From: Myxococcales bacterium
Lineage (GTDB): Bacteria > Myxococcota_A > Polyangia > Polyangiales > DASUME01
NCBI GenBank assembly: GCA_047601445.1
Contig: JASGJH010000001.1
Location: 4,960,001-5,024,000 of the forward strand
Reading direction: 5' to 3'
Length of the DNA: 64,000 nt
How positions within the stretch are numbered: position 1 is the first letter of the stretch; each line of letters starts with the position of its first letter. The notes under the pieces are model-generated. The model was given only the letters and a program-made list of their open reading frames with translations. It did not search any database and was not told where the DNA came from. The position numbers and the translations under genes are program-made. This document shows positions 1-64,000 of this stretch, one piece after another.

Positions 1-382
1 GCGTGCAGTAGCGCACGTCCGGACCATCGACTTTGTCCCAGCCCCACGTGTCGGCGCCAGCGAAGTTCTGGAATCCACCGTCGTCGGTGACCGGCGGCGG
101 TTTGATCCACTGGCCCGGTAGGGCCAAACCCGCCTTGAGGTACGTGGTGTTCGCCGTGTTCACGAGTCCGGCCTCGGTCCAGCGCGAGTTGTCGCGGCGC
201 ACTCGCTCGATCCAGGTCTCGAGCACCTGCAGCGCCACCGTGTGCTCCTGCGCGTTCTGTACGGAGCGGATGGAGGCGCCCTGGAGGAACGTGAACCCCG
301 TGGCCCCCACCACCAAGACGGACACTGCGAGCATGACCTCGACCAGCGTGTAACCCGCGCGTTGTCTGCGTGCGCGCCTCAT
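1..382 (-). CDS. Type IV prepilin-like minor pilin (PilV-like), runs off window start
   Basis: Manual translation from ATG 382: MRRARRQRAG|YTLVEVMLAVSVLVVG, a class III signal peptide with E at +5; ATGA overlap with the upstream pilin gene. Confidence 0.8.
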   Translation of the reverse strand, partial: MRRARRQRAGYTLVEVMLAVSVLVVGATGFTFLQGASIRSVQNAQEHTVALQVLETWIERVRRDNSRWTEAGLVNTANTTYLKAGLALPGQWIKPPPVTDDGGFQNFAGADTWGWDKVDGPDVRYCT

Positions 383-1062
383 CGGAACACCTTCGCCATT
401 CCGTTGAGCGGCACGAGCACCTGGCGCGCGACGAAGTCAGGGCTCGGATCGCTTTCGCCGGGCCGCACGACGTCGATCTGGAACATGAAGCCCCCTCCGA
501 GGGACACGCCGCCTGCGGTCTTGCCGTCGGACGTCATCGCCCCACCGCCGATGGATTGGTAGACGGTGCCGTTGGGCGAGAAGCACACCAGGCGCACATC
601 CTTGGATTGCGTGTCCGGTCCGGGCGGCGTGGTGCCGTCGGGCAGCAGTTCGCGCAGCCGAAACGTTGGTCCACCTGGCAGCGACCAGGGCTGCTCGACG
701 AGCGACATGGTGGTGCATTCCGTACCGAGCTGCCCGAACAGGCTGGCGTTGGCGCACTGGACGTTGAGCGCTTCCCAGTTGGCAGCCAGGCAGCTGTTGT
801 TGGCTGCGTGGAGCACCCGGACGGTGCCGTTGGCAGGGTCGAAGCGCACCGTGTGGGCAACCCGGAGCACACTGGCGCTCAGCTTCGCGTCACGCACCAG
901 GCTGGTGATCTGGCGCGCGGCGGCCGCGCCGCGCTGCTCCAGCACCGTTCGCCTTACACTGACGCCAAAGGCCCCGGCCAGGATCGCGATGATCATCACG
1001 ATGATCATCAGCTCCACCAGGGTCACTCCCTGCTTGGCTCGACTTCGGCGCTGGGCGGACAT
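379..1062 (-). CDS. Type IV prepilin-like protein (FimU/GspH-like)
   Basis: MSAQRRSRAKQG|VTLVELMIIVMIIAILAG prepilin motif; C-terminal VLVPLNGMAKV; start moved to ATG 1062. Confidence 0.8.
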   Translation of the reverse strand: MSAQRRSRAKQGVTLVELMIIVMIIAILAGAFGVSVRRTVLEQRGAAAARQITSLVRDAKLSASVLRVAHTVRFDPANGTVRVLHAANNSCLAANWEALNVQCANASLFGQLGTECTTMSLVEQPWSLPGGPTFRLRELLPDGTTPPGPDTQSKDVRLVCFSPNGTVYQSIGGGAMTSDGKTAGGVSLGGGFMFQIDVVRPGESDPSPDFVARQVLVPLNGMAKVFR

Positions 1063-1218
1063 GTGCGATTGCGGCCGATGCAATGCCCGTACCTCTCGGA
1101 TCAAACTCGACAATCCAGAGAAATTGCCAGCAGATCGACCAGGGCCTCAAGTTCTCGGCTCCGCACAGGATGCGGGAGTATGAAAAAGTTGCGGCGCCGC
1201 TTTGCGACCCTCGCTGGC

Positions 1219-1247
1219 TTGACAGACGGCCCAGGAGCAGATATCCC
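1219..1247 (+). promoter_or_regulatory. Putative sigma70-type promoter of tRNA-Leu
   Basis: TTGACA-N17-TATCCC ending 25 bp upstream of the tRNA. Confidence 0.5.
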
Positions 1248-1271
1248 ACTCGCCCTTTTCGAAGGGTACCG

Positions 1272-1356
<85 letters not shown>

Positions 1357-1379
1357 CAACGGCAACAAACCTGACCTTG

Positions 1380-1417
1380 ACCCCTCGGGCTAATACCCCG
1401 AGGGGTTTCGTGTTTTT
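1380..1417 (+). terminator. Rho-independent terminator after tRNA
   Basis: ACCCCTCGGG-CTAATAC-CCCGAGGGGT hairpin followed by TTCGTGTTTTT. Confidence 0.75.
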
Positions 1418-1429
1418 GGGGGAGAAGAA

Positions 1430-1842
1430 CCCGGAAACCGGAGACCAAGGGCAGTGGCCGGAGAGCGTGGCTGTGGCCGGAGACCGCGGCCGGAGACCGA
1501 GGCTGTGGCGGTTGACCGTGTGGGTGCCCGGAGACTGTGGCCGTGGGTCGTAGTCGTCCCCGGCGACCGCGACGTCGATCCCGTCGCCACAACGACCGTC
1601 AAGTCACCTTCCGGGTTTACACAACCAACGCGCGCAGAGGCAGCCAAGACGAAGACACGCCCCTGCCATCGGACTCGGTTCCGACTACGGTCTTCCGCCA
1701 CCCACACGGTTCCGGCCACCAACACGACCACGGTCTCCGGCCACCAACACGGTTCCGGCCACGGCCCCCGCCACGGTGACCGCCACCGCCGAGGCCACGG
1801 CCCCCGCCGCCGCTACGGTGACCGCCACCGCCACCGTGACCC
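1430..1842. repeat. Intergenic CCGTGG/GGAGACCG-rich repeat region with inverted arms
   Basis: GTGGCCGGAGACCG (1473-1486) is the reverse complement of CGGTCTCCGGCCAC (1731-1744); homologous tract at 20040-20145. Confidence 0.7.
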
Positions 1843-1866
1843 CCTCCCTCGTGCCATTCTTCCTTC

Positions 1867-2256
1867 ATGTCAAACGACACCCACAGCCTGACCGTCGGCT
1901 ACCTGTTGTGGATCTTTGGCGTCACGGGGGCGCATCGCTTCTACTTCGGCAAGCCCGTGTCCGGCACCATCTGGTTCCTCACTCTGGGACTCTGCGGCGT
2001 CGGCTGGCTGCTCGATTTGTTCTTGATGCCTGGTCTCGAACGCAGCGCCGAGGCTCGCTACGCGCGCGGTCCCTTCGACTACACGCTCGCCTGGATCCTG
2101 CTCACGTTCTTCGGCCTTTTCGGCGTGCATCGCTTCTATCTGGGCAAGTGGCCGAGCGGTCTGCTCTATCTGCTGACGTTCGGTTTGCTGGGGATCGGTT
2201 ACCTATTCGACTACTGGACGCTCAACACCCAGGTCGACACCCGCAACCGCGCTTGA
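1867..2256 (+). CDS. TM2-domain (NINE) membrane protein
   Basis: Two copies of GxHRFY(F/L)GK..G..(W/Y)..T.G..G.G.L.D. Confidence 0.9.
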   Translation: MSNDTHSLTVGYLLWIFGVTGAHRFYFGKPVSGTIWFLTLGLCGVGWLLDLFLMPGLERSAEARYARGPFDYTLAWILLTFFGLFGVHRFYLGKWPSGLLYLLTFGLLGIGYLFDYWTLNTQVDTRNRA

Positions 2257-2274
2257 TGCCTCGCTGAGGCGGTC

Positions 2275-3525
2275 TTGCCGTGTGCGTCGGCGAGGTGCGG
2301 CGCTGCTGTAGAACGGCTGTGGGCCAGCCCTCCAACTCGCGAGCGCCGACGCGCGAAACCCAAGTGCGTGCGGTCCCGGGCGACTACGTGCTGCGTGTGG
2401 CCCATGGCTTGCTCGCTGGCGCTCGTCGGCAGCGCCACGCGAGCGCCTCGCTCCAGAGCCGCTGCTGCAAATGGGGGGTTGTCCGTGAGGCAGTCATTTC
2501 CGAGAGCCGCAGTGTCGGCGACATCAGAGTCGCCTTTCACCTCCGTCCTACTCTTGGTGTTGAGCTACGGGCTCGTGCTCGGGGCTCCGCTGGCTTTGCG
2601 CGGGCTGCGCGCCGCACCGTCCGCCGCCACGGACTTCGTCGACCTCCAGCCCTGGATGCTCTCGGTGGCGGCCGCGGGGCTCGGGCTCGCAGGCGCCGCG
2701 CTGATGGTGTTGGTGATGCTCAAGGTAGTGCGCGGCATGGAGCACCATCCCTACCCGGCCGTGGCGTCGGCGCTCGCGGTGTTGCTCGGCGTAATGATGC
2801 TGGGACTGGGTGCCGAGCTACGGGCCGGTTCGCTCGACGCCAGCGCGGTGTGCTTCCTGTGCCTTGTAACCAGCGTGTTGGGCGGGGGCCTCACGCAACG
2901 AGGGCACGGCTGGACGGCCCTGCTCGGCATCGTGGTGGCCACCTTGCCCGGCGAGCTCGTCTTGCTCTCGCTGTGGTCCCAGGCGGGGTTCCCGAGCAAC
3001 CCGCTCTCGCTCCTCTCCGAGCTCAGCTCGGCCGACCGCACCTTCCTGGCTCTGCTCACCGCCTCTGGTGTGCTGCTTTCCATCGTGGCCGTGGTGACGC
3101 GCACGCTCGTGCCCGCCGGCACGTCGGAGCTCGAGGAGCAGTCGAACCTGCGCGAGCGCTTGTACGCCGAGTGGATCCTGGAAGACCCCGACCTGGTCTA
3201 CGACGCACCCGAGCAGCCGAGCGACGTACCCGAGCAGCCGAGCGACGTACCCGAGCAGCCGAACGACAGCGCGAGCTCCAAGTCCCGCGAACGTCTGGCG
3301 CGCGCCATGTCGCTCGCCATCGCCGACCTCAGCCGCGGCGACGGTCCACCCGCGCTGCCGCGCGAGCACGACTCGGCCTGGAATTTCCAGGACACCGAAG
3401 TCGAGGTGCTCCCCTACGAAGAAGAGGCGGTCATTCGGCCGCGGTCTCAGGTCCTGGTGCTCGGCTCCCTGGTGGTGGTACTGACCGTGGTCGTGGCCAC
3501 GGGCTGGGTGCTCGCCCGCAGCTGA
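2275..3525 (+). CDS. Hypothetical multi-pass membrane protein (true start probably downstream)
   Basis: Several hydrophobic segments, acidic linker, C-terminal TM; N-terminal about 70 aa look non-coding. Confidence 0.55.
   Translation: MPCASARCGAAVERLWASPPTRERRRAKPKCVRSRATTCCVWPMACSLALVGSATRAPRSRAAAANGGLSVRQSFPRAAVSATSESPFTSVLLLVLSYGLVLGAPLALRGLRAAPSAATDFVDLQPWMLSVAAAGLGLAGAALMVLVMLKVVRGMEHHPYPAVASALAVLLGVMMLGLGAELRAGSLDASAVCFLCLVTSVLGGGLTQRGHGWTALLGIVVATLPGELVLLSLWSQAGFPSNPLSLLSELSSADRTFLALLTASGVLLSIVAVVTRTLVPAGTSELEEQSNLRERLYAEWILEDPDLVYDAPEQPSDVPEQPSDVPEQPNDSASSKSRERLARAMSLAIADLSRGDGPPALPREHDSAWNFQDTEVEVLPYEEEAVIRPRSQVLVLGSLVVVLTVVVATGWVLARS
3201..3267 (+). repeat. 21-bp in-frame tandem repeat (PEQPSDV, about 3 copies)
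   Basis: CCCGAGCAGCCGAGCGACGTA at 3208 and 3229, variant copy at 3250. Confidence 0.9.
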
Positions 3526-3583
3526 ACCCGGGTAGCGCGCCGCCGCGGCAGGCAAGCCTGTCAGCCCTCGCGCCACCCAAAGC

Positions 3584-3619
3584 AAAAGGCCGGCCTCGGA
3601 AGCTCCGAGTGCCGGCCTT
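3584..3619 (-). terminator. Terminator downstream of groEL
   Basis: On - strand AAGGCCGGCACTCGG-AGCTT-CCGAGGCCGGCCTTTT hairpin. Confidence 0.65.
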
Positions 3620-3658
3620 GGCGCATTCGAGGAGCACGCGTTCACGCGCTCCAGGGGC

Positions 3659-5323
<1,665 letters not shown>

Positions 5324-5734
5324 CAGAACTCTCCTCAGTAGTCGGTCGAACGCGGCGCGATCCGTTGTCGCACCGCATGCGGCGCGAGCAGTTGTCCCAG
5401 GCGCCGCAAGCGATCGTCACCGCGCGTAGGCGCGAGCAACGAAACGAGGCCCCACTGGTAGCCACTTCTGTGCCTGCGTCAACCGGGGTAGGCCCAGAAA
5501 ACAGCGCGTCTGGACGTGGTTGCCCGCAGGTCCCGGGCCTGCGCCGCACAGGTCCGAACATCCCTGAACGACGTCCGCCCCCGCGCAACAGGGCTGCAAA
5601 GTTCCGAGTTTTCTGAATTTTTCTGGGCTCAAGTGCCGAAAAACCCCTGAGAAATCCCATTTACCCACATCAATTTCGCACTTTTACGCGCGTTTGGCCT
5701 GACCTGGTTCGAACCCAGCGGGGTACCAAGCCAC

Positions 5735-7462
5735 GTGGCTCATCCAAGCTCTCCTCGGCTTTCGGCCCACTCCTGCCTGCTCGCCCTGGTCATGGCTGCC
5801 GGGTCCGCCTGTAGCGGCTCGGTCGGGTCCCCCCTTGGACCCGGCCAGCCCGGCGACTTCGGCCAGGGCGCGGCCCAGGGCGGCAGCTTCATCAACGGTG
5901 GCGTCGACCAGGCGCTGTGCGCCAAGGACCCGCCCAAGCCCGCGGCTAGCCCCAACTTGGTGCGACTCACGCACCGCCAGTACGACAACACCATTCGCGA
6001 CCTGATGGGCATCGAGTCCGGGGTATTGACCGAGTTCCTGGCGGACCAGGTGTTCTACGGCTTCGACAACAACGCCCAGAACCTCTCGGTCCCCTACAAC
6101 CAGACCCTGCGCTACCGAACCGCGGCCGAGCGCATCGCTCAGCAGGCAGCCGGCGACCTCTCCAGGTTCGCCAGCAGCGCCCCGTGCGTGAGCAAGACCC
6201 AGGACACGGCCTGCCGCGACGTGTGGCTCTCGGGCTTCCTCAAGCGCCTCTTCCGGCGCCCGCTCGAGAACGCCGAGCTCACCCGCTATCAGGGCGTGTT
6301 CCAGCAGGGTGCGAGCCTCTACGAAGACGGTTCGTCGTTTCAGCGCGGCGTGCGCCTGGTGTTGGAGGTGGCACTGCAATCGCCCAGCTTCCTGTATCGA
6401 GCGGAGGTGCGGGAGCCGCAGGAGAAGGACGGCATGATCCCCCTCAGCGGCCACGAGGTCGCCGCGCGTCTCTCGTTCCTGCTCTGGTCCTCGGTGCCCG
6501 ATGATGCGCTGCTCGCCAAGGCCGACGCCGATCAGCTCACGAGCGATGCGCAGGTCGAGGCCGAGGTGCGGCGCATGCTCGACGATCCCAAGGCCCAGCG
6601 CACGTTCGAGGACTTCCACGCGCAGTGGCTGGAGCTCGACAAGCTGCGGTTCGACAAGGATCCGTTGACCTTCCCTAGCTACAACCGCGATGCGTTCCAG
6701 AGCGCCGCGCGCGCCGAGACCATGGCTTTCGTGAAATACGTCGGCCTCGAGTCGGGCGGCAGCCTGGCGGACCTTTTCACGAGCCCCGAGACCTTCGTCA
6801 ACGCCACCACGGCCAGCGTGTACGGCGTGAGCGCGAGCGGCAACGGCATGACCAAAGTGGAGCTCGATCCCAGCCAACGCGCGGGCTTGCTCACGCAGAC
6901 CAACTTCCTCGCCGGCCACGCGGACGCCCTCAACGGCTCGCCTATCCATCGCGGAGCCTTCATTCAGAAGCGCCTGTTGTGCAGGGTCTACGGCTCGTTG
7001 CCCGCCAACGTGGGCACCCTACCCGACCGCGGCGGAGACATCGTCACCACGCGCGATCAAGTGGAAGCCAAGACGGCGCCGCCGCAGTGCCAGGCCTGCC
7101 ACTCCACCATCAACCCCGCGGGCTTCGCCTTCGAGGGCTTCGATACGCTCGGTCAGGCGCGCACCATGGATCACGGCGAAGCGGTGAACACCACGGGGAC
7201 GCTGACCATCGACGGCAAGGACGTGAGCTTCGCCAACGCGGTGGAGTTCGCCGACGCGCTGGCCGCGAGCGACACGGCGCGGCGCTGCTACGAGACCCAG
7301 TGGTTCCGCTACGCCATGGGACGCGTGGAGAGCGACCAGGACGATTGCGCGCTCTCGGGCATCGACACCCGCATGCGCGACAAGGGCGAGGCCATCAAGG
7401 AGATATTGGTGGCGCTCTCACTGTCGCGCGGCTTCCGTTTCAGGACTCAGGAGGATATGTGA
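5735..7462 (+). CDS. DUF1592/DUF1588/DUF1595/DUF1587/DUF1585 family exported protein with heme motif
   Basis: RLTHRQYDNTIRDL, LQSPSFLYR, RLSFLLWSSVPD, SPIHRG, CQACH; lipoprotein-like N-terminus. Confidence 0.9.
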   Translation: MAHPSSPRLSAHSCLLALVMAAGSACSGSVGSPLGPGQPGDFGQGAAQGGSFINGGVDQALCAKDPPKPAASPNLVRLTHRQYDNTIRDLMGIESGVLTEFLADQVFYGFDNNAQNLSVPYNQTLRYRTAAERIAQQAAGDLSRFASSAPCVSKTQDTACRDVWLSGFLKRLFRRPLENAELTRYQGVFQQGASLYEDGSSFQRGVRLVLEVALQSPSFLYRAEVREPQEKDGMIPLSGHEVAARLSFLLWSSVPDDALLAKADADQLTSDAQVEAEVRRMLDDPKAQRTFEDFHAQWLELDKLRFDKDPLTFPSYNRDAFQSAARAETMAFVKYVGLESGGSLADLFTSPETFVNATTASVYGVSASGNGMTKVELDPSQRAGLLTQTNFLAGHADALNGSPIHRGAFIQKRLLCRVYGSLPANVGTLPDRGGDIVTTRDQVEAKTAPPQCQACHSTINPAGFAFEGFDTLGQARTMDHGEAVNTTGTLTIDGKDVSFANAVEFADALAASDTARRCYETQWFRYAMGRVESDQDDCALSGIDTRMRDKGEAIKEILVALSLSRGFRFRTQEDM

Positions 7463-8886
7463 ATCGTCGTCGTTTCCTGCGTGGATTGGGCGGCGTGGTG
7501 GTGGGCTTGCCGCTGCTCGAATCGCTCGGCTTTCGCCGCTTCGTGCGCTCGCAGAGCACGCCCGTGACCCGGCGCTTCGTCACGTTCTTCCAGTGCAACG
7601 GCGCCAACATGCAGAAGTTCTGGCCGGCCGACGGGGTGGGCTTCGGCGATCTCACCGACGCGCACTTCGGTGCGGACCGCACGCTCTATGCGCTGCGTGG
7701 CTACAAGCAGAAGCTGCTCTTGCCCCGCCACATGAACATGTCCCCCAAGGGCTTCGGCCAGGACCCGGGCACAAACGGCTGCGACCATCAAAAGGGCATG
7801 GGGCAGAAGCTGACCGCGGCGCCGCTCGACACGTCCGGTTTCGCCACGGGCATCTCGCTCGACCAGTTCATCGCCAAGCAGGTGAACCCGATGGGTCGCC
7901 CTGCGCTCACCATCGGCGTGCACAACACGGGCGGTGGAGGCACCGGCAGCATCTCCTACAGCGGTCCGATGCAGCCCGTGACCAGCGAGTCGAATCCCAG
8001 GCTGGTGTTCCAGGACTTGATGGGGCTGGGCAGCACGCCGAACCCGCAGGTCGAAGACCTGCTGACCAAGCGCAGAAAGAGCGTGCTCGACCTGGTGAGC
8101 GAGGACTTCGCCACTCTCCAGGCCAAGCGCCTCAGCAAGAACGACCAGATGAAGCTCGACATGCATTTCAGCACCATCCGCACGCTCGAGCAGGAAATCA
8201 CGATGCCGATGGGCCCCGTGATGGGCTGCCACCCGCTCGAGACGTCACGCCAGCAGGAGATCGCCACGGCCGACACGGGCGTGAACATCAAGGCCGACGA
8301 GCAGTATCCACGCGCGGGGCGCATGCAGATGGACCTGATCGCACTCGCGCTGTCCTGTGATCATACGCGCGTCGCGACCTTGCAGTGGGGCGCGGGCGCG
8401 GGTGGCCCGATCTTCAAGTGGGACGGCATGAACCACCTCTACAACCACCACAAGCTCTCGCACGGCAACACGCGCGACGACAACAGTGGCGATGCAGTGG
8501 CCGGCTACGAAGGCATGATCTTCGATATCGACAAGTGGTTCGCGGGCGAGTTCGTGTACCTGCTGGACAAGCTCAACGCCTACGAGGAGGACGGCGGCAC
8601 CCTGCTCGACCACTCGCTGGTGATGTGGATCAACGAGCTCTCGGACGGCAAGGCCCACGACTTCACGGACCTGCCGACGGTGCTCGCGGGTAGCTGCGGC
8701 GGGTACTTCAAGCAGGGCAAGTACGTGGAGCTCTCCAAGGGAGGGTACGCCGATGCTCCTCACAACAAGCTACTTACGAGCATCGCTAACGCGATGGGCG
8801 CCAAGGCCGCGGGCGGGGGTCCGGTGACCCACTTCGGAGACACCAAGTACGGGGAGCCGGGGGAGTATGCGCAGTTGCTGGCTTAG
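7459..8886 (+). CDS. DUF1552 family protein with Tat-like leader
   Basis: GTG start overlapping the upstream stop; NRRRFLRGLGG...LPLLES, SLDQFIA, GTLLDHSLV. Confidence 0.9.
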   Translation: MNRRRFLRGLGGVVVGLPLLESLGFRRFVRSQSTPVTRRFVTFFQCNGANMQKFWPADGVGFGDLTDAHFGADRTLYALRGYKQKLLLPRHMNMSPKGFGQDPGTNGCDHQKGMGQKLTAAPLDTSGFATGISLDQFIAKQVNPMGRPALTIGVHNTGGGGTGSISYSGPMQPVTSESNPRLVFQDLMGLGSTPNPQVEDLLTKRRKSVLDLVSEDFATLQAKRLSKNDQMKLDMHFSTIRTLEQEITMPMGPVMGCHPLETSRQQEIATADTGVNIKADEQYPRAGRMQMDLIALALSCDHTRVATLQWGAGAGGPIFKWDGMNHLYNHHKLSHGNTRDDNSGDAVAGYEGMIFDIDKWFAGEFVYLLDKLNAYEEDGGTLLDHSLVMWINELSDGKAHDFTDLPTVLAGSCGGYFKQGKYVELSKGGYADAPHNKLLTSIANAMGAKAAGGGPVTHFGDTKYGEPGEYAQLLA

Positions 8887-9117
8887 AAGGAAACCCGCCC
8901 TCGAGACGCCCCTCCCATCATCCACGTGAACTTTGACGGCGAGCGGCGACGTGAACGTCCTCGCCCGAACCCGTCGAGCCCGTCCACCCCACCTCCCCTC
9001 GGTAAGCACCGCCGATATCGAGTCGTGACCGCAAACGACCATGGTGCTGACCGCCCTCACAGGCGCTTACCTCCAAGCTTGACCTCGGGGGCTCAAGCGC
9101 GGCACCTTTGACTGCTG

Positions 9118-10383
9118 ATGTGGCGGTCGTCCCTTATTTTCCTGGGTTTTCTTGTCTTGAGCGGCTCTGGCTTCCCCGAGGGACGTCCCCGCAAACGTGA
9201 GGGACTTCACGCGAACCTGCGCTCCGTCCAGCTGCTCCAGCATCAGTGGGCCAAGGAGCCCGAGAGTCCGGCCGCCATCGACCGCGTGATGTTCGCCCAG
9301 GCCCTGACCAAGCTCTGCGCCGGCATGCCCACGGAGCGCGCCGAGCGCTACGCCGCCTATATCGAAGACAGCGCGCGCGCCCACGGCGAGGATCCCTTCC
9401 TGTTGGCCGCCCTCATGCACCGCATGAGCCTGTGTCGCCCCGACTACTCCAACGCCATCGGCCACGGCCTCACGGCGCTCGATCCGGGGATGCTCAAGGA
9501 CAACGTACGCGGACGCACGCTGCGCTACTTGGTGCCGCAAGGCTCGGGGGCAAGCGTGGAGCGCGAGAAGACGCTGAGCCGGCCCCTCACCGAGGAGAGC
9601 GCGCTGGACGCGGAGACGAACCTGGAGTGGGCCGCAGCCGTGCTTTCGATGTTCCGCGAGCAGCACGGCGGGCTCGATGGAGACGCCGATCAAGTGGCGC
9701 ATCGCCACTACGTTTCGCACTTCATCTGGGGCGACAAGGTCCCGAGTGACCGCGAGGAAGATCGGGTGTTCACCGATCGCCGGCGCTTGCTCGAGAACTA
9801 CGGCGTCCACCAGGTCGAGCCCACCAGCACCTATCGCAACATCGTGTGGGGTTCGCCGCTGCAGGCCAGCCCGCGCGTGGTGAGCAGCGCGCCAGGTGCC
9901 GCGCGCGACGCAGGACTGCGACGGCACAAGGGTGTGGACGTCGAGTCCGTGCAGGGTGAGCCGGTGCTGGCCATGGCCGACGGCGTGGTGTTCTTCGCGG
10001 GCGTGGACTTGCCCGGCCAGGGCGCGCGGCCGCTCGATCCCAAGCAGGTGAAGCGCGTGAAGCGCGCGCGCATGGGACGTGGCGGGCGCTTCGTGTGCAT
10101 CGACCACGGGCCCGGAGGCCCACTGGAAGACGAGGCCTTCCTGCAGAGCTGCTACATGCACCTCGAAGAGATCCACGTGGCGACTGGAGAGGTGGTCAAG
10201 CGCGGACAACCGATCGGCACCGTGGGCCGCACCGGCTGCAAGCATTCACCGCCGCACCTGCACCTGGAGATCAAGAGTGACAAGCGCCGCTACGACGCGC
10301 GCGAATTCGTGCCCGGGATCCTGATCGGCGAACCGCCCCATGAGAAGTGGAAGCGCCGCAAGCCCAAAGTACCGCGCGTTTAG
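9118..10383 (+). CDS. M23 metallopeptidase with N-terminal lytic-transglycosylase-like domain
   Basis: HKGVD and HLHLE Zn motifs; N-half has SLT-like DPFLLAALM and LDAETNLEWAA; signal peptide. Confidence 0.8.
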   Translation: MWRSSLIFLGFLVLSGSGFPEGRPRKREGLHANLRSVQLLQHQWAKEPESPAAIDRVMFAQALTKLCAGMPTERAERYAAYIEDSARAHGEDPFLLAALMHRMSLCRPDYSNAIGHGLTALDPGMLKDNVRGRTLRYLVPQGSGASVEREKTLSRPLTEESALDAETNLEWAAAVLSMFREQHGGLDGDADQVAHRHYVSHFIWGDKVPSDREEDRVFTDRRRLLENYGVHQVEPTSTYRNIVWGSPLQASPRVVSSAPGAARDAGLRRHKGVDVESVQGEPVLAMADGVVFFAGVDLPGQGARPLDPKQVKRVKRARMGRGGRFVCIDHGPGGPLEDEAFLQSCYMHLEEIHVATGEVVKRGQPIGTVGRTGCKHSPPHLHLEIKSDKRRYDAREFVPGILIGEPPHEKWKRRKPKVPRV

Positions 10384-10443
10384 GTCAATCAATTGCCCCC
10401 CGCGAACAAGCGGCAGAGGTCGCTCTCGCGCTAACTTGGGCGC

Positions 10444-10884
10444 GTGCTTACACGTTCCTTACGCTTTGCTTGTTGGTTGCTGTTGGTAGGGTCGCAGGTT
10501 GCCTGCGCGCGCCATGACCTGCCCGAACTCGACCTGGACGAAAACGACCTGATTCACCGCCACGCCGACGCGGGCAAGCCGGGAACGCCCGAGCCCAAGC
10601 CCGAGCCAGATCCCGGACAGGGCGATGGCGACGGTGATGGCGATGATGAGCAGGGTCCGGACGAGCCGGCTCGCGACGCGTCGACCCCGGAAGAGCACAG
10701 CGACGCGGGCCCCAGCGAAGCAGATCGCACGCCGGCGGCCAGCAACGTCGATGGCTGCCCGGACACGGCACCCAAGGACGGCTTCAACGTGGGGCTGTGC
10801 AATCCCGCTGACGGGTTCATCTGCAAGTACGGGCCTTCGTTCAGCTGCTACTGCAGTGGACCAGGCTGGGTTTGCACCAAGTAG
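10444..10884 (+). CDS. Putative lipoprotein with GD repeat and Cys-rich C-terminus
   Basis: Lipobox-like QVAC, GDGDGDGDD, six Cys in the last about 42 aa. Confidence 0.65.
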   Translation: MLTRSLRFACWLLLVGSQVACARHDLPELDLDENDLIHRHADAGKPGTPEPKPEPDPGQGDGDGDGDDEQGPDEPARDASTPEEHSDAGPSEADRTPAASNVDGCPDTAPKDGFNVGLCNPADGFICKYGPSFSCYCSGPGWVCTK

Positions 10885-10886
10885 GA

Positions 10887-11010
10887 CGCTGACGAAGTCA
10901 GCGCCCTACTTCCCGTGCCAGCCCTGCGCCAGCAAGGCGTGCCCGTGCCCGCACCCGAATTAGTGCGCCCGACCTCATGCACCCGAACCAGTGCGCTGAC
11001 TTCGTCGGCG
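10887..11010. repeat. About 124-bp element with terminal inverted repeats (MITE/REP-like)
   Basis: CGCTGACGAAGTCAGCGC ... GCGCTGACTTCGTCGGCG (1 mismatch in 18); internal GCGTGCCCGTGCCCG. Confidence 0.65.
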
Positions 11011-11014
11011 CCTG

Positions 11015-11239
11015 CTAGCCCTTGACCTTGAGCTCGTCGCGCACGCTCTTCGCCACGTTGAGGCCGCGTATCATCTCGGTGATTTGTTGGCGCTCGGTTT
11101 GACCGGGCACCTCGCCGCGGAGCGTGACGATGCCGTCTGCCACCCGCACCTCGAGCGTGGGTGTTTCGCCCTGGAACGGCAGCTGCACGAGGCGCTCATG
11201 GACGGCCTCGCGGATTTGTTCGTCGGATTGTTCAGCCAT
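11015..11239 (-). CDS. BON-domain protein
   Basis: SDEQIREAV...VRVADGIVTLRGEV...VRDELKV. Confidence 0.85.
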   Translation of the reverse strand: MAEQSDEQIREAVHERLVQLPFQGETPTLEVRVADGIVTLRGEVPGQTERQQITEMIRGLNVAKSVRDELKVKG

Positions 11240-11442
11240 GTCGTCCTCCAGTCCGGTTGGGTAGACACGAGCCCCCCGCTCGCAACATCAGCGGCCCTGG
11301 AGCAAAGCGTGCACGCATGCACCGTGGAGCGTGACGAAGGTCACGAGCAGCGACCGGAAGCGGCGTACCAGAGCGGAAAAATCGCCGAAGGATGCGAGCC
11401 TTTCGAGGCTCGTGCGCACTTGCAATACACAGGTGATCCATC

Positions 11443-12387
11443 ATGGCGACGCACTATGGGAGAACGCTTCTCTCGGTGGGAAGCATCAATCTGGACATTC
11501 AGGTTCGCGGCAAGCCGGCGGCCGGGGAGACACTCAAGGCCCGCGACTACTTGCGAGCAGGCGGAGGTAAGGGTGCCAACGCGGCCGTCTTCGCTGGCAG
11601 GCTCGAAGCCAACACCGCGCTCGTCGGACGCGTGGGCGACGACGCGTTCGCCAAGCTCGCGCTGCGCGAGTTGCGCGCTGCGCGCGTGGACCTCGACGGG
11701 GTGCTCGAGCGTCCAGGCAAGGACACAGGCAATGCAGTGGTGATCGTGCAGGACGATGGCACCAAGATGATCGTGCTGGCGCCCAACGCCAACCAGGCCT
11801 GGGAAGCCAACGCCGAGGACGTGGTCACCGATCGCGTGAATCGTTGCGGACCGGGCTCGGTGGTGGTCACCGATCTCGACATCTCTCGGCGCGTGGTGCG
11901 CGCCGCCCTGTCGGCCGCCCGTGCGCAGGGACTCATGACGGTTCTCGACCCCGCCCCCGCGACCGAGATGCGCGACGACCTCTACGCGCTGTGCGACTTC
12001 ATCACCCCCAATCCACGTGAGGCCGAGCAGCTGACGGGTGTCACAGTGAGGTCCGAGAAGGACGCAGCGAGGGCGGGCCACATCCTGCTCGATCGCGGCG
12101 TGCGCCACGCGTGCATCAAGCTGCCCCACGGGGGCGCCGCGCTGGTGGATGCACAGGGTGTGTGGGCGACCCTCGCTCCCAAGGTCAATGTGGTGGACAC
12201 GACCGGAGCGGGCGATGCCTTCGCAGCCGGACTCGGCGCGGCGCTGCTCAAGGGCTGCGACGCGCGTGAGGCGATGGTCCAGGCGGTGGCGGCCGCGTCG
12301 CTCGCGGTGACACGCTATGGAGCGCAGTTCGACTTCGAACGCAGTGAGTTCGAGACGCTGCTCGAGCGCACCCGTCAGGTCAACTAG
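11443..12387 (+). CDS. rbsK: Ribokinase-like PfkB family sugar kinase
   Basis: GSINLD, GGKGAN, DPAPA, TPNPRE, DTTGAGDAF. Confidence 0.8.
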   Translation: MATHYGRTLLSVGSINLDIQVRGKPAAGETLKARDYLRAGGGKGANAAVFAGRLEANTALVGRVGDDAFAKLALRELRAARVDLDGVLERPGKDTGNAVVIVQDDGTKMIVLAPNANQAWEANAEDVVTDRVNRCGPGSVVVTDLDISRRVVRAALSAARAQGLMTVLDPAPATEMRDDLYALCDFITPNPREAEQLTGVTVRSEKDAARAGHILLDRGVRHACIKLPHGGAALVDAQGVWATLAPKVNVVDTTGAGDAFAAGLGAALLKGCDAREAMVQAVAAASLAVTRYGAQFDFERSEFETLLERTRQVN

Positions 12388-13538
12388 AAGGCCTCCTTGA
12401 ACTGCAGATACACATAGAGCGCGTCACCGTAGGCGATGTCCAAACGGAAGTTGGCGCGCGTCTCGGACACCACCGCGAAGCGACCCCCCACGCCGCCGGC
12501 GGCGTGCAGTCCGCGGGGCGTGAAGTCCGCGACGCGCGAGGCCACCCTGCCCACCGAGCCGAATCCCACCAGCGCCCAACGGGTGGAAAGGGGCACGCGG
12601 TACTCGAACTCGAGGGCCCCGAGCACCCGGTCGCGCAGCCGCCCCTGGTACCAACCGCGAAAGAGCAAAGGTCCCCCGAGCATCGGCATCAGCTGCAGCG
12701 GCACGTCACCGAGCGTGCCCGACGCGACCAGGCGCATCGCCAACACATGATCGCGCCAGAGGGGCTGATAGTGCCGCAGGTCCGCGCGCAACAGCGTGGC
12801 CGAAAAGTCGGAGCCCAGTCGCGCCCCGAAGCGGGTGACGTCCGCGTGCAAGAAGCTCCCGCGCTCCGGCCAAAACAAGCCCTTGCGCGTGTCCCACGCC
12901 GCGACCGCGCCCAACCCATGCCAGTGCACGCTTCCCACGCCGAGCGGGCCCGCAGCGCGCAACGCTCGGTCTTCTTGCTCGGAGTCACTGAAGCGCAGTT
13001 GATGGTGGAGCCCGAGGTACAGCCTCGAGATGACGCGATGTAGGAGCTCGGTCTCGGCCTGGCTGTAGTGATCGGTGTAGTCCTGACGATCGCTGACGCG
13101 CGTGTGGTTGCCGATCCCATAGAAGCGATCGGGCCAATCCACGTAGCGAAGGTCCTGCCACAACACCCAGCGGTCATCCCTGAAATGCAGCTCGGCGGTG
13201 CCCCCCGCCACCGTTTGCTTGCGGGTGGTGTAGATGCCGTAGGCGATCACGTTGCTGGGGCGGTCGCGAAAGGCACCTGGTAGCTGCCAGGTGGACAACA
13301 GGCCCGCGCCGAAGCCGAACTGCGTCTCGGGCGTGTAGAGCACGATGGGTACGGCCGTGACGTACCTCCACCATGGGGTCTCTGGCTCGATCTCGGGGGT
13401 GATCACGTTCTGGTGCGGCGGGGGCGCGGCCGGCTCCGCGTTCGCGGGCGTGGGCGAGCTCACCTGAGCATGCGCAGAACGCAGGCCGAGCAGGCTCAAC
13501 ACGGCGCAACAGAGCCATGAAAGTCCGAACCGCAGCAC
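12384..13538 (-). CDS. Omp85 (BamA/TamA) family outer-membrane protein, barrel only
   Basis: Signal peptide, YTPET, LGG..FRG(W)Y.GR.RD loop motif, terminal EAF. Confidence 0.8.
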   Translation of the reverse strand: MLRFGLSWLCCAVLSLLGLRSAHAQVSSPTPANAEPAAPPPHQNVITPEIEPETPWWRYVTAVPIVLYTPETQFGFGAGLLSTWQLPGAFRDRPSNVIAYGIYTTRKQTVAGGTAELHFRDDRWVLWQDLRYVDWPDRFYGIGNHTRVSDRQDYTDHYSQAETELLHRVISRLYLGLHHQLRFSDSEQEDRALRAAGPLGVGSVHWHGLGAVAAWDTRKGLFWPERGSFLHADVTRFGARLGSDFSATLLRADLRHYQPLWRDHVLAMRLVASGTLGDVPLQLMPMLGGPLLFRGWYQGRLRDRVLGALEFEYRVPLSTRWALVGFGSVGRVASRVADFTPRGLHAAGGVGGRFAVVSETRANFRLDIAYGDALYVYLQFKEAF

Positions 13539-13922
13539 GGGGGGTCGCCGACTCTAGCCCGCCTCGCCGGCGCACCCGCAGTTCGCGCCGGGTGTGCCCC
13601 GCGCTTACGGATTGAGGCCTGGATCTCGCTCAATTGAACGCTTTCGTCTCGGTGCGACCGCCTGGCGCCGGCAGCCCCCGAACGCCCTCCCGCCCATGCA
13701 TCTCCCACGGCGTTCACCCGCTCGGCCCATGTCCGCGCCCGCCGAGGCTATCGCGCAACTCCGAGGGGTGAGTTCAGGCTGCGAGATCCTGAGGGATGTC
13801 CGTCTGCAGCCCGATTTTGTCCGCCTCGAGCACGGATCGCGCGCGGAATTGGGGGGCTCGACTGTCCGAAGGGAGGGGAGGCTGGTTTGACTCCACTGAC
13901 TGTGATAACAGTGGCGGCGAGC

Positions 13923-14738
13923 ATGTCTCTCGCCGTCGTTCGCAACCTGTCCCTCGCAGACCAGGTGTTCCAGCAACTCGCGAGCGCCATCATTTCATCT
14001 CGTTACAAGCCCGGGCAGGCGTTGCCCGCGGAGCGCAAGCTGGTGGAGACCTTCAAGGTCAACCGGCACGTGGTGCGCGAAGCCCTCAAGCGCCTCGAGC
14101 AAATCGGCCTCGTGCGCATCACACAGGGTGGCGGCACACACGTGCTCGACTTCACCAAGCACGCCGGCTTGGACCTGCTAGCCATGATGGCCGACTACTC
14201 CAACGCCCAGCAATCCGCGATGGGCGTGTGGCTGGCCGTGCACGAGATGCGCGCGGTGATCATGGCCGACGCTGTGAGACTGTGTGCCGTGCGTGGGGGC
14301 GCCGAGCTCAAGGCCGAGCTGGTGGAGATCGCCGCCAAGATGCACGCCCTCGGCGACGGTCCGGAGCTCTATACGCTCGAGATCTCGTTCTGGGATCGGG
14401 TGCTCGAAGGGGCGAACAACATCGCCTACCGACTCGCGTTCAATAGCTTGGTCAAGGGCACCCACGCCCCAGCCGTAAGCGACATTGCACGTGTGTGGGC
14501 CATCTTCGAGGTCAAGCAGGGCGGCTACCGAGTGGAGCTGGCCAAGCACATCCAAGCCGGCGACGGCACGGCCGCTGAAACCAACGCCCGCGATTCGGTG
14601 CGCATGGTCACCGAGGCGCTCTCGCGCGTGGCCCAGGCCGCCAGCATGGCGCCGGTCCCCTTCACGGAGCCCGAGGGTGTTGAGCTGCAAGCCGCGACGG
14701 TGCGCCGGCGCCCCAAGCGCACGCCTTCCACCACCTGA
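13923..14738 (+). CDS. GntR/FadR family transcriptional regulator
   Basis: LPAERKL...VNRHVVREALKRLEQIGLV wHTH. Confidence 0.9.
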   Translation: MSLAVVRNLSLADQVFQQLASAIISSRYKPGQALPAERKLVETFKVNRHVVREALKRLEQIGLVRITQGGGTHVLDFTKHAGLDLLAMMADYSNAQQSAMGVWLAVHEMRAVIMADAVRLCAVRGGAELKAELVEIAAKMHALGDGPELYTLEISFWDRVLEGANNIAYRLAFNSLVKGTHAPAVSDIARVWAIFEVKQGGYRVELAKHIQAGDGTAAETNARDSVRMVTEALSRVAQAASMAPVPFTEPEGVELQAATVRRRPKRTPSTT

Positions 14739-14764
14739 CCAAGTGCCGTGAGACCCACGGCAAC

Positions 14765-16927
14765 TTAGGCAGCGCGCTTCACTTCCGAGAGGCGCTTCTG
14801 GAGCTGGGCCACGCGCTCGCGTGAGAGCTGGCTCCCACCGTAGCGGGCCGCCGTGTAGGCGTCGGTCAGCTCGCGTACTTGGGGCGCCGTAGGGAAACCT
14901 TCTCGCTCGAGCGCGCGCGCATGGGCCTCCGGACTGACGTGAATCGGACGCGCTTTGCCCTGCTTCGCGAGCGCACGCTCGAGCTCCCGATACAGCGCCT
15001 GGGCGCGCCGCGCCGATTCAGGCAGTGCGCGCACGGCGGCGGCCCGGCGACGTAGGGCCCGCCACACCAGGAGCAGCACCACGATCACCGCGAGCCCCAT
15101 CGCCAGGCGACTCGGAAGCTGACCGATGGCGTCGCCATTCTTGTTGCGGGCGCCGTCCGCAGGGCCGGAGGAGGGCTTGATTCCTTCGAGGCTAGGCCAC
15201 TTGATCTCGCGCAAAAACGCCTGCATTTCGCGCAAGAATCGGATCTGCGCGCGCACGTCGTAGCTGACCACCTTGGTCATCCAGTAGGCACGCGCGGCAT
15301 CCACCATCGCGCTCAAGTCGCGCACCAACCAGTCGTTCGGCCCCACCTCGTAGCGAGAAGCCGGGGTCGGATCGAGCGTCACCCAGCCGCGCTCCGGAAA
15401 CTGCGCTTCGACCCAGCTGTGCGCGTCCGATTGTCGGATCCCGTAGTAGCCGCCGTAAGGGTTGTACTTACCGCCCAGGAAGCCGGTCACGTTGCGGCTC
15501 GGGATGCCGACCGCGCGCAACATGATCGCCAGCGCCGTCGCGAAATACTCGCAGTGGCCACGGCGGGCCTCGAACAAGAACACCTCGAGCGGCGGCTTCG
15601 AGCCCACGTCGGGCATATCGGTGCTGTATCGGTAGCGGCCACCGTCGCGTAGGTGAGTGAGCAAGCGGGCGGCCTTCTCCCGCGGGTCGGAGAGGTCCTT
15701 GGTGAGCTCACGCGCCAGCGCGTACACGCGTTCGTGCCCAGGTGGCAGCGCGAGGTAGCGATCGTCGTCGAGGTCGCGGGCCAAGGGCACGTCGAAATCG
15801 CCGAGGTCCGTGCTGACCACCGCGTCATACATGAGGGCGATGTCTTCGGGCGCGCGGAAGCGCAGGTCGAAGCCGTGCCCGCGCGTGAGCTCCACCTTCT
15901 CGCGTGGGCCGCCGGGCAGGCCGCGGTGCGGGATGCGCACGCCCACGCTGCCGTGGGGCAAGAACAACACGGGCTCGTCGAGCCGCTCGAGGATCAGCTT
16001 GAAGATGCGATCCTCAGGGCGGCCCATGCGGCGCAGCGCGAAGTACTCGTTGAGGCGGGCCATCGGCACCGCGGCGTCGCTGGAGCGCGTCCAGATGCGC
16101 CCGTCGTAGCGATCGAAGGCGGTCCCGCGCAGACGCAGGTAGCGCGCCTCCTCGCGCGGCGTGAGTGGGCGATCGGGCGTGAGTCGGATGACCACCGTGG
16201 GGTCGTCGCGGATGACACCGAACTGGCCGAGCTCGATGTTGTTTCCGAAGCCTGCCATGTGCTGCCCGCGCGAGCTGCCGAAGCTCAACATGCCGAGCCC
16301 GACGCGCGGAAAGATCACGAACAGCCCGAGGGTCATCAGCAACATGGGCACGCTCAGCAGCAGCGTCCACAGCAAGAACGGCGCGCCCACGATGCGTTTG
16401 GAGGAGAGCACGCGCGCGAGATCGGTGCCGCCGCGCGCATCGGCCTGCGGCGGGTAGTTGCGCTCGATCTCACGGCGAAGGTGCGCGAACGTGAGCACCC
16501 ACGGAGTCACGATCACGAAGGCCACGAACAAGACCGCGTAGCCGAGATCGGTGGTGAGCACCGTGGCTGCGATGAGCTGGACGAAGGCCAACATGGCGAT
16601 CTGCTGGTAGTCGGCCGCGTTGCGTCGGTTGCTGAGCCGCGAGATGGTCAAGAGACCCGCGAACTCCATGGTCAGTGCGAGCCAACCGTCGCCAAAGAAC
16701 AGGCCGCGCGCCACTTGCAGCGCGAGCGCCGCGGGCATGAGCCAGCTCCACAACCTGCTCCAGGCAGGGCGCGCGAACCAGGGCCCCTCCGCGAACCAGC
16801 TGGCGACGAAGCCCACACCCAGCGCAGCGAGCGACGCCGGCGAGAGCTCGCCGCCGAAGCTGAGCGCGCACAGGCCGAGCGCGGCGAGCAGGTAGGTGAC
16901 GACCTTCTGGAGCGCGCCGAAGCTCAT
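14765..16927 (-). CDS. Transglutaminase TgpA-like membrane protein (DUF3488, TGase core, DUF4129)
   Basis: N-terminal TMs; triad motifs GHCEYFA, DAHSWVE, LDPT; C-terminal YTAARYG. Confidence 0.9.
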   Translation of the reverse strand: MSFGALQKVVTYLLAALGLCALSFGGELSPASLAALGVGFVASWFAEGPWFARPAWSRLWSWLMPAALALQVARGLFFGDGWLALTMEFAGLLTISRLSNRRNAADYQQIAMLAFVQLIAATVLTTDLGYAVLFVAFVIVTPWVLTFAHLRREIERNYPPQADARGGTDLARVLSSKRIVGAPFLLWTLLLSVPMLLMTLGLFVIFPRVGLGMLSFGSSRGQHMAGFGNNIELGQFGVIRDDPTVVIRLTPDRPLTPREEARYLRLRGTAFDRYDGRIWTRSSDAAVPMARLNEYFALRRMGRPEDRIFKLILERLDEPVLFLPHGSVGVRIPHRGLPGGPREKVELTRGHGFDLRFRAPEDIALMYDAVVSTDLGDFDVPLARDLDDDRYLALPPGHERVYALARELTKDLSDPREKAARLLTHLRDGGRYRYSTDMPDVGSKPPLEVFLFEARRGHCEYFATALAIMLRAVGIPSRNVTGFLGGKYNPYGGYYGIRQSDAHSWVEAQFPERGWVTLDPTPASRYEVGPNDWLVRDLSAMVDAARAYWMTKVVSYDVRAQIRFLREMQAFLREIKWPSLEGIKPSSGPADGARNKNGDAIGQLPSRLAMGLAVIVVLLLVWRALRRRAAAVRALPESARRAQALYRELERALAKQGKARPIHVSPEAHARALEREGFPTAPQVRELTDAYTAARYGGSQLSRERVAQLQKRLSEVKRAA

Positions 16928-18012
16928 GCGGCGTCCCGTCCTCCGCCCGAGCCAGCCAAGTCGCGCGCCTCGAGCACGCGGCCGCCGGTGGTGGGTGCCG
17001 CGAACTCGAGCCCCTTCTGCGTCGGTTGCAGCGAGGCCAAGAATCGAAAGATGGGGTCCGCGGGTGCATGGGAGGGCACGTTCGGCGAGCGCTCCCCACG
17101 CGCGCAGATCTCCACGGCGTAGCCGCGGCCGAGTGCGTACTCCGCGAGATAGGCGCAGCGTGAGATCTGCTCCTCGAAGCTGCCCTGCCAGGCGGTGTCG
17201 CCGGGGTCGGCGCACAGGTTGTCGAGGCGGATGCTCAAGAGATGCCCTGCTTCACGCTCGAACTCACGTACCACCAGGCGCCCGACCGCTGCGCTGCGCT
17301 TCCAGTGGACGGCGCGCAGCTCGTCGTGGGCGCGGAACTCGCGTAGCTCGCGCGTCTCGGTGCCGCGGCCTCGCGCCGTGCCTGCATGATCACCATGGTC
17401 GTGCATGGTCATCAACGGCAGCTCGGTCTTGAGGCGCGCCGGAAACACCAGCAGCGAGTCTTCCACGGCCAACTCGCGCCACTTCTCGAACAGGGCGAAG
17501 GGGAAGCGCGTGGCGACACGAAAGGCCACGAATACGGCCTCACCACGGCGCATCGGGATCCGGCGATAGGAGGCCACCTGTTCGCTACCCGGGGCCACCT
17601 TGAGGAAATAGCAGCGGCGGTCGTTTACCAGCTCGCGGGCGTGATCCTCGACCTCGATGGAGTAGCTGACCAGGCGCTCCTTGCGGTTCTCCACGGCAAT
17701 CTCGATCAACATCGGCTCACCCACGAAGGCCTGCGCCGGCAGGCGCCGCGTCACCCTGAGCTTGCGCAGCGCGTGCTCGCTGAGGATGCCGCTCAGCACG
17801 ATCAGGCTCAGCATGAAGCCGAACACGAGGTACATCAGGTTGGTGCCCGTGTTGACCGCGCCGAAGCCGAGGCCCACCGTGACGAACACGAACACCTTGC
17901 CCTCGCGGGTGAACTTCAGGTGTCGGCGGTAGCGCCGGTTCCGCGGCAGATACCAGGGGACCCGCGCCTCTGTCAGCGACACCGAGTCCGCGTGCGCGCT
18001 CGGCTCCGCCAT
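16924..18012 (-). CDS. DUF58 family protein
   Basis: TRFPFALF, LREFR..DELRAVHWKRSA, LVVREFE; lies between moxR and the transglutaminase. Confidence 0.9.
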   Translation of the reverse strand: MAEPSAHADSVSLTEARVPWYLPRNRRYRRHLKFTREGKVFVFVTVGLGFGAVNTGTNLMYLVFGFMLSLIVLSGILSEHALRKLRVTRRLPAQAFVGEPMLIEIAVENRKERLVSYSIEVEDHARELVNDRRCYFLKVAPGSEQVASYRRIPMRRGEAVFVAFRVATRFPFALFEKWRELAVEDSLLVFPARLKTELPLMTMHDHGDHAGTARGRGTETRELREFRAHDELRAVHWKRSAAVGRLVVREFEREAGHLLSIRLDNLCADPGDTAWQGSFEEQISRCAYLAEYALGRGYAVEICARGERSPNVPSHAPADPIFRFLASLQPTQKGLEFAAPTTGGRVLEARDLAGSGGGRDAA

Positions 18013-18989
18013 CAGATAGGCACGGGGATCTTGGAAACCAGCTCGCGCACCACGCGCTCGGCGTCCATGCGATGGGCGCCCGCCTCGTGGGTGCCGCCCA
18101 GGCGCACGCGGTGGGCCAAGGCGTGCACGGCCAGGGACTGCACGTCGTCGGGCGTGGCGTACGTGCGCCCCGAGACCAGCGCGCGAGCTCGCACTGCGCG
18201 CTCGAAGGACAGCGCGCCGCGCGTGGAGGCCCCGAGCGAGAGCAGCTTGCTCTCACGGGTAGCGAGGACCAGACGGTGCAGGTAACCGATGACCTCTTCG
18301 TCCACGTGTACGTCGTCGACCACGCTCTGGGCCGCGAGGAGATCTTCCTTGCTCGCCACCACCGCCAGGTTCTCGGTGGGATCCTGGCCGCGCCTGCGCA
18401 TCAGGATCTGCCGCTCCACCTCGGGCTCGGGGTAACCCACGTGAATGCGCAGGAGGAAGCGATCGAGCTGCGACTCGGGCAGCGGATAGGTGCCGTAGAA
18501 CTCCTCGGGGTTCTGGGTGGCGATCACGAAGAACGGCTGGTCGAGGGGATAGGTGACACCGTCGATGGACACGCGGCGCTCGTCCATGGCCTCGAGCAAT
18601 GCGCTCTGAGTGCGCGGCGTGGTGCGGTTGATCTCGTCCGCCAGGAGCACGTGCGTGAACACCGGCCCCTTGCGGAACGTGAAGCTGCCCGTGGCAGGCT
18701 CGAGCACGCTTCCGCCGAGGACGTCGGCGGGCATCAGGTCGGAGGTGAACTGCAGGCGCGTGAAGTCCACCCCCAACGAGCGTGAGAGCGCGCGAGCCAG
18801 CGTGGTCTTGCCGACGCCAGGCACGTCTTCCACCAGCAGGTGTCCGCGCGCGAGCAGGCAGGTGACCGAGAGCTCCACCGCCTCTCGCTTGCCTTGCAAG
18901 ACCTTGCCAACGTTGTCGACGAGCGCGCTGGCGAGGCGGGCGGCGCGCTCTGCGCCCAGGTTCGTTGCCGCTAGTTCAGGCCGAGCCAT
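18012..18989 (-). CDS. moxR: MoxR family AAA+ ATPase
   Basis: EDVPGVGKT, QFTSDLMPAD, LADEINR, ATQNP, YPLPESQLDRF. Confidence 0.95.
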   Translation of the reverse strand: MARPELAATNLGAERAARLASALVDNVGKVLQGKREAVELSVTCLLARGHLLVEDVPGVGKTTLARALSRSLGVDFTRLQFTSDLMPADVLGGSVLEPATGSFTFRKGPVFTHVLLADEINRTTPRTQSALLEAMDERRVSIDGVTYPLDQPFFVIATQNPEEFYGTYPLPESQLDRFLLRIHVGYPEPEVERQILMRRRGQDPTENLAVVASKEDLLAAQSVVDDVHVDEEVIGYLHRLVLATRESKLLSLGASTRGALSFERAVRARALVSGRTYATPDDVQSLAVHALAHRVRLGGTHEAGAHRMDAERVVRELVSKIPVPI

Positions 18990-19120
18990 GTGCTCGAGAT
19001 CGTACCATGGGCCTTTCGGCGACGCGGGCGCAGAGAGCTCTCTTGATCCGCGACAGCCATGTGGGCTGAGGTGATCTAAGCGCACCAGCAAGCCAGACGG
19101 CGGGATTTCGCGGCGGCGTA

Positions 19121-19999
19121 TTAGCCCCGCCGGGCCAGCGCGACATGGCGTTCCCGGCGGGGGAAACGCCGCGCCTGGCGCGCGTCGACGTAGCGCGTGG
19201 CGAGTGCGGCGTCGGTCTCGTCGGCGAGCAGTTGGAAGTTTCGTTCGCCCAACCACGCAGGCAGCCGCTCGGGTCGAAAGCCGAACCGATAGGGTTCCCC
19301 GACGCGGGACACCAATGTGGCGGTGAGCCGCGCGTCTCCTTCGGGGGCCCGGATGGCCTTGTGATCGAGATAGGTCACGGCGAGCCAGGAGTCGGGCCCG
19401 CTGTAGTCGGCCACGGCGCGCACGGTCTCGTCCACGCTCTCGGCCTGCAGGTACATGGTCACGCCCTCCCAAATCGTCAGCGTGCGCGCACTGAGGTCGA
19501 GGCCCTTGCGCGCGAGCTCCGCAGGCAGCCCGTGGGTACCGCGGTGCTCGAAGTCCCAATCCACGTACGACACGGGGGCCGAACGCTCGCTGCTCGAGAA
19601 GAGCTTCTTCTTGGCCTGGGTGGCCGGGTGGTCCACCTCGAACACGCGCGCCTGCGCGAGCGCGTCGGCGAAGCGCAGCGCGCGACAGTCGTAGCCGGCA
19701 CCGAGCAGCACGACCTGGCGTCCGCCCTCGGCCGCAAAGCGCTGCAAGATGTCATCGAGGGCGCGGGTCCGGAGCTGCATCCACAGCAGGAACGCGGTCA
19801 ACGGTCCGCCCGCCGAGACCACGCTTCGTCCCAGCTCCGGGTGCCTCAAGCAAAAGCGCGCAAACGCGCCCACCACGCCGTCGGCGAGCTCCGCCCCAAA
19901 CCGATCCTCCGCCAGTTGCAGCCGCTCCGGCAGCAAGCGGCCCACCCCACGCGCCGCGGCGACCCAGGCCGCGGTTGCACTCGCTTGATTGCGCCTCAT
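19121..19999 (-). CDS. SAM-dependent methyltransferase (LCM-like family)
   Basis: RTRALDD, QVVLLGAGYDCRA, FEVDHP, WEGVTMYL. Confidence 0.9.
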   Translation of the reverse strand: MRRNQASATAAWVAAARGVGRLLPERLQLAEDRFGAELADGVVGAFARFCLRHPELGRSVVSAGGPLTAFLLWMQLRTRALDDILQRFAAEGGRQVVLLGAGYDCRALRFADALAQARVFEVDHPATQAKKKLFSSSERSAPVSYVDWDFEHRGTHGLPAELARKGLDLSARTLTIWEGVTMYLQAESVDETVRAVADYSGPDSWLAVTYLDHKAIRAPEGDARLTATLVSRVGEPYRFGFRPERLPAWLGERNFQLLADETDAALATRYVDARQARRFPRRERHVALARRG

Positions 20000-20039
20000 G
20001 GAGGGCCAAGAGTAATTCAGCCGAAGCACCCACGCCCCT

Positions 20040-20172
20040 TTGGCGGTGGCCGTGGCGGAGACCGTGGCCGTGGCGGGGGACCGTGGCCATGGCCGTGGCG
20101 GAGACCGTGGCCGTGGACCGTGCTGGTGGCCGGAGACCGTGGCCGCTGATGGCTGAGGGCTGAGGGCTGATG
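20040..20172. repeat. CCGTGG/GGAGACCG repeat tract plus GCTGA(G/T)G heptamer run
   Basis: Reverse complement matches 1728-1751 at 23/24 nt; GCTGATG-GCTGAGG-GCTGAGG-GCTGATG at 20145-20172. Confidence 0.75.
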
Positions 20173-20255
20173 CCAGACGACCGATGCCAGACGGCAGACA
20201 ACCGATTATCCCCCCCTCCCCGCCGGGGGCTCGCCCGCGCGCTACCATGCCCGCC

Positions 20256-20666
20256 ATGCAAATCACCCGCCTGCTCGGACTCGGATGCCTGGTGCTCCTC
20301 GGTGCCTGCGCCAAGAAGCCCACTGCCTACGAAACGCTGCCGCAGCTCCGGCAAGCGATCGAAGAGCCGGTGACGTCGCCGGAGCAAAACCAACGGCACA
20401 GCCAGCTGGTGCAGATGGTGAGCGAGGAAGGACACCTCGAGGGGCTGTCGCGCACGGACGTGGAAGCCAAGATCGGCAAGGGCGACGTGTGCTCGAAGCA
20501 TCCCCTGTGCAGCCAGCAGGGCTTCATGGACGACGACTGGTACTACGAAATCGGCACCGCCAGCGAAGGCCCCGACGCCTCCTACCTGCGCTATCGGCCC
20601 GCGCTGATCCTCGGCTTCAATCGCTTTGGCAAGGTCGAGCGCACCTACGTGCTACGGGTCGAATAG
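20256..20666 (+). CDS. Lipoprotein, possibly SmpA/BamE-like fold
   Basis: Lipobox LGAC; pattern GLSRTDVEAKIG...WYY...LILGFNRFGKV. Confidence 0.6.
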   Translation: MQITRLLGLGCLVLLGACAKKPTAYETLPQLRQAIEEPVTSPEQNQRHSQLVQMVSEEGHLEGLSRTDVEAKIGKGDVCSKHPLCSQQGFMDDDWYYEIGTASEGPDASYLRYRPALILGFNRFGKVERTYVLRVE

Positions 20667-20698
20667 CCCGCTTGGCTCATTCGGAATAGCCTGAGGCC

Positions 20699-21124
20699 AT
20701 GCGCTACCTCCACACCATGATCCGGGTCTACGACCTCGATGCGACGCTCACGTTCTTCTGTCAGCTCCTCGGCCTGCGCGAGGTGCGCCGCAGGGAGTCG
20801 GAGCAGGGCCGCTTCACGCTCGTGTTTTTGAGCAGTGGCCACGACGGCGATCCGGCCGAAGTCGAGCTCACATACAACTGGGATCAGACCGAGCCCTACA
20901 GCGTCGGACGCAACTTTGGTCATCTGGCCTTCGAAGTAGACGACGTCTACGAAACCTGCCGGAAGCTCATGGCCGGTGGCGTCCAAATTTTGCGCCCCCC
21001 ACGCGATGGACGCATGGCTTTCGTGCGCTCTCCCGATCAGACCTCGGTGGAACTTTTACAGCGCGGCGACGCTCTGGCGCCCGCGGAACCATGGAAATCC
21101 ATGCCCAGTCAAGGCGAGTGGTAA
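20699..21124 (+). CDS. gloA: Lactoylglutathione lyase (glyoxalase I)
   Basis: [35 protein letters not shown]. Confidence 0.9.
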
Positions 21125-21199
21125 GCCCGGTCAACTTCCACGGATATGACAAAGGGCTGACACAGCCGGACCGGGCAAGCTGATAACAACGTCTCATCT

Positions 21200-22129
21200 A
21201 TGCAGAGCAGCAGTGGTGTGGCGCCGGCTTCGGGTCATTGGACGAAAGACTACCTTCACGCGGGAGCCCTGCCGTTCTGGCTGATGCACGTGGCCGCGGC
21301 CATCGGCGTCGCCATGGTGGGCTTCTCCTGGTTCGGCCTGGGGCTCTTGTTCGTCACGTACTACGCCCGCATGTTCTTGATCACGGGCGGCTACCACCGC
21401 TACTTCTGCCACCGCGCCTACAAGACCTCGCGCTTCTTCCAGTTCGTGCTCGCCTTCTTGGGCGCGAGTTGTCTGCAGAAGGGCGCCATGTGGTGGGCAG
21501 GCAATCATCGCCACCACCACAAGTTTGCAGACACGTCGGAAGACCCGCACTCGCCGCGTGAGCAGGGTCTGGTCTGGGCGCACATGGGCTGGATCGTGAG
21601 CCCTAGAAACAACCGCACGCGCATCGAGCACGTGCGTGACCTGGCGCGCTATCCCGAGTTGGTATGGCTGGACAAGTATCACCTGGTGCCGGTGGTGCTC
21701 TACGCCGTGTGCATGCTCTGGGCCTTCGGAGGCACGGGCTTGGTCTGGGGCTTCCTCGTGTCCTCGGTCGTGCTCTGGCACGGCACCTTCACCATCAACT
21801 CCCTCACCCACGTGTTCGGCAAGCGTCGCTTCGAGAACAGCGACGACTCCTTGAACAGCCTGCCGCTGGCGCTGCTGACCATGGGCGAGGGCTGGCACAA
21901 CAACCACCACTACTACCAGAGCACGGCCAACCAGGGCTTCTACTGGTGGGAAATCGATATGTCCTACTACGTGCTGCTCGGCCTCGAAAAGCTCGGCATC
22001 GTGTGGGACCTGCGCAAGCCCCCGCAGTGGGTGCTCGACAAGGGCCTCGGCAAGCAGGTGGAAGAGCCTGCGGACGCCAAGGCTTCGCGCGAGCACAAGG
22101 TCGAGGCAGACGCCGTAGCGAGCCTCTGA
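21200..22129 (+). CDS. Acyl-CoA (delta-9 type) fatty acid desaturase
   Basis: His boxes HRYFCH, HRHHH, GEGWHNNHH. Confidence 0.93.
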   Translation: MQSSSGVAPASGHWTKDYLHAGALPFWLMHVAAAIGVAMVGFSWFGLGLLFVTYYARMFLITGGYHRYFCHRAYKTSRFFQFVLAFLGASCLQKGAMWWAGNHRHHHKFADTSEDPHSPREQGLVWAHMGWIVSPRNNRTRIEHVRDLARYPELVWLDKYHLVPVVLYAVCMLWAFGGTGLVWGFLVSSVVLWHGTFTINSLTHVFGKRRFENSDDSLNSLPLALLTMGEGWHNNHHYYQSTANQGFYWWEIDMSYYVLLGLEKLGIVWDLRKPPQWVLDKGLGKQVEEPADAKASREHKVEADAVASL

Positions 22130-22254
22130 TCGCCGCTCTGACGATCGGACCGAGTGAGAGCTCCAGCGTCGTCGCACGTTTTAGATAGGCCCCTGGGGGC
22201 GTCCCTGATTCCGGCGCACGCCAGCATCGCGCCTTTCCGCCGCATCGCGGATAG

Positions 22255-24303
22255 TCAGGCCGGCTCGGGCTCCCGAGCTGGCTCGCTGCGCGCCGGGACG
22301 GGCGCGACGGGGGCGGCCGCGAGGAGATCCGGCGCCACGCCGAGCTCGGCAATCTCGAGCAGCGCGTGCAGCGCCTCGGGGTTCTTGATCGCGGTCAGAT
22401 TGCGGGGTCGACGCCCGCTCAAGAGATCCTGCACGGCGCGCTCGGAGCGCTTGCCGTTGTGGGTCTGGGGCAGCGCCTGCACCTGCACCACCACGTCGGG
22501 AACGTGCACCGGGCTGGCCTTCTCCTTGAGCTCGCGCTTGATGCGAAAGGTCAAGGGACGGTCGAGCACCACACCGGGCTTGAGCACCAGGAGCAGCACC
22601 AGCTTCTTGCCGCCGGCCACGTTGGGCGCGTCCTGGTCGACCGCCATGGCCTCGGCCACCTCGGGGATGCGGCCCACGATGCCGTAGATCTCCGCGGGAC
22701 CGATGCGAATGCCGCGAATGTTGAGCACGCCATCGGAGCGCCCGAGGATGCGCGCGCTGCCGCGCTCGGTGAGCGCGATGAGGTCGCCGTGGGTCCACAC
22801 GTCTTCGTGCTGGGAAAAGTAGGCGTCGTGAAAGCGCGTGCCCTCTGGATCGCCGTAGAGCCCCACCGGACGCGAGGGGAAAGGTCGCACGCACACCAGC
22901 TCGCCCGTGCCCGCGCGCAGGTTCTCCGCGCCATCTCGCGCCCGCACGTCGTGTCCGAGGCTCACGCACTGGCTCTCGCCGCGGTACACGGGGAGCACGG
23001 GATTGCCGAGCACGAAGCAGCCGAGGATGTCGGTCCCCCCGGAGATGGACTGCAGCGGCAGGTCGCCGAAGGCTTGCTGGACGAAGTCGAATTGCTCGGG
23101 ATAAAGGATGGAGCCGGTAGAGAGCACTGCTCTCAGGCGACCGAGGTCACAGCGCTCCCGGGCGATAATCTCCGAATCCTGCAAGAACCGCAGGTAAGCC
23201 GGGCTCGTGCCAAACACGGTGACCTTGCGCTCCGCCAGGTGCTTGAGCAGGGAGTCGCTCTCCGGAAAGGACACGGAGCCGTCGTAGAGCACCACCTCGG
23301 CCTCGGTGGCCAAACCCGATACCAGCCAGTTCCACATCATCCAGCCTGTGCTGGTGACGAAGCAAATCGCGTCTTCGCGGGTGAGATCGGTATGGAGGAC
23401 CAGCTCCTTGAGGTGCTCGAGCAGCGTGCCGCCGTGGCCGTGCACGATGCACTTGGGGACCCCCGTGGTGCCCGACGAGAACAAGATGAACAGGGGATGA
23501 TCGAAGGGCACGCGCGTGAACCCGGCGCGCGCCGGCCCCTGCACCAGCTCCGCGAGGCGCAGCACCGGCACCGCCGGCGTGAAGCCGAGCTCCCCGTCGT
23601 CGAGTAGCACCAAGGTCTTCACGGACGGCAGGGCCTGCAAGAGGCGCTCGATGAACTCGGAGAGCGGCCGCGTTTGCCCCTGGAGCAAGAGCTTGGTGTG
23701 GGCGAACAGGAGCTCGGGCGCCAGCGCGCCGAAGCGACTCAAGACGCTGTCCACGCCCAAGTCGGGCGACACCGAGGACCAGCTGGCTCCCAGGCTTGCG
23801 CTGGCGAGACACGCCGTGACGGCGGCGGAGTCGTTGCGCGCGAGGGCCGCCACCCTGCTGTGACTACCGATGCCGCGCGCCTCGAGGCCCTGGGCCAGCG
23901 AGAGCACGTTGCCGCGCAGCTCGGCCCGCGTGAGCTGCACGAGCGTGCCGGCTTCGTCGAGCGTGCTCAAGACCACGCGCTTTTCGCCATCATCGGGCAA
24001 CGCTGCGTCGCCGCGCTGGCGCAGCAGGTTCTCCGCGTAATTCAGCCGGAGCTCGGGGAAGAAGCGGGCGCGCTCCACCTCGTCGCTCGTGCACACGGGT
24101 TCGAGCTCGCCCTCGCAAACAGGGGACAGGAACTCGACCAGACAGCGCCAAAAGTCACGATAGTGCTCGGTGGACCAGCGGTGCAGGGCTGGCCAGTCGG
24201 CGAGCTCCAGCTGAGTGCGGGCGCGCGCGAACTCCACGAAGCGTGCGAGCTGCGAGGACGCCGCCGCGGGACCGGGCTGGTAGGTGACCTTGGGCGCGCT
24301 CAC
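22255..24303 (-). CDS. Acetoacetate-CoA ligase-like adenylate-forming enzyme
   Basis: LNYAENLL, FSSGTTGVPKCIVH, GWMMWNW, SISGGTD, GRSDG, THNGK. Confidence 0.9.
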   Translation of the reverse strand: MSAPKVTYQPGPAAASSQLARFVEFARARTQLELADWPALHRWSTEHYRDFWRCLVEFLSPVCEGELEPVCTSDEVERARFFPELRLNYAENLLRQRGDAALPDDGEKRVVLSTLDEAGTLVQLTRAELRGNVLSLAQGLEARGIGSHSRVAALARNDSAAVTACLASASLGASWSSVSPDLGVDSVLSRFGALAPELLFAHTKLLLQGQTRPLSEFIERLLQALPSVKTLVLLDDGELGFTPAVPVLRLAELVQGPARAGFTRVPFDHPLFILFSSGTTGVPKCIVHGHGGTLLEHLKELVLHTDLTREDAICFVTSTGWMMWNWLVSGLATEAEVVLYDGSVSFPESDSLLKHLAERKVTVFGTSPAYLRFLQDSEIIARERCDLGRLRAVLSTGSILYPEQFDFVQQAFGDLPLQSISGGTDILGCFVLGNPVLPVYRGESQCVSLGHDVRARDGAENLRAGTGELVCVRPFPSRPVGLYGDPEGTRFHDAYFSQHEDVWTHGDLIALTERGSARILGRSDGVLNIRGIRIGPAEIYGIVGRIPEVAEAMAVDQDAPNVAGGKKLVLLLVLKPGVVLDRPLTFRIKRELKEKASPVHVPDVVVQVQALPQTHNGKRSERAVQDLLSGRRPRNLTAIKNPEALHALLEIAELGVAPDLLAAAPVAPVPARSEPAREPEPA

Positions 24304-24570
24304 TCACGCTCCCTTGAACTGCGGGTGATTCACCACATAGGTGGTGATCTTGCGGAGCGAGTCGAAGTTCTCGCGCGTGAGGCTCTTGCGATCGATCTTG
24401 AGCTTGTAGTTCTCCTCGAGGAAGAGCGTGAGGTTCACGAAGCCCAGGCTATCGAGCACGCCGTTCTCGAGCAGCGACAGATCGTCGCTCTTGATCAGCG
24501 TCTCCGCGTCCCCGAAGTGATACTTGTCGTCGAGCCAGTCGATCACCGCACGTCGAACCTTGTCAGTCAT
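24304..24570 (-). CDS. Stand-alone acyl carrier protein (DltC-like)
   Basis: 88 aa, GVLDSLG phosphopantetheine site, ENFDSL. Confidence 0.9.
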   Translation of the reverse strand: MTDKVRRAVIDWLDDKYHFGDAETLIKSDDLSLLENGVLDSLGFVNLTLFLEENYKLKIDRKSLTRENFDSLRKITTYVVNHPQFKGA

Positions 24571-24597
24571 CGCAACACTCCGCAGGCAAGACCCAGC

Positions 24598-26070
24598 TCA
24601 GAACTGGGCGTAGATGAACGACCCCTCGGACAGGGGCTTGAACAGGAACAAGTAGACCACGACCGTGCCATAGGCGAAACCGCGCAGCGGGGCGGGCACG
24701 CGCGCCGCCAGCTCGCGCAGGCGCTTGGCGGGCTCGGTCGCGGACAGATGGTAGAAAACCACGAAGCTCATGCAGAGCAGAAAGTTGAGCTTGTTGGAGA
24801 ACGCCCCCAGCTCGATCCTCTCTGCGCCGTTGGCCGCCCCGAGCAGACCGAGCGTGAAGGTGCCCGCGGTCTTGAGGTCCGGCGCGCGGAACGGGACGAG
24901 CGAGAACATGAACCAGCCCTGCGTCAGCAACCACGAGGTGACCACGTAGGCCCGGGACTTCCTGCGCTGCACCCAGACGCGGTCCTTGCGGCACAGGGTG
25001 CGGTAGTACTCGTCCCAGCGGTGCGCCGTCATGAGCACGAAGCCGTGCAACGCGCCCCACAGCACGAACATCCAGGTGGCGCCGTGCCAGATGCCGCTCA
25101 CCAGGAGCACGATGAAGAGGCCGGCCCCGAGCTTGCCGCGTAGGCGGCCCTCGCCGGTGACGAGCGGGCTGTAGATGTAGTCGAACAGGAAGTTGGTGAG
25201 CGAGATGTGCCAGCGCTTCCAGAAGTCGCTGATGTTGCGCGCCAGGAAGGGGAAACGGAAGTTCTCCACCAGCCCGATGCCGAAGAACTCGGCCACGCCC
25301 AGGGCGAGCAAGCTGTAGCCGGCGAAGTCGCAGAAGATCTGGCAGGTGTAGAGGTAGAGCACGAGCCAGTGGGCCGTGAGGGTGTAGTTAGCGGGCGCGA
25401 GATAGACCTGATCCACGAAGGGGCCCAGGAACGCCGACACCAGGAACTTCATGGAGAAGCCGAGCAAGAAAGCCTGGGCGCCGCGGGCGAAGCGCTCTGC
25501 ACTCGGCGCGCGCGGCTTCTCGAGCTGGTCGATGAGGTCGCCGCGGGCGATGGGGCCCGAGAGGATCTGCGGGAAAAAGGCCACGAAGGTGGCGAAGTCG
25601 AGCAGGGACTTGGGGCCCGCGCGGCGGCCATAGGAGACGTCGGTCACGTAGGCCACGAGCTGCAGCGTCCAGAACGAGATGCCGATGGGCACTCCCCAGC
25701 TCAACACCGGCGGCACGAAGCTCAACCCCAGCACCTGGGCGATGGCCGCGGCGGTGCTGGCGAAGAAGCCGAGATACTTGAGCAGCACCAGCTGCCCGAG
25801 GTTGTAGACCAGGCCGAGCCGCAAGATGGACTTGGAGTTCTCGGGCACGCCCTCGGCGTCGGGCTTACGCAGGCTCTTGAGCAGTCCGTAGTTCACCAGG
25901 GCAGTGAACACGAAGAGCCCGAGCATCTTGGGCCCGTAGCTGAAGTAGTAAATGTAGCTGGCCAGCAGAAGCACCGTGTTCTGCAGCCATGCCTTGCGGG
26001 GCACGAGCCAGTACAGCGCCAACACGGCGGGCATGAAGTACACGATGAACAGCGCGCTCGAGAAGCTCAT
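24598..26070 (-). CDS. MBOAT family O-acyltransferase (AlgI/DltB-like)
   Basis: PIGISFWT, FFPQILSGPI, DFAGYS, FWKRWHISL, SGIWHG, FIYAQF. Confidence 0.95.
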   Translation of the reverse strand: MSFSSALFIVYFMPAVLALYWLVPRKAWLQNTVLLLASYIYYFSYGPKMLGLFVFTALVNYGLLKSLRKPDAEGVPENSKSILRLGLVYNLGQLVLLKYLGFFASTAAAIAQVLGLSFVPPVLSWGVPIGISFWTLQLVAYVTDVSYGRRAGPKSLLDFATFVAFFPQILSGPIARGDLIDQLEKPRAPSAERFARGAQAFLLGFSMKFLVSAFLGPFVDQVYLAPANYTLTAHWLVLYLYTCQIFCDFAGYSLLALGVAEFFGIGLVENFRFPFLARNISDFWKRWHISLTNFLFDYIYSPLVTGEGRLRGKLGAGLFIVLLVSGIWHGATWMFVLWGALHGFVLMTAHRWDEYYRTLCRKDRVWVQRRKSRAYVVTSWLLTQGWFMFSLVPFRAPDLKTAGTFTLGLLGAANGAERIELGAFSNKLNFLLCMSFVVFYHLSATEPAKRLRELAARVPAPLRGFAYGTVVVYLFLFKPLSEGSFIYAQF

Positions 26071-27227
26071 GGCAAGGCACTCGCGGAGCCGGGGGAGCCG
26101 GCAGAGCTGATGTTGGCGGAACCGGCGGCGCCGGTGGAGCTGGTGTTGGCAGAAGGGGCGGAGCCGGGGGAGCTCATGGAGCCGGCTGAACCCAGCGTCG
26201 CGGGGGCCGGCGTCCCGAGGAACTTGAGCGGGCCCTCGAGGGCCCAACGGCTGATCTTCACGTCGCCCTCGTGGATGAGGTGATCGAGATCGGGCCGGAA
26301 GTCCGCATCGACCAGGGGACCGTCGGTCTGGAAGTCGAGCACCTTGGCGCCGAAGGGCGCCGCGCGCTTCTCGAGGTAGGCCTTGAAACGGTCGGTGACG
26401 GCCAGGGTCTCCGCGTTCTGCGCCTTGGGAATCACGGGCCAGATCACGAAGGTGACCTGGACGTTGCGCGCCTGGGCGAACTCCATCATCCGGTCGAGCG
26501 CGGGCTCCTGTTCACGCACGATGCACTTGGGGTGCGTCATGTCGCCCTCTTTGATCATGTCGATCCAGCCGACCAACGTGGCGTCTGCCACGGCTTGCTT
26601 GTCGGCTTCGCTCTTGGGGCTGAAGCGCTCGCGCACGTCGCGGAAGATGCGGAACACGCCGCGGTCGCGCACCAGCGCGGAGCCCGTGGTGAGCTCGTTC
26701 CAGCGCTGGTCTACGTAGTTGGCGTTGAAGGGTGTGGAGCCATTGACCGCGAAGTCGGCCACGTAGTCGCCGAGGTCCCAGGCGCGCGCGGGGAGGTTGG
26801 GATAGAGCTCGTCGTTGCCGCAGATGTCCCAGTAGTTGGTGACCACCACCATGTGCTTGAGCTTGGGTCGAACCAACGCGCCCTGAGCGTTCTTCTCGTC
26901 GATCATCGGCTGCAGTCGGTGCGTGAGCAGCCAGGTGTAAGCCAGGAAGCGTCCACCCTCGATGGGCACCACCGAGAGGTCGAGCGGACGGGCGGCCTCT
27001 TTGTACATGCCCGCGAGCGGGATGAAGGAGCGCACGTAGCTCGAGCCGAGCACCAGTACATCGGGGTTGGCGTCGTGGTAGTCGTCGATGGATTCTGCGG
27101 TCTCGTATTCGGCGGCCGGGATGCGCGCGATGCGCCCGAGGGCGACGTCCGCCAGCGCCACGAAAGCGACGGCGGAGAGCGCGACCACCAAAAGAGATTT
27201 GACAGAGCCGCTCGCCATGAAAACCAT
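26067..27227 (-). CDS. Membrane-anchored SGNH-like protein (DltD/AlgJ-like)
   Basis: N-terminal TM, VLVLGSS nucleophile block, DLDHL near the C-terminus; stop overlaps the MBOAT start (alternative start 27218). Confidence 0.7.
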   Translation of the reverse strand: MVFMASGSVKSLLVVALSAVAFVALADVALGRIARIPAAEYETAESIDDYHDANPDVLVLGSSYVRSFIPLAGMYKEAARPLDLSVVPIEGGRFLAYTWLLTHRLQPMIDEKNAQGALVRPKLKHMVVVTNYWDICGNDELYPNLPARAWDLGDYVADFAVNGSTPFNANYVDQRWNELTTGSALVRDRGVFRIFRDVRERFSPKSEADKQAVADATLVGWIDMIKEGDMTHPKCIVREQEPALDRMMEFAQARNVQVTFVIWPVIPKAQNAETLAVTDRFKAYLEKRAAPFGAKVLDFQTDGPLVDADFRPDLDHLIHEGDVKISRWALEGPLKFLGTPAPATLGSAGSMSSPGSAPSANTSSTGAAGSANISSAGSPGSASALP

Positions 27228-27238
27228 TCTCCCGGCGC

Positions 27239-28204
27239 ATGGAAGCTAAAGACGACGCCGACGACCACAGTGTTTGGGCAGCGTTCGCCGCCTCGGCCAT
27301 CGACCCCAAGGTCGATGCGTTCAACCGGATGACCGCCCAAGCGCTCAGTCAGGTCGCGCCACTATACACGAAATCCATCGCCGTAGCTCGCCAGGAACGC
27401 GCCGATTGGACGCGGATTTCCGCGGTATCGGACGCATTTTGGCTCGATGTTCCGGAGGCCCGCAGCGCGCTCCGTGTGAGGGTGTTGCGCGCGAACTCGG
27501 CCAAGGCCGTGTACCTCCACGTGCATGGCGGAGGTTGGGTGCTCGGTGGAGCAGATCACCAAGACGGCCTGCTCGACGAGCTGCGCGTCCGGGCCGGTGT
27601 CAGCGTGGTGTCGGTGGAGTACCGGCTGGCACCTGAGCACCCGTTTCCCGCGGCGCTGGACGACGTCGAAGACGCGCTGCGCTGGGTATTGCAGGATGGC
27701 GCACAGAGTTTTGGCACTCGTCTCGTTATCGTGGGCGGCGAATCGGCCGGCGCGAACTTGGTTGTTTCGGCTCTGACCCGCCTGCGCGGACACCCGGCGT
27801 TCTCGGGCGTGGTGGCGGCCTGTCTTCACTACGGCACCTTCGATCTGATGGGGACCCCGAGTCTGTGGACGGCCGCGCCCGGCACGCCCTTCCTCGATCC
27901 CGCTCTGAGCAAATGGTTTCGTGAGCACTACGCGCATCCGGACCGGCACCGTGACCCGGAAGTCTCACCCATGTACGCGGATCTTACTGGCCTTCCCCCC
28001 GCTCAGTTTCTGATCGGTACGGTGGACGTGGTCCGCGACGATACCTTGTTCATGTGGGCCCGCTGGCGCGCCGCGGGCAATCGCGCGGAACTCGTGGCCT
28101 TGCCGGGCGGCCTGCACGGTCTCCTGGAAATGCGAACACCCCTCACGAAGCTCGGCCGCGAACGCGTGGTGAGCTTCATGCGACGCGCGGTCGCCGGCGA
28201 GTGA
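27239..28204 (+). CDS. HSL-family (abhydrolase_3) esterase
   Basis: HGGGW, YRLAPEHPFPA, GESAG, HG near the C-terminus; start uncertain (alternative 27329). Confidence 0.9.
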   Translation: MEAKDDADDHSVWAAFAASAIDPKVDAFNRMTAQALSQVAPLYTKSIAVARQERADWTRISAVSDAFWLDVPEARSALRVRVLRANSAKAVYLHVHGGGWVLGGADHQDGLLDELRVRAGVSVVSVEYRLAPEHPFPAALDDVEDALRWVLQDGAQSFGTRLVIVGGESAGANLVVSALTRLRGHPAFSGVVAACLHYGTFDLMGTPSLWTAAPGTPFLDPALSKWFREHYAHPDRHRDPEVSPMYADLTGLPPAQFLIGTVDVVRDDTLFMWARWRAAGNRAELVALPGGLHGLLEMRTPLTKLGRERVVSFMRRAVAGE

Positions 28205-28260
28205 ACGGGGCGCGCTCCCATGCGTGCCACTTTGCCGCTGCGGAAGCTCCGAAAGCTCCG

Positions 28261-28321
28261 TCGTACGCGTGCCCGTGCCCGTACGCGAAAAACGAGAGAT
28301 CGGGCACGGGCACGCGTACGA
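28261..28321. repeat. Perfect 21-bp inverted repeat (REP-like)
   Basis: TCGTACGCGTGCCCGTGCCCG-N19-CGGGCACGGGCACGCGTACGA. Confidence 0.9.
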
Positions 28322-28355
28322 TCAGAAGGTACCGCTAGCCTAGGGGCAGCGACCC

Positions 28356-29384
28356 CTAGTGCGCGGGCTCGGGCGTCTCGCGTCCGAGCAGCTTCTTGAT
28401 GGTGCGCTTGAGGGCCGCGGCGTTGTTGCGCAGCTTGCGCTCCTGGAAGTGATTCTCACCAAAGCGATCACCCAGGAACGACTTGAGCTTTCCGTCGGCC
28501 AAGAGGAACGCGTGCAGGAGCTTCTTGCGCGTTTCGCTCGGGTAGTCGTGCAGCACTTCCTTGGCCACGCCTTCCCAGTGGGCGAGGTTGGCGAAGGTGG
28601 ACGAGACCGCGATGGAGATGGAGACCATGCGCGTGGCGTGCCACCAACCTTCGGGCACGTACACGGCTTCGCCGGGCTCCTGCACGAAGCGGATGGGCGT
28701 GGCCTTCTTGAACAGCGGGAAACGCTCGAAGTCCGGGTTTTCCAGGTTCGGGATGCGCGAGAGGCGACCGTCAGCGTAGAGATAGGGCGTGTCGACTGGG
28801 TCGAACATCCAGAAGCCCTTCTTGCCGTAGACCTGGCACAGCAGCACGGGGCAGGCGCTCGGGTCGTAGTGCAGGTCCGCGTAACCCTGGATGAACGCGC
28901 CGTGCACGCCGGCGTAGGCCCCCTGCTCGTCCGCCACGCGGCGCTCGAGGCGCGTGCCGGGTCCGCCGATGAAGAGCTCCGGTTCCGAGGCGCGGTTCAT
29001 GTGGTGGTCGACGCCCCAGTCGGGGTAGTAGCCGCGCAACCAGTTGGGCAACGCGTACTGCACGAAGGGCTGCAGGTCTTCACCGAGCTCCGGGGCGAAC
29101 TCGCGGATCACGCACTCGCGCAGGTAGGGCGCGGGCTTGTCGGGCGTGGCGGCTTCGACGGACTTGATGTAGTCGCCCATCTTCATGGACTTGCCACCGA
29201 GCGTCACGGTGCGGTGGCCGTGCTCGCTACGGAAGAACTCGGGCGACCACTTGCCGAGCGCCTTCCACTCCGGGAAGGCGTTGCGGATCACCACGGGGCG
29301 CTGGGCTTTGGCGTACTCGTTGATGAAGTCCGTATAGGAAAGCCGATCTCGTACGTCGATCTTGCCGGCAAGCACTTCCGTCAT
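28356..29384 (-). CDS. JmjC/cupin-8 Fe(II)/2OG-dependent oxygenase
   Basis: PVVIR..WKALGKWS, LHYD, QVYGKK, PGEAVYVPEGWWH. Confidence 0.88.
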   Translation of the reverse strand: MTEVLAGKIDVRDRLSYTDFINEYAKAQRPVVIRNAFPEWKALGKWSPEFFRSEHGHRTVTLGGKSMKMGDYIKSVEAATPDKPAPYLRECVIREFAPELGEDLQPFVQYALPNWLRGYYPDWGVDHHMNRASEPELFIGGPGTRLERRVADEQGAYAGVHGAFIQGYADLHYDPSACPVLLCQVYGKKGFWMFDPVDTPYLYADGRLSRIPNLENPDFERFPLFKKATPIRFVQEPGEAVYVPEGWWHATRMVSISIAVSSTFANLAHWEGVAKEVLHDYPSETRKKLLHAFLLADGKLKSFLGDRFGENHFQERKLRNNAAALKRTIKKLLGRETPEPAH

Positions 29385-29478
29385 GACTGTCCGCTCCTCG
29401 AAATCCGAAGCTCGCTGTGCTCCGTGAAAAACTGCCGCAGAAGATAGCTCGCGGCCGTGAACCACGAAAGCTGGTTGC

Positions 29479-29563
29479 CTTCGTGCGCGAAGCGAACCTC
29501 GCGGTGGGGTGGGCCCCGGCACGGCTTGGCCGCGACGGGCGGGAGGTCGCGTGACCTCCCCGA
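29479..29563. repeat. Dispersed intergenic repeat ending in GGGAGGTC-GCGT-GACCTCCC hairpin
   Basis: 35-bp segment matches 63312-63346 (2 mismatches); hairpin identical to 47708-47727. Confidence 0.8.
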
Positions 29564-29566
29564 AAA

Positions 29567-30292
29567 TCAGGTGCCGGCGCGACGGAAGTAGGCGTGGTTG
29601 AATTCACCGGCGTAGAGCACGGAAATCTGCTCCGGCTTGTCCTTGATGAAGCGGTCGGCTCCGACGCGAACGCCAGGGTTCAGGTTCTCTGCATCGGGCG
29701 TCTCCGGGTGCCAGTAGTCGATGAACGAGCAGATGGCGCCCGGAGCCATGCGCGGGTAGAGGTGTGTGAGTACGGTCTCGATGGTCTTGGCGTGCTCTTC
29801 GGGGTCGCCGCCAAAGCCGCAATCGATGTGTGCGAAGGCGACGCGCTCCGGGAATTCCTGGGGAATCGTCTTGGCGAAGTCGCCCTGGTGAATCTGGGGC
29901 ACGGGCAGCGAACGCTCACGGAAGTTCTGCTCGAGGCGCGCGCGGGGATTGGGTTCGCTCCAGTTGGGTACGAAGCTGTCGTAGACGTGCATCGTGCGGG
30001 GAGCCTTGGCCTGGCCCTCGCCCTGCAGGATCTTGGTGATCAAGACGGCCGTCTGACCCGTGAACGTGCCGACTTCGATGAAGTCGCCCGGCACGTCGAA
30101 GGCCAGGAGCTGACTCACCATGTGATAGAGATTGATGCGCTGCTCGACGCAGGTCATGTAGCCGGTCACACCGGACGCGCGGACGTACATGCCGCGCCCC
30201 AGAGCCTTGAGCGCGCGGTTGACGAGCTTGACCCGGCGGCTTCCGCCATCGAAGGTCCAATCGAAATCACGTGTGATGAATAGGTTGTGCAT
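29567..30292 (-). CDS. TylF/MycF-like O-methyltransferase
   Basis: VPGDFIEVGTFTG, YDSF, GDFAKTIP, FAHIDC. Confidence 0.85.
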   Translation of the reverse strand: MHNLFITRDFDWTFDGGSRRVKLVNRALKALGRGMYVRASGVTGYMTCVEQRINLYHMVSQLLAFDVPGDFIEVGTFTGQTAVLITKILQGEGQAKAPRTMHVYDSFVPNWSEPNPRARLEQNFRERSLPVPQIHQGDFAKTIPQEFPERVAFAHIDCGFGGDPEEHAKTIETVLTHLYPRMAPGAICSFIDYWHPETPDAENLNPGVRVGADRFIKDKPEQISVLYAGEFNHAYFRRAGT

Positions 30293-30303
30293 GACTCTCG
30301 GAG

Positions 30304-33300
30304 CTACTCGGCTTCCACCAGGGGGAGTTGTTGTTCGAGGCGGACTCCGGCGAAGAAGCCGCCCTTGGCGTCCGACTCTTTTTCCAGGGAGCGCAGGGCG
30401 CGATCGAGCGAGGAGCGCACGCGCTGGGCGAGCGCGCGCACGTGGGGCTCGTCGAGCAGCGAAGCGTGATTGCCCGGCACCTCGATGACCTGGAGGGCGC
30501 CCTGGATGACTCCACCCCAACCGTTGTGCTCGTCGCGCATGTACTCGAAGTCACCGGCCGCACGGTTGGTGCGCACGCGGAACAGCACGGCGTCGCCAGG
30601 ATAGTTCGGCGGCGCGTAGCCCTGGATGGCGCGCGACCAGGCAGCTTCCACGCGTCCGCCGTCGAGGGAGCGCTCCCAGAGTCGGACCGCCACCGCTGGC
30701 GCATGGCGCTCGAGGAATTCCTTGCTGCGCTCCTCGACGCGGCGGCGTCCGAGCATCGTCACGTAGCGCGGACCCAGCTCCTGCAGGAGCGAGAAGTGCT
30801 CGGCCACGCGCTCGGGCCAGTCGAGCCCCTTGGTGGCGGGGTTCCAGGCGTCGAGGAAGAACAGCGGCGCCACCTTGCCCCCACCCTGCTGCAGCTTGAG
30901 GGCCATGTGGATGATGAGGGCGCCGCCCGCCGAGAAACCGGCCAAGAGGTAGGGTCCTCGCGGGCAAACCTTGCGCACCTCGGCCACGTACTCATCGACC
31001 ATGGCGTCGATGCTCTCGTGGGGCGCCATGATGCCGTCCACACCGCGCGACTGCAGTCCGTAGACGGGTTGATCGGGTCCGAGCGATATCGCCAAGTGAC
31101 GCAGGTTCATCACGTTGCCGCCACTGCCGCCCACGCAGAACAAGGGCGGGCGATGTCCGGCCGGCTGCATGGCCACCAGGCTCGACCAGGTGTACTCGCG
31201 CGGAGGCGGCGGCACGCTGTGGCCGTTGTTCGACTCCACGCGGGTCTCGACCTCGATGAGCTTCGCGAACTCGCGCACCGTGGGGGCTTTGATGAGCAGG
31301 GCCAGCGGGACCGGAATGCCGTAGGCAGCCTTGATCTTGGCGCTGACGCGCACCGCCGAGAGCGAGCTGCCGCCGAGATCGAAGAAGTTGTCCGTGGCCC
31401 CCACGCGGTCGAGGTTGAGCGCCTGGGCCCAGATCTTGGCGATGGCGCGCTCGATGCCCGCGTCGGGCTCGACGAAGTCGCGGCGGATCTCGCTGCGAGA
31501 AAGCACGTTGACCCCTACGTGCAGGGGCTCCGGAAGCTGCCCTACGACCGACTGCGCCGTGGACGAAGCCAGGTCGTCGAGCACGATGCGCGCGACCTCC
31601 TGGGCCGGCACGCCGCGGCGGATTTGGGCGGCCAGCGCGCGCGCGTTGCGGTCGGCGGCGGTACCCTCCTGCTCGATGGAGCGCGCCAGGGTCGCGTACA
31701 TGCCCTGATCCGAGACCAGGCCCAAGTCGAAGACCTGGGCCATCCCGTCCACGTGACGCGCGTTGGCGTCGGCGAACTCGGCTGCCGCGATGCTGGCGGA
31801 GAGGCCGGCGCGGGGCGAGAACCGCGCGGCGTTGCCGAAGCCCACCAGGAAGTCGAGCTCGTAGCGGATCACCTCACGCAACACGCGCCAGCCGTAGACC
31901 TCCGCGGCCAACGCATCATGGGCCTCACTGACGGTGCCGGTGGCGAGCAGCCACTCATCGAGCGTACCGGCGGCGTGGAACACGCCGTTGAGGGTGCCGA
32001 AGCGGCGCGAGATTTGAGTCGCCGCCGACTGCATCGACTCCAGGTGGCAGACGTCGGCAGACAGGGCCAGCACCTCGGCGCCTGCGGCCTCGAGGCGCTG
32101 GATCTGCCGGATGCGGGCGCTTACGGGGTCATGCTCGTCGTGATCTGCCAACCAGTCCGCGAAGTAGTCGCGGTCGGGGATGGGCGTGCGGCCGATCAAC
32201 ACCAGGCGCGGCTTGATGCGGCGCGTGATCTCCTCGGCCAGTGCCCTGCCCACGCCGCCGAAGCCGCCGACGATGAGATAGGTGCCGCCCGGGCGCAGGC
32301 CGCGCTTGTTGTCGGAAGGAATGGCCGGTGAGGGCAGCAACGTACGCTCGTAGAGCTGACGCCCGCGCACCGCATAGAGGCCGCGCCGCGATCCGCTGAT
32401 CTCGGCGAACAGGCGGTCGAGCAGGCGGTCGTGCCAGCGCTTGGTGCCGAAGGGCAACAGCAGCGCGCGGCGTGCGCCGACCGGGATGTCCACGTCGAAA
32501 GCGATGGTGCTGACGGTGGGTTCCTCGAACGGCAGCGCGGCCAGCGGGCCGTACATCAAGGCCTTCTCGGGCGTGGCCACGGCCTCACCACCCACGCTCA
32601 AGCAGCCGTTGGTCACGGCGGCGATGCGCATGGCGGGCTTCTTGTCGAGCTCCGCGAGTCCCTGCGCCAGACCGACCAGGGCCACGTAACCGCGCTCCAG
32701 GTTGTGGTGGAAGCGCGCGCTCTCCGAGCGGAACGGCTCGAAGGAAGTGACGGTCCAGAAGTAGAGCAGGACGTCGGGCAGCTGATCCTGGGCCGCGAGC
32801 TCGCCGATGAGCTCACGGAAGCCCTCCGCGCCGCGCTCGCAATCGATGAGGTAGTTGCCGTCGTTGTCGCGAGCCAGCGCCGGGCCAACGCCCATGCGCA
32901 CCACGGTGACCGCGCAACCTGCGTCGTCGAGGCGCGCCAGTGCGCGCTCGCTGAAGCCGCTCTCTTCCGCGAACACCAGGTAACGTAGGTTGGGATTGAG
33001 CTCGACCTTGGGGCTGGCGACGCTCTTGGTGAAGACGCTGATCAAGCGCGGCAGCGCGCCCTGATTGGTCACCGGCACGCGGCCCACGCTGAGCTCGGCA
33101 CCGGGCTCGGGCGGGTCAATCCAGAACGCGCGGTGCTCGAACGGATAGGTGGGCAGACGCAGGAGCTGGCGGCCCTCGGTCTCGAACAGCGACGTGTCGA
33201 GTGTGGAGCCCGCCAGGAAGGTCTGGGCACGCGCGGCCAGCATGGTGGACGGGATCATGCTGGAGCGAGAAGAGCCCGGGAACGCCTCGAGCGCTTCGAG

Positions 33301-34845
33301 GGCTTCGTCTTCCGTGCCCACCACGAAGGCGGCGCGCACGGGAAGCTCGCGACGACCCAGGCGCAAGGTATGCGCGATGTCCGCGAGGGTCTCGTGGGGA
33401 TGCGCGCGCATGTGGGCCGCCAAACGGCGGCAGGACTGCACGAGCGCCTCCGAGGTGCGCGCACTGAGCACGAGGAGTTCGCCGTCCTCCTGCACCGGAG
33501 CGCGGAAGATGGACGGTGCTTCCTCGAGCACCAGGTGCACGTTGGTGCCTCCGACCGCAAGGCAGTTGACCAGGGCACGTCGCGGCCCGTCTTCGGAGGC
33601 CCAGTGTTCAGCGCGCGTGAGGACGCGGAAGGGTGAGGTCTCGAGATCCAGCATCGGATGCGGGACCCGGAAATTGAGCAGCGGCGGCAGCGTCTTCGTG
33701 TGCAGCGCCAGGCAGGCCTTGACCAGCGAGACCAGGCCCGAAGCGTGATCGGTGTGGCCGAGGTTCGGCTTGTTGGCGCCGAGCACGCAGAAGCCGATGT
33801 CGGAAGTCTGCGTCTGGAACGCATTGCGCAGCGCGTTGACCTCGATGGAGTCGCCGAAGGGCGTGCCCGTGCCGTGAGCTTCGACGTAGCCGATGCTGCG
33901 CGGATCGATGCCAGCGACCGCCATGGCCTCTTCGATAGCCTGCGAAGGTCCGTCGACGGACGGCGCGGCGTACCCGACCTTGCGGTGTCCGTCGTTGTTC
34001 ACGGCTGTACCGCGAATCACGGCGTAGATCTGGTGACCGGCGGCCACGGCGTCCTCGAGCCGCGCCAACGCGACCACGGCCACGGCCGCCGAGGGCAAGG
34101 TGCCCGCCGCTCGCGCGTCGAAGGTACGGCAGACTCCGTCGGGGGAATCGAGCCCGCCTTCTTCGTAGAGGTAGCCCGCGTCCTGCGGCACCCGCAACGA
34201 GGCGGCCGCCGCGACGGCGATGCGACACTCACGCCCCAGCAAGCTCTGACACGCGCTGTGCACGGCCAACGCACCGCTGGCGCAGGCCGCCTGCACGCCG
34301 ACGCAGGGCCCGCGCAGATCGAGCGCATAGGCCAGGCGCGAGGTCATGAAGTCTCGGTCGTTCCCGAGCCGGAACAGGTTCTGGAGACCGGTCTCCTCCA
34401 CCAACTCACGGTTGGGAAGGATGTTGTTGAGCATGTACTCGCTGGCCGAGGTGCCCACGAAGAGCCCGATGGGCCCCGGCGGACGCGCTGGGTCGATGGC
34501 GGCGTCTTCGAGCGCGGTCCACGTGCACTCGCACAGGTGGCGCAGCTGGGGATCCATCAACGCGGCTTCGCGCGGTGTGAAGCCGAACAGCTCGGGGTCG
34601 AAGTTGGCGAGCCCCTCGATGCGCCCGCCGCGGCGGATGTAGCGCGGGTGCTCGCGCATGCCTTCGGGCACGCGGGCGCGCTTGAGGTCCTCGTCGCTGA
34701 GGTCGTCGATCAGGCTCAGGTTGTCGCGCAGCTTGTTCCACAGCTGCATCGCATCGCCGGCCCCGGGCGCACGCAGCCCGATGCCGATGACTGCTACGGC
34801 CTGCTCGGGCAACTCTGCGTTGGGTGGCGACGACGAGTCGGTCAT
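30304..34845 (-). CDS. Type I PKS termination module KS-(no AT)-KR(degenerate)-ACP-TE
   Basis: KS AACASG/EAHGTGT/NLGH; KR GGFGGVG and HAAG; ACP FFDLGGSSL; TE GFSAG and PGNH. Confidence 0.92.
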   Translation of the reverse strand: MTDSSSPPNAELPEQAVAVIGIGLRAPGAGDAMQLWNKLRDNLSLIDDLSDEDLKRARVPEGMREHPRYIRRGGRIEGLANFDPELFGFTPREAALMDPQLRHLCECTWTALEDAAIDPARPPGPIGLFVGTSASEYMLNNILPNRELVEETGLQNLFRLGNDRDFMTSRLAYALDLRGPCVGVQAACASGALAVHSACQSLLGRECRIAVAAAASLRVPQDAGYLYEEGGLDSPDGVCRTFDARAAGTLPSAAVAVVALARLEDAVAAGHQIYAVIRGTAVNNDGHRKVGYAAPSVDGPSQAIEEAMAVAGIDPRSIGYVEAHGTGTPFGDSIEVNALRNAFQTQTSDIGFCVLGANKPNLGHTDHASGLVSLVKACLALHTKTLPPLLNFRVPHPMLDLETSPFRVLTRAEHWASEDGPRRALVNCLAVGGTNVHLVLEEAPSIFRAPVQEDGELLVLSARTSEALVQSCRRLAAHMRAHPHETLADIAHTLRLGRRELPVRAAFVVGTEDEALEALEAFPGSSRSSMIPSTMLAARAQTFLAGSTLDTSLFETEGRQLLRLPTYPFEHRAFWIDPPEPGAELSVGRVPVTNQGALPRLISVFTKSVASPKVELNPNLRYLVFAEESGFSERALARLDDAGCAVTVVRMGVGPALARDNDGNYLIDCERGAEGFRELIGELAAQDQLPDVLLYFWTVTSFEPFRSESARFHHNLERGYVALVGLAQGLAELDKKPAMRIAAVTNGCLSVGGEAVATPEKALMYGPLAALPFEEPTVSTIAFDVDIPVGARRALLLPFGTKRWHDRLLDRLFAEISGSRRGLYAVRGRQLYERTLLPSPAIPSDNKRGLRPGGTYLIVGGFGGVGRALAEEITRRIKPRLVLIGRTPIPDRDYFADWLADHDEHDPVSARIRQIQRLEAAGAEVLALSADVCHLESMQSAATQISRRFGTLNGVFHAAGTLDEWLLATGTVSEAHDALAAEVYGWRVLREVIRYELDFLVGFGNAARFSPRAGLSASIAAAEFADANARHVDGMAQVFDLGLVSDQGMYATLARSIEQEGTAADRNARALAAQIRRGVPAQEVARIVLDDLASSTAQSVVGQLPEPLHVGVNVLSRSEIRRDFVEPDAGIERAIAKIWAQALNLDRVGATDNFFDLGGSSLSAVRVSAKIKAAYGIPVPLALLIKAPTVREFAKLIEVETRVESNNGHSVPPPPREYTWSSLVAMQPAGHRPPLFCVGGSGGNVMNLRHLAISLGPDQPVYGLQSRGVDGIMAPHESIDAMVDEYVAEVRKVCPRGPYLLAGFSAGGALIIHMALKLQQGGGKVAPLFFLDAWNPATKGLDWPERVAEHFSLLQELGPRYVTMLGRRRVEERSKEFLERHAPAVAVRLWERSLDGGRVEAAWSRAIQGYAPPNYPGDAVLFRVRTNRAAGDFEYMRDEHNGWGGVIQGALQVIEVPGNHASLLDEPHVRALAQRVRSSLDRALRSLEKESDAKGGFFAGVRLEQQLPLVEAE

Positions 34846-34847
34846 GG

Positions 34848-38111
<3,264 letters not shown>

Positions 38112-38118
38112 TGGCTGT

Positions 38119-40299
38119 TCAACTCGTAACTAGCTGCTGATACTTGCCTGGTCGTCCGGGGTCGGGCACGAACCAGGCCGGATTGCCGTGCTGATCGCGC
38201 CCGAGCCTCGCACCAGGCACCGGGGGCGCGCTGGCGAGCGCGGGCTTGGCTGGCTCCTCGGCTGGCACGAAGAACCCGCCGCGCTGCACTTCGTGGATGG
38301 CCTCCTTGAAGGCGTCGATCACGAAGGCGACGTCCTCATCGCTATGGGCCGTGGTCAAGAAGACCGGGCGGCCATCGTAGATGTGCACGCCGCGCATGCG
38401 CATGTGGGCGAAGAGGAGATCGCCGAAGGTCTGCTCGATGGAGTAGTGCCCCTTCATCATCGAGGTGAAGTGGCCGAACTCGAGCGGCACCCCCGCCTGT
38501 TTGGCGAAGGCGTTCATGCTGGTGGCGAGGTGCGTGGCGCGCGCGTTCACCGTGCGCTGCAGCTCCGGACCTTCCTTCTTGAGGTACTCGAGCGAGGCCT
38601 TGGCCGCGGCCAACGTGAGCGGATGGCGCACGAAGGTACCCGCGAAGTAGGTGACGCCCACTTCGGGCACCGAGCTGTCGCCGAACTGCCAGTAGCCGCC
38701 GTCGAGGGCGTCCATGTACTCGCGCTTGCCGGCGATCACGCCGATGGGCATGCCGCCACCCACGACCTTGCCGTAGGTCGCGATGTCGGCCTGCACGTCG
38801 AAGATCTCCTGGGCGCCGCGCTGAGCCGAGCGGAAGCCGCAGATCACTTCGTCGACGATGAAGACGATGTTCTCGTCGGTGCACAGCTTGCGTAGCGCGT
38901 GCAGGAACTCCTTGGGCTGAAGCTCCGGACGTCGGCTCTGTACGGGTTCCACGATGGCGCAGGCGATGTCGTCGGCCTTCTCGCGGATAATCTCGAGCGA
39001 CCTGGGGTCGCCGTAGTCCAGCACCAGCACGTTGCCGGTGTGCGAGCTGGGAATGCCCGCCGCCGCCGGCACGCTACGGCCCGAGGGCGTGCCGCGGACG
39101 ATGACCTCGTCGTTGATGCCGTGGTAGTCGCCGGTGAACATCACCATCAGGTTCTTGCCGGTGACCGTGCGCGCCATGCGGATGGCACCGAGCACGGCTT
39201 CCGAGCCCGTGTTGCAGAAGGCAGCGCGCTCATGGCCCACCATCTCGCAGAACATCTGGGCGACCTCGCCGGCCAGGTGGTGCTGCGGGCCGATCTCGAA
39301 GCCGTTCCGGACCTGACGCTCGAGCGCCTCCACCACGAAGGGCGCGGCGTGCCCGAAGAAACACGAGCCGTAGCCGCACAGCATGTCGATGAACTCGTTG
39401 CCGTCGATGTCCCAGATGCGCGAGCCCTGGGAGCGGGCGGCCACGATGGAGTAGATCATCTCCTTGAGGCGCGGGTGGAAGCCGCTGACGGTGCGCGGAT
39501 CGGCCAGGTGGGCGCGATGCTGCTGCGTGTACGCCTTGGAGGACTTGGTCTTCTCGTTGTAGCGCTGGATCAGCTGGTCGATGTGCTTCTGCTGACGCGG
39601 CGTGAGCTCGGTGTTGTCCTTGCGCTCGATGCGCACCTGGGCGCCGAAGGGCTTGGCGGCGGGGGCCGGTGCGTCGGCCGCGGGGGCCGGGGTCGCAGCC
39701 GCAGCGGGGGTGCCGTTGGCAGCAGGTGCGCTGGTGACGACCGGTGAGGCTGGGGTCGCACTCGGCTGCGCGACGGCCTCGGATTGCGGCGCCGCGACCG
39801 CGCTGGCCACGGCCAGGGGCTGACCCGAAAGCATGGCCAACTGACGCGCCATGATCTGCAGCTGCTGGGAGAACACGCGCTCGAGCGCGCTGGCCCCAGC
39901 GGGAGCCACGCCCACGGGCGCAGACTCGAAGGCCGCCAGCGGCAAGGCCACGGGCACTGCGGGCTTCGCGACGGCAACCGCGACGGCTGCCACGGGAGCG
40001 GGAGCGGGGGCCGCGGGTTGGGCGGCGGCGCCGTTGAACTGATCCTTGGGCAGCACCTGGTCGAGGTGCTGGGCCAGCGCGAGCATGGACGGGAACTCGT
40101 CGGTCAGCTGGCGCATACGCAGCTTCTGCTTGAACTCCTTGTTCAAGCGCGTGGTGAGCTGGGTCAGAAAGAGGGAGTCGAAGCCCAGGTCGAAGAAGCC
40201 CGTGGCGGCCGCGGTGTCGGGGAGATCACTCCCCGAGAGTTCGTTGGTAATGAGGCGGATGCGATCGGTGAGGGTGGGGACCCGGAGATCCTGAGTCAC
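38119..40299 (-). CDS. ACP + class III PLP aminotransferase didomain (PKS-associated AMT)
   Basis: GFDSL ACP; NTGSEAV, VEPVQSR, DEVICGFR, TYGKVVGGG; AAGGAG RBS before GTG. Confidence 0.93.
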   Translation of the reverse strand: MTQDLRVPTLTDRIRLITNELSGSDLPDTAAATGFFDLGFDSLFLTQLTTRLNKEFKQKLRMRQLTDEFPSMLALAQHLDQVLPKDQFNGAAAQPAAPAPAPVAAVAVAVAKPAVPVALPLAAFESAPVGVAPAGASALERVFSQQLQIMARQLAMLSGQPLAVASAVAAPQSEAVAQPSATPASPVVTSAPAANGTPAAAATPAPAADAPAPAAKPFGAQVRIERKDNTELTPRQQKHIDQLIQRYNEKTKSSKAYTQQHRAHLADPRTVSGFHPRLKEMIYSIVAARSQGSRIWDIDGNEFIDMLCGYGSCFFGHAAPFVVEALERQVRNGFEIGPQHHLAGEVAQMFCEMVGHERAAFCNTGSEAVLGAIRMARTVTGKNLMVMFTGDYHGINDEVIVRGTPSGRSVPAAAGIPSSHTGNVLVLDYGDPRSLEIIREKADDIACAIVEPVQSRRPELQPKEFLHALRKLCTDENIVFIVDEVICGFRSAQRGAQEIFDVQADIATYGKVVGGGMPIGVIAGKREYMDALDGGYWQFGDSSVPEVGVTYFAGTFVRHPLTLAAAKASLEYLKKEGPELQRTVNARATHLATSMNAFAKQAGVPLEFGHFTSMMKGHYSIEQTFGDLLFAHMRMRGVHIYDGRPVFLTTAHSDEDVAFVIDAFKEAIHEVQRGGFFVPAEEPAKPALASAPPVPGARLGRDQHGNPAWFVPDPGRPGKYQQLVTS

Positions 40300-40729
40300 A
40301 TGAACTCCTTCGAGGGCACAGGTCGAAGCGGGCGGGTGCGTCCGCGAGCTTCACTACATGAGAGCCGATACACGAACGGGCACACGTGCTCGTGCATGGC
40401 CGAGCAAGCCCGGGTGGGCGCGCCAGCAGCATCGAGATGATAGCAGGCCACACCCAGCACTCGGAGCATCAAAAGTACGCGCGGACGGCCGCAATCTGCC
40501 CTGACGATTTGACCTTGTCGAGGGCACCGCGCCGTGGCGTTCTGTCGCGATTACCCGTTCGGGTAGGTGTCACGGCTGGGCGCGTAAGACAGCGAGATGC
40601 CGATGGTGTCCAGGATTCGGTGCACGCGCTCGAGCCGCGCGCGGCGGGATTGGCTGAGCGCGCCCCGAGTCGCTGACGATCACGCTTCGCGTCCAACAAC
40701 TGTACTCGGATCGCGCGCTGCTGCGTGCC

Positions 40730-43700
40730 ATGGTTACGGCCATGCCTGAAGCTGCTTCGGACCCCAGTTTGCTCGCCCTCGACACGGCCCAGGAGCGCTG
40801 GTGGTTGCTCGCTCAACTCGTACATCAGAGCCCAGCTCTTTACATTGCGCATGCGGTGCGCAGGCCGAGCGGACTCCCGCTCTCGGAGCTCACGACGTCC
40901 GTCGTTAATTGGGCGGAGGGCATCCCCGCCCTCAAGGCACTGGTGGAGGGCAGCGGCGAGCGTGCCCGGCGTCGGGTGGGTCCACAGGCCCATGTGAGTG
41001 TACGCACGATTGGCAGTCCCCTCGCGTTGGCTACTGCCGCAGCGCACGAGGTTCGCGCCGAAGCCAAGCGGGGGATCTCGCTCGAGCGTGGCCCGCTGCT
41101 TCGCGTGACGCAGATCGTGGCGCCCGACGGAGTCGCGCTCGTGTTCGTCAGCCACCGTGTGGTGGCGAGCCGCGAATTGCTGGCGAGTTGGTGTCGTCCG
41201 CTCGAAGGACAAGGTGCTCACGCCCGCGCCGCCGGCAACGACGCGACGCGCGCGCTTTCAGTGTCACTGGAGCGAGAGCGCGCTTTCCTCGCGAGTCCAG
41301 AGGCCAAGGCCCATGGTCAATCCGTCGCAACGCGCCTGCGCGGCCACGAGTTGTCGCTCGACCTGCCCACCGATCGCGTGCGCGCCGAAGAGCGGGACCT
41401 GGTCAGCAGTGAGCTGGTCCAGCCTCTGTCCGCGGCGTGCCGTAGCGCCCTCGGTCAGCTCGCCGCCCAGACCGGCGCGAGCTCCCAAGACGTCCTGAGC
41501 GCGGCTCTCGCGCTCATGCTGGCGCGCTATGCGCGGCAGAGAGACCTGGTGCTCGGAGAAGTGCTGCCGAGCGACCCGAGTGACCCGGGCGCGCGCGAGC
41601 CGAGCGCCATCTTGCGCCTGAACCTCGAGGGCAGACCCAGTGTGAGCCAGTTGGTGGAGCGCGTGGCGCGCGCGCGTGTAGAGGCCCGCGCGGATGCCCC
41701 CCTGCCATTCGAAGCCCTGCTCGGACAGCTCGCCCTCAAGCGCGACCCGAGCCGAAGCCCCATCTTCCAGGTGGAGTTTCGCCACCGAACACTCGCGCAA
41801 GAGGCCCTCATCGTGGACGCCGGAGGTCTCGAGCTCGACCTGAGCTTCGACTTCCTGGAGAGCCCCGGCGCGCTCACCTGCGTGGTGCGCTTCGCCACCC
41901 AGCTGTTCGACGCCGCCAGTGTGGCCCGCATGGTCGCGCATCTGGGCGAGCTCCTGTGCCGGATGGCTGCGGCCCCTGACCGGGAGGCGTTCCGCCTTCA
42001 GATGGTCACCGATCAGGAGCGCAGCGCGCTGCTCGGACCGGCCACCAACCTACCCGCCTACAGCGCAAGTCCGGCCATTCACCGCTGGGTGGAGGCGCGC
42101 GCCAAGGAGCGCCCCGAGGCACTGGCCATCACCTGCAACGGCGAATCCCTCAGCTACGGCGCCCTGAACCGCCGCGCCAACCAGCTGGCCCGTGCCCTGG
42201 TGGCCCGCGGCGTGGGTCGCGACCAGCGCGTGGTCGTGTGCATGGAGCGCTCGCTGGACCTGGTGGTGGCCCTGTTGGCGGTGCTCAAGGCGGGCGGCGC
42301 CTACGTGCCCATCGAGCCCACCAACCCCAAGGACCGCATCGACTTCGTGCTCGAGGACGCCCGCGCCATCCTGGCCCTCACCCAGCGTCCGCTGGCGGAC
42401 AAGGTGAGCGGCTCGGACGTGTTGTTCGTGGACGATCTGGGCGCCTTCGCGCAGCACGCCGAGGGGGACCTCGAGGGGCCCGACGTGCTCGAGTCGCTCG
42501 CCTACGTCATCTACACCTCGGGCTCCACGGGCAAGCCGAAGGGCTGCCTCATCGAGCACCGCCACGTGGTTCGGCTATTCCAGGCCTGCGACGCGTGGTT
42601 CCATTTCGGCCCCGACGACGTCTTCAGTGTCTTCCACTCGTTCGCCTTCGACTTCTCGGTGTTCGAGCTGTGGGGAGCCCTGATGTTCGGCGGACGCGCG
42701 GTGGTGGTGCCGCAGTCCGTAACACGCGCCCCGGACGACTTTCTTTCGCTGTGCGTACGCGAGAAGGTCAGCGTGCTGTGCCAGACGCCCTCGGCGTTCC
42801 GCCAGTTCGTGGCCAACGAAGCCAAGCTGGCCCCCGGCGCCCTGGCACTGCGGCTCGTGGTGTTCGGTGGCGAGGCGCTGGAGCTCGAGAGCCTGCGCCC
42901 GTGGTTCCAGAAGCACGGCGACAGCAAGCCCGAGCTCGTCAACATGTACGGCATCACCGAGACCACGGTGCATGTCACGTATCGCCCCATCCGCTTCGCC
43001 GACCTCGCCTTGGGTGCCTCCAGCGTGATCGGCGTGCCCATCCCCGACCTCTACGTGCACCTGCTCGACGAGGAGCAGAACCTGGTGCCGGTCGGTGTGC
43101 CGGGAGAGATCCATGTGGGCGGTGCGGGCGTCGCGCGCGGCTACTTGGAGCGCCCGGAGCTCACTGCGGCGCGCTTCGTGGACGACCCCTTCGTACCTGG
43201 GGCACGGCTCTATCGCTCGGGTGACCTGGCGCGCCTGCTGCCCCACGGCGAGCTCGACTACCTCGGACGCATCGACTTCCAGGTGAAGATCCGCGGCTTT
43301 CGCATCGAGACGGGAGAGATCGAGGCCGCCCTGCGACGCTCGGGCCTGGTGCGGGATGTCGCGGTGCTCACGCACAAGCAGGCCGGGGACGCGTTCCTGG
43401 CAGCCTACGTGGTGACCGACGCCACGCCCAACGACCTGCGCAGTGCGCTGCGACGCGAGCTCCCCGAATACATGGTGCCATCCGTGTTCGTGGTGATCCC
43501 GGAGCTGCCCATGAACGTGAACGGCAAGGTCGACCGCGCCGCGCTGCCGGAACCGCGCGAGGTCACGCAGACGGTGCAAGTCCGGCCGAGCTCGGAGCTC
43601 GAGCGCATCATCGCCAGCGTGTGGTGCGAGGTGCTGGGTCGCGACGAGGTCTCGGTCGACCAGAGCTTCTTCGATCTTGGCGGCAATTCCGGGCGTGTGG

Positions 43701-46666
43701 TGGCGGTCGGCAAGCGGCTCAAGGAGCTCCACGGCATCGAGGTGCCCATCGCGCGCCTGTTCCAGCACACCAGCGTGCGCACGCTGGCTCAGCACCTGGG
43801 CAGCGTACCCAGCAAGCTGCGCCACGAGGCCGCCGCGGCGCGCCCCGCAGCGGGTGGCGAGCTCGAGCCCATCGCCATCGTGGGCATGGCCGGTCGCTTC
43901 CCTGGCGCTCCCGACGTCGAGAGCCTGTGGAAGAACCTCGAGCAAGGCCTGGAGTCGGTGACGCGCTTCGCGCTCAACGAGCTCGACCCGAGTGTGCCCG
44001 AGAGCGAGCGCAGCTCGCCTCAGTACGTGGCGGCCCGTCCCATGCTCGAAAGCGCCACTCTGTTCGACGCAGAGTTCTTCGGCATTTCACCCAGCGAGGC
44101 CGACGTCATCGACCCGCAGCAGCGCGTGATGCTCGAAGTGGCCTGGGAGGCGCTGGAGAGCGCCGGCTACGACCCCGCGCGCCCCAAGGGCAGCATCGGT
44201 GTGTACTGCGGCGAGTACAACGTGACCTATTACACCGAGAACGTCCTCACCCGGCCCGACGTGCTCGATCGCGTGGGTTCCTTCGTGGCCATGGTGGGCA
44301 ACGAGAAGGACTACATCGCGACCCGCATCGCGCACCGCCTCGACCTGCGTGGCCCCGCCATCAGCGTGCACACCGCCTGCTCCACCTCCCTGGTGGCCGT
44401 GGCCCAGGCCTTCTTCGCGCTGCGCACGCGCCAGTGCGACATGGCCCTGGCGGGTGGCGTCTCCATCGCCTTCCCGCAACGGCGTGGCCACGTCTACGAA
44501 GAAGGCGGCATGCTGTGCGCGGACGGGCACTGTCGTCCCTTCGACGCCAACGCCACCGGCACCATGTTCGGCGATGGAGCGGCCATGTTGGTGCTCAAGC
44601 GCCTGAGCGACGCGCAGGCCGACGGCGATCACATTCACGCCGTGATCCGCGGCGCCGCCACCAACAACGACGGCGCCCACAAGATGAGCTTCAGCGCGCC
44701 CACCGTAGAAGGGCAGGCCGAAGTCATCGCGCAGGCCCAGACGGTGGCAGGCGTGGACGCGGCCAGCATCGGCTATGTGGAAGCCCATGGGACCGCCACG
44801 CCGCTCGGCGACCCCATCGAGGTGGAGGCGCTCACGCAGGCTTTCCGCCGCAGCACCGACAAGCGCAACTTCTGCGGCATCGGCTCCGTCAAGAGCAACC
44901 TGGGCCATCTGACGGCAGCCTCTGGCGCCACCGGCCTGATCAAGGCCGCGCTCTCGCTCGAACACGAGCACATCCCAAAGAGCCTGCATTTCGAGCGTCC
45001 GAACCCGGGCATCGACTTCGCGAACAGCCCCTTCTACGTGATGGCAGAGCCCAAGGCCTGGCCGCGGGGCGCCGTCGCACGTCGCGCAGGCGTGAGCTCG
45101 TTCGGCGTGGGCGGCACCAACGCCCACGTGGTGATCGAGGAGGCGCCCGCCCGCGCGGAGAGTGGGTCCGCGCAGGAGCCGCAGCTCCTGGTGTTGTCCG
45201 CCCGCAGCGAGGCGGCCCTCGCGCGCATGGGCGAGCGGCTCGGCGCCTGGCTCGCCACCCATCCGCAGGCTTCGCTGTCGGACGTGGCGTTCACGCTGGC
45301 GCGCGGTCGGCGGCACTTCGAACGCCGGCGCGCGGTGGTGGTGCAGGACCCGGCGCAGGCGGCCCAAGAGCTCAGCGGCAAGCAGGCCGAGGCGCAGCTC
45401 TCCAGCAAGACTCCGCAGGTGGTGTTCGTGTTCCCGGGCCAGGGCGCGCAGCACGCCGGCATGGGTCGCGCCCTGTACCAGCGCTACCCAGCTTTCGCCG
45501 AGGCGCTCGATCGCTGCAACGCGCTGCTCGAGCCCATTTTGCAGGCCGATCTCAAGGCCCTCATGTTCGCACCCGACGACGACCCGGCCGCGCACGCCCT
45601 GTTGCGCGAGACGCGCATCACCCAACCGGCCCTGTTCGCCATCGGGTACGCGCTCGCCCAGCTCTGGAAGAGTCTGGGCGTGGAGCCTGCCTGCCTCATC
45701 GGCCACAGCGTGGGCGAGTTCGTGGCGGCCCACCTGGCCGGCGTGATGAGCCTCGACGACGCGCTGCGCATGGTGGCCGAGCGCGGACGCTTGCTGCAGT
45801 CGATGCCACGCGGATCCATGCTCGCGGTGCGTGCGCCCGCCGCGCGCGTGGAGGCCAGCCTCGATCCGACGCTCTCCATCGCTGCCATCAACGGACCGAA
45901 CCTGTGCGTGGTGGCGGGGCCCGAGAGAGCGGTCCATGCGCTGTCCCTCTTGCTCGACGCGCAGGGCGTGGCCAACTCGCACCTGCACACCTCCCACGCC
46001 TTCCACTCCGCCATGATGGATCCTGCGGTGCCCCAGTTCCTGGAGTTCGTGCGGAAGATCCCGCTCGCAGCGCCCAAGCTACCCATCTACTCCACGGTCA
46101 GCGGCGCACTGCTCACCGACAGCGAGGCCACGGACAGCATGTACTGGGCTCGCCATCTGCGCGCCACGGTGCGCTTCGCCGACGCCGTGCAAGCAGCCTA
46201 TGCCGAGCCCCATCGCGTCCTGCTCGAGGTGGGTCCGCGCAACGGAGCCACGCAACTGGCGCGTCAGGCCATCGTCGATCGCAAGACCCAGCACGCCGTG
46301 GCCACGCTCGACGGCAAGGTCGATCGCGCGGAGCTCTCGGCTCTGCTCGGCGCCGTGGGGCAGCTCTTCGAGCGCGGCGTGAGCGTAAACCTCACGGCCT
46401 TGCCCAGCGCCCAGGGCGCGCGGCGCGTGCCGCTCCCCACCTACCCCTTCGAGCGCAAGCTGCACTTCGTGGAGCCAGGCAAGGCCCTCGGCGTGCCCGC
46501 GCCGCAGGCCAGCGCGCCCAGCCGTGGCGTTCAGGCCGACGCCGCGCCCGTGGGCGACCCCTTCGCCATCCCGGCGACGGGCGAAGATCTGGTCACGGCC
46601 CAGCTGCGCTTGATGGAGATGCAACTGGCGATCCTGGCGAGCTCGAACCCGGGGGATGCGGAGTAG
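40730..46666 (+). CDS. Hybrid NRPS/PKS C(degenerate)-A-PCP-KS-AT
   Basis: C motif HRVVAS; A YTSGSTGKPKG and NMYGITETTVH; PCP LGGNS; KS TACSTS/HGTAT/GH; AT GHSVG and HAFH; ends shortly after LPTYPF. Confidence 0.95.
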   Translation: MVTAMPEAASDPSLLALDTAQERWWLLAQLVHQSPALYIAHAVRRPSGLPLSELTTSVVNWAEGIPALKALVEGSGERARRRVGPQAHVSVRTIGSPLALATAAAHEVRAEAKRGISLERGPLLRVTQIVAPDGVALVFVSHRVVASRELLASWCRPLEGQGAHARAAGNDATRALSVSLERERAFLASPEAKAHGQSVATRLRGHELSLDLPTDRVRAEERDLVSSELVQPLSAACRSALGQLAAQTGASSQDVLSAALALMLARYARQRDLVLGEVLPSDPSDPGAREPSAILRLNLEGRPSVSQLVERVARARVEARADAPLPFEALLGQLALKRDPSRSPIFQVEFRHRTLAQEALIVDAGGLELDLSFDFLESPGALTCVVRFATQLFDAASVARMVAHLGELLCRMAAAPDREAFRLQMVTDQERSALLGPATNLPAYSASPAIHRWVEARAKERPEALAITCNGESLSYGALNRRANQLARALVARGVGRDQRVVVCMERSLDLVVALLAVLKAGGAYVPIEPTNPKDRIDFVLEDARAILALTQRPLADKVSGSDVLFVDDLGAFAQHAEGDLEGPDVLESLAYVIYTSGSTGKPKGCLIEHRHVVRLFQACDAWFHFGPDDVFSVFHSFAFDFSVFELWGALMFGGRAVVVPQSVTRAPDDFLSLCVREKVSVLCQTPSAFRQFVANEAKLAPGALALRLVVFGGEALELESLRPWFQKHGDSKPELVNMYGITETTVHVTYRPIRFADLALGASSVIGVPIPDLYVHLLDEEQNLVPVGVPGEIHVGGAGVARGYLERPELTAARFVDDPFVPGARLYRSGDLARLLPHGELDYLGRIDFQVKIRGFRIETGEIEAALRRSGLVRDVAVLTHKQAGDAFLAAYVVTDATPNDLRSALRRELPEYMVPSVFVVIPELPMNVNGKVDRAALPEPREVTQTVQVRPSSELERIIASVWCEVLGRDEVSVDQSFFDLGGNSGRVVAVGKRLKELHGIEVPIARLFQHTSVRTLAQHLGSVPSKLRHEAAAARPAAGGELEPIAIVGMAGRFPGAPDVESLWKNLEQGLESVTRFALNELDPSVPESERSSPQYVAARPMLESATLFDAEFFGISPSEADVIDPQQRVMLEVAWEALESAGYDPARPKGSIGVYCGEYNVTYYTENVLTRPDVLDRVGSFVAMVGNEKDYIATRIAHRLDLRGPAISVHTACSTSLVAVAQAFFALRTRQCDMALAGGVSIAFPQRRGHVYEEGGMLCADGHCRPFDANATGTMFGDGAAMLVLKRLSDAQADGDHIHAVIRGAATNNDGAHKMSFSAPTVEGQAEVIAQAQTVAGVDAASIGYVEAHGTATPLGDPIEVEALTQAFRRSTDKRNFCGIGSVKSNLGHLTAASGATGLIKAALSLEHEHIPKSLHFERPNPGIDFANSPFYVMAEPKAWPRGAVARRAGVSSFGVGGTNAHVVIEEAPARAESGSAQEPQLLVLSARSEAALARMGERLGAWLATHPQASLSDVAFTLARGRRHFERRRAVVVQDPAQAAQELSGKQAEAQLSSKTPQVVFVFPGQGAQHAGMGRALYQRYPAFAEALDRCNALLEPILQADLKALMFAPDDDPAAHALLRETRITQPALFAIGYALAQLWKSLGVEPACLIGHSVGEFVAAHLAGVMSLDDALRMVAERGRLLQSMPRGSMLAVRAPAARVEASLDPTLSIAAINGPNLCVVAGPERAVHALSLLLDAQGVANSHLHTSHAFHSAMMDPAVPQFLEFVRKIPLAAPKLPIYSTVSGALLTDSEATDSMYWARHLRATVRFADAVQAAYAEPHRVLLEVGPRNGATQLARQAIVDRKTQHAVATLDGKVDRAELSALLGAVGQLFERGVSVNLTALPSAQGARRVPLPTYPFERKLHFVEPGKALGVPAPQASAPSRGVQADAAPVGDPFAIPATGEDLVTAQLRLMEMQLAILASSNPGDAE

Positions 46667-46678
46667 CTTCGAGCGAAC

Positions 46679-47668
46679 TCAAACCCTGAACCACCCAATC
46701 GCGCGCTCCACCAGACTGCCCAGGTACACCACGCCCGCGTGCTCGCGCACACCGGTGACCATGTGATAGCCCGCATGGCTGCCCTGGATGTCGTGGACCA
46801 CTTGCCCTGCCGCGTCGACCGCGATGACCCAGACCGTGCGCTTCGGCTGCACCACCACTTCGGGTAGCTTCCACACCAGGCTCCGCAACAGGGGCGCCCG
46901 TGGCAACAGCAGGTCGAGCAGCGGGTCACGCGGGCTCGCCTGAGTGATCCAGATGAGCCCATCGCTGCCGCGCGCGATGTTGTCGGGAAAGCCATGCAGG
47001 TTCTCGATCAGCAGGTCTTTCGTGCCGGCCTTCGGCCCCTTGAGCCAGTAGCGCGTCAGTCGATAGCCCGCGGTCTCGGCCACCGTGACGAAGGACTCGT
47101 CCGCGCTCAGCGCCACGCCGTTGGCGAACTTCAGGCCATCCACCAGCAGCTCGATCGTGCCGTTCGGAGTGCGCCGCAAGAGGCGCCCGCTGGCCGAGTG
47201 TTCCAACACGTCTGCGCGCCAGTGCTCGATGCCGAAGCGGCGCGACGAGTCGCTGAAGTAGATGGTGCCATCTGCGGCGATGGCGGCGTTGTTGCAGAAG
47301 CCGAGCCGTTCGCCCTGCGCGCTCTCGGCCAGCAGCTCGATCTCGCCCGTGTCGGCCGCCACGCGCAAGAGTCCACGCTTGGCGTCGCACACCAGGAGCG
47401 CGCCATCTCCCATGAGCTCGATGCCCAGCGGCCGCCCCTGGGTCTGCGCGAGCGTCTCGATGTACTTGCCATGCTCCCGCAAGCGCAGGATGCGTCCATC
47501 GGCGAGGCCCGTGATCAAGCTGCCGTCGGCCTCCACCACCACGTCTTCGGGGCCCACACCAGGCACTTCGATCAACTGCAGCCCGCTCAGCGCACGTCGT
47601 TTGGCGCGCGTCTCGGGGCTCTTGGTGGGAGGTTGCCAGCGCTGCGGTCGAATCGAGGGGCGGCTCAT
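46679..47668 (-). CDS. Strictosidine synthase-like / SMP-30 beta-propeller
   Basis: GPEDV, GRPLG, IYFSDSS, FANGVAL, GFPDNI. Confidence 0.88.
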   Translation of the reverse strand: MSRPSIRPQRWQPPTKSPETRAKRRALSGLQLIEVPGVGPEDVVVEADGSLITGLADGRILRLREHGKYIETLAQTQGRPLGIELMGDGALLVCDAKRGLLRVAADTGEIELLAESAQGERLGFCNNAAIAADGTIYFSDSSRRFGIEHWRADVLEHSASGRLLRRTPNGTIELLVDGLKFANGVALSADESFVTVAETAGYRLTRYWLKGPKAGTKDLLIENLHGFPDNIARGSDGLIWITQASPRDPLLDLLLPRAPLLRSLVWKLPEVVVQPKRTVWVIAVDAAGQVVHDIQGSHAGYHMVTGVREHAGVVYLGSLVERAIGWFRV

Positions 47669-47707
47669 GGCGCGTGCTTATAGCGCAGTCAGACAGCGCC
47701 CCGAAGG

Positions 47708-47852
47708 GGGAGGTCGCGTGACCTCCCGTTGCGAGAAACTAGAGTCTTTTCCCAATTTCAGGGTCGAGGGCACGTTCAATCTTCTCAATCTCGACGGCCG
47801 GCCACACTGGCGCCGAGTTGCCGGAAATCGTGTACGGGCACGGGCACGCGTA
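47708..47852. repeat. Intergenic REP-like copies (GGGAGGTC hairpin and GTACGGGCACGGGCACGCGTA)
   Basis: 47708-47727 equals 29541-29560; 47832-47852 is the reverse complement of 28264-28284. Confidence 0.85.
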
Positions 47853-47882
47853 TGACCCAGACCCAGAAAATAGCGACAGGGC

Positions 47883-48569
47883 CTAAAGCGCGTGGCTCTT
47901 GCGCAGCATGCGCTCGAGGGCTTGCTTGGCTTCCGGGCTCGGACGGCTCGCGCCAGTGCCGCACAGCCACAGGAAATCGTGGGCCCTCGCTGCGTGGGTC
48001 TCGATGTGCATCTCGATGGGGAACAGCCCCAGCGCCGCCAACGACGACAACATGGCTCCCAGCAACCCCAGCGAATCGAGGGCCTCGAACTCCAGCAGCA
48101 GCGTGCCGCCGTAATCCGGGGACTCGAAGAGCGAGTAGCGGTCGAGCTCCAGCGTGTAATCGCCCGTGTAGATCTGGGCACGCTCGCCGGCCAAACCGAT
48201 GTAGGAGATGCCGCGCGGATCACTTGCACCCTCGAGGGCCACCAGCGCCAGCTCGGCCACCCACGAACCATCGTGACCACGCTTGGCGTGCACCGTATCG
48301 ATGGAAATGCGGCGCTCCGCCAGGCCACTGCCCAAAGTGGCCATCCAGGCCGGTCGGAAGATGCCGCCCAGGCGGACGCGATAGTTGCCTCCGCCGAGGG
48401 GCGACAGCTCGCTCCATGCGGCCCCCTCGCGCACGAACACCGCGGACGCGGGCGGCTGCGACGAACGCGACGCTCCGGTGGCTACCGAAGAGCTGGTTTC
48501 GCTGCTGGCCGAGGGGGGCATGAACGCAGTGTGGCCGTCTTGCACCTGCCCCAGCAAGCCCGAATGCAT
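47883..48569 (-). CDS. Hypothetical protein with GlnD-like ACT domain(s)
   Basis: LLLEFEALDSLGLLGAMLSSLAALGL..IET....AHDFLWL resembles the GlnD C-terminal ACT domain; start uncertain. Confidence 0.6.
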   Translation of the reverse strand: MHSGLLGQVQDGHTAFMPPSASSETSSSVATGASRSSQPPASAVFVREGAAWSELSPLGGGNYRVRLGGIFRPAWMATLGSGLAERRISIDTVHAKRGHDGSWVAELALVALEGASDPRGISYIGLAGERAQIYTGDYTLELDRYSLFESPDYGGTLLLEFEALDSLGLLGAMLSSLAALGLFPIEMHIETHAARAHDFLWLCGTGASRPSPEAKQALERMLRKSHAL

Positions 48570-48714
48570 TAAAATTACAAAGGTTTCGCGATCGTATCCC
48601 AAACGTAAACGAGCCGCATCGCTGGCACACCGCGTCGTGTTTCCGGGTCCCCCACGCCGGGGACGCAAGCATTTTTGGGGCGGGATCCGCGCAGGGGCGA
48701 TATCGTCCAAGACG

Positions 48715-50106
48715 ATGGGGTCAAACGCACTGGGTCCGGTGGACCAGCTCTTTCTGCTGATGGAACGACGCCAGCAACCCATGCATGTCGCAGGGTTACA
48801 GCTGTTCTCACTCCCACCCGAGGCCGACGGGGAATACGTCCGCCAAGTGGTGGAGCAAATCCGGAGTAGCAACGTCCCGCAGGGGCCATTCCGCAAGCGC
48901 ATGGTCACCCGCCTGGGACGCCCCTATTGGGAGGAAGACGAGCAGCTCGATCTGGAGCACCACGTCCGCCACTCGGCCCTGCCGCGCCCGGGACGCATCC
49001 GCGAACTCCTCGCATTCGTCTCCGCGGAGCACTCCAACCCATTGCACCGTGAGCGCCCGCTCTGGGAGTCGCACCTCATCGAGGGCCTCAGTGAGCGCCG
49101 CTTCGCCATCTACACCAAGGTCCACCACGCCATGATGGACGGCATCTCCGCCATGCGCCTGGGCACCCGCTCGCTGACCACCGACGCGAACAAGCGCGGC
49201 ATGCCCCCGGTGTGGGCGATGCCGCCGCGCAAGCGCACCGCCGAGGCACCCGGCGACGAGCTCGATCCGGGCGGCGCCTTGCACCGCATGGCGCAGGCCC
49301 TCCAGAAGCAGCTCTCCACGGTACCGGTGGTGATGCGCGAGGTGATGAAGCTCTCGCAGCGCCACCAGCGGGACGGCGACGCCGTGTCCATCTTCCAGGC
49401 CCCGCAGTGCATGCTCAGCGAGCACATCACGGGCTCACGGCGCTTCGCCGCCCAGTCCTACTCGCTCTCCCGTATCAAAGCGCTCTCGCGCGTCTATGGC
49501 ATCACACTCAACGACGCCGTGCTGGCCATCTGTGGCGGCGCCCTGCGCACGTACCTGATGAACCACGGCGCTCTGCCCGATCAGCCGCTGATCGCCATGG
49601 TGCCCGTCTCGCTCCGTCAGGACGAGAGCGCCGGCGGCAACCAGATCGCGATGGTGCTCGCCAACCTGGGCACGCACATCGCCGATCCCATTGAGCGCAT
49701 ACGCACCGTGAAGGCTTCCGTGGAAGACGGTAAAGCCGCCACCGCCCAGATGACCCCGGAGGAGCGACTCAACTTCACCGCGCTCCTGCTCTCGCCCACC
49801 TTTCTACAGGTGATGACCGGACTCGCCCCCAAGCTCTTGGCGTTCAACGTGGTCATCTCCAACGTTCCAGGCCCACGCGAAACCTTGTACTGGAACGGCG
49901 CTCCCCTGGTGGGCATGTATCCCGTCTCACTGGTGTTCGACCGCATGGCGCTCAACATCACGCTCACGAGCTACGGAGATTCGCTCGAGTTCGGTCTGGT
50001 GGGCTGTCGGCGCACCCTGCCCTCCTTGCAGCGCTTGCTCGATTACCTGGAACGGGCGATCGTAGAGCTCGAGATCGCCGCCGGCGTGCGCGGCGCCGCC
50101 GAGTAG
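48715..50106 (+). CDS. Wax ester synthase / diacylglycerol acyltransferase (WS/DGAT)
   Basis: QPMHVAG, RPLWE, KVHHAMMDG, NVVISNVPGP. Confidence 0.95.
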   Translation: MGSNALGPVDQLFLLMERRQQPMHVAGLQLFSLPPEADGEYVRQVVEQIRSSNVPQGPFRKRMVTRLGRPYWEEDEQLDLEHHVRHSALPRPGRIRELLAFVSAEHSNPLHRERPLWESHLIEGLSERRFAIYTKVHHAMMDGISAMRLGTRSLTTDANKRGMPPVWAMPPRKRTAEAPGDELDPGGALHRMAQALQKQLSTVPVVMREVMKLSQRHQRDGDAVSIFQAPQCMLSEHITGSRRFAAQSYSLSRIKALSRVYGITLNDAVLAICGGALRTYLMNHGALPDQPLIAMVPVSLRQDESAGGNQIAMVLANLGTHIADPIERIRTVKASVEDGKAATAQMTPEERLNFTALLLSPTFLQVMTGLAPKLLAFNVVISNVPGPRETLYWNGAPLVGMYPVSLVFDRMALNITLTSYGDSLEFGLVGCRRTLPSLQRLLDYLERAIVELEIAAGVRGAAE

Positions 50107-50127
50107 TCTGGCGAACACCGAGGTCTT

Positions 50128-51660
50128 GTGAAGTTAGGCTTATGTTCCCCCGCGGGCGATGCACTTCCCTGGCTCGGCTTGCTCGCACTGCTCGCAGCCT
50201 GCCCTGGTGACGGCACCGGCGGGACGGCCAAGCCTTGTGCGTCCGGCGAGCATTGCGACGGCGGCCCCGGAGACGGCGATGGGGATGGCGACGGAGACGG
50301 CGATGGCGACGGGGACGGCGATGGCGACGGGGATGTCGCGAAGCCGGGACCGCTCGAACCTTCGGAGCCCCTCGCGGGGTGCAACAAGGATCGCAAGGCC
50401 ATCGCGCTGTATCCGAACGCCACGCCGGCCACGGACGCCCCTGCTGGGGCTCCCTTCACCTGCGCGATGAATACGGGCAAGCGCGCCTTCAACACCAGCA
50501 TCGCCGTCAACAAGGACGGCAGCGTGTACTTCGCGCCAGCCGAGGCCACCGGGGTGCTGCGCTCACGCGACAACGGGATGACCTGGGAAGGGCCCGTCAA
50601 CAATCCGCCGGGCGAGAAGGACGGTCAGTGGGGCCACCCGTGGCTGTGGCGTGACCCCGACACCGAGCGCCTGTTCTTCACGCTGTACAACTCTTTCATG
50701 GGCCCATGCTTCGGCGGCACGGGCCACAACGCCTGGTACAGCGACGGCGGCGACAGCTGGACCAATCTGAAGAACGGCGTGGGCTGCGGCAGCTGGGACT
50801 GGGGCAAGATCGTCACCGGCCCTGCGCGCCTGCCCGCCACCAAGGCAGCGCTCTCCATGGGCAGCTACCCCAACGTCGTGTACTTCTGCGCGGGCGGGCC
50901 CACCTACGCGCTGGGGCCCAATCACTTCTGCTTCCGATCCCTCGACGGCGGGACCACGTTCACGCGCACCAAGGCCGATGCCATCGACGCCGCGCGCGGC
51001 GAAGCGGGCTATCCGAACGCGGGCTACGTCGCCCCCGACGGCACCTTCTACAAAGCACACCCGTCGAACGACGGCCTCACGCTCTCCACCAGCGAAGACG
51101 AGGGCGACTCCTGGCACGGTATCCTGGTCCCGGGCACGCATTTCGCCGGCGACCCAGCCACCATCAACTTCCTCTCGAGCAACGTCACGGGTGACGCCGC
51201 CGGCAACCTCTACGTCGCCTGGGTCGACGACGACGACCTCAATCCCCGTCTTGCCTACTCGAAAGACCGCGGCGCGACCTGGTCGCAGCCGATCATGGTG
51301 GGTGCGCCGGGGGTCAAGGTATCCGCCTGCGTCAACGTGTCCGTAAAGAAGCCCGGCTACGTGGCCCTCGTCTACTACGGAAGTCCCCAGGCCGAGTCCA
51401 CCGCGGGCAACGGCCACACCAGCAACGATCAGCGCCCCTATGACGCTTACCTCACCGTGAGCACCAACGTGTTCAGCGAGCGTCCGCTGTTCTGGAGCAC
51501 CACCATCAATCAGCCTGGCAAGCCCGCCATCCCCGGGCTCAGCTTGTTGGTGAGCGAATACCTCGGCGCTCCGGCGTTCGGCCCAGATGGCTCCATCTGG
51601 GCAGGCTTCATCCAGGACCCCAACGGCCTGGTGGGACGCATGACTCCGCCCCCGGAGTGA
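50128..51660 (+). CDS. Exported BNR/Asp-box (sialidase-like) lipoprotein with (GD)n linker
   Basis: Lipobox LAAC; Asp boxes SRDNGMTW, SLDGGTTF, SEDEGDSW, SKDRGATW. Confidence 0.78.
   Translation: MKLGLCSPAGDALPWLGLLALLAACPGDGTGGTAKPCASGEHCDGGPGDGDGDGDGDGDGDGDGDGDGDVAKPGPLEPSEPLAGCNKDRKAIALYPNATPATDAPAGAPFTCAMNTGKRAFNTSIAVNKDGSVYFAPAEATGVLRSRDNGMTWEGPVNNPPGEKDGQWGHPWLWRDPDTERLFFTLYNSFMGPCFGGTGHNAWYSDGGDSWTNLKNGVGCGSWDWGKIVTGPARLPATKAALSMGSYPNVVYFCAGGPTYALGPNHFCFRSLDGGTTFTRTKADAIDAARGEAGYPNAGYVAPDGTFYKAHPSNDGLTLSTSEDEGDSWHGILVPGTHFAGDPATINFLSSNVTGDAAGNLYVAWVDDDDLNPRLAYSKDRGATWSQPIMVGAPGVKVSACVNVSVKKPGYVALVYYGSPQAESTAGNGHTSNDQRPYDAYLTVSTNVFSERPLFWSTTINQPGKPAIPGLSLLVSEYLGAPAFGPDGSIWAGFIQDPNGLVGRMTPPPE
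50269..50334 (+). repeat. In-frame hexamer repeat encoding about 11 GD units
   Basis: GGNGAY units with synonymous variation. Confidence 0.9.
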
Positions 51661-52685
51661 AGCTTGCTCACCACCCCCGCCCCCCGAAAGCGCGCGGGTG
51701 TTTGCCCGGTCCAACGCCTGAACGCGCGGTGAAAGGCGCTGGGCTCCGAATAGCCGAGGCGATCGGCGATCTCCTTCATGCTCTCGTCGCCCTCGAGCAG
51801 CGCGCGCTTGGCGAGATCGCAGCGCAGCTCGTTCATCAGGCTCGACACGGTCTGCCCCTCCTCCTGCAGACGGCGCCGCAGCATGCGCTGTGTGGTGCCG
51901 AGTAACTTGGCCAGGCGCCGCGGATCCACGTGGGTCATGTCCGGCTGGCGCTGCAAGACATCGCGCACGCGCTCGGCGAAGGTGCGGCTGGTGGTGCGCT
52001 CGCGCAGGGAGCGCTCGGCGACGTCGCGCAGCACGCAGAACAGGTTGGCGTCACCCATCGGCTCCCTCGACACATGGGAAACCGTGAAGCGCAGCCAGTA
52101 GGAGCACTCATCGAACTTCACCGAGCAGCCGAAGGCATCGTCATAGGCCGGCTCGTAGCGAGGCCTGGCATGGGCGCAGCCGACGGCGAGCTGACTGGCT
52201 CCGTACAGCTCGCGGGCGAAGCGGGTCAGCATGCAGAGCAACCACTCCGACCAGAAGCGATCGGTGGCCTCGGAGACTCTGGCGTCGAAGCGAAACCCGA
52301 GCTCCACCAAGTCGGCGCCAGGCGGGAATGTCGCGTCGCCAGGGCGCGCGCGCCCCTCCGCTAGGTGCCAGCTGATGCCTTCGAAGAGCACCCCCGAGTA
52401 GCGCTGCAACACGTGGAACATCTCGCGCGGCGTGGAGCACTCGAGAGCCAGGTGCCCCAGCACGTGCAGCATGGTGTAGGGCGCGCGCCGGCCGAGCAGG
52501 AGTCCGGCCCCCTCGTCTTCGAAGGCGCGCACCACCGAGGTCACGAACTGGTCCACCCCGTTGCTGTCGAGCCACGGCTCCCCGTCGCCCGTCACACCGG
52601 GCAGGCGTGCTTGGGGTTTGAGCGCGTAGCGTCCGCTCTGGATCTCGCTGTGGATGGCCTTGAGGAAGGATGGAGAGACGAACAT
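51510..52685 (-). CDS. AraC family transcriptional regulator (Arabinose_bd_2 type)
   Basis: LRRRLQEEG, IADRLGYSEPSAFHRAFRRWTGQTP; ORF overlaps the convergent gene by about 150 bp. Confidence 0.88.
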   Translation of the reverse strand: MFVSPSFLKAIHSEIQSGRYALKPQARLPGVTGDGEPWLDSNGVDQFVTSVVRAFEDEGAGLLLGRRAPYTMLHVLGHLALECSTPREMFHVLQRYSGVLFEGISWHLAEGRARPGDATFPPGADLVELGFRFDARVSEATDRFWSEWLLCMLTRFARELYGASQLAVGCAHARPRYEPAYDDAFGCSVKFDECSYWLRFTVSHVSREPMGDANLFCVLRDVAERSLRERTTSRTFAERVRDVLQRQPDMTHVDPRRLAKLLGTTQRMLRRRLQEEGQTVSSLMNELRCDLAKRALLEGDESMKEIADRLGYSEPSAFHRAFRRWTGQTPARFRGAGVVSKLHSGGGVMRPTRPLGSWMKPAQMEPSGPNAGAPRYSLTNKLSPGMAGLPG

Positions 52686-52825
52686 CGGGAACTCCAAGAT
52701 AAGGGCTGATAACCCCAACCTATCGATTCCCACCCACAGCGGAAAATAGCGCTGGACTCCAATCGACTAACCCTGGGCGTCATTCGGTCACGGGGAGGTC
52801 AGGGGACCTCCGCGCCCGTCGCCGG

Positions 52826-54385
52826 TCAGCCCGCGCCGCCGGCTTTGGTCTGGAAGCGCTTGAAGTCACGCACGAAAGCGTCGTGGAGGTCGGCCGCGAG
52901 CTGCTTGGCCTCCTGCTCCGCCTTCTCGTTCATCAGCAGGCGGTCCACCGCCACGCTGCCGCCGAACTTGATGATCCAGCTCTCCAGCGCCTCGGCCGAA
53001 GCTACCACCGAGAACACCCCCGGTTGGCCCTCGGAGCGGCTGCCCAACTCGGCGTGCCAGGTGACTCCCTTGCCGTCGTTGCCCTTCACGGCCATGCGGA
53101 AGAAGTCCTCGGTGATTTGCTGGATGTTGCTCGAGATGAACACGTCCAGGAAGCCGGGCGAGAACAGGCCGAGCGCGCGGCCCTCCACCTTGACCTTGGG
53201 CATCTGACGCACCCAGCCGTCGTTGGACACGTAGGTACCGTGGACGTCGTAGTTGCTCTCCACGCGCAGGCCCTTCACGTTGACGATGATGCCCAGCATG
53301 TTGAGGCGGGCGTTGATCATCACCTGTGGATGCTTGAGGTTCGCCGCCAGCGGGTCGAGCGGCTCGGACTCGTAGACCTGGTTGTCGTCGAAGGGCAGCA
53401 CCTGACCGTCGCGGATGTAGAGCTCACAGCCGAACAGGAGCTTCTCGCTGTCGATGTGCAGGCGCACCAGGTCGCGGCCCTGGTCGTCGAGCACGCGCAA
53501 CGTGGTGGTCAGCACGTCCTTGAGCTTCTTCACGTGCTTGGCGAAGTTCGGGTACTTGTTCTTGAGGCGATCCGGTTCGGCGCGGATGCGCATCTTGATG
53601 TGGTGGTAGTTGCCCTCGTTCTGGGCGTCCTGGATGTCCTCGGCGCGACCGATGTTGCTCACCAGCTCTTCGCCGAGCGCAGGGAAGGCCTCGTAGAGCA
53701 CGGCCAGCACGTTGATGTCCTCAGCGCCGAGGCCGGGGTTCACCGACTTGATCTTGGAGATGGTGGCGGCCGAAGGGGCCGGCTTGTCGGTGGCAGAAGC
53801 GCCGCGGGGGTCGCCGTCGGTGGCGAGCCGGGCCAGGTCGTGTCCAGACTCGATCAGCGAGGAATAGGAGAGCTGCCCCACGCCGAGGCCCCAGCGGATC
53901 CCGAACAGGAGGCTGCTGTTGTCTTTGGTCTCACGCTGCTTGCCGTGCAGGAGCAGCGACATGTCCGCCAGGCCATTGCGGCCGGTGTCGAGGCCCACGT
54001 TGTACTTGGGATCGCCGTCGGTCTTGATCACCATGTACTTGTCTCCGCTGAGCTCACCCTTGACGGTCAGCTCGCGGCGCCCGGCGCGCTCGTCGGGCAA
54101 CAAGGCCTGGAACCCCTTCAGGTCGAAGTCCTCGAACTCTTTCCAGGCCTTGTCGATGAACTTCTGGGTCGGCTTGTCGACCTCGGTCTTGTGCAGGAAG
54201 GTCTCGAAGGCCCGGGTGAGCCGGTCGAGCGACTTGACCGCAACTCCCGTATCTCCGGCGCCCCACATCGTGACGAGCGGAGTCCAGCCGGCGATGGTCG
54301 TGTCGTTGGCGGCGGCGGCATAGGCGGTGCCGACCGCAGAGAGCCCGAGGGCGAGCAAAATGGCGCGAGTTTGGGTGGGATTCAT
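52826..54385 (-). CDS. Hypothetical secreted protein
   Basis: About 519-aa ORF, strong GC3 bias, signal peptide ending AYA-A; no family recognised. Confidence 0.75.
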   Translation of the reverse strand: MNPTQTRAILLALGLSAVGTAYAAAANDTTIAGWTPLVTMWGAGDTGVAVKSLDRLTRAFETFLHKTEVDKPTQKFIDKAWKEFEDFDLKGFQALLPDERAGRRELTVKGELSGDKYMVIKTDGDPKYNVGLDTGRNGLADMSLLLHGKQRETKDNSSLLFGIRWGLGVGQLSYSSLIESGHDLARLATDGDPRGASATDKPAPSAATISKIKSVNPGLGAEDINVLAVLYEAFPALGEELVSNIGRAEDIQDAQNEGNYHHIKMRIRAEPDRLKNKYPNFAKHVKKLKDVLTTTLRVLDDQGRDLVRLHIDSEKLLFGCELYIRDGQVLPFDDNQVYESEPLDPLAANLKHPQVMINARLNMLGIIVNVKGLRVESNYDVHGTYVSNDGWVRQMPKVKVEGRALGLFSPGFLDVFISSNIQQITEDFFRMAVKGNDGKGVTWHAELGSRSEGQPGVFSVVASAEALESWIIKFGGSVAVDRLLMNEKAEQEAKQLAADLHDAFVRDFKRFQTKAGGAG

Positions 54386-54588
54386 GGGGACACCCCTACC
54401 CCGGACCAAGTCGCGGCACAGTCACAGAGCGGACCCAAAGCCTTGACAGCTCTTGGCCAACCCCAGGTATCCCCTGCCCAGTCATTCCACGAGCGCCTCG
54501 TTTGTGGTCATCGATCGGGTCACCCGCGGTCATTGTGCGAGACGCCAACGCTTCCTAGGCTGCGCCGGGTCAGCCTGCTGGAGGCTCC

Positions 54589-55767
54589 ATGACCCTGCTC
54601 ATCGCCTACGTCGCGGCCGTCGTTTTCGCCGTCAGCTCCGCCATCACGCTCGTCGTCTATCTGTTGTGGCGGGGGCACCTGGCCTTCTGGGGACGCCGTC
54701 TGTTGGCCGAGGGCAGCTACGCGGAAGTCGAGCAACTCACGATGCCCGACGGCGGCTCCGTCACCCTGCGTCGCCTAGCGCTGCACGGAGAACCCACGAC
54801 CGGAGAGCGCATGCCGGTGCTGTTGGTGCACGGCCTGGCCATGAATCATCAGTGCCTGGATCTCGGCGAGGCCTCCCTGGCCCGCTCGCTGCAGCGCGAG
54901 GGCTTCGACGTCTGGCTGGTGACGCTGCGTTCCGGGCGCACCTATCTCTCGCCCTTCGGCCCGCGCACCAGCACCTTCGCGGCCATGGTCGAGCACGACC
55001 TGCCGCGCGCGGTGGACATCATCCTCGAGCGCACCGGCAAGCCCCAGCTCGACATCATGGGTCTCTCGATGGGCGGCATGCTGCTCTACGCGAGTCTCGG
55101 TCGCAGCCTGAGCGCAGACAAAGTCCATCGCGTGGTGTTGTTCGGTTCACCCGGCCAGATTCGTCCGCTCGGCTTGCTCAATTTGTCGCGCTTCATGCCG
55201 GCGGCGCTGGCGCTGAGCGTGCCATTGCGGGCGATGATCCGCACGGTGGCGTTCGCGCCCCGTCTGGTTCCGGGCCTCGTGTGGCGACGTCTGTACAACC
55301 CGGCCAACATGGAACGCCAGTTCGAGCGCCACATGCTGTGGAACGTGTGGGAAGGCATTCCCGGGCAGCTCGGGCGCGAGTTCGTGCTGTGGTCCGCGGC
55401 CAACGGCGTGGTCTCGGCGAACCGCGCACCGGTGCTGGCCGGGCTCGCCCAGGTCGACGTGCCCGTGTTGTTCTTCGCAGGCAGCGTGGACTGGCTGGCC
55501 CCGGTGCACAGCGTGCGCGCGGCGTACGAGGCCTGGGGCAGCGGTCTGCCCATGGTGGAGAAGCAATTCGTGGTGCTCGGACGCGAAACGAGCGGTGCCA
55601 CCTGTGACTACGGCCACTGTGATCTGGTGCTGGGTCAGCGCGCGCACACGGAGGCCTTCGAGCCTGCCGCGCGCTTCTTGCGGGCCGATGCGCGGCCGCG
55701 CACATTCGTGTCTTCGCCTGCCCCCAAACCCGGCAGCGTCTCGACTCCGCTCGCGCTCGAAGCGTGA
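54589..55767 (+). CDS. Alpha/beta hydrolase (lipase/PhaC-related fold) with N-terminal TM
   Basis: LLVHGL, GFDVW, GLSMGG, DYGHCDL. Confidence 0.85.
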   Translation: MTLLIAYVAAVVFAVSSAITLVVYLLWRGHLAFWGRRLLAEGSYAEVEQLTMPDGGSVTLRRLALHGEPTTGERMPVLLVHGLAMNHQCLDLGEASLARSLQREGFDVWLVTLRSGRTYLSPFGPRTSTFAAMVEHDLPRAVDIILERTGKPQLDIMGLSMGGMLLYASLGRSLSADKVHRVVLFGSPGQIRPLGLLNLSRFMPAALALSVPLRAMIRTVAFAPRLVPGLVWRRLYNPANMERQFERHMLWNVWEGIPGQLGREFVLWSAANGVVSANRAPVLAGLAQVDVPVLFFAGSVDWLAPVHSVRAAYEAWGSGLPMVEKQFVVLGRETSGATCDYGHCDLVLGQRAHTEAFEPAARFLRADARPRTFVSSPAPKPGSVSTPLALEA

Positions 55768-55820
55768 CGGCGGCCTGCCGCAGGAGGTAGATTCGTGGTG
55801 AGATCGGTCCGAGGGAGCAA

Positions 55821-56153
55821 ATGAAACCCGTCGTGCTTGCCCTGTGCAGCGTTCTGCTGGCTCCTTACCAGTGCGCCACCGCGGAGTACAAGCCGCCGGA
55901 GGACACCGCGCCCAAGTCGCTGTGGATCCTGGCCGAGCGCTTCGAGAAAGAGGGCCAGAGCTCCGCGCGCGAGACCACGCTCAAGCAGCTCGTGGAGCAA
56001 TATCCGGGTTCACGCTACGCGCATCGAGCACGCGCCCTCCTGGGCATGCCGGATCCGCTCGACGATCAGCTCGTCATGCCCACGGACGACGAGCCTGAAG
56101 ATGCGGGTGAGCCGCTGAGCGCGGAGAGCGTGGCACCCGACGCTGGCCACTGA
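55821..56153 (+). CDS. Small exported TPR-like protein
   Basis: Signal-like N-terminus, LVEQYPGSRYA. Confidence 0.6.
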   Translation: MKPVVLALCSVLLAPYQCATAEYKPPEDTAPKSLWILAERFEKEGQSSARETTLKQLVEQYPGSRYAHRARALLGMPDPLDDQLVMPTDDEPEDAGEPLSAESVAPDAGH

Positions 56154-56291
56154 GCGGACGGCATTCGTCCTGTTGTAGCGAGAAGAACCTTGACGACGAC
56201 TTTGACTTGAACGGCGACGGTGTTCGGACGGCCGCAACCGTCTGCGCAGGTCGCAGACTCCGCGCTCGCCCAAGGGCAAACCCACGAGCCG

Positions 56292-57308
56292 CTACTTCAA
56301 GCTCGCTCGGTACTCCGATGGGGTCATGCCGGTCCAGCGCTTGAACGCGCGATAGAACGCGGCCGGATCCGAGAAACGCAGCAGGAAGGCGATCTCACCC
56401 GCTGCCAGCTCGGAGCGCGCGAGGAGCTCCATGGCCCGGACTTTGCGCGTGTCCTCGAGTAGCTCCGAGAGCGTGGTGCCCTCGTCCTTGAGCCGTCTGC
56501 GCAGGGTGGACTCGCTCATGGCGAGCTGCTGCGCGATGTCGTTCATCTCCACCGCCCCGGTGGTCATGCCGCGCAGCAAGGCGCGCCGCACGAGCTCGGC
56601 CAACGGGCTCTCGCTATCGAGTTCCCTGAGTTTGGCCGCGGTCTGGCCCTCGAAGAGCTGCTGCAGCTCGCGATCGGCACCGGGCATCGGGCTGTCGAGG
56701 CGGCGTGCGGGGAAGCTGCACCCGGTATATTCGCTGCCGAAGGTGACAGGACACCGGAACAAGCGCTCGTATTCGGCGAGGTTGGTGCGATCTTCATGCG
56801 CGAACTGCAGGCTGAGCAAGGGCTCGTCGCGGCCCGTGAGGATCTGCACGAAGGTCTTGAGGTAAGCGATGATGAAGTCGTGGGCCGCCGGGGGCTCTTC
56901 CAGGCCGAGCAGCCGGTAACGCCAGGTCGCGACGCCGTTCTCTTCGAGGAGCTCCACCTCGGCGCCGTCGTGCATCAGCCGATGATAGCGGGCCACACAA
57001 TCTGCCGCCTCACGCAGCGTGGAGCAGGAGCGCGCGGTCATCTCGAGGACGTCCATGTCTCCCGGCTGCACGCTGAGGCCCGCCTTGAGGCCGAGCTGCG
57101 GGTCGTTGAGCGCGGCCACCGAGTTGCGCAGGATGCGCATGACAGTGCTGTGGGGAACCCGAGTATCGGCAGCCGTGAGATCCTCGTAGCGCAGCTGCTC
57201 GGCCAACACGATGCGCATGGTGCGCGGATCGGCGCCCACGGCGCGCATGAAGGGCCAAAAGAACCGGACCGAGAGCGTGGCAGCTTGGTGCTTGGAAGAC
57301 GTTGGCAC
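56292..57308 (-). CDS. AraC family transcriptional regulator (Arabinose_bd_2 type)
   Basis: MSESTLRRRL, EIAFLLRFSDPAAFYRAFKRWTGMTPSEYR. Confidence 0.92.
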   Translation of the reverse strand: MPTSSKHQAATLSVRFFWPFMRAVGADPRTMRIVLAEQLRYEDLTAADTRVPHSTVMRILRNSVAALNDPQLGLKAGLSVQPGDMDVLEMTARSCSTLREAADCVARYHRLMHDGAEVELLEENGVATWRYRLLGLEEPPAAHDFIIAYLKTFVQILTGRDEPLLSLQFAHEDRTNLAEYERLFRCPVTFGSEYTGCSFPARRLDSPMPGADRELQQLFEGQTAAKLRELDSESPLAELVRRALLRGMTTGAVEMNDIAQQLAMSESTLRRRLKDEGTTLSELLEDTRKVRAMELLARSELAAGEIAFLLRFSDPAAFYRAFKRWTGMTPSEYRASLK

Positions 57309-57407
57309 CGGGATTCTCTTCGCCGCGCATGACTTTACGCGCGCGTAGAGAACGAGTGTGCCGCATGAGCTCTGGACCGCACAAGCCGTCGCAGCCCGTG
57401 CGAGGCT

Positions 57408-58466
57408 TCACTCCCAGCTGGTCATACCGCGCCCAGCCTGCGAGGCGGGCGCGACGCTGCCCGAGGAAGCGACGTTCGCGGGCTCGCCGGCAGACAGGAA
57501 GGCATCGGCGTCCCGGGCCGTCTCCTGCGGGAACTCCTCCATGGGGATGTGCCCGCCTTCCGGATACACCTTGACCTCCAGGCCCTCCACGTCGGCCTTC
57601 CAGGTGTCGATCAAGGCCCGCGGCACCCAGCGATCCTTGCCGCCCCACATGAGCAGCGTGGGGACCTTGATCTCGCGCACGTGGGCCGCCATCGAATTCA
57701 GGTCGTTGTACCTCCTCAACACCTTGAAGTACTCCACCATCGACGTCTTGTGGCCCTTCTTGAGCAGAAGCTCGTGGTACCGCAGCACGGTTTCATCGCT
57801 CACGCTCTCGGGGTGCCCGTACACCTTGCGCACGTTGCGCCGCACGATGAAGCGTGGCGCCGCGATCTGGGCCAACGTACCGCCGAAGCCGCCCGAGGCG
57901 AACTTGATGATGCGCGGCAAGGGTTGCTGATAGGCGATGGGGTCGATCAGGATCAGCTTCTGGACGCGCTCCGGGTGCTTGGTGGCGTAGTACCAGGCGA
58001 TGAAGCCCCCGAGCGAGTTGCCAGCGAGGTAGAAGCGCTCGGTCTTGTCAGCGAACTCCGGATGCCGCTTGGCGCCCTCGAGGCGCGCCTTCTCGAAGAA
58101 CTCGATCGCGTACTCCGGAGTGTAGTTCTTGTTGGCGAGCGGCTCACTCAGGCCGAAGCCCGGGATGTCGAGCACGAGGATGTGATACTTCTTGCCCAGT
58201 TCCTCGATCCAACCGTCCCAGGTGTGCGTATCGGCCAACACGCCGTGCAGGAGCAGGAGCCCGGGCCCCTCGGGGTTGCCCTCGATGCGGTAGTGCGCCT
58301 TGGTGCCGTCGATCGTCATGAACAAGGAGTTGCTCCGACCGTACTTTTGAAGGAGCACGTCATCCTTGATGGTGCCCATCCCCATGCGTTGACAGGCGCT
58401 GAGACCAAGCAGCAAGCAGAGCACGAACCATGGATGAACGGAGAAGCGCTGGCGTATGGACTTCAT
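57408..58466 (-). CDS. Alpha/beta hydrolase, probable lipoprotein
   Basis: LSAC lipobox, LLHG, DIPGFG, GNSLGG, GHIPMEE. Confidence 0.9.
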   Translation of the reverse strand: MKSIRQRFSVHPWFVLCLLLGLSACQRMGMGTIKDDVLLQKYGRSNSLFMTIDGTKAHYRIEGNPEGPGLLLLHGVLADTHTWDGWIEELGKKYHILVLDIPGFGLSEPLANKNYTPEYAIEFFEKARLEGAKRHPEFADKTERFYLAGNSLGGFIAWYYATKHPERVQKLILIDPIAYQQPLPRIIKFASGGFGGTLAQIAAPRFIVRRNVRKVYGHPESVSDETVLRYHELLLKKGHKTSMVEYFKVLRRYNDLNSMAAHVREIKVPTLLMWGGKDRWVPRALIDTWKADVEGLEVKVYPEGGHIPMEEFPQETARDADAFLSAGEPANVASSGSVAPASQAGRGMTSWE

Positions 58467-58700
58467 GCGTGCTTCCTACGGCGCACACGCAGCAACCACA
58501 GTGACAGCGCACGCCCGAAACGCTGTCCATGCACCTGCGCCGCACGGCGGTCAGCGAAAGGGGCCGTCGGCGGTCACTGCGAACGCGAGCGCGCTGAATG
58601 ATCGGGGGCTGACCACCATCGAGCTACCAGCGCTTGCCCGCTGTCTGGTCGACGCCACGCAATGCGGCATCGGAGGAACACCGGACTCGGAAGCCAGGCT

Positions 58701-60155
58701 TCAGGCCGCGTTGCGGGTCTTTTCGGCGGGAAGGTTACGCACCGCAGCCGAGGACGTGCGCTCGGGTAGACGCGTGAGATCCATGGGCGGGAGGCTCGCC
58801 GTGAGACGACGCAGGTAGTAGCGCGCCATGCCCATCAGTACCTTCGGGGTCATCAGCTCGAGCGGCTGCTTCACCATGTGCAGCGCCTGCAGCAGCGCGA
58901 TGAACACCTCGTCTTCGTACTGGCAGGCGCGCAGGAAGGTGTGCCCCATACGCCGGCTCAGCTCGGTATACCAGGGACGCTTGCCTTGCGTGCCCGGCCA
59001 AGCGAGATCGAGCAGGGCCGTGGACTCCCAGGCTGGAAAGGCGAACTTCTTGGCCGCCGGATAGAAACGCCGGGCGAGCGTGTCGAGGTCCGCGTCCTTG
59101 CGCAGCACGTCGCGCAGGATGCGAGCGCAGGTGACGCCGATGGACATGCCCTGGCCGTAGAGCGGATTGTAGGCCCACACCGAGTCGCCGACGGCCAGGA
59201 AGTTCTTCATGGCAGGCGGCGTGCGCTCGAAGTGGTTCCAGCGCATCTCGAGTCGACGGAAGGTGCGCACGGGCGTCACGGGCTCGGCGTGGGAGAGCCA
59301 TTCCTGAAAAAGCGGCGTCTGAAAGCGCTCGCCGAAGCTCGCGAAACCCGCCTCGTCGTTGGGCGGATACATCTCGTTGAAGCCGCCGATGGTCACCACC
59401 CACTGATTGCCCTCGAGCGGCGAGATCACGCCCCACTGCGGGCGATGGGGAAAGAGCTGGTCGACGGTCATCGCCTTGTTCAGGTAGGGACTGTCGTCGC
59501 GCACCTTGTAGAACCGCGAGGCGTAGCCGCAGCGCGAGTCCACCAGGGTCTCTTTGGGGAGCGGGAGCTTGCGGTCCTCGAACCACTTCTTCCACAGCGC
59601 GGCGCGACCCGAGCAATCCACCACCAGCTGGCCGCGGATCTCGCGGTGCTCTGCGTGGTCCGTGCGCAGACCGACGGCGCGGATGTCGCTCCCCTCACCC
59701 TCGGTGAGCAGCTCCTCCACGCGGGTGCCCTCGAGCAACAAAACGTTCTGGACCAAGGCCCGAAAACGCTGACGCTCGGCGAACTCCATCAGGGTGCGCG
59801 TGGCGGCCAATGCCACGAACCCCGTCTCGAAGAGCGGACAAAAGCCCACGTCCGTGCAGCGCGCCACATCCCGCCCGTGATCGAGCCGCACCGCGCCGAG
59901 ACGCAGGGCCTCCTCCGTGAAGCCCGGAAAGAGCTCGTCGAGCTCCCGCTGTCCACGCATGGTGAGGTTGTGGATGTGATAGCTCTGCTGCACGCCACGG
60001 CGATGCTCGGGCGCTTCTCTGGAGAGCGAGTCCTTCTCGACCACGACCACTTCGCGAAAGTGCTCGGATAGCGCGCGCGCCACCGCCAGGCCGACCATGC
60101 TGCCGCCGATGACGATCGCCCGTTCGTGATTCGAAACTACCTTGGGTGCGCTCAC
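58701..60155 (-). CDS. FAD-dependent oxidoreductase/monooxygenase
   Basis: VIGGSMVG, VVDCSGR, GDS...NPLYGQGMS; GTG start inferred. Confidence 0.85.
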   Translation of the reverse strand: MSAPKVVSNHERAIVIGGSMVGLAVARALSEHFREVVVVEKDSLSREAPEHRRGVQQSYHIHNLTMRGQRELDELFPGFTEEALRLGAVRLDHGRDVARCTDVGFCPLFETGFVALAATRTLMEFAERQRFRALVQNVLLLEGTRVEELLTEGEGSDIRAVGLRTDHAEHREIRGQLVVDCSGRAALWKKWFEDRKLPLPKETLVDSRCGYASRFYKVRDDSPYLNKAMTVDQLFPHRPQWGVISPLEGNQWVVTIGGFNEMYPPNDEAGFASFGERFQTPLFQEWLSHAEPVTPVRTFRRLEMRWNHFERTPPAMKNFLAVGDSVWAYNPLYGQGMSIGVTCARILRDVLRKDADLDTLARRFYPAAKKFAFPAWESTALLDLAWPGTQGKRPWYTELSRRMGHTFLRACQYEDEVFIALLQALHMVKQPLELMTPKVLMGMARYYLRRLTASLPPMDLTRLPERTSSAAVRNLPAEKTRNAA

Positions 60156-60306
60156 GTTGGTCCCGTCCGAGCCAAGTTGAGTATCAGTGTCGGGCGATGG
60201 GGGCAAGACCTTCCAGGTATCCAATCGTGGCCAAGCTTGTGACCATGCTGGAGGTTTTCCGCGCACCAGGAATCTGTGGCTCGAGCCTGCGCTGGCGAGG
60301 TGATCC

Positions 60307-61515
60307 TCAGTACTCTTCGCACAGATAGGCGCGGCCGTCGGTGCACGCAGTATCGTTCCACTTGTCGTTGCTCGGCGTGACCGCCAAGCAATCCTCGCCG
60401 TTGCTGCAGGCGCCGATGTTTAGCACGCCGCAGCTGCAGCCTTGGTTGTCGGGCTGACCGTTGTCCCAGGCCGTGTACGCACCGGGCGCATCGGTGCAGG
60501 TGGTGGCGTTGCCATTCGTGAAGCTGCAGAAGGTCGGGCCGTTTTCGCTGTTGTTGGCCGGGTCGACCCAGCGCCACACGCCCTCGGCCGTGGTCTTGCG
60601 ACAGGCCGTTGCACCGCTGCCGTTGTCGCCGCGATCGTGGCCGCCCAACCAATAGTCGCCCTTGACGTTGATGTTGGCGAGGGCCGTGACCAGGCCGCCG
60701 AACTCGCTCAGCGTGTTGATGATGGCGAGGTCGTAGCCGAGCGTGCGGCACGCCACACGGGCTGCATCCCAGCTGCGCTGGTCACGACAGAACTTGTAGT
60801 GGCGTCCGGACACCGTGAGCGCGTCGCAGGTGGCCGCCGGGATCGGCACGCACTGCTGATCGACGCACTGACGATCACTCGCACAGGTCATGCCGCAGCC
60901 GCCGCAGTCGGACGGGCTTGGCACGCAGGCATCGTGGGTCGCGCCAGAATCCTGGCAAGCGCCCGGGTTTGCCGCGCAGTCGATGGGGCTCGCGTCAGCG
61001 TCGTCGCCGTCTCCGCCGGCCTCCGACTGGGTGTCCGCGTCGGGCACGCTGCCGTCGCTGCCAGGGAGCGAGCCGGCATCGAGACCGGGCAGGTGAGGCT
61101 GCACCACGATGTTGTCGGGCCCAATCTGCGAATTCACTGCGGGCAGTGGCCCGATGTCGGCGTTGGGCACCAGCATCAGCTCGAGCCCAGTGCGCTTGCC
61201 CTGCTTGAACGAGCCCCCGTGCTTGGCCCCGCCCACGACGGCCCCGTCGCGCAGGCCGAAGGCACGGAGCGCGAACTCGTGCGCGTCGCGCTCGCCCGCG
61301 GCGCTGACCAGCACCTCCATGGGCCACACCGTGCGCGGAAGCTCGACCACCGCGGCGTTCACCTCGATGCGCACGGAGGTGGCCGTCATGGCCTCGCCCT
61401 GCGCCTCGATGGAGACCAATACCTCGGTCTTTCCTTCGCTCTCACCGCCGCAGCCGATCGCCAGACTCCACGCCCACAACAAGGTCAGACGCAGCCAGGC
61501 AGTCCTCAGTGCCAT
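60307..61515 (-). CDS. Lipoprotein with C-terminal C-type lectin domain
   Basis: AIGC lipobox; SWDAARVAC, YWLGG, QPDN, EDC, WNDTAC, YLCE. Confidence 0.85.
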   Translation of the reverse strand: MALRTAWLRLTLLWAWSLAIGCGGESEGKTEVLVSIEAQGEAMTATSVRIEVNAAVVELPRTVWPMEVLVSAAGERDAHEFALRAFGLRDGAVVGGAKHGGSFKQGKRTGLELMLVPNADIGPLPAVNSQIGPDNIVVQPHLPGLDAGSLPGSDGSVPDADTQSEAGGDGDDADASPIDCAANPGACQDSGATHDACVPSPSDCGGCGMTCASDRQCVDQQCVPIPAATCDALTVSGRHYKFCRDQRSWDAARVACRTLGYDLAIINTLSEFGGLVTALANINVKGDYWLGGHDRGDNGSGATACRKTTAEGVWRWVDPANNSENGPTFCSFTNGNATTCTDAPGAYTAWDNGQPDNQGCSCGVLNIGACSNGEDCLAVTPSNDKWNDTACTDGRAYLCEEY

Positions 61516-62168
61516 GAAAGGGCCTCGATGGTCACACCACTGTTCGGCTTGGGCCGCTCGTCGCCGTCTTTGCCGGCCGCCAGCACCGAGATGATCACGC
61601 CCGCGCTCACGGCCACCACGGCAGCGGCCACGCCGCCCCAGAGACGACGCTTGCGGGTACGCTCGCTGTGCTCTCGCGTGTTGGCCGGAGTCGGCGCGAG
61701 GGGCACCGCGGAGCGCTTGGCCGCGTCCGCGCGGGCTTGCTCGTTGGCCTCGGCTTCCGCGAGCGACGCGCGCAGCGCGCGCACACGGTTCTGCACCTCG
61801 GACACGCGCTCGGGGTCGGGCTCGTGATTCAGGTAGGTCTCGAAGGCCGCCACGGCCTCACGGTCGCGCCGCAAGCGGTCGTAGGCGAGGCCGATGTTGT
61901 ACTGCAGCGCCGAGCGTTGGCTCAGCTCGTAGGCGCGCTCGAAGTAGCCGAGCGAGTCGACGTAGCGGCCGTCTTCATAGGCCACTTTGCCCGCCTCGAA
62001 CAGCGCGCGCGCTTCATCGTCGCGCGAGTGCCCGACTTCGCCCTGAGGCGGCGCGGCCTGCGCGGCCTGCGCATGGGCCAGCTCGCCCCCATCCACGACC
62101 AGCCAGAGCAGTGCGCCCACGATCCAAGCTAAAAAAGGCATGACAACCCGAGTTGCAACTCTCGCCAT
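61506..62168 (-). CDS. TPR protein with signal peptide and C-terminal TM
   Basis: ARALFEAG..AYEDGRY, FERAYEL, YNIGLAY; alternative start 62141. Confidence 0.85.
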   Translation of the reverse strand: MARVATRVVMPFLAWIVGALLWLVVDGGELAHAQAAQAAPPQGEVGHSRDDEARALFEAGKVAYEDGRYVDSLGYFERAYELSQRSALQYNIGLAYDRLRRDREAVAAFETYLNHEPDPERVSEVQNRVRALRASLAEAEANEQARADAAKRSAVPLAPTPANTREHSERTRKRRLWGGVAAAVVAVSAGVIISVLAAGKDGDERPKPNSGVTIEALSWH

Positions 62169-62390
62169 AGTAAGGGCAGACAGGCAGCGTACACAAGCAA
62201 CCCGAACCGCCCGCTTTGTAGGACGTCGGCAGGTACGCGCGAGACCGAACGAGGGGATGTGGCGAGTTTGGAGATCCCGCATTCGGATGGAGCAGCGCTC
62301 GTTTCGAAGCACCTTCGTCCAGATCCCTAGAGGTGCTGGGATTCGAAATGTAAACAGGTATTTGGAACGCGACTTGCCATTGCCCTTTGC

Positions 62391-63287
62391 ATGCAGAACG
62401 CGGACGAAGGTGCGCTACGTCGCTCGCTGGCGCGCCTCGGCGCGGAGCTCGAGCAAGTAGCCTCCGTCAGTGCCATCGCACCCCCCATCACGCCCGGATC
62501 ACCGCTCGTGTTGCTGCACCCATTCTCGATGTGCGCAGACGTATGGCGACCGGTGCTACCCCTGCTGACGCGCGAGCATGAGGTCTTCGCCCTCAACATC
62601 CCGGGCCACCTCGGTGGCGACCCGCTGCCTGAGCGCTTCGTGCATTCGGTGGAGACCGGCGTGGATCTGTTGGAAGCCAAACTGGATGCACTGGGTATCC
62701 GCCAGGCACACATCGTGGGCAACTCGCTCGGCGGCTGGTTCGCCATCGAGCTGGCCCGCCGGCAGCGCGCTCTCTCGGTGGTGGCGATGGCACCGGGAGG
62801 CGGCTGGGAGATGGGCAGTCGCGCCCATCGACGGCTCCTGCGCCGCATGCAGTTGGCGCGCGTCATGGTGAACTTCGGCGGCCCCGCCGCTGGGATCCTC
62901 GGTCGCTACTCGCTGCTGCGACGCCTCACGCTCGGCTACACCGTCGCGCGCCCGGAGCTTCTGACACCACACGACGCCCGCATGTTCATCCACGCGGCCT
63001 GGCGCTGCACCAGCTTCAATGGCGTGGTCAGCTGCATGGCCACGCAGGCGCTGGAGGAACCGCTGCATCTGCCGTGTCCGGTGCGCTTCGTGTGGGGCAG
63101 CGCGGACCGCGTACTGCCGATGCGAGACTACGCAGAGCGCTGGCGTCGCGCCTTGCCGCAAGCGGACTGGGTCGTGCTACCCGACGTCGGACACGTGCAG
63201 ATGCACGACGACCCAGAGGGTGTCGCGCGCAGCATCCTCGAGATCACATGTGCGTCAGGGCATGCGCACGTGGCGGCCGCTGGATAG
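62391..63287 (+). CDS. Alpha/beta hydrolase
   Basis: HIVGNSLGG, WGSADRV, GHVQMHDDP. Confidence 0.88.
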   Translation: MQNADEGALRRSLARLGAELEQVASVSAIAPPITPGSPLVLLHPFSMCADVWRPVLPLLTREHEVFALNIPGHLGGDPLPERFVHSVETGVDLLEAKLDALGIRQAHIVGNSLGGWFAIELARRQRALSVVAMAPGGGWEMGSRAHRRLLRRMQLARVMVNFGGPAAGILGRYSLLRRLTLGYTVARPELLTPHDARMFIHAAWRCTSFNGVVSCMATQALEEPLHLPCPVRFVWGSADRVLPMRDYAERWRRALPQADWVVLPDVGHVQMHDDPEGVARSILEITCASGHAHVAAAG

Positions 63288-63311
63288 GCCGTTTGGGGCG
63301 GAAACAACGCA

Positions 63312-63358
63312 CTTCGTGAGCGCAGCGAACCTCGCGGTGGGGTGGGTGACCTCCCCGA
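63312..63358. repeat. Internally shortened copy of the 29479-29563 repeat
   Basis: CTTCGTGAGCGCAGCGAACCTCGCGGTGGGGTGGG joined directly to TGACCTCCCCGA. Confidence 0.75.
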
Positions 63359-63513
63359 TGACGATGAAACTGCACGACGGGTACTCGAGCACACGATCGT
63401 AAGCCGTTTTAAGGGCGTAGAACGTCTATGTGCTTGCTGATGCGCGCTGCGCGCGCTGATGCGGTCGCGGCGCTGCGCGCTCGACCCAGGCCCCAAGCCG
63501 TCCGGAGGCGCTG

Positions 63514-63774
63514 ATGTCGGAGAGCAACAAGCTCGAAAGCCTGGAGGAGCGCCAGTGGCGCCAGAAGGCGGAGCAAGCCCACGCCAAACTCGCCGAAGAG
63601 GAAGCGGAGTGGAGCACCCTGCGCGCCCGGGCTCAGGCGGCCCTCGCGCGCGAAGAGCGCGAGTGGGAGCGCCTGAGGACCCGCGCCGAGCTCAAGTCGA
63701 GCGGTGCCTTTTTGGCACATCCTGACGACGAAGTACGCGTGAGCAAGCTGCCCGAGCTCAAGCCCCGGCGCTGA
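63514..63774 (+). CDS. Small coiled-coil hypothetical protein
   Basis: 86 aa, E/R/A-rich; GGAGG RBS upstream. Confidence 0.55.
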   Translation: MSESNKLESLEERQWRQKAEQAHAKLAEEEAEWSTLRARAQAALAREEREWERLRTRAELKSSGAFLAHPDDEVRVSKLPELKPRR

Positions 63775-63791
63775 GGCGCGCATCAGCGCCG
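63766..63791. terminator. Hairpin between convergent genes
   Basis: CGGCGCTGA-N8-TCAGCGCCG. Confidence 0.45.
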
Positions 63792-63798
63792 GCACGGC

Positions 63799-64000
63799 TC
63801 AGAGCGACTCTTGGTCGCCGATGGCGCGACCACCGAGCGCCGGATCGCTCCAGGAGTCGCGGCCCGTCTCGACGCGACCCGCGAAGCGACGACCGAAGCC
63901 CGGCAGCTCGCTCACGCGCACACTGAAGTCGTACCAGTTGGCGCTGTGACGCAGGATCCAGTGCTGATTGGCGCTGCGCCCGGCGCCCACGCGCACCGTC
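63799..64000 (-). CDS. C-terminus of phosphocholine-specific phospholipase C (DUF756), partial
   Basis: WYDFSV...RRFAGRVETGRDSWSDPA. Confidence 0.8.
   Translation of the reverse strand, partial: TVRVGAGRSANQHWILRHSANWYDFSVRVSELPGFGRRFAGRVETGRDSWSDPALGGRAIGDQESL

Follow-up and report, generated by a model that had tools for sequence, protein, structure and literature searches.

In the 64,000-nucleotide window analysed here, a polyketide synthase (PKS) module is divided between two genes, A and B, and each of the two proteins carries one copy of the same Gln/Leu/Met helix, which is probably a homotypic intramodular docking element clipping the protein of gene B onto the protein of gene A, likely in the form of an A2B2 four-helix bundle. 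Judged from sequence comparisons, this helix most likely works like a docking domain, outside any described class. This reading is favoured because fused modules exhibit at most one copy, located behind the ACP, as opposed to split modules where one copy ends the KS(-AT) protein and another lies behind the ACP, as well as because the helices recur in separate splits, in matching variants, and as isolated helices between flexible linkers. Physical binding, or tethering, between A and B would follow from this distribution. Several observations detailed below weigh on the other side, namely the loci G943, L142 and L081, the lack of a cognate signal in pairs of standard length, and the occurrence of fused proteins devoid of the helix.

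Gene A (40730..46666, + strand) encodes a protein of 1978 residues with the Pfam-based organization C-A-PCP-KS-AT, followed by a post-AT linker and the terminal helix, and without ACP. In its KS-AT didomain (residues 1046-1866; 43865..46327, +; Pfam), the KS motifs TACS/HGTAT/NLGHL and the AT motifs GHSVG and HAFH are present. Downstream, the linker and ACP of fused relatives are replaced by an Ala/Pro-rich linker, which together with the post-AT LPTYPF motif spans 46433..46579 (+), and the stop occurs 76 residues past the start of this motif. The N-terminal C domain (40775-42034, +) lacks HHxxxDG, has a weak Pfam score and is probably catalytically dead. Gene B (38119..40299, - strand) encodes 726 residues arranged as ACP, linker, helix, linker and PLP aminotransferase (AMT), with the GFDSL motif in the ACP (40063..40260, -; Pfam) and the YGKV lysine 511 in the class III aminotransferase core (residues 283-602; 38494..39453, -; Pfam), the best fold matches being the mycosubtilin AMT 6KFM and the ACP-AMT fusion 6KFU. 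By homology, gene B would transaminate an ACP-bound beta-keto acyl chain. At its C-terminus (38119-38230, -), a conserved tail after the AMT, PPVPGARLGRD...PAWFVP..PGKY, for which three beta-strands are predicted, is common to most of the 120 listed homologues and without Pfam match; it may serve as a docking or structural element facing the C domain that follows.

Genes A and B are divergent rather than in tandem. Directly downstream of gene B, gene C (34848..38111, -) encodes a C-A-PCP NRPS module, and beyond it gene D (30304..34845, -) encodes a terminal module KS-(no AT)-KR-ACP-TE without helix copy. In gene D, the KS linker is followed by the LPTYPF motif, the AT that would separate them being cleanly missing, with no GHSxG, and malonyl loading is needed in trans, possibly via the AT of gene A. 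Beyond gene D, the region 21200-30520 encodes a TylF-like O-methyltransferase, a JmjC/cupin protein, an alpha/beta hydrolase, an unannotated protein of 386 residues, a DltB-like MBOAT protein, a stand-alone carrier-like protein of 88 residues (24304-24570), an acetoacetate-CoA ligase and a desaturase, a gene set suggesting that the product may be moved across the membrane onto a surface acceptor.

Both helix peptides are present where the sequence-only reading had placed them. The copy of gene A, GEDLVTAQLRLMEMQLAILASS, comprises 22 residues (46580..46645, +) and lies six residues before the stop, while the internal copy of gene B, LERVFSQQLQIMARQLAMLSGQ, occupies residues 139-160 (39820..39885, -), about 55 residues behind the ACP. 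The pattern QLxxMxxQLxxL, defined post hoc from these two copies, has only two matches in 16.8 million residues of six-frame ORFs from the 9.5 Mb genome, i.e. both window helices, for 0.07 expected. With its GC content of 66%, this genome probably belongs to a myxobacterium. Besides, a PSSM derived from the linker helices of 116 other proteins places the window helices in the top two positions of the whole genome, with scores of 56.4 and 28.8, ahead of a third-ranked score of 23.3. A chance origin of the pair is rejected by this pattern count and independent ranking, and a recent duplication within this genome is also rejected since the two copies are identical at only 35 of 66 nucleotides. 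As no other close match of this kind occurs in the genome besides gene B, and gene A is the only one of six strong KS-bearing ORFs to score for the helix, the two genes appear as natural partners.

Regarding structure, AlphaFold2 predicts an isolated helix at residues 138-157 of the gene B protein, between poorly ordered linkers of low confidence, and an isolated helix at positions 83-104 of the 110-residue tail of gene A (block pLDDT 82-93), again with poorly ordered linkers. Four of the seven heptad positions are conserved in both helix types, three hydrophobic and one Gln, a pattern partly built into the selection. In coiled coils, so wide a conserved face is consistent with the packing of more than two helices, and its breadth suggests a four-helix bundle rather than a two-stranded coil, which amends the coiled coil initially proposed. 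A complex prediction with two copies of each helix and alignments scored 0.06, the mark being 0.32, in a run whose controls did not fold either, and it is weighed on neither side. As for known families, nine tails retrieved no Pfam family at E 0.1, NCBIfam returned no match covering the helix, the PDB profile matches listed all end before the helix columns, and a PDB fold search with the gene A tail model gave no match. The PDB sequence match of gene B to the MycA ACP-AMT fusion 6KFU begins at residue 229 of B, so no solved chain matched the helix.

In McyE-type modules, KS-AT-ACP-AMT are found in one polypeptide. Among the 120 listed homologues of B (883 passed the threshold), a loose helix motif occurs once in 117 and never twice. 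In the 54 classifiable fused modules, 13 further fused proteins being left unclassified, the helix was found before the ACP in none, after the ACP in 38, and was not detected in 16; 10 of these 16 have linkers of at most 67 residues, and several of the other six, including bacillomycin BamA, exhibit by eye degenerate Gln-rich stretches. The helix is thus common yet dispensable in fused modules. In Bacteroidota, four proteins with the organization A-(PCP)-KS-ACP-AMT (L033, L035, L043 and L044) have neither AT nor helix. As a negative control, 221 post-AT sites were considered in 119 other PKS proteins, obtained by a homologue search with the AT and tail region and dominated by multi-module PKSs; the helix was found at two of them, both at chain ends (P0194 and P0208), this search having also yielded two split proteins. 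None of the 213 internal post-AT sites of these ordinary PKSs had the helix, nor did the six other terminal sites of the control set, five of which belong to proteins labelled partial.

The occurrence of the second copy was further considered in a partner-blind survey, where genomes and plasmids were searched with B, short open frames were taken and the KS partner was sought only afterwards. Twelve stand-alone ACP-helix-AMT genes were recovered this way, and the KS or KS-AT partner ends in the helix for 11 of them, including three weaker cases, i.e. G132 (frameshifted, helix in pieces), G392 (ending at a contig edge) and G612 (degenerate). The helix-ended partner is encoded directly upstream in G196, G612, G1074, G1035, G1150, G1360 and G132, on another contig in G428, G392 and G806, and about 10 kb away in an Azospirillum plasmid, where it is an AT-less KS; the cross-contig pairing of these three, and the fact that G196, G132 and G392 belong to one genus, are further weak points. 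Partner genes are therefore not always neighbours, as in Azospirillum and, divergently, in the window. For the twelfth gene, G943, no helix-ended partner was found among five KS-AT matches. A thirteenth stand-alone ACP-AMT gene, G194, has no helix, and none of its nine KS/AT matches is helix-ended; being counted among the ACP-AMT genes and outside the 12 with a helix, it brings the genes retaining the helix to 12 of 13. At locus L081, where the module is broken between KS and AT, there is no helix on the KS. Four loci open at a contig end (G003, L051, L053 and L084) were left unclassified. The sequence-only reading had anticipated one copy in fused homologues and one per partner in split ones, with a C-terminal helix on the split KS(-AT) protein, and the surveys bear it out: a single copy or none when the module is fused, a copy on each partner when it is split, and the C-terminal helix in 11 of the 12 partner-blind cases.

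On the Azospirillum plasmid (NZ_CP032326.1, 342078-357282; L155 and L158), the region comprises ACP-helix-AMT, KS-helix, an NRPS, an arginine 2,3-aminomutase and a diiron oxygenase, and a free-standing AT is encoded elsewhere on the plasmid. In L194 (G806:C295), a single frame encodes a KS, a degenerate AT-like stretch, a helix of the long variant and then the start of a second AT.

Searches starting from the helix give a view of its spread. In metagenome DNA, a pattern combining the post-AT motif and the helix gave 44 matches, 37 of which lie outside a PKS post-AT frame and seven within, the latter corresponding to five distinct sequences. Four of these five stop 3-17 residues past the helix, and three of these four genes have an ACP-helix gene directly downstream; for the remaining one, L142 (KS-AT-helix), there is no ACP-helix gene within 8 kb downstream. 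The fifth sequence, L119, was discarded, since the pattern matched there by chance, within helix 1 of a fused ACP. At L134, the KS-AT-helix gene is followed by a gene encoding ACP-helix-C (L134:1374-3299), whose start overlaps the stop of the former, and no aminotransferase is present; an AMT-specific role of the helix is ruled out by this pair. As further illustrated by the KS-helix protein with a separate AT, the helix is independent of the aminotransferase, and the two-copy state accompanies KS(-AT) and ACP on separate chains, whatever comes after the ACP. In L115/L123, A-PCP-KS-AT-helix is followed by ACP-helix-AMT-TE. A profile of nine tails run against 1.84 billion representatives gave 115 matches, 69 of which show the post-AT motif, the helix and then the end of the chain (median tail of 4 residues); the other 46 comprise 10 terminal helices with unclear upstream region, five continuing proteins, 23 of ACP-helix types and eight others. 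These 69 tails, many of them fragments, were chosen by helix profile and considered without genomic context, and they document a spread and not a rule. Some chains lack an ACP after the AT: P0264 and P0279 are KS-AT-helix-C proteins with the helix internal, at the usual place of the ACP, and P0299 is KS-AT-helix followed by 443 unassigned residues. A plasmid search with the tail matched 245 records.

Fused and split forms have switched repeatedly. Placing the 13 split proteins on a KS-AT tree (74 rows) requires nine changes, at least seven of which are forced by well-supported branches, and monophyly of the split form is rejected (p-AU 1.35e-5); in an AMT tree of 73 rows, nine split proteins need seven changes, at least four of which are forced, with monophyly again rejected (p-AU 2.1e-4). 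A single origin of the split form is thereby rejected by both trees, which are quick LG+G4 trees with no mixture model, built before five later pairs joined and leaving out duplicates, frameshifted rows and most open rows. Both are unrooted and give repeated switching without its direction, i.e. fission or fusion. Three pairs (G1074, G1035 and G806) have three different long helices with a Gln spacing unlike the usual 7, and in each the variant is the same on both partners. Over 13 pairs, the similarity of cognate helices is above chance (permutation p 2e-4), which comes wholly from these three pairs; among the 10 pairs of standard length, partner helices resemble each other no more than mismatched combinations do (p 0.31), an initial set of eight pairs likewise showed no excess (p 0.55), and the window pair ranks sixth of 13. 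Such matching length variants indicate common origin, not contact. Split tails also read like a fused sister minus the ACP (P0307 vs. P0271), and it is because of this ACP-deleted look and of the partner-matched variants that fission by duplication is favoured. Of the earlier proposal that fission had duplicated a coiled-coil helix, the duplication is thus sustained by these two features, while the unrooted trees accommodate fission as well as fusion.

In the docking mechanism proposed, the two helices of a fused dimer, one from each chain, would pair with each other at a position lying between the dimeric KS and the domain downstream. Following a partial duplication, one copy would lose the ACP and all after the helix, and the other the KS-AT, leaving one helix per protein; since the helix would bind its own kind, A and B would stay associated after the split. 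If two helices came from the dimeric KS and two from the dimeric aminotransferase, an A2B2 bundle on a shared axis would be the simplest geometry. The linkers of about 50 residues flanking the helix would leave the ACP mobile, so that, about 55 flexible residues away, it could still reach the AT, the KS, the aminotransferase and the next C domain. From domain logic, protein A would charge its PCP with an amino acid and extend the latter with malonyl onto the ACP of B, which would transaminate the beta-keto group before the chain passes to C and D.

The main rival explanation, which we consider unlikely, is that each helix merely steadies its own dimer, A and B meeting by ordinary ACP-enzyme contacts and KS-AT retaining a copy since the dimeric aminotransferase was lost. 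In its favour, embedded type I PLP domains must be dimers (PMC3870968) and the KS dimer of a hybrid NRPS-PKS equilibrates with its monomer (PMC13691573), according to passages of these papers; the standard-length pairs without cognate signal also fit, as does the conservation of the helix in most fused modules, where docking is unneeded. On the contrary, 12 of 13 split ACP-AMT genes keep the helix though the AMT dimerises, when fused modules can drop it, a contrast which is statistically not strong, and the ACP-less P0264 and P0279 retain an internal helix; since three of the four heptad positions that are conserved are hydrophobic, a bundle would also suit the helix better than a two-stranded coil.

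Docking of each copy onto a folded domain of the partner, be it the ACP, KS-AT or downstream enzyme, seems still less probable. A broad hydrophobic face could be buried against a domain, DHD domains offer a precedent (described in part of PMC9113145), and all four AT-less fused proteins seen in Bacteroidota are also without helix. Yet the helix outlasts domain changes, with no AMT in L134, no AT in Azospirillum and no ACP in protein A, leaving the KS as the only folded partner always present, and the monomer model places the helix of gene B between low-confidence linkers. Least credible, and in our view very improbable, is that the terminal helix on KS-AT represents a functionless leftover of the splitting duplication. 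This would agree with split tails such as that of P0307, which resembles a fused sister from which the ACP has been excised, and with the degenerate copy of G612; nonetheless, the pattern is kept while the surrounding linker is unalignable, it is still recognisable in the diverged window copies, and it recurs in many separate lineages, with a median of 4 residues between the helix and the chain end.

Extending homotypic docking beyond the window, a portable, self-associating, Gln-cored helix could remain latent in fused modules, behind their ACP, and pre-adapt them to fission, one duplication sufficing to generate the homotypic A2B2 bundle. The KS(-AT) could then recruit any ACP-helix-X protein, X being an aminotransferase or a C domain, even from the internal position of KS-AT-helix-C, and helix length (Gln spacing of 7, 11 or 14/15) could act as a specificity code; we would give this broader model about an even chance. 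If docking holds true, a homotypic helix rejoining KS-AT and ACP inside a module, and present through many independent splits, would explain how split modules stay functional, scattered KS-AT and ACP-AMT genes could be paired by genome miners, and a natural 22-residue tag would be at hand for splitting at the AT/ACP boundary, with length variants possibly orthogonal.

As regards known systems, the docking domains covered in passages of PMC9113145 are heterotypic pairs at chain termini, lying mostly between modules in cis-AT systems; no class described there is homotypic, occurs internally or occupies an AT/ACP junction. Passages of PMC3870968, PMC12184294, PMC13691573 and bioRxiv 10.1101/2023.02.11.528132 bear no description of the helix, and none was found in the largely open-access literature searched. 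Like docking domains in general, the helices are paired short regions on subunits exchanging intermediates, in 11 of 12 partner-blind cases and in the window, but only the copy of A is C-terminal, that of B lying at residues 139-160 instead of at a terminus. Class 1 cis-AT docking domains (DEBS2/3, PikAIII/IV), as described in part of PMC9113145, similarly consist of short helices joining dimeric PKS subunits, and a 2+2 four-helix bundle is the geometry suggested here; they differ in being complementary C- and N-terminal elements of unlike sequence at intermodular ACP/KS junctions, whereas the window helix sits at the AT/ACP junction inside a module, with the same motif twice and one copy internal, behind the ACP. 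In class 2 cis-AT docking domains, terminal pairs assemble into eight-helix bundles according to the same passages (PMC9113145); these domains are likewise found at ACP/KS intermodular junctions, contrary to the window helix. Closer in size and place are the trans-AT double-helix pairs (VirA/VirFG, MlnD/E), of about 25 residues and located at split-module junctions; in the excerpts of PMC9113145, these bundles are formed by a terminal helix-turn-helix on each partner, and DHD domains bind the DH surface. In the window, by contrast, one continuous helix is predicted in each of the two AlphaFold2 models, the copy of B is non-terminal, and the hosts are mostly cis-AT.

Sequence searches in Pfam, NCBIfam and PDB matched the window helix to no known docking-domain family or structure. 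The post-AT dimerisation element of modular PKSs is a helical homodimerising insert. This element and the post-ACP motif (outlined in passages of PMC9113145) resemble the window helix as helical homodimerising inserts near AT or ACP, but the latter, for which these databases hold no match, is a single heptad helix that is doubled only in split modules. Finally, MycA/BamA-type modules share the order KS-(AT)-ACP-AMT-C, the AMT of B matches the mycosubtilin MycA AMT (6KFM/6KFU), and the linker of BamA has a degenerate Gln/Leu stretch where B has the helix. All parts of a MycA/McyE-type module, namely KS, ACP, class III PLP aminotransferase and then C, are present in the window with catalytic residues intact; while MycA/BamA-type modules are single chains, with KS to AMT in one polypeptide, these parts are spread over genes A, B and C, the KS and the AMT being encoded by two divergent genes.
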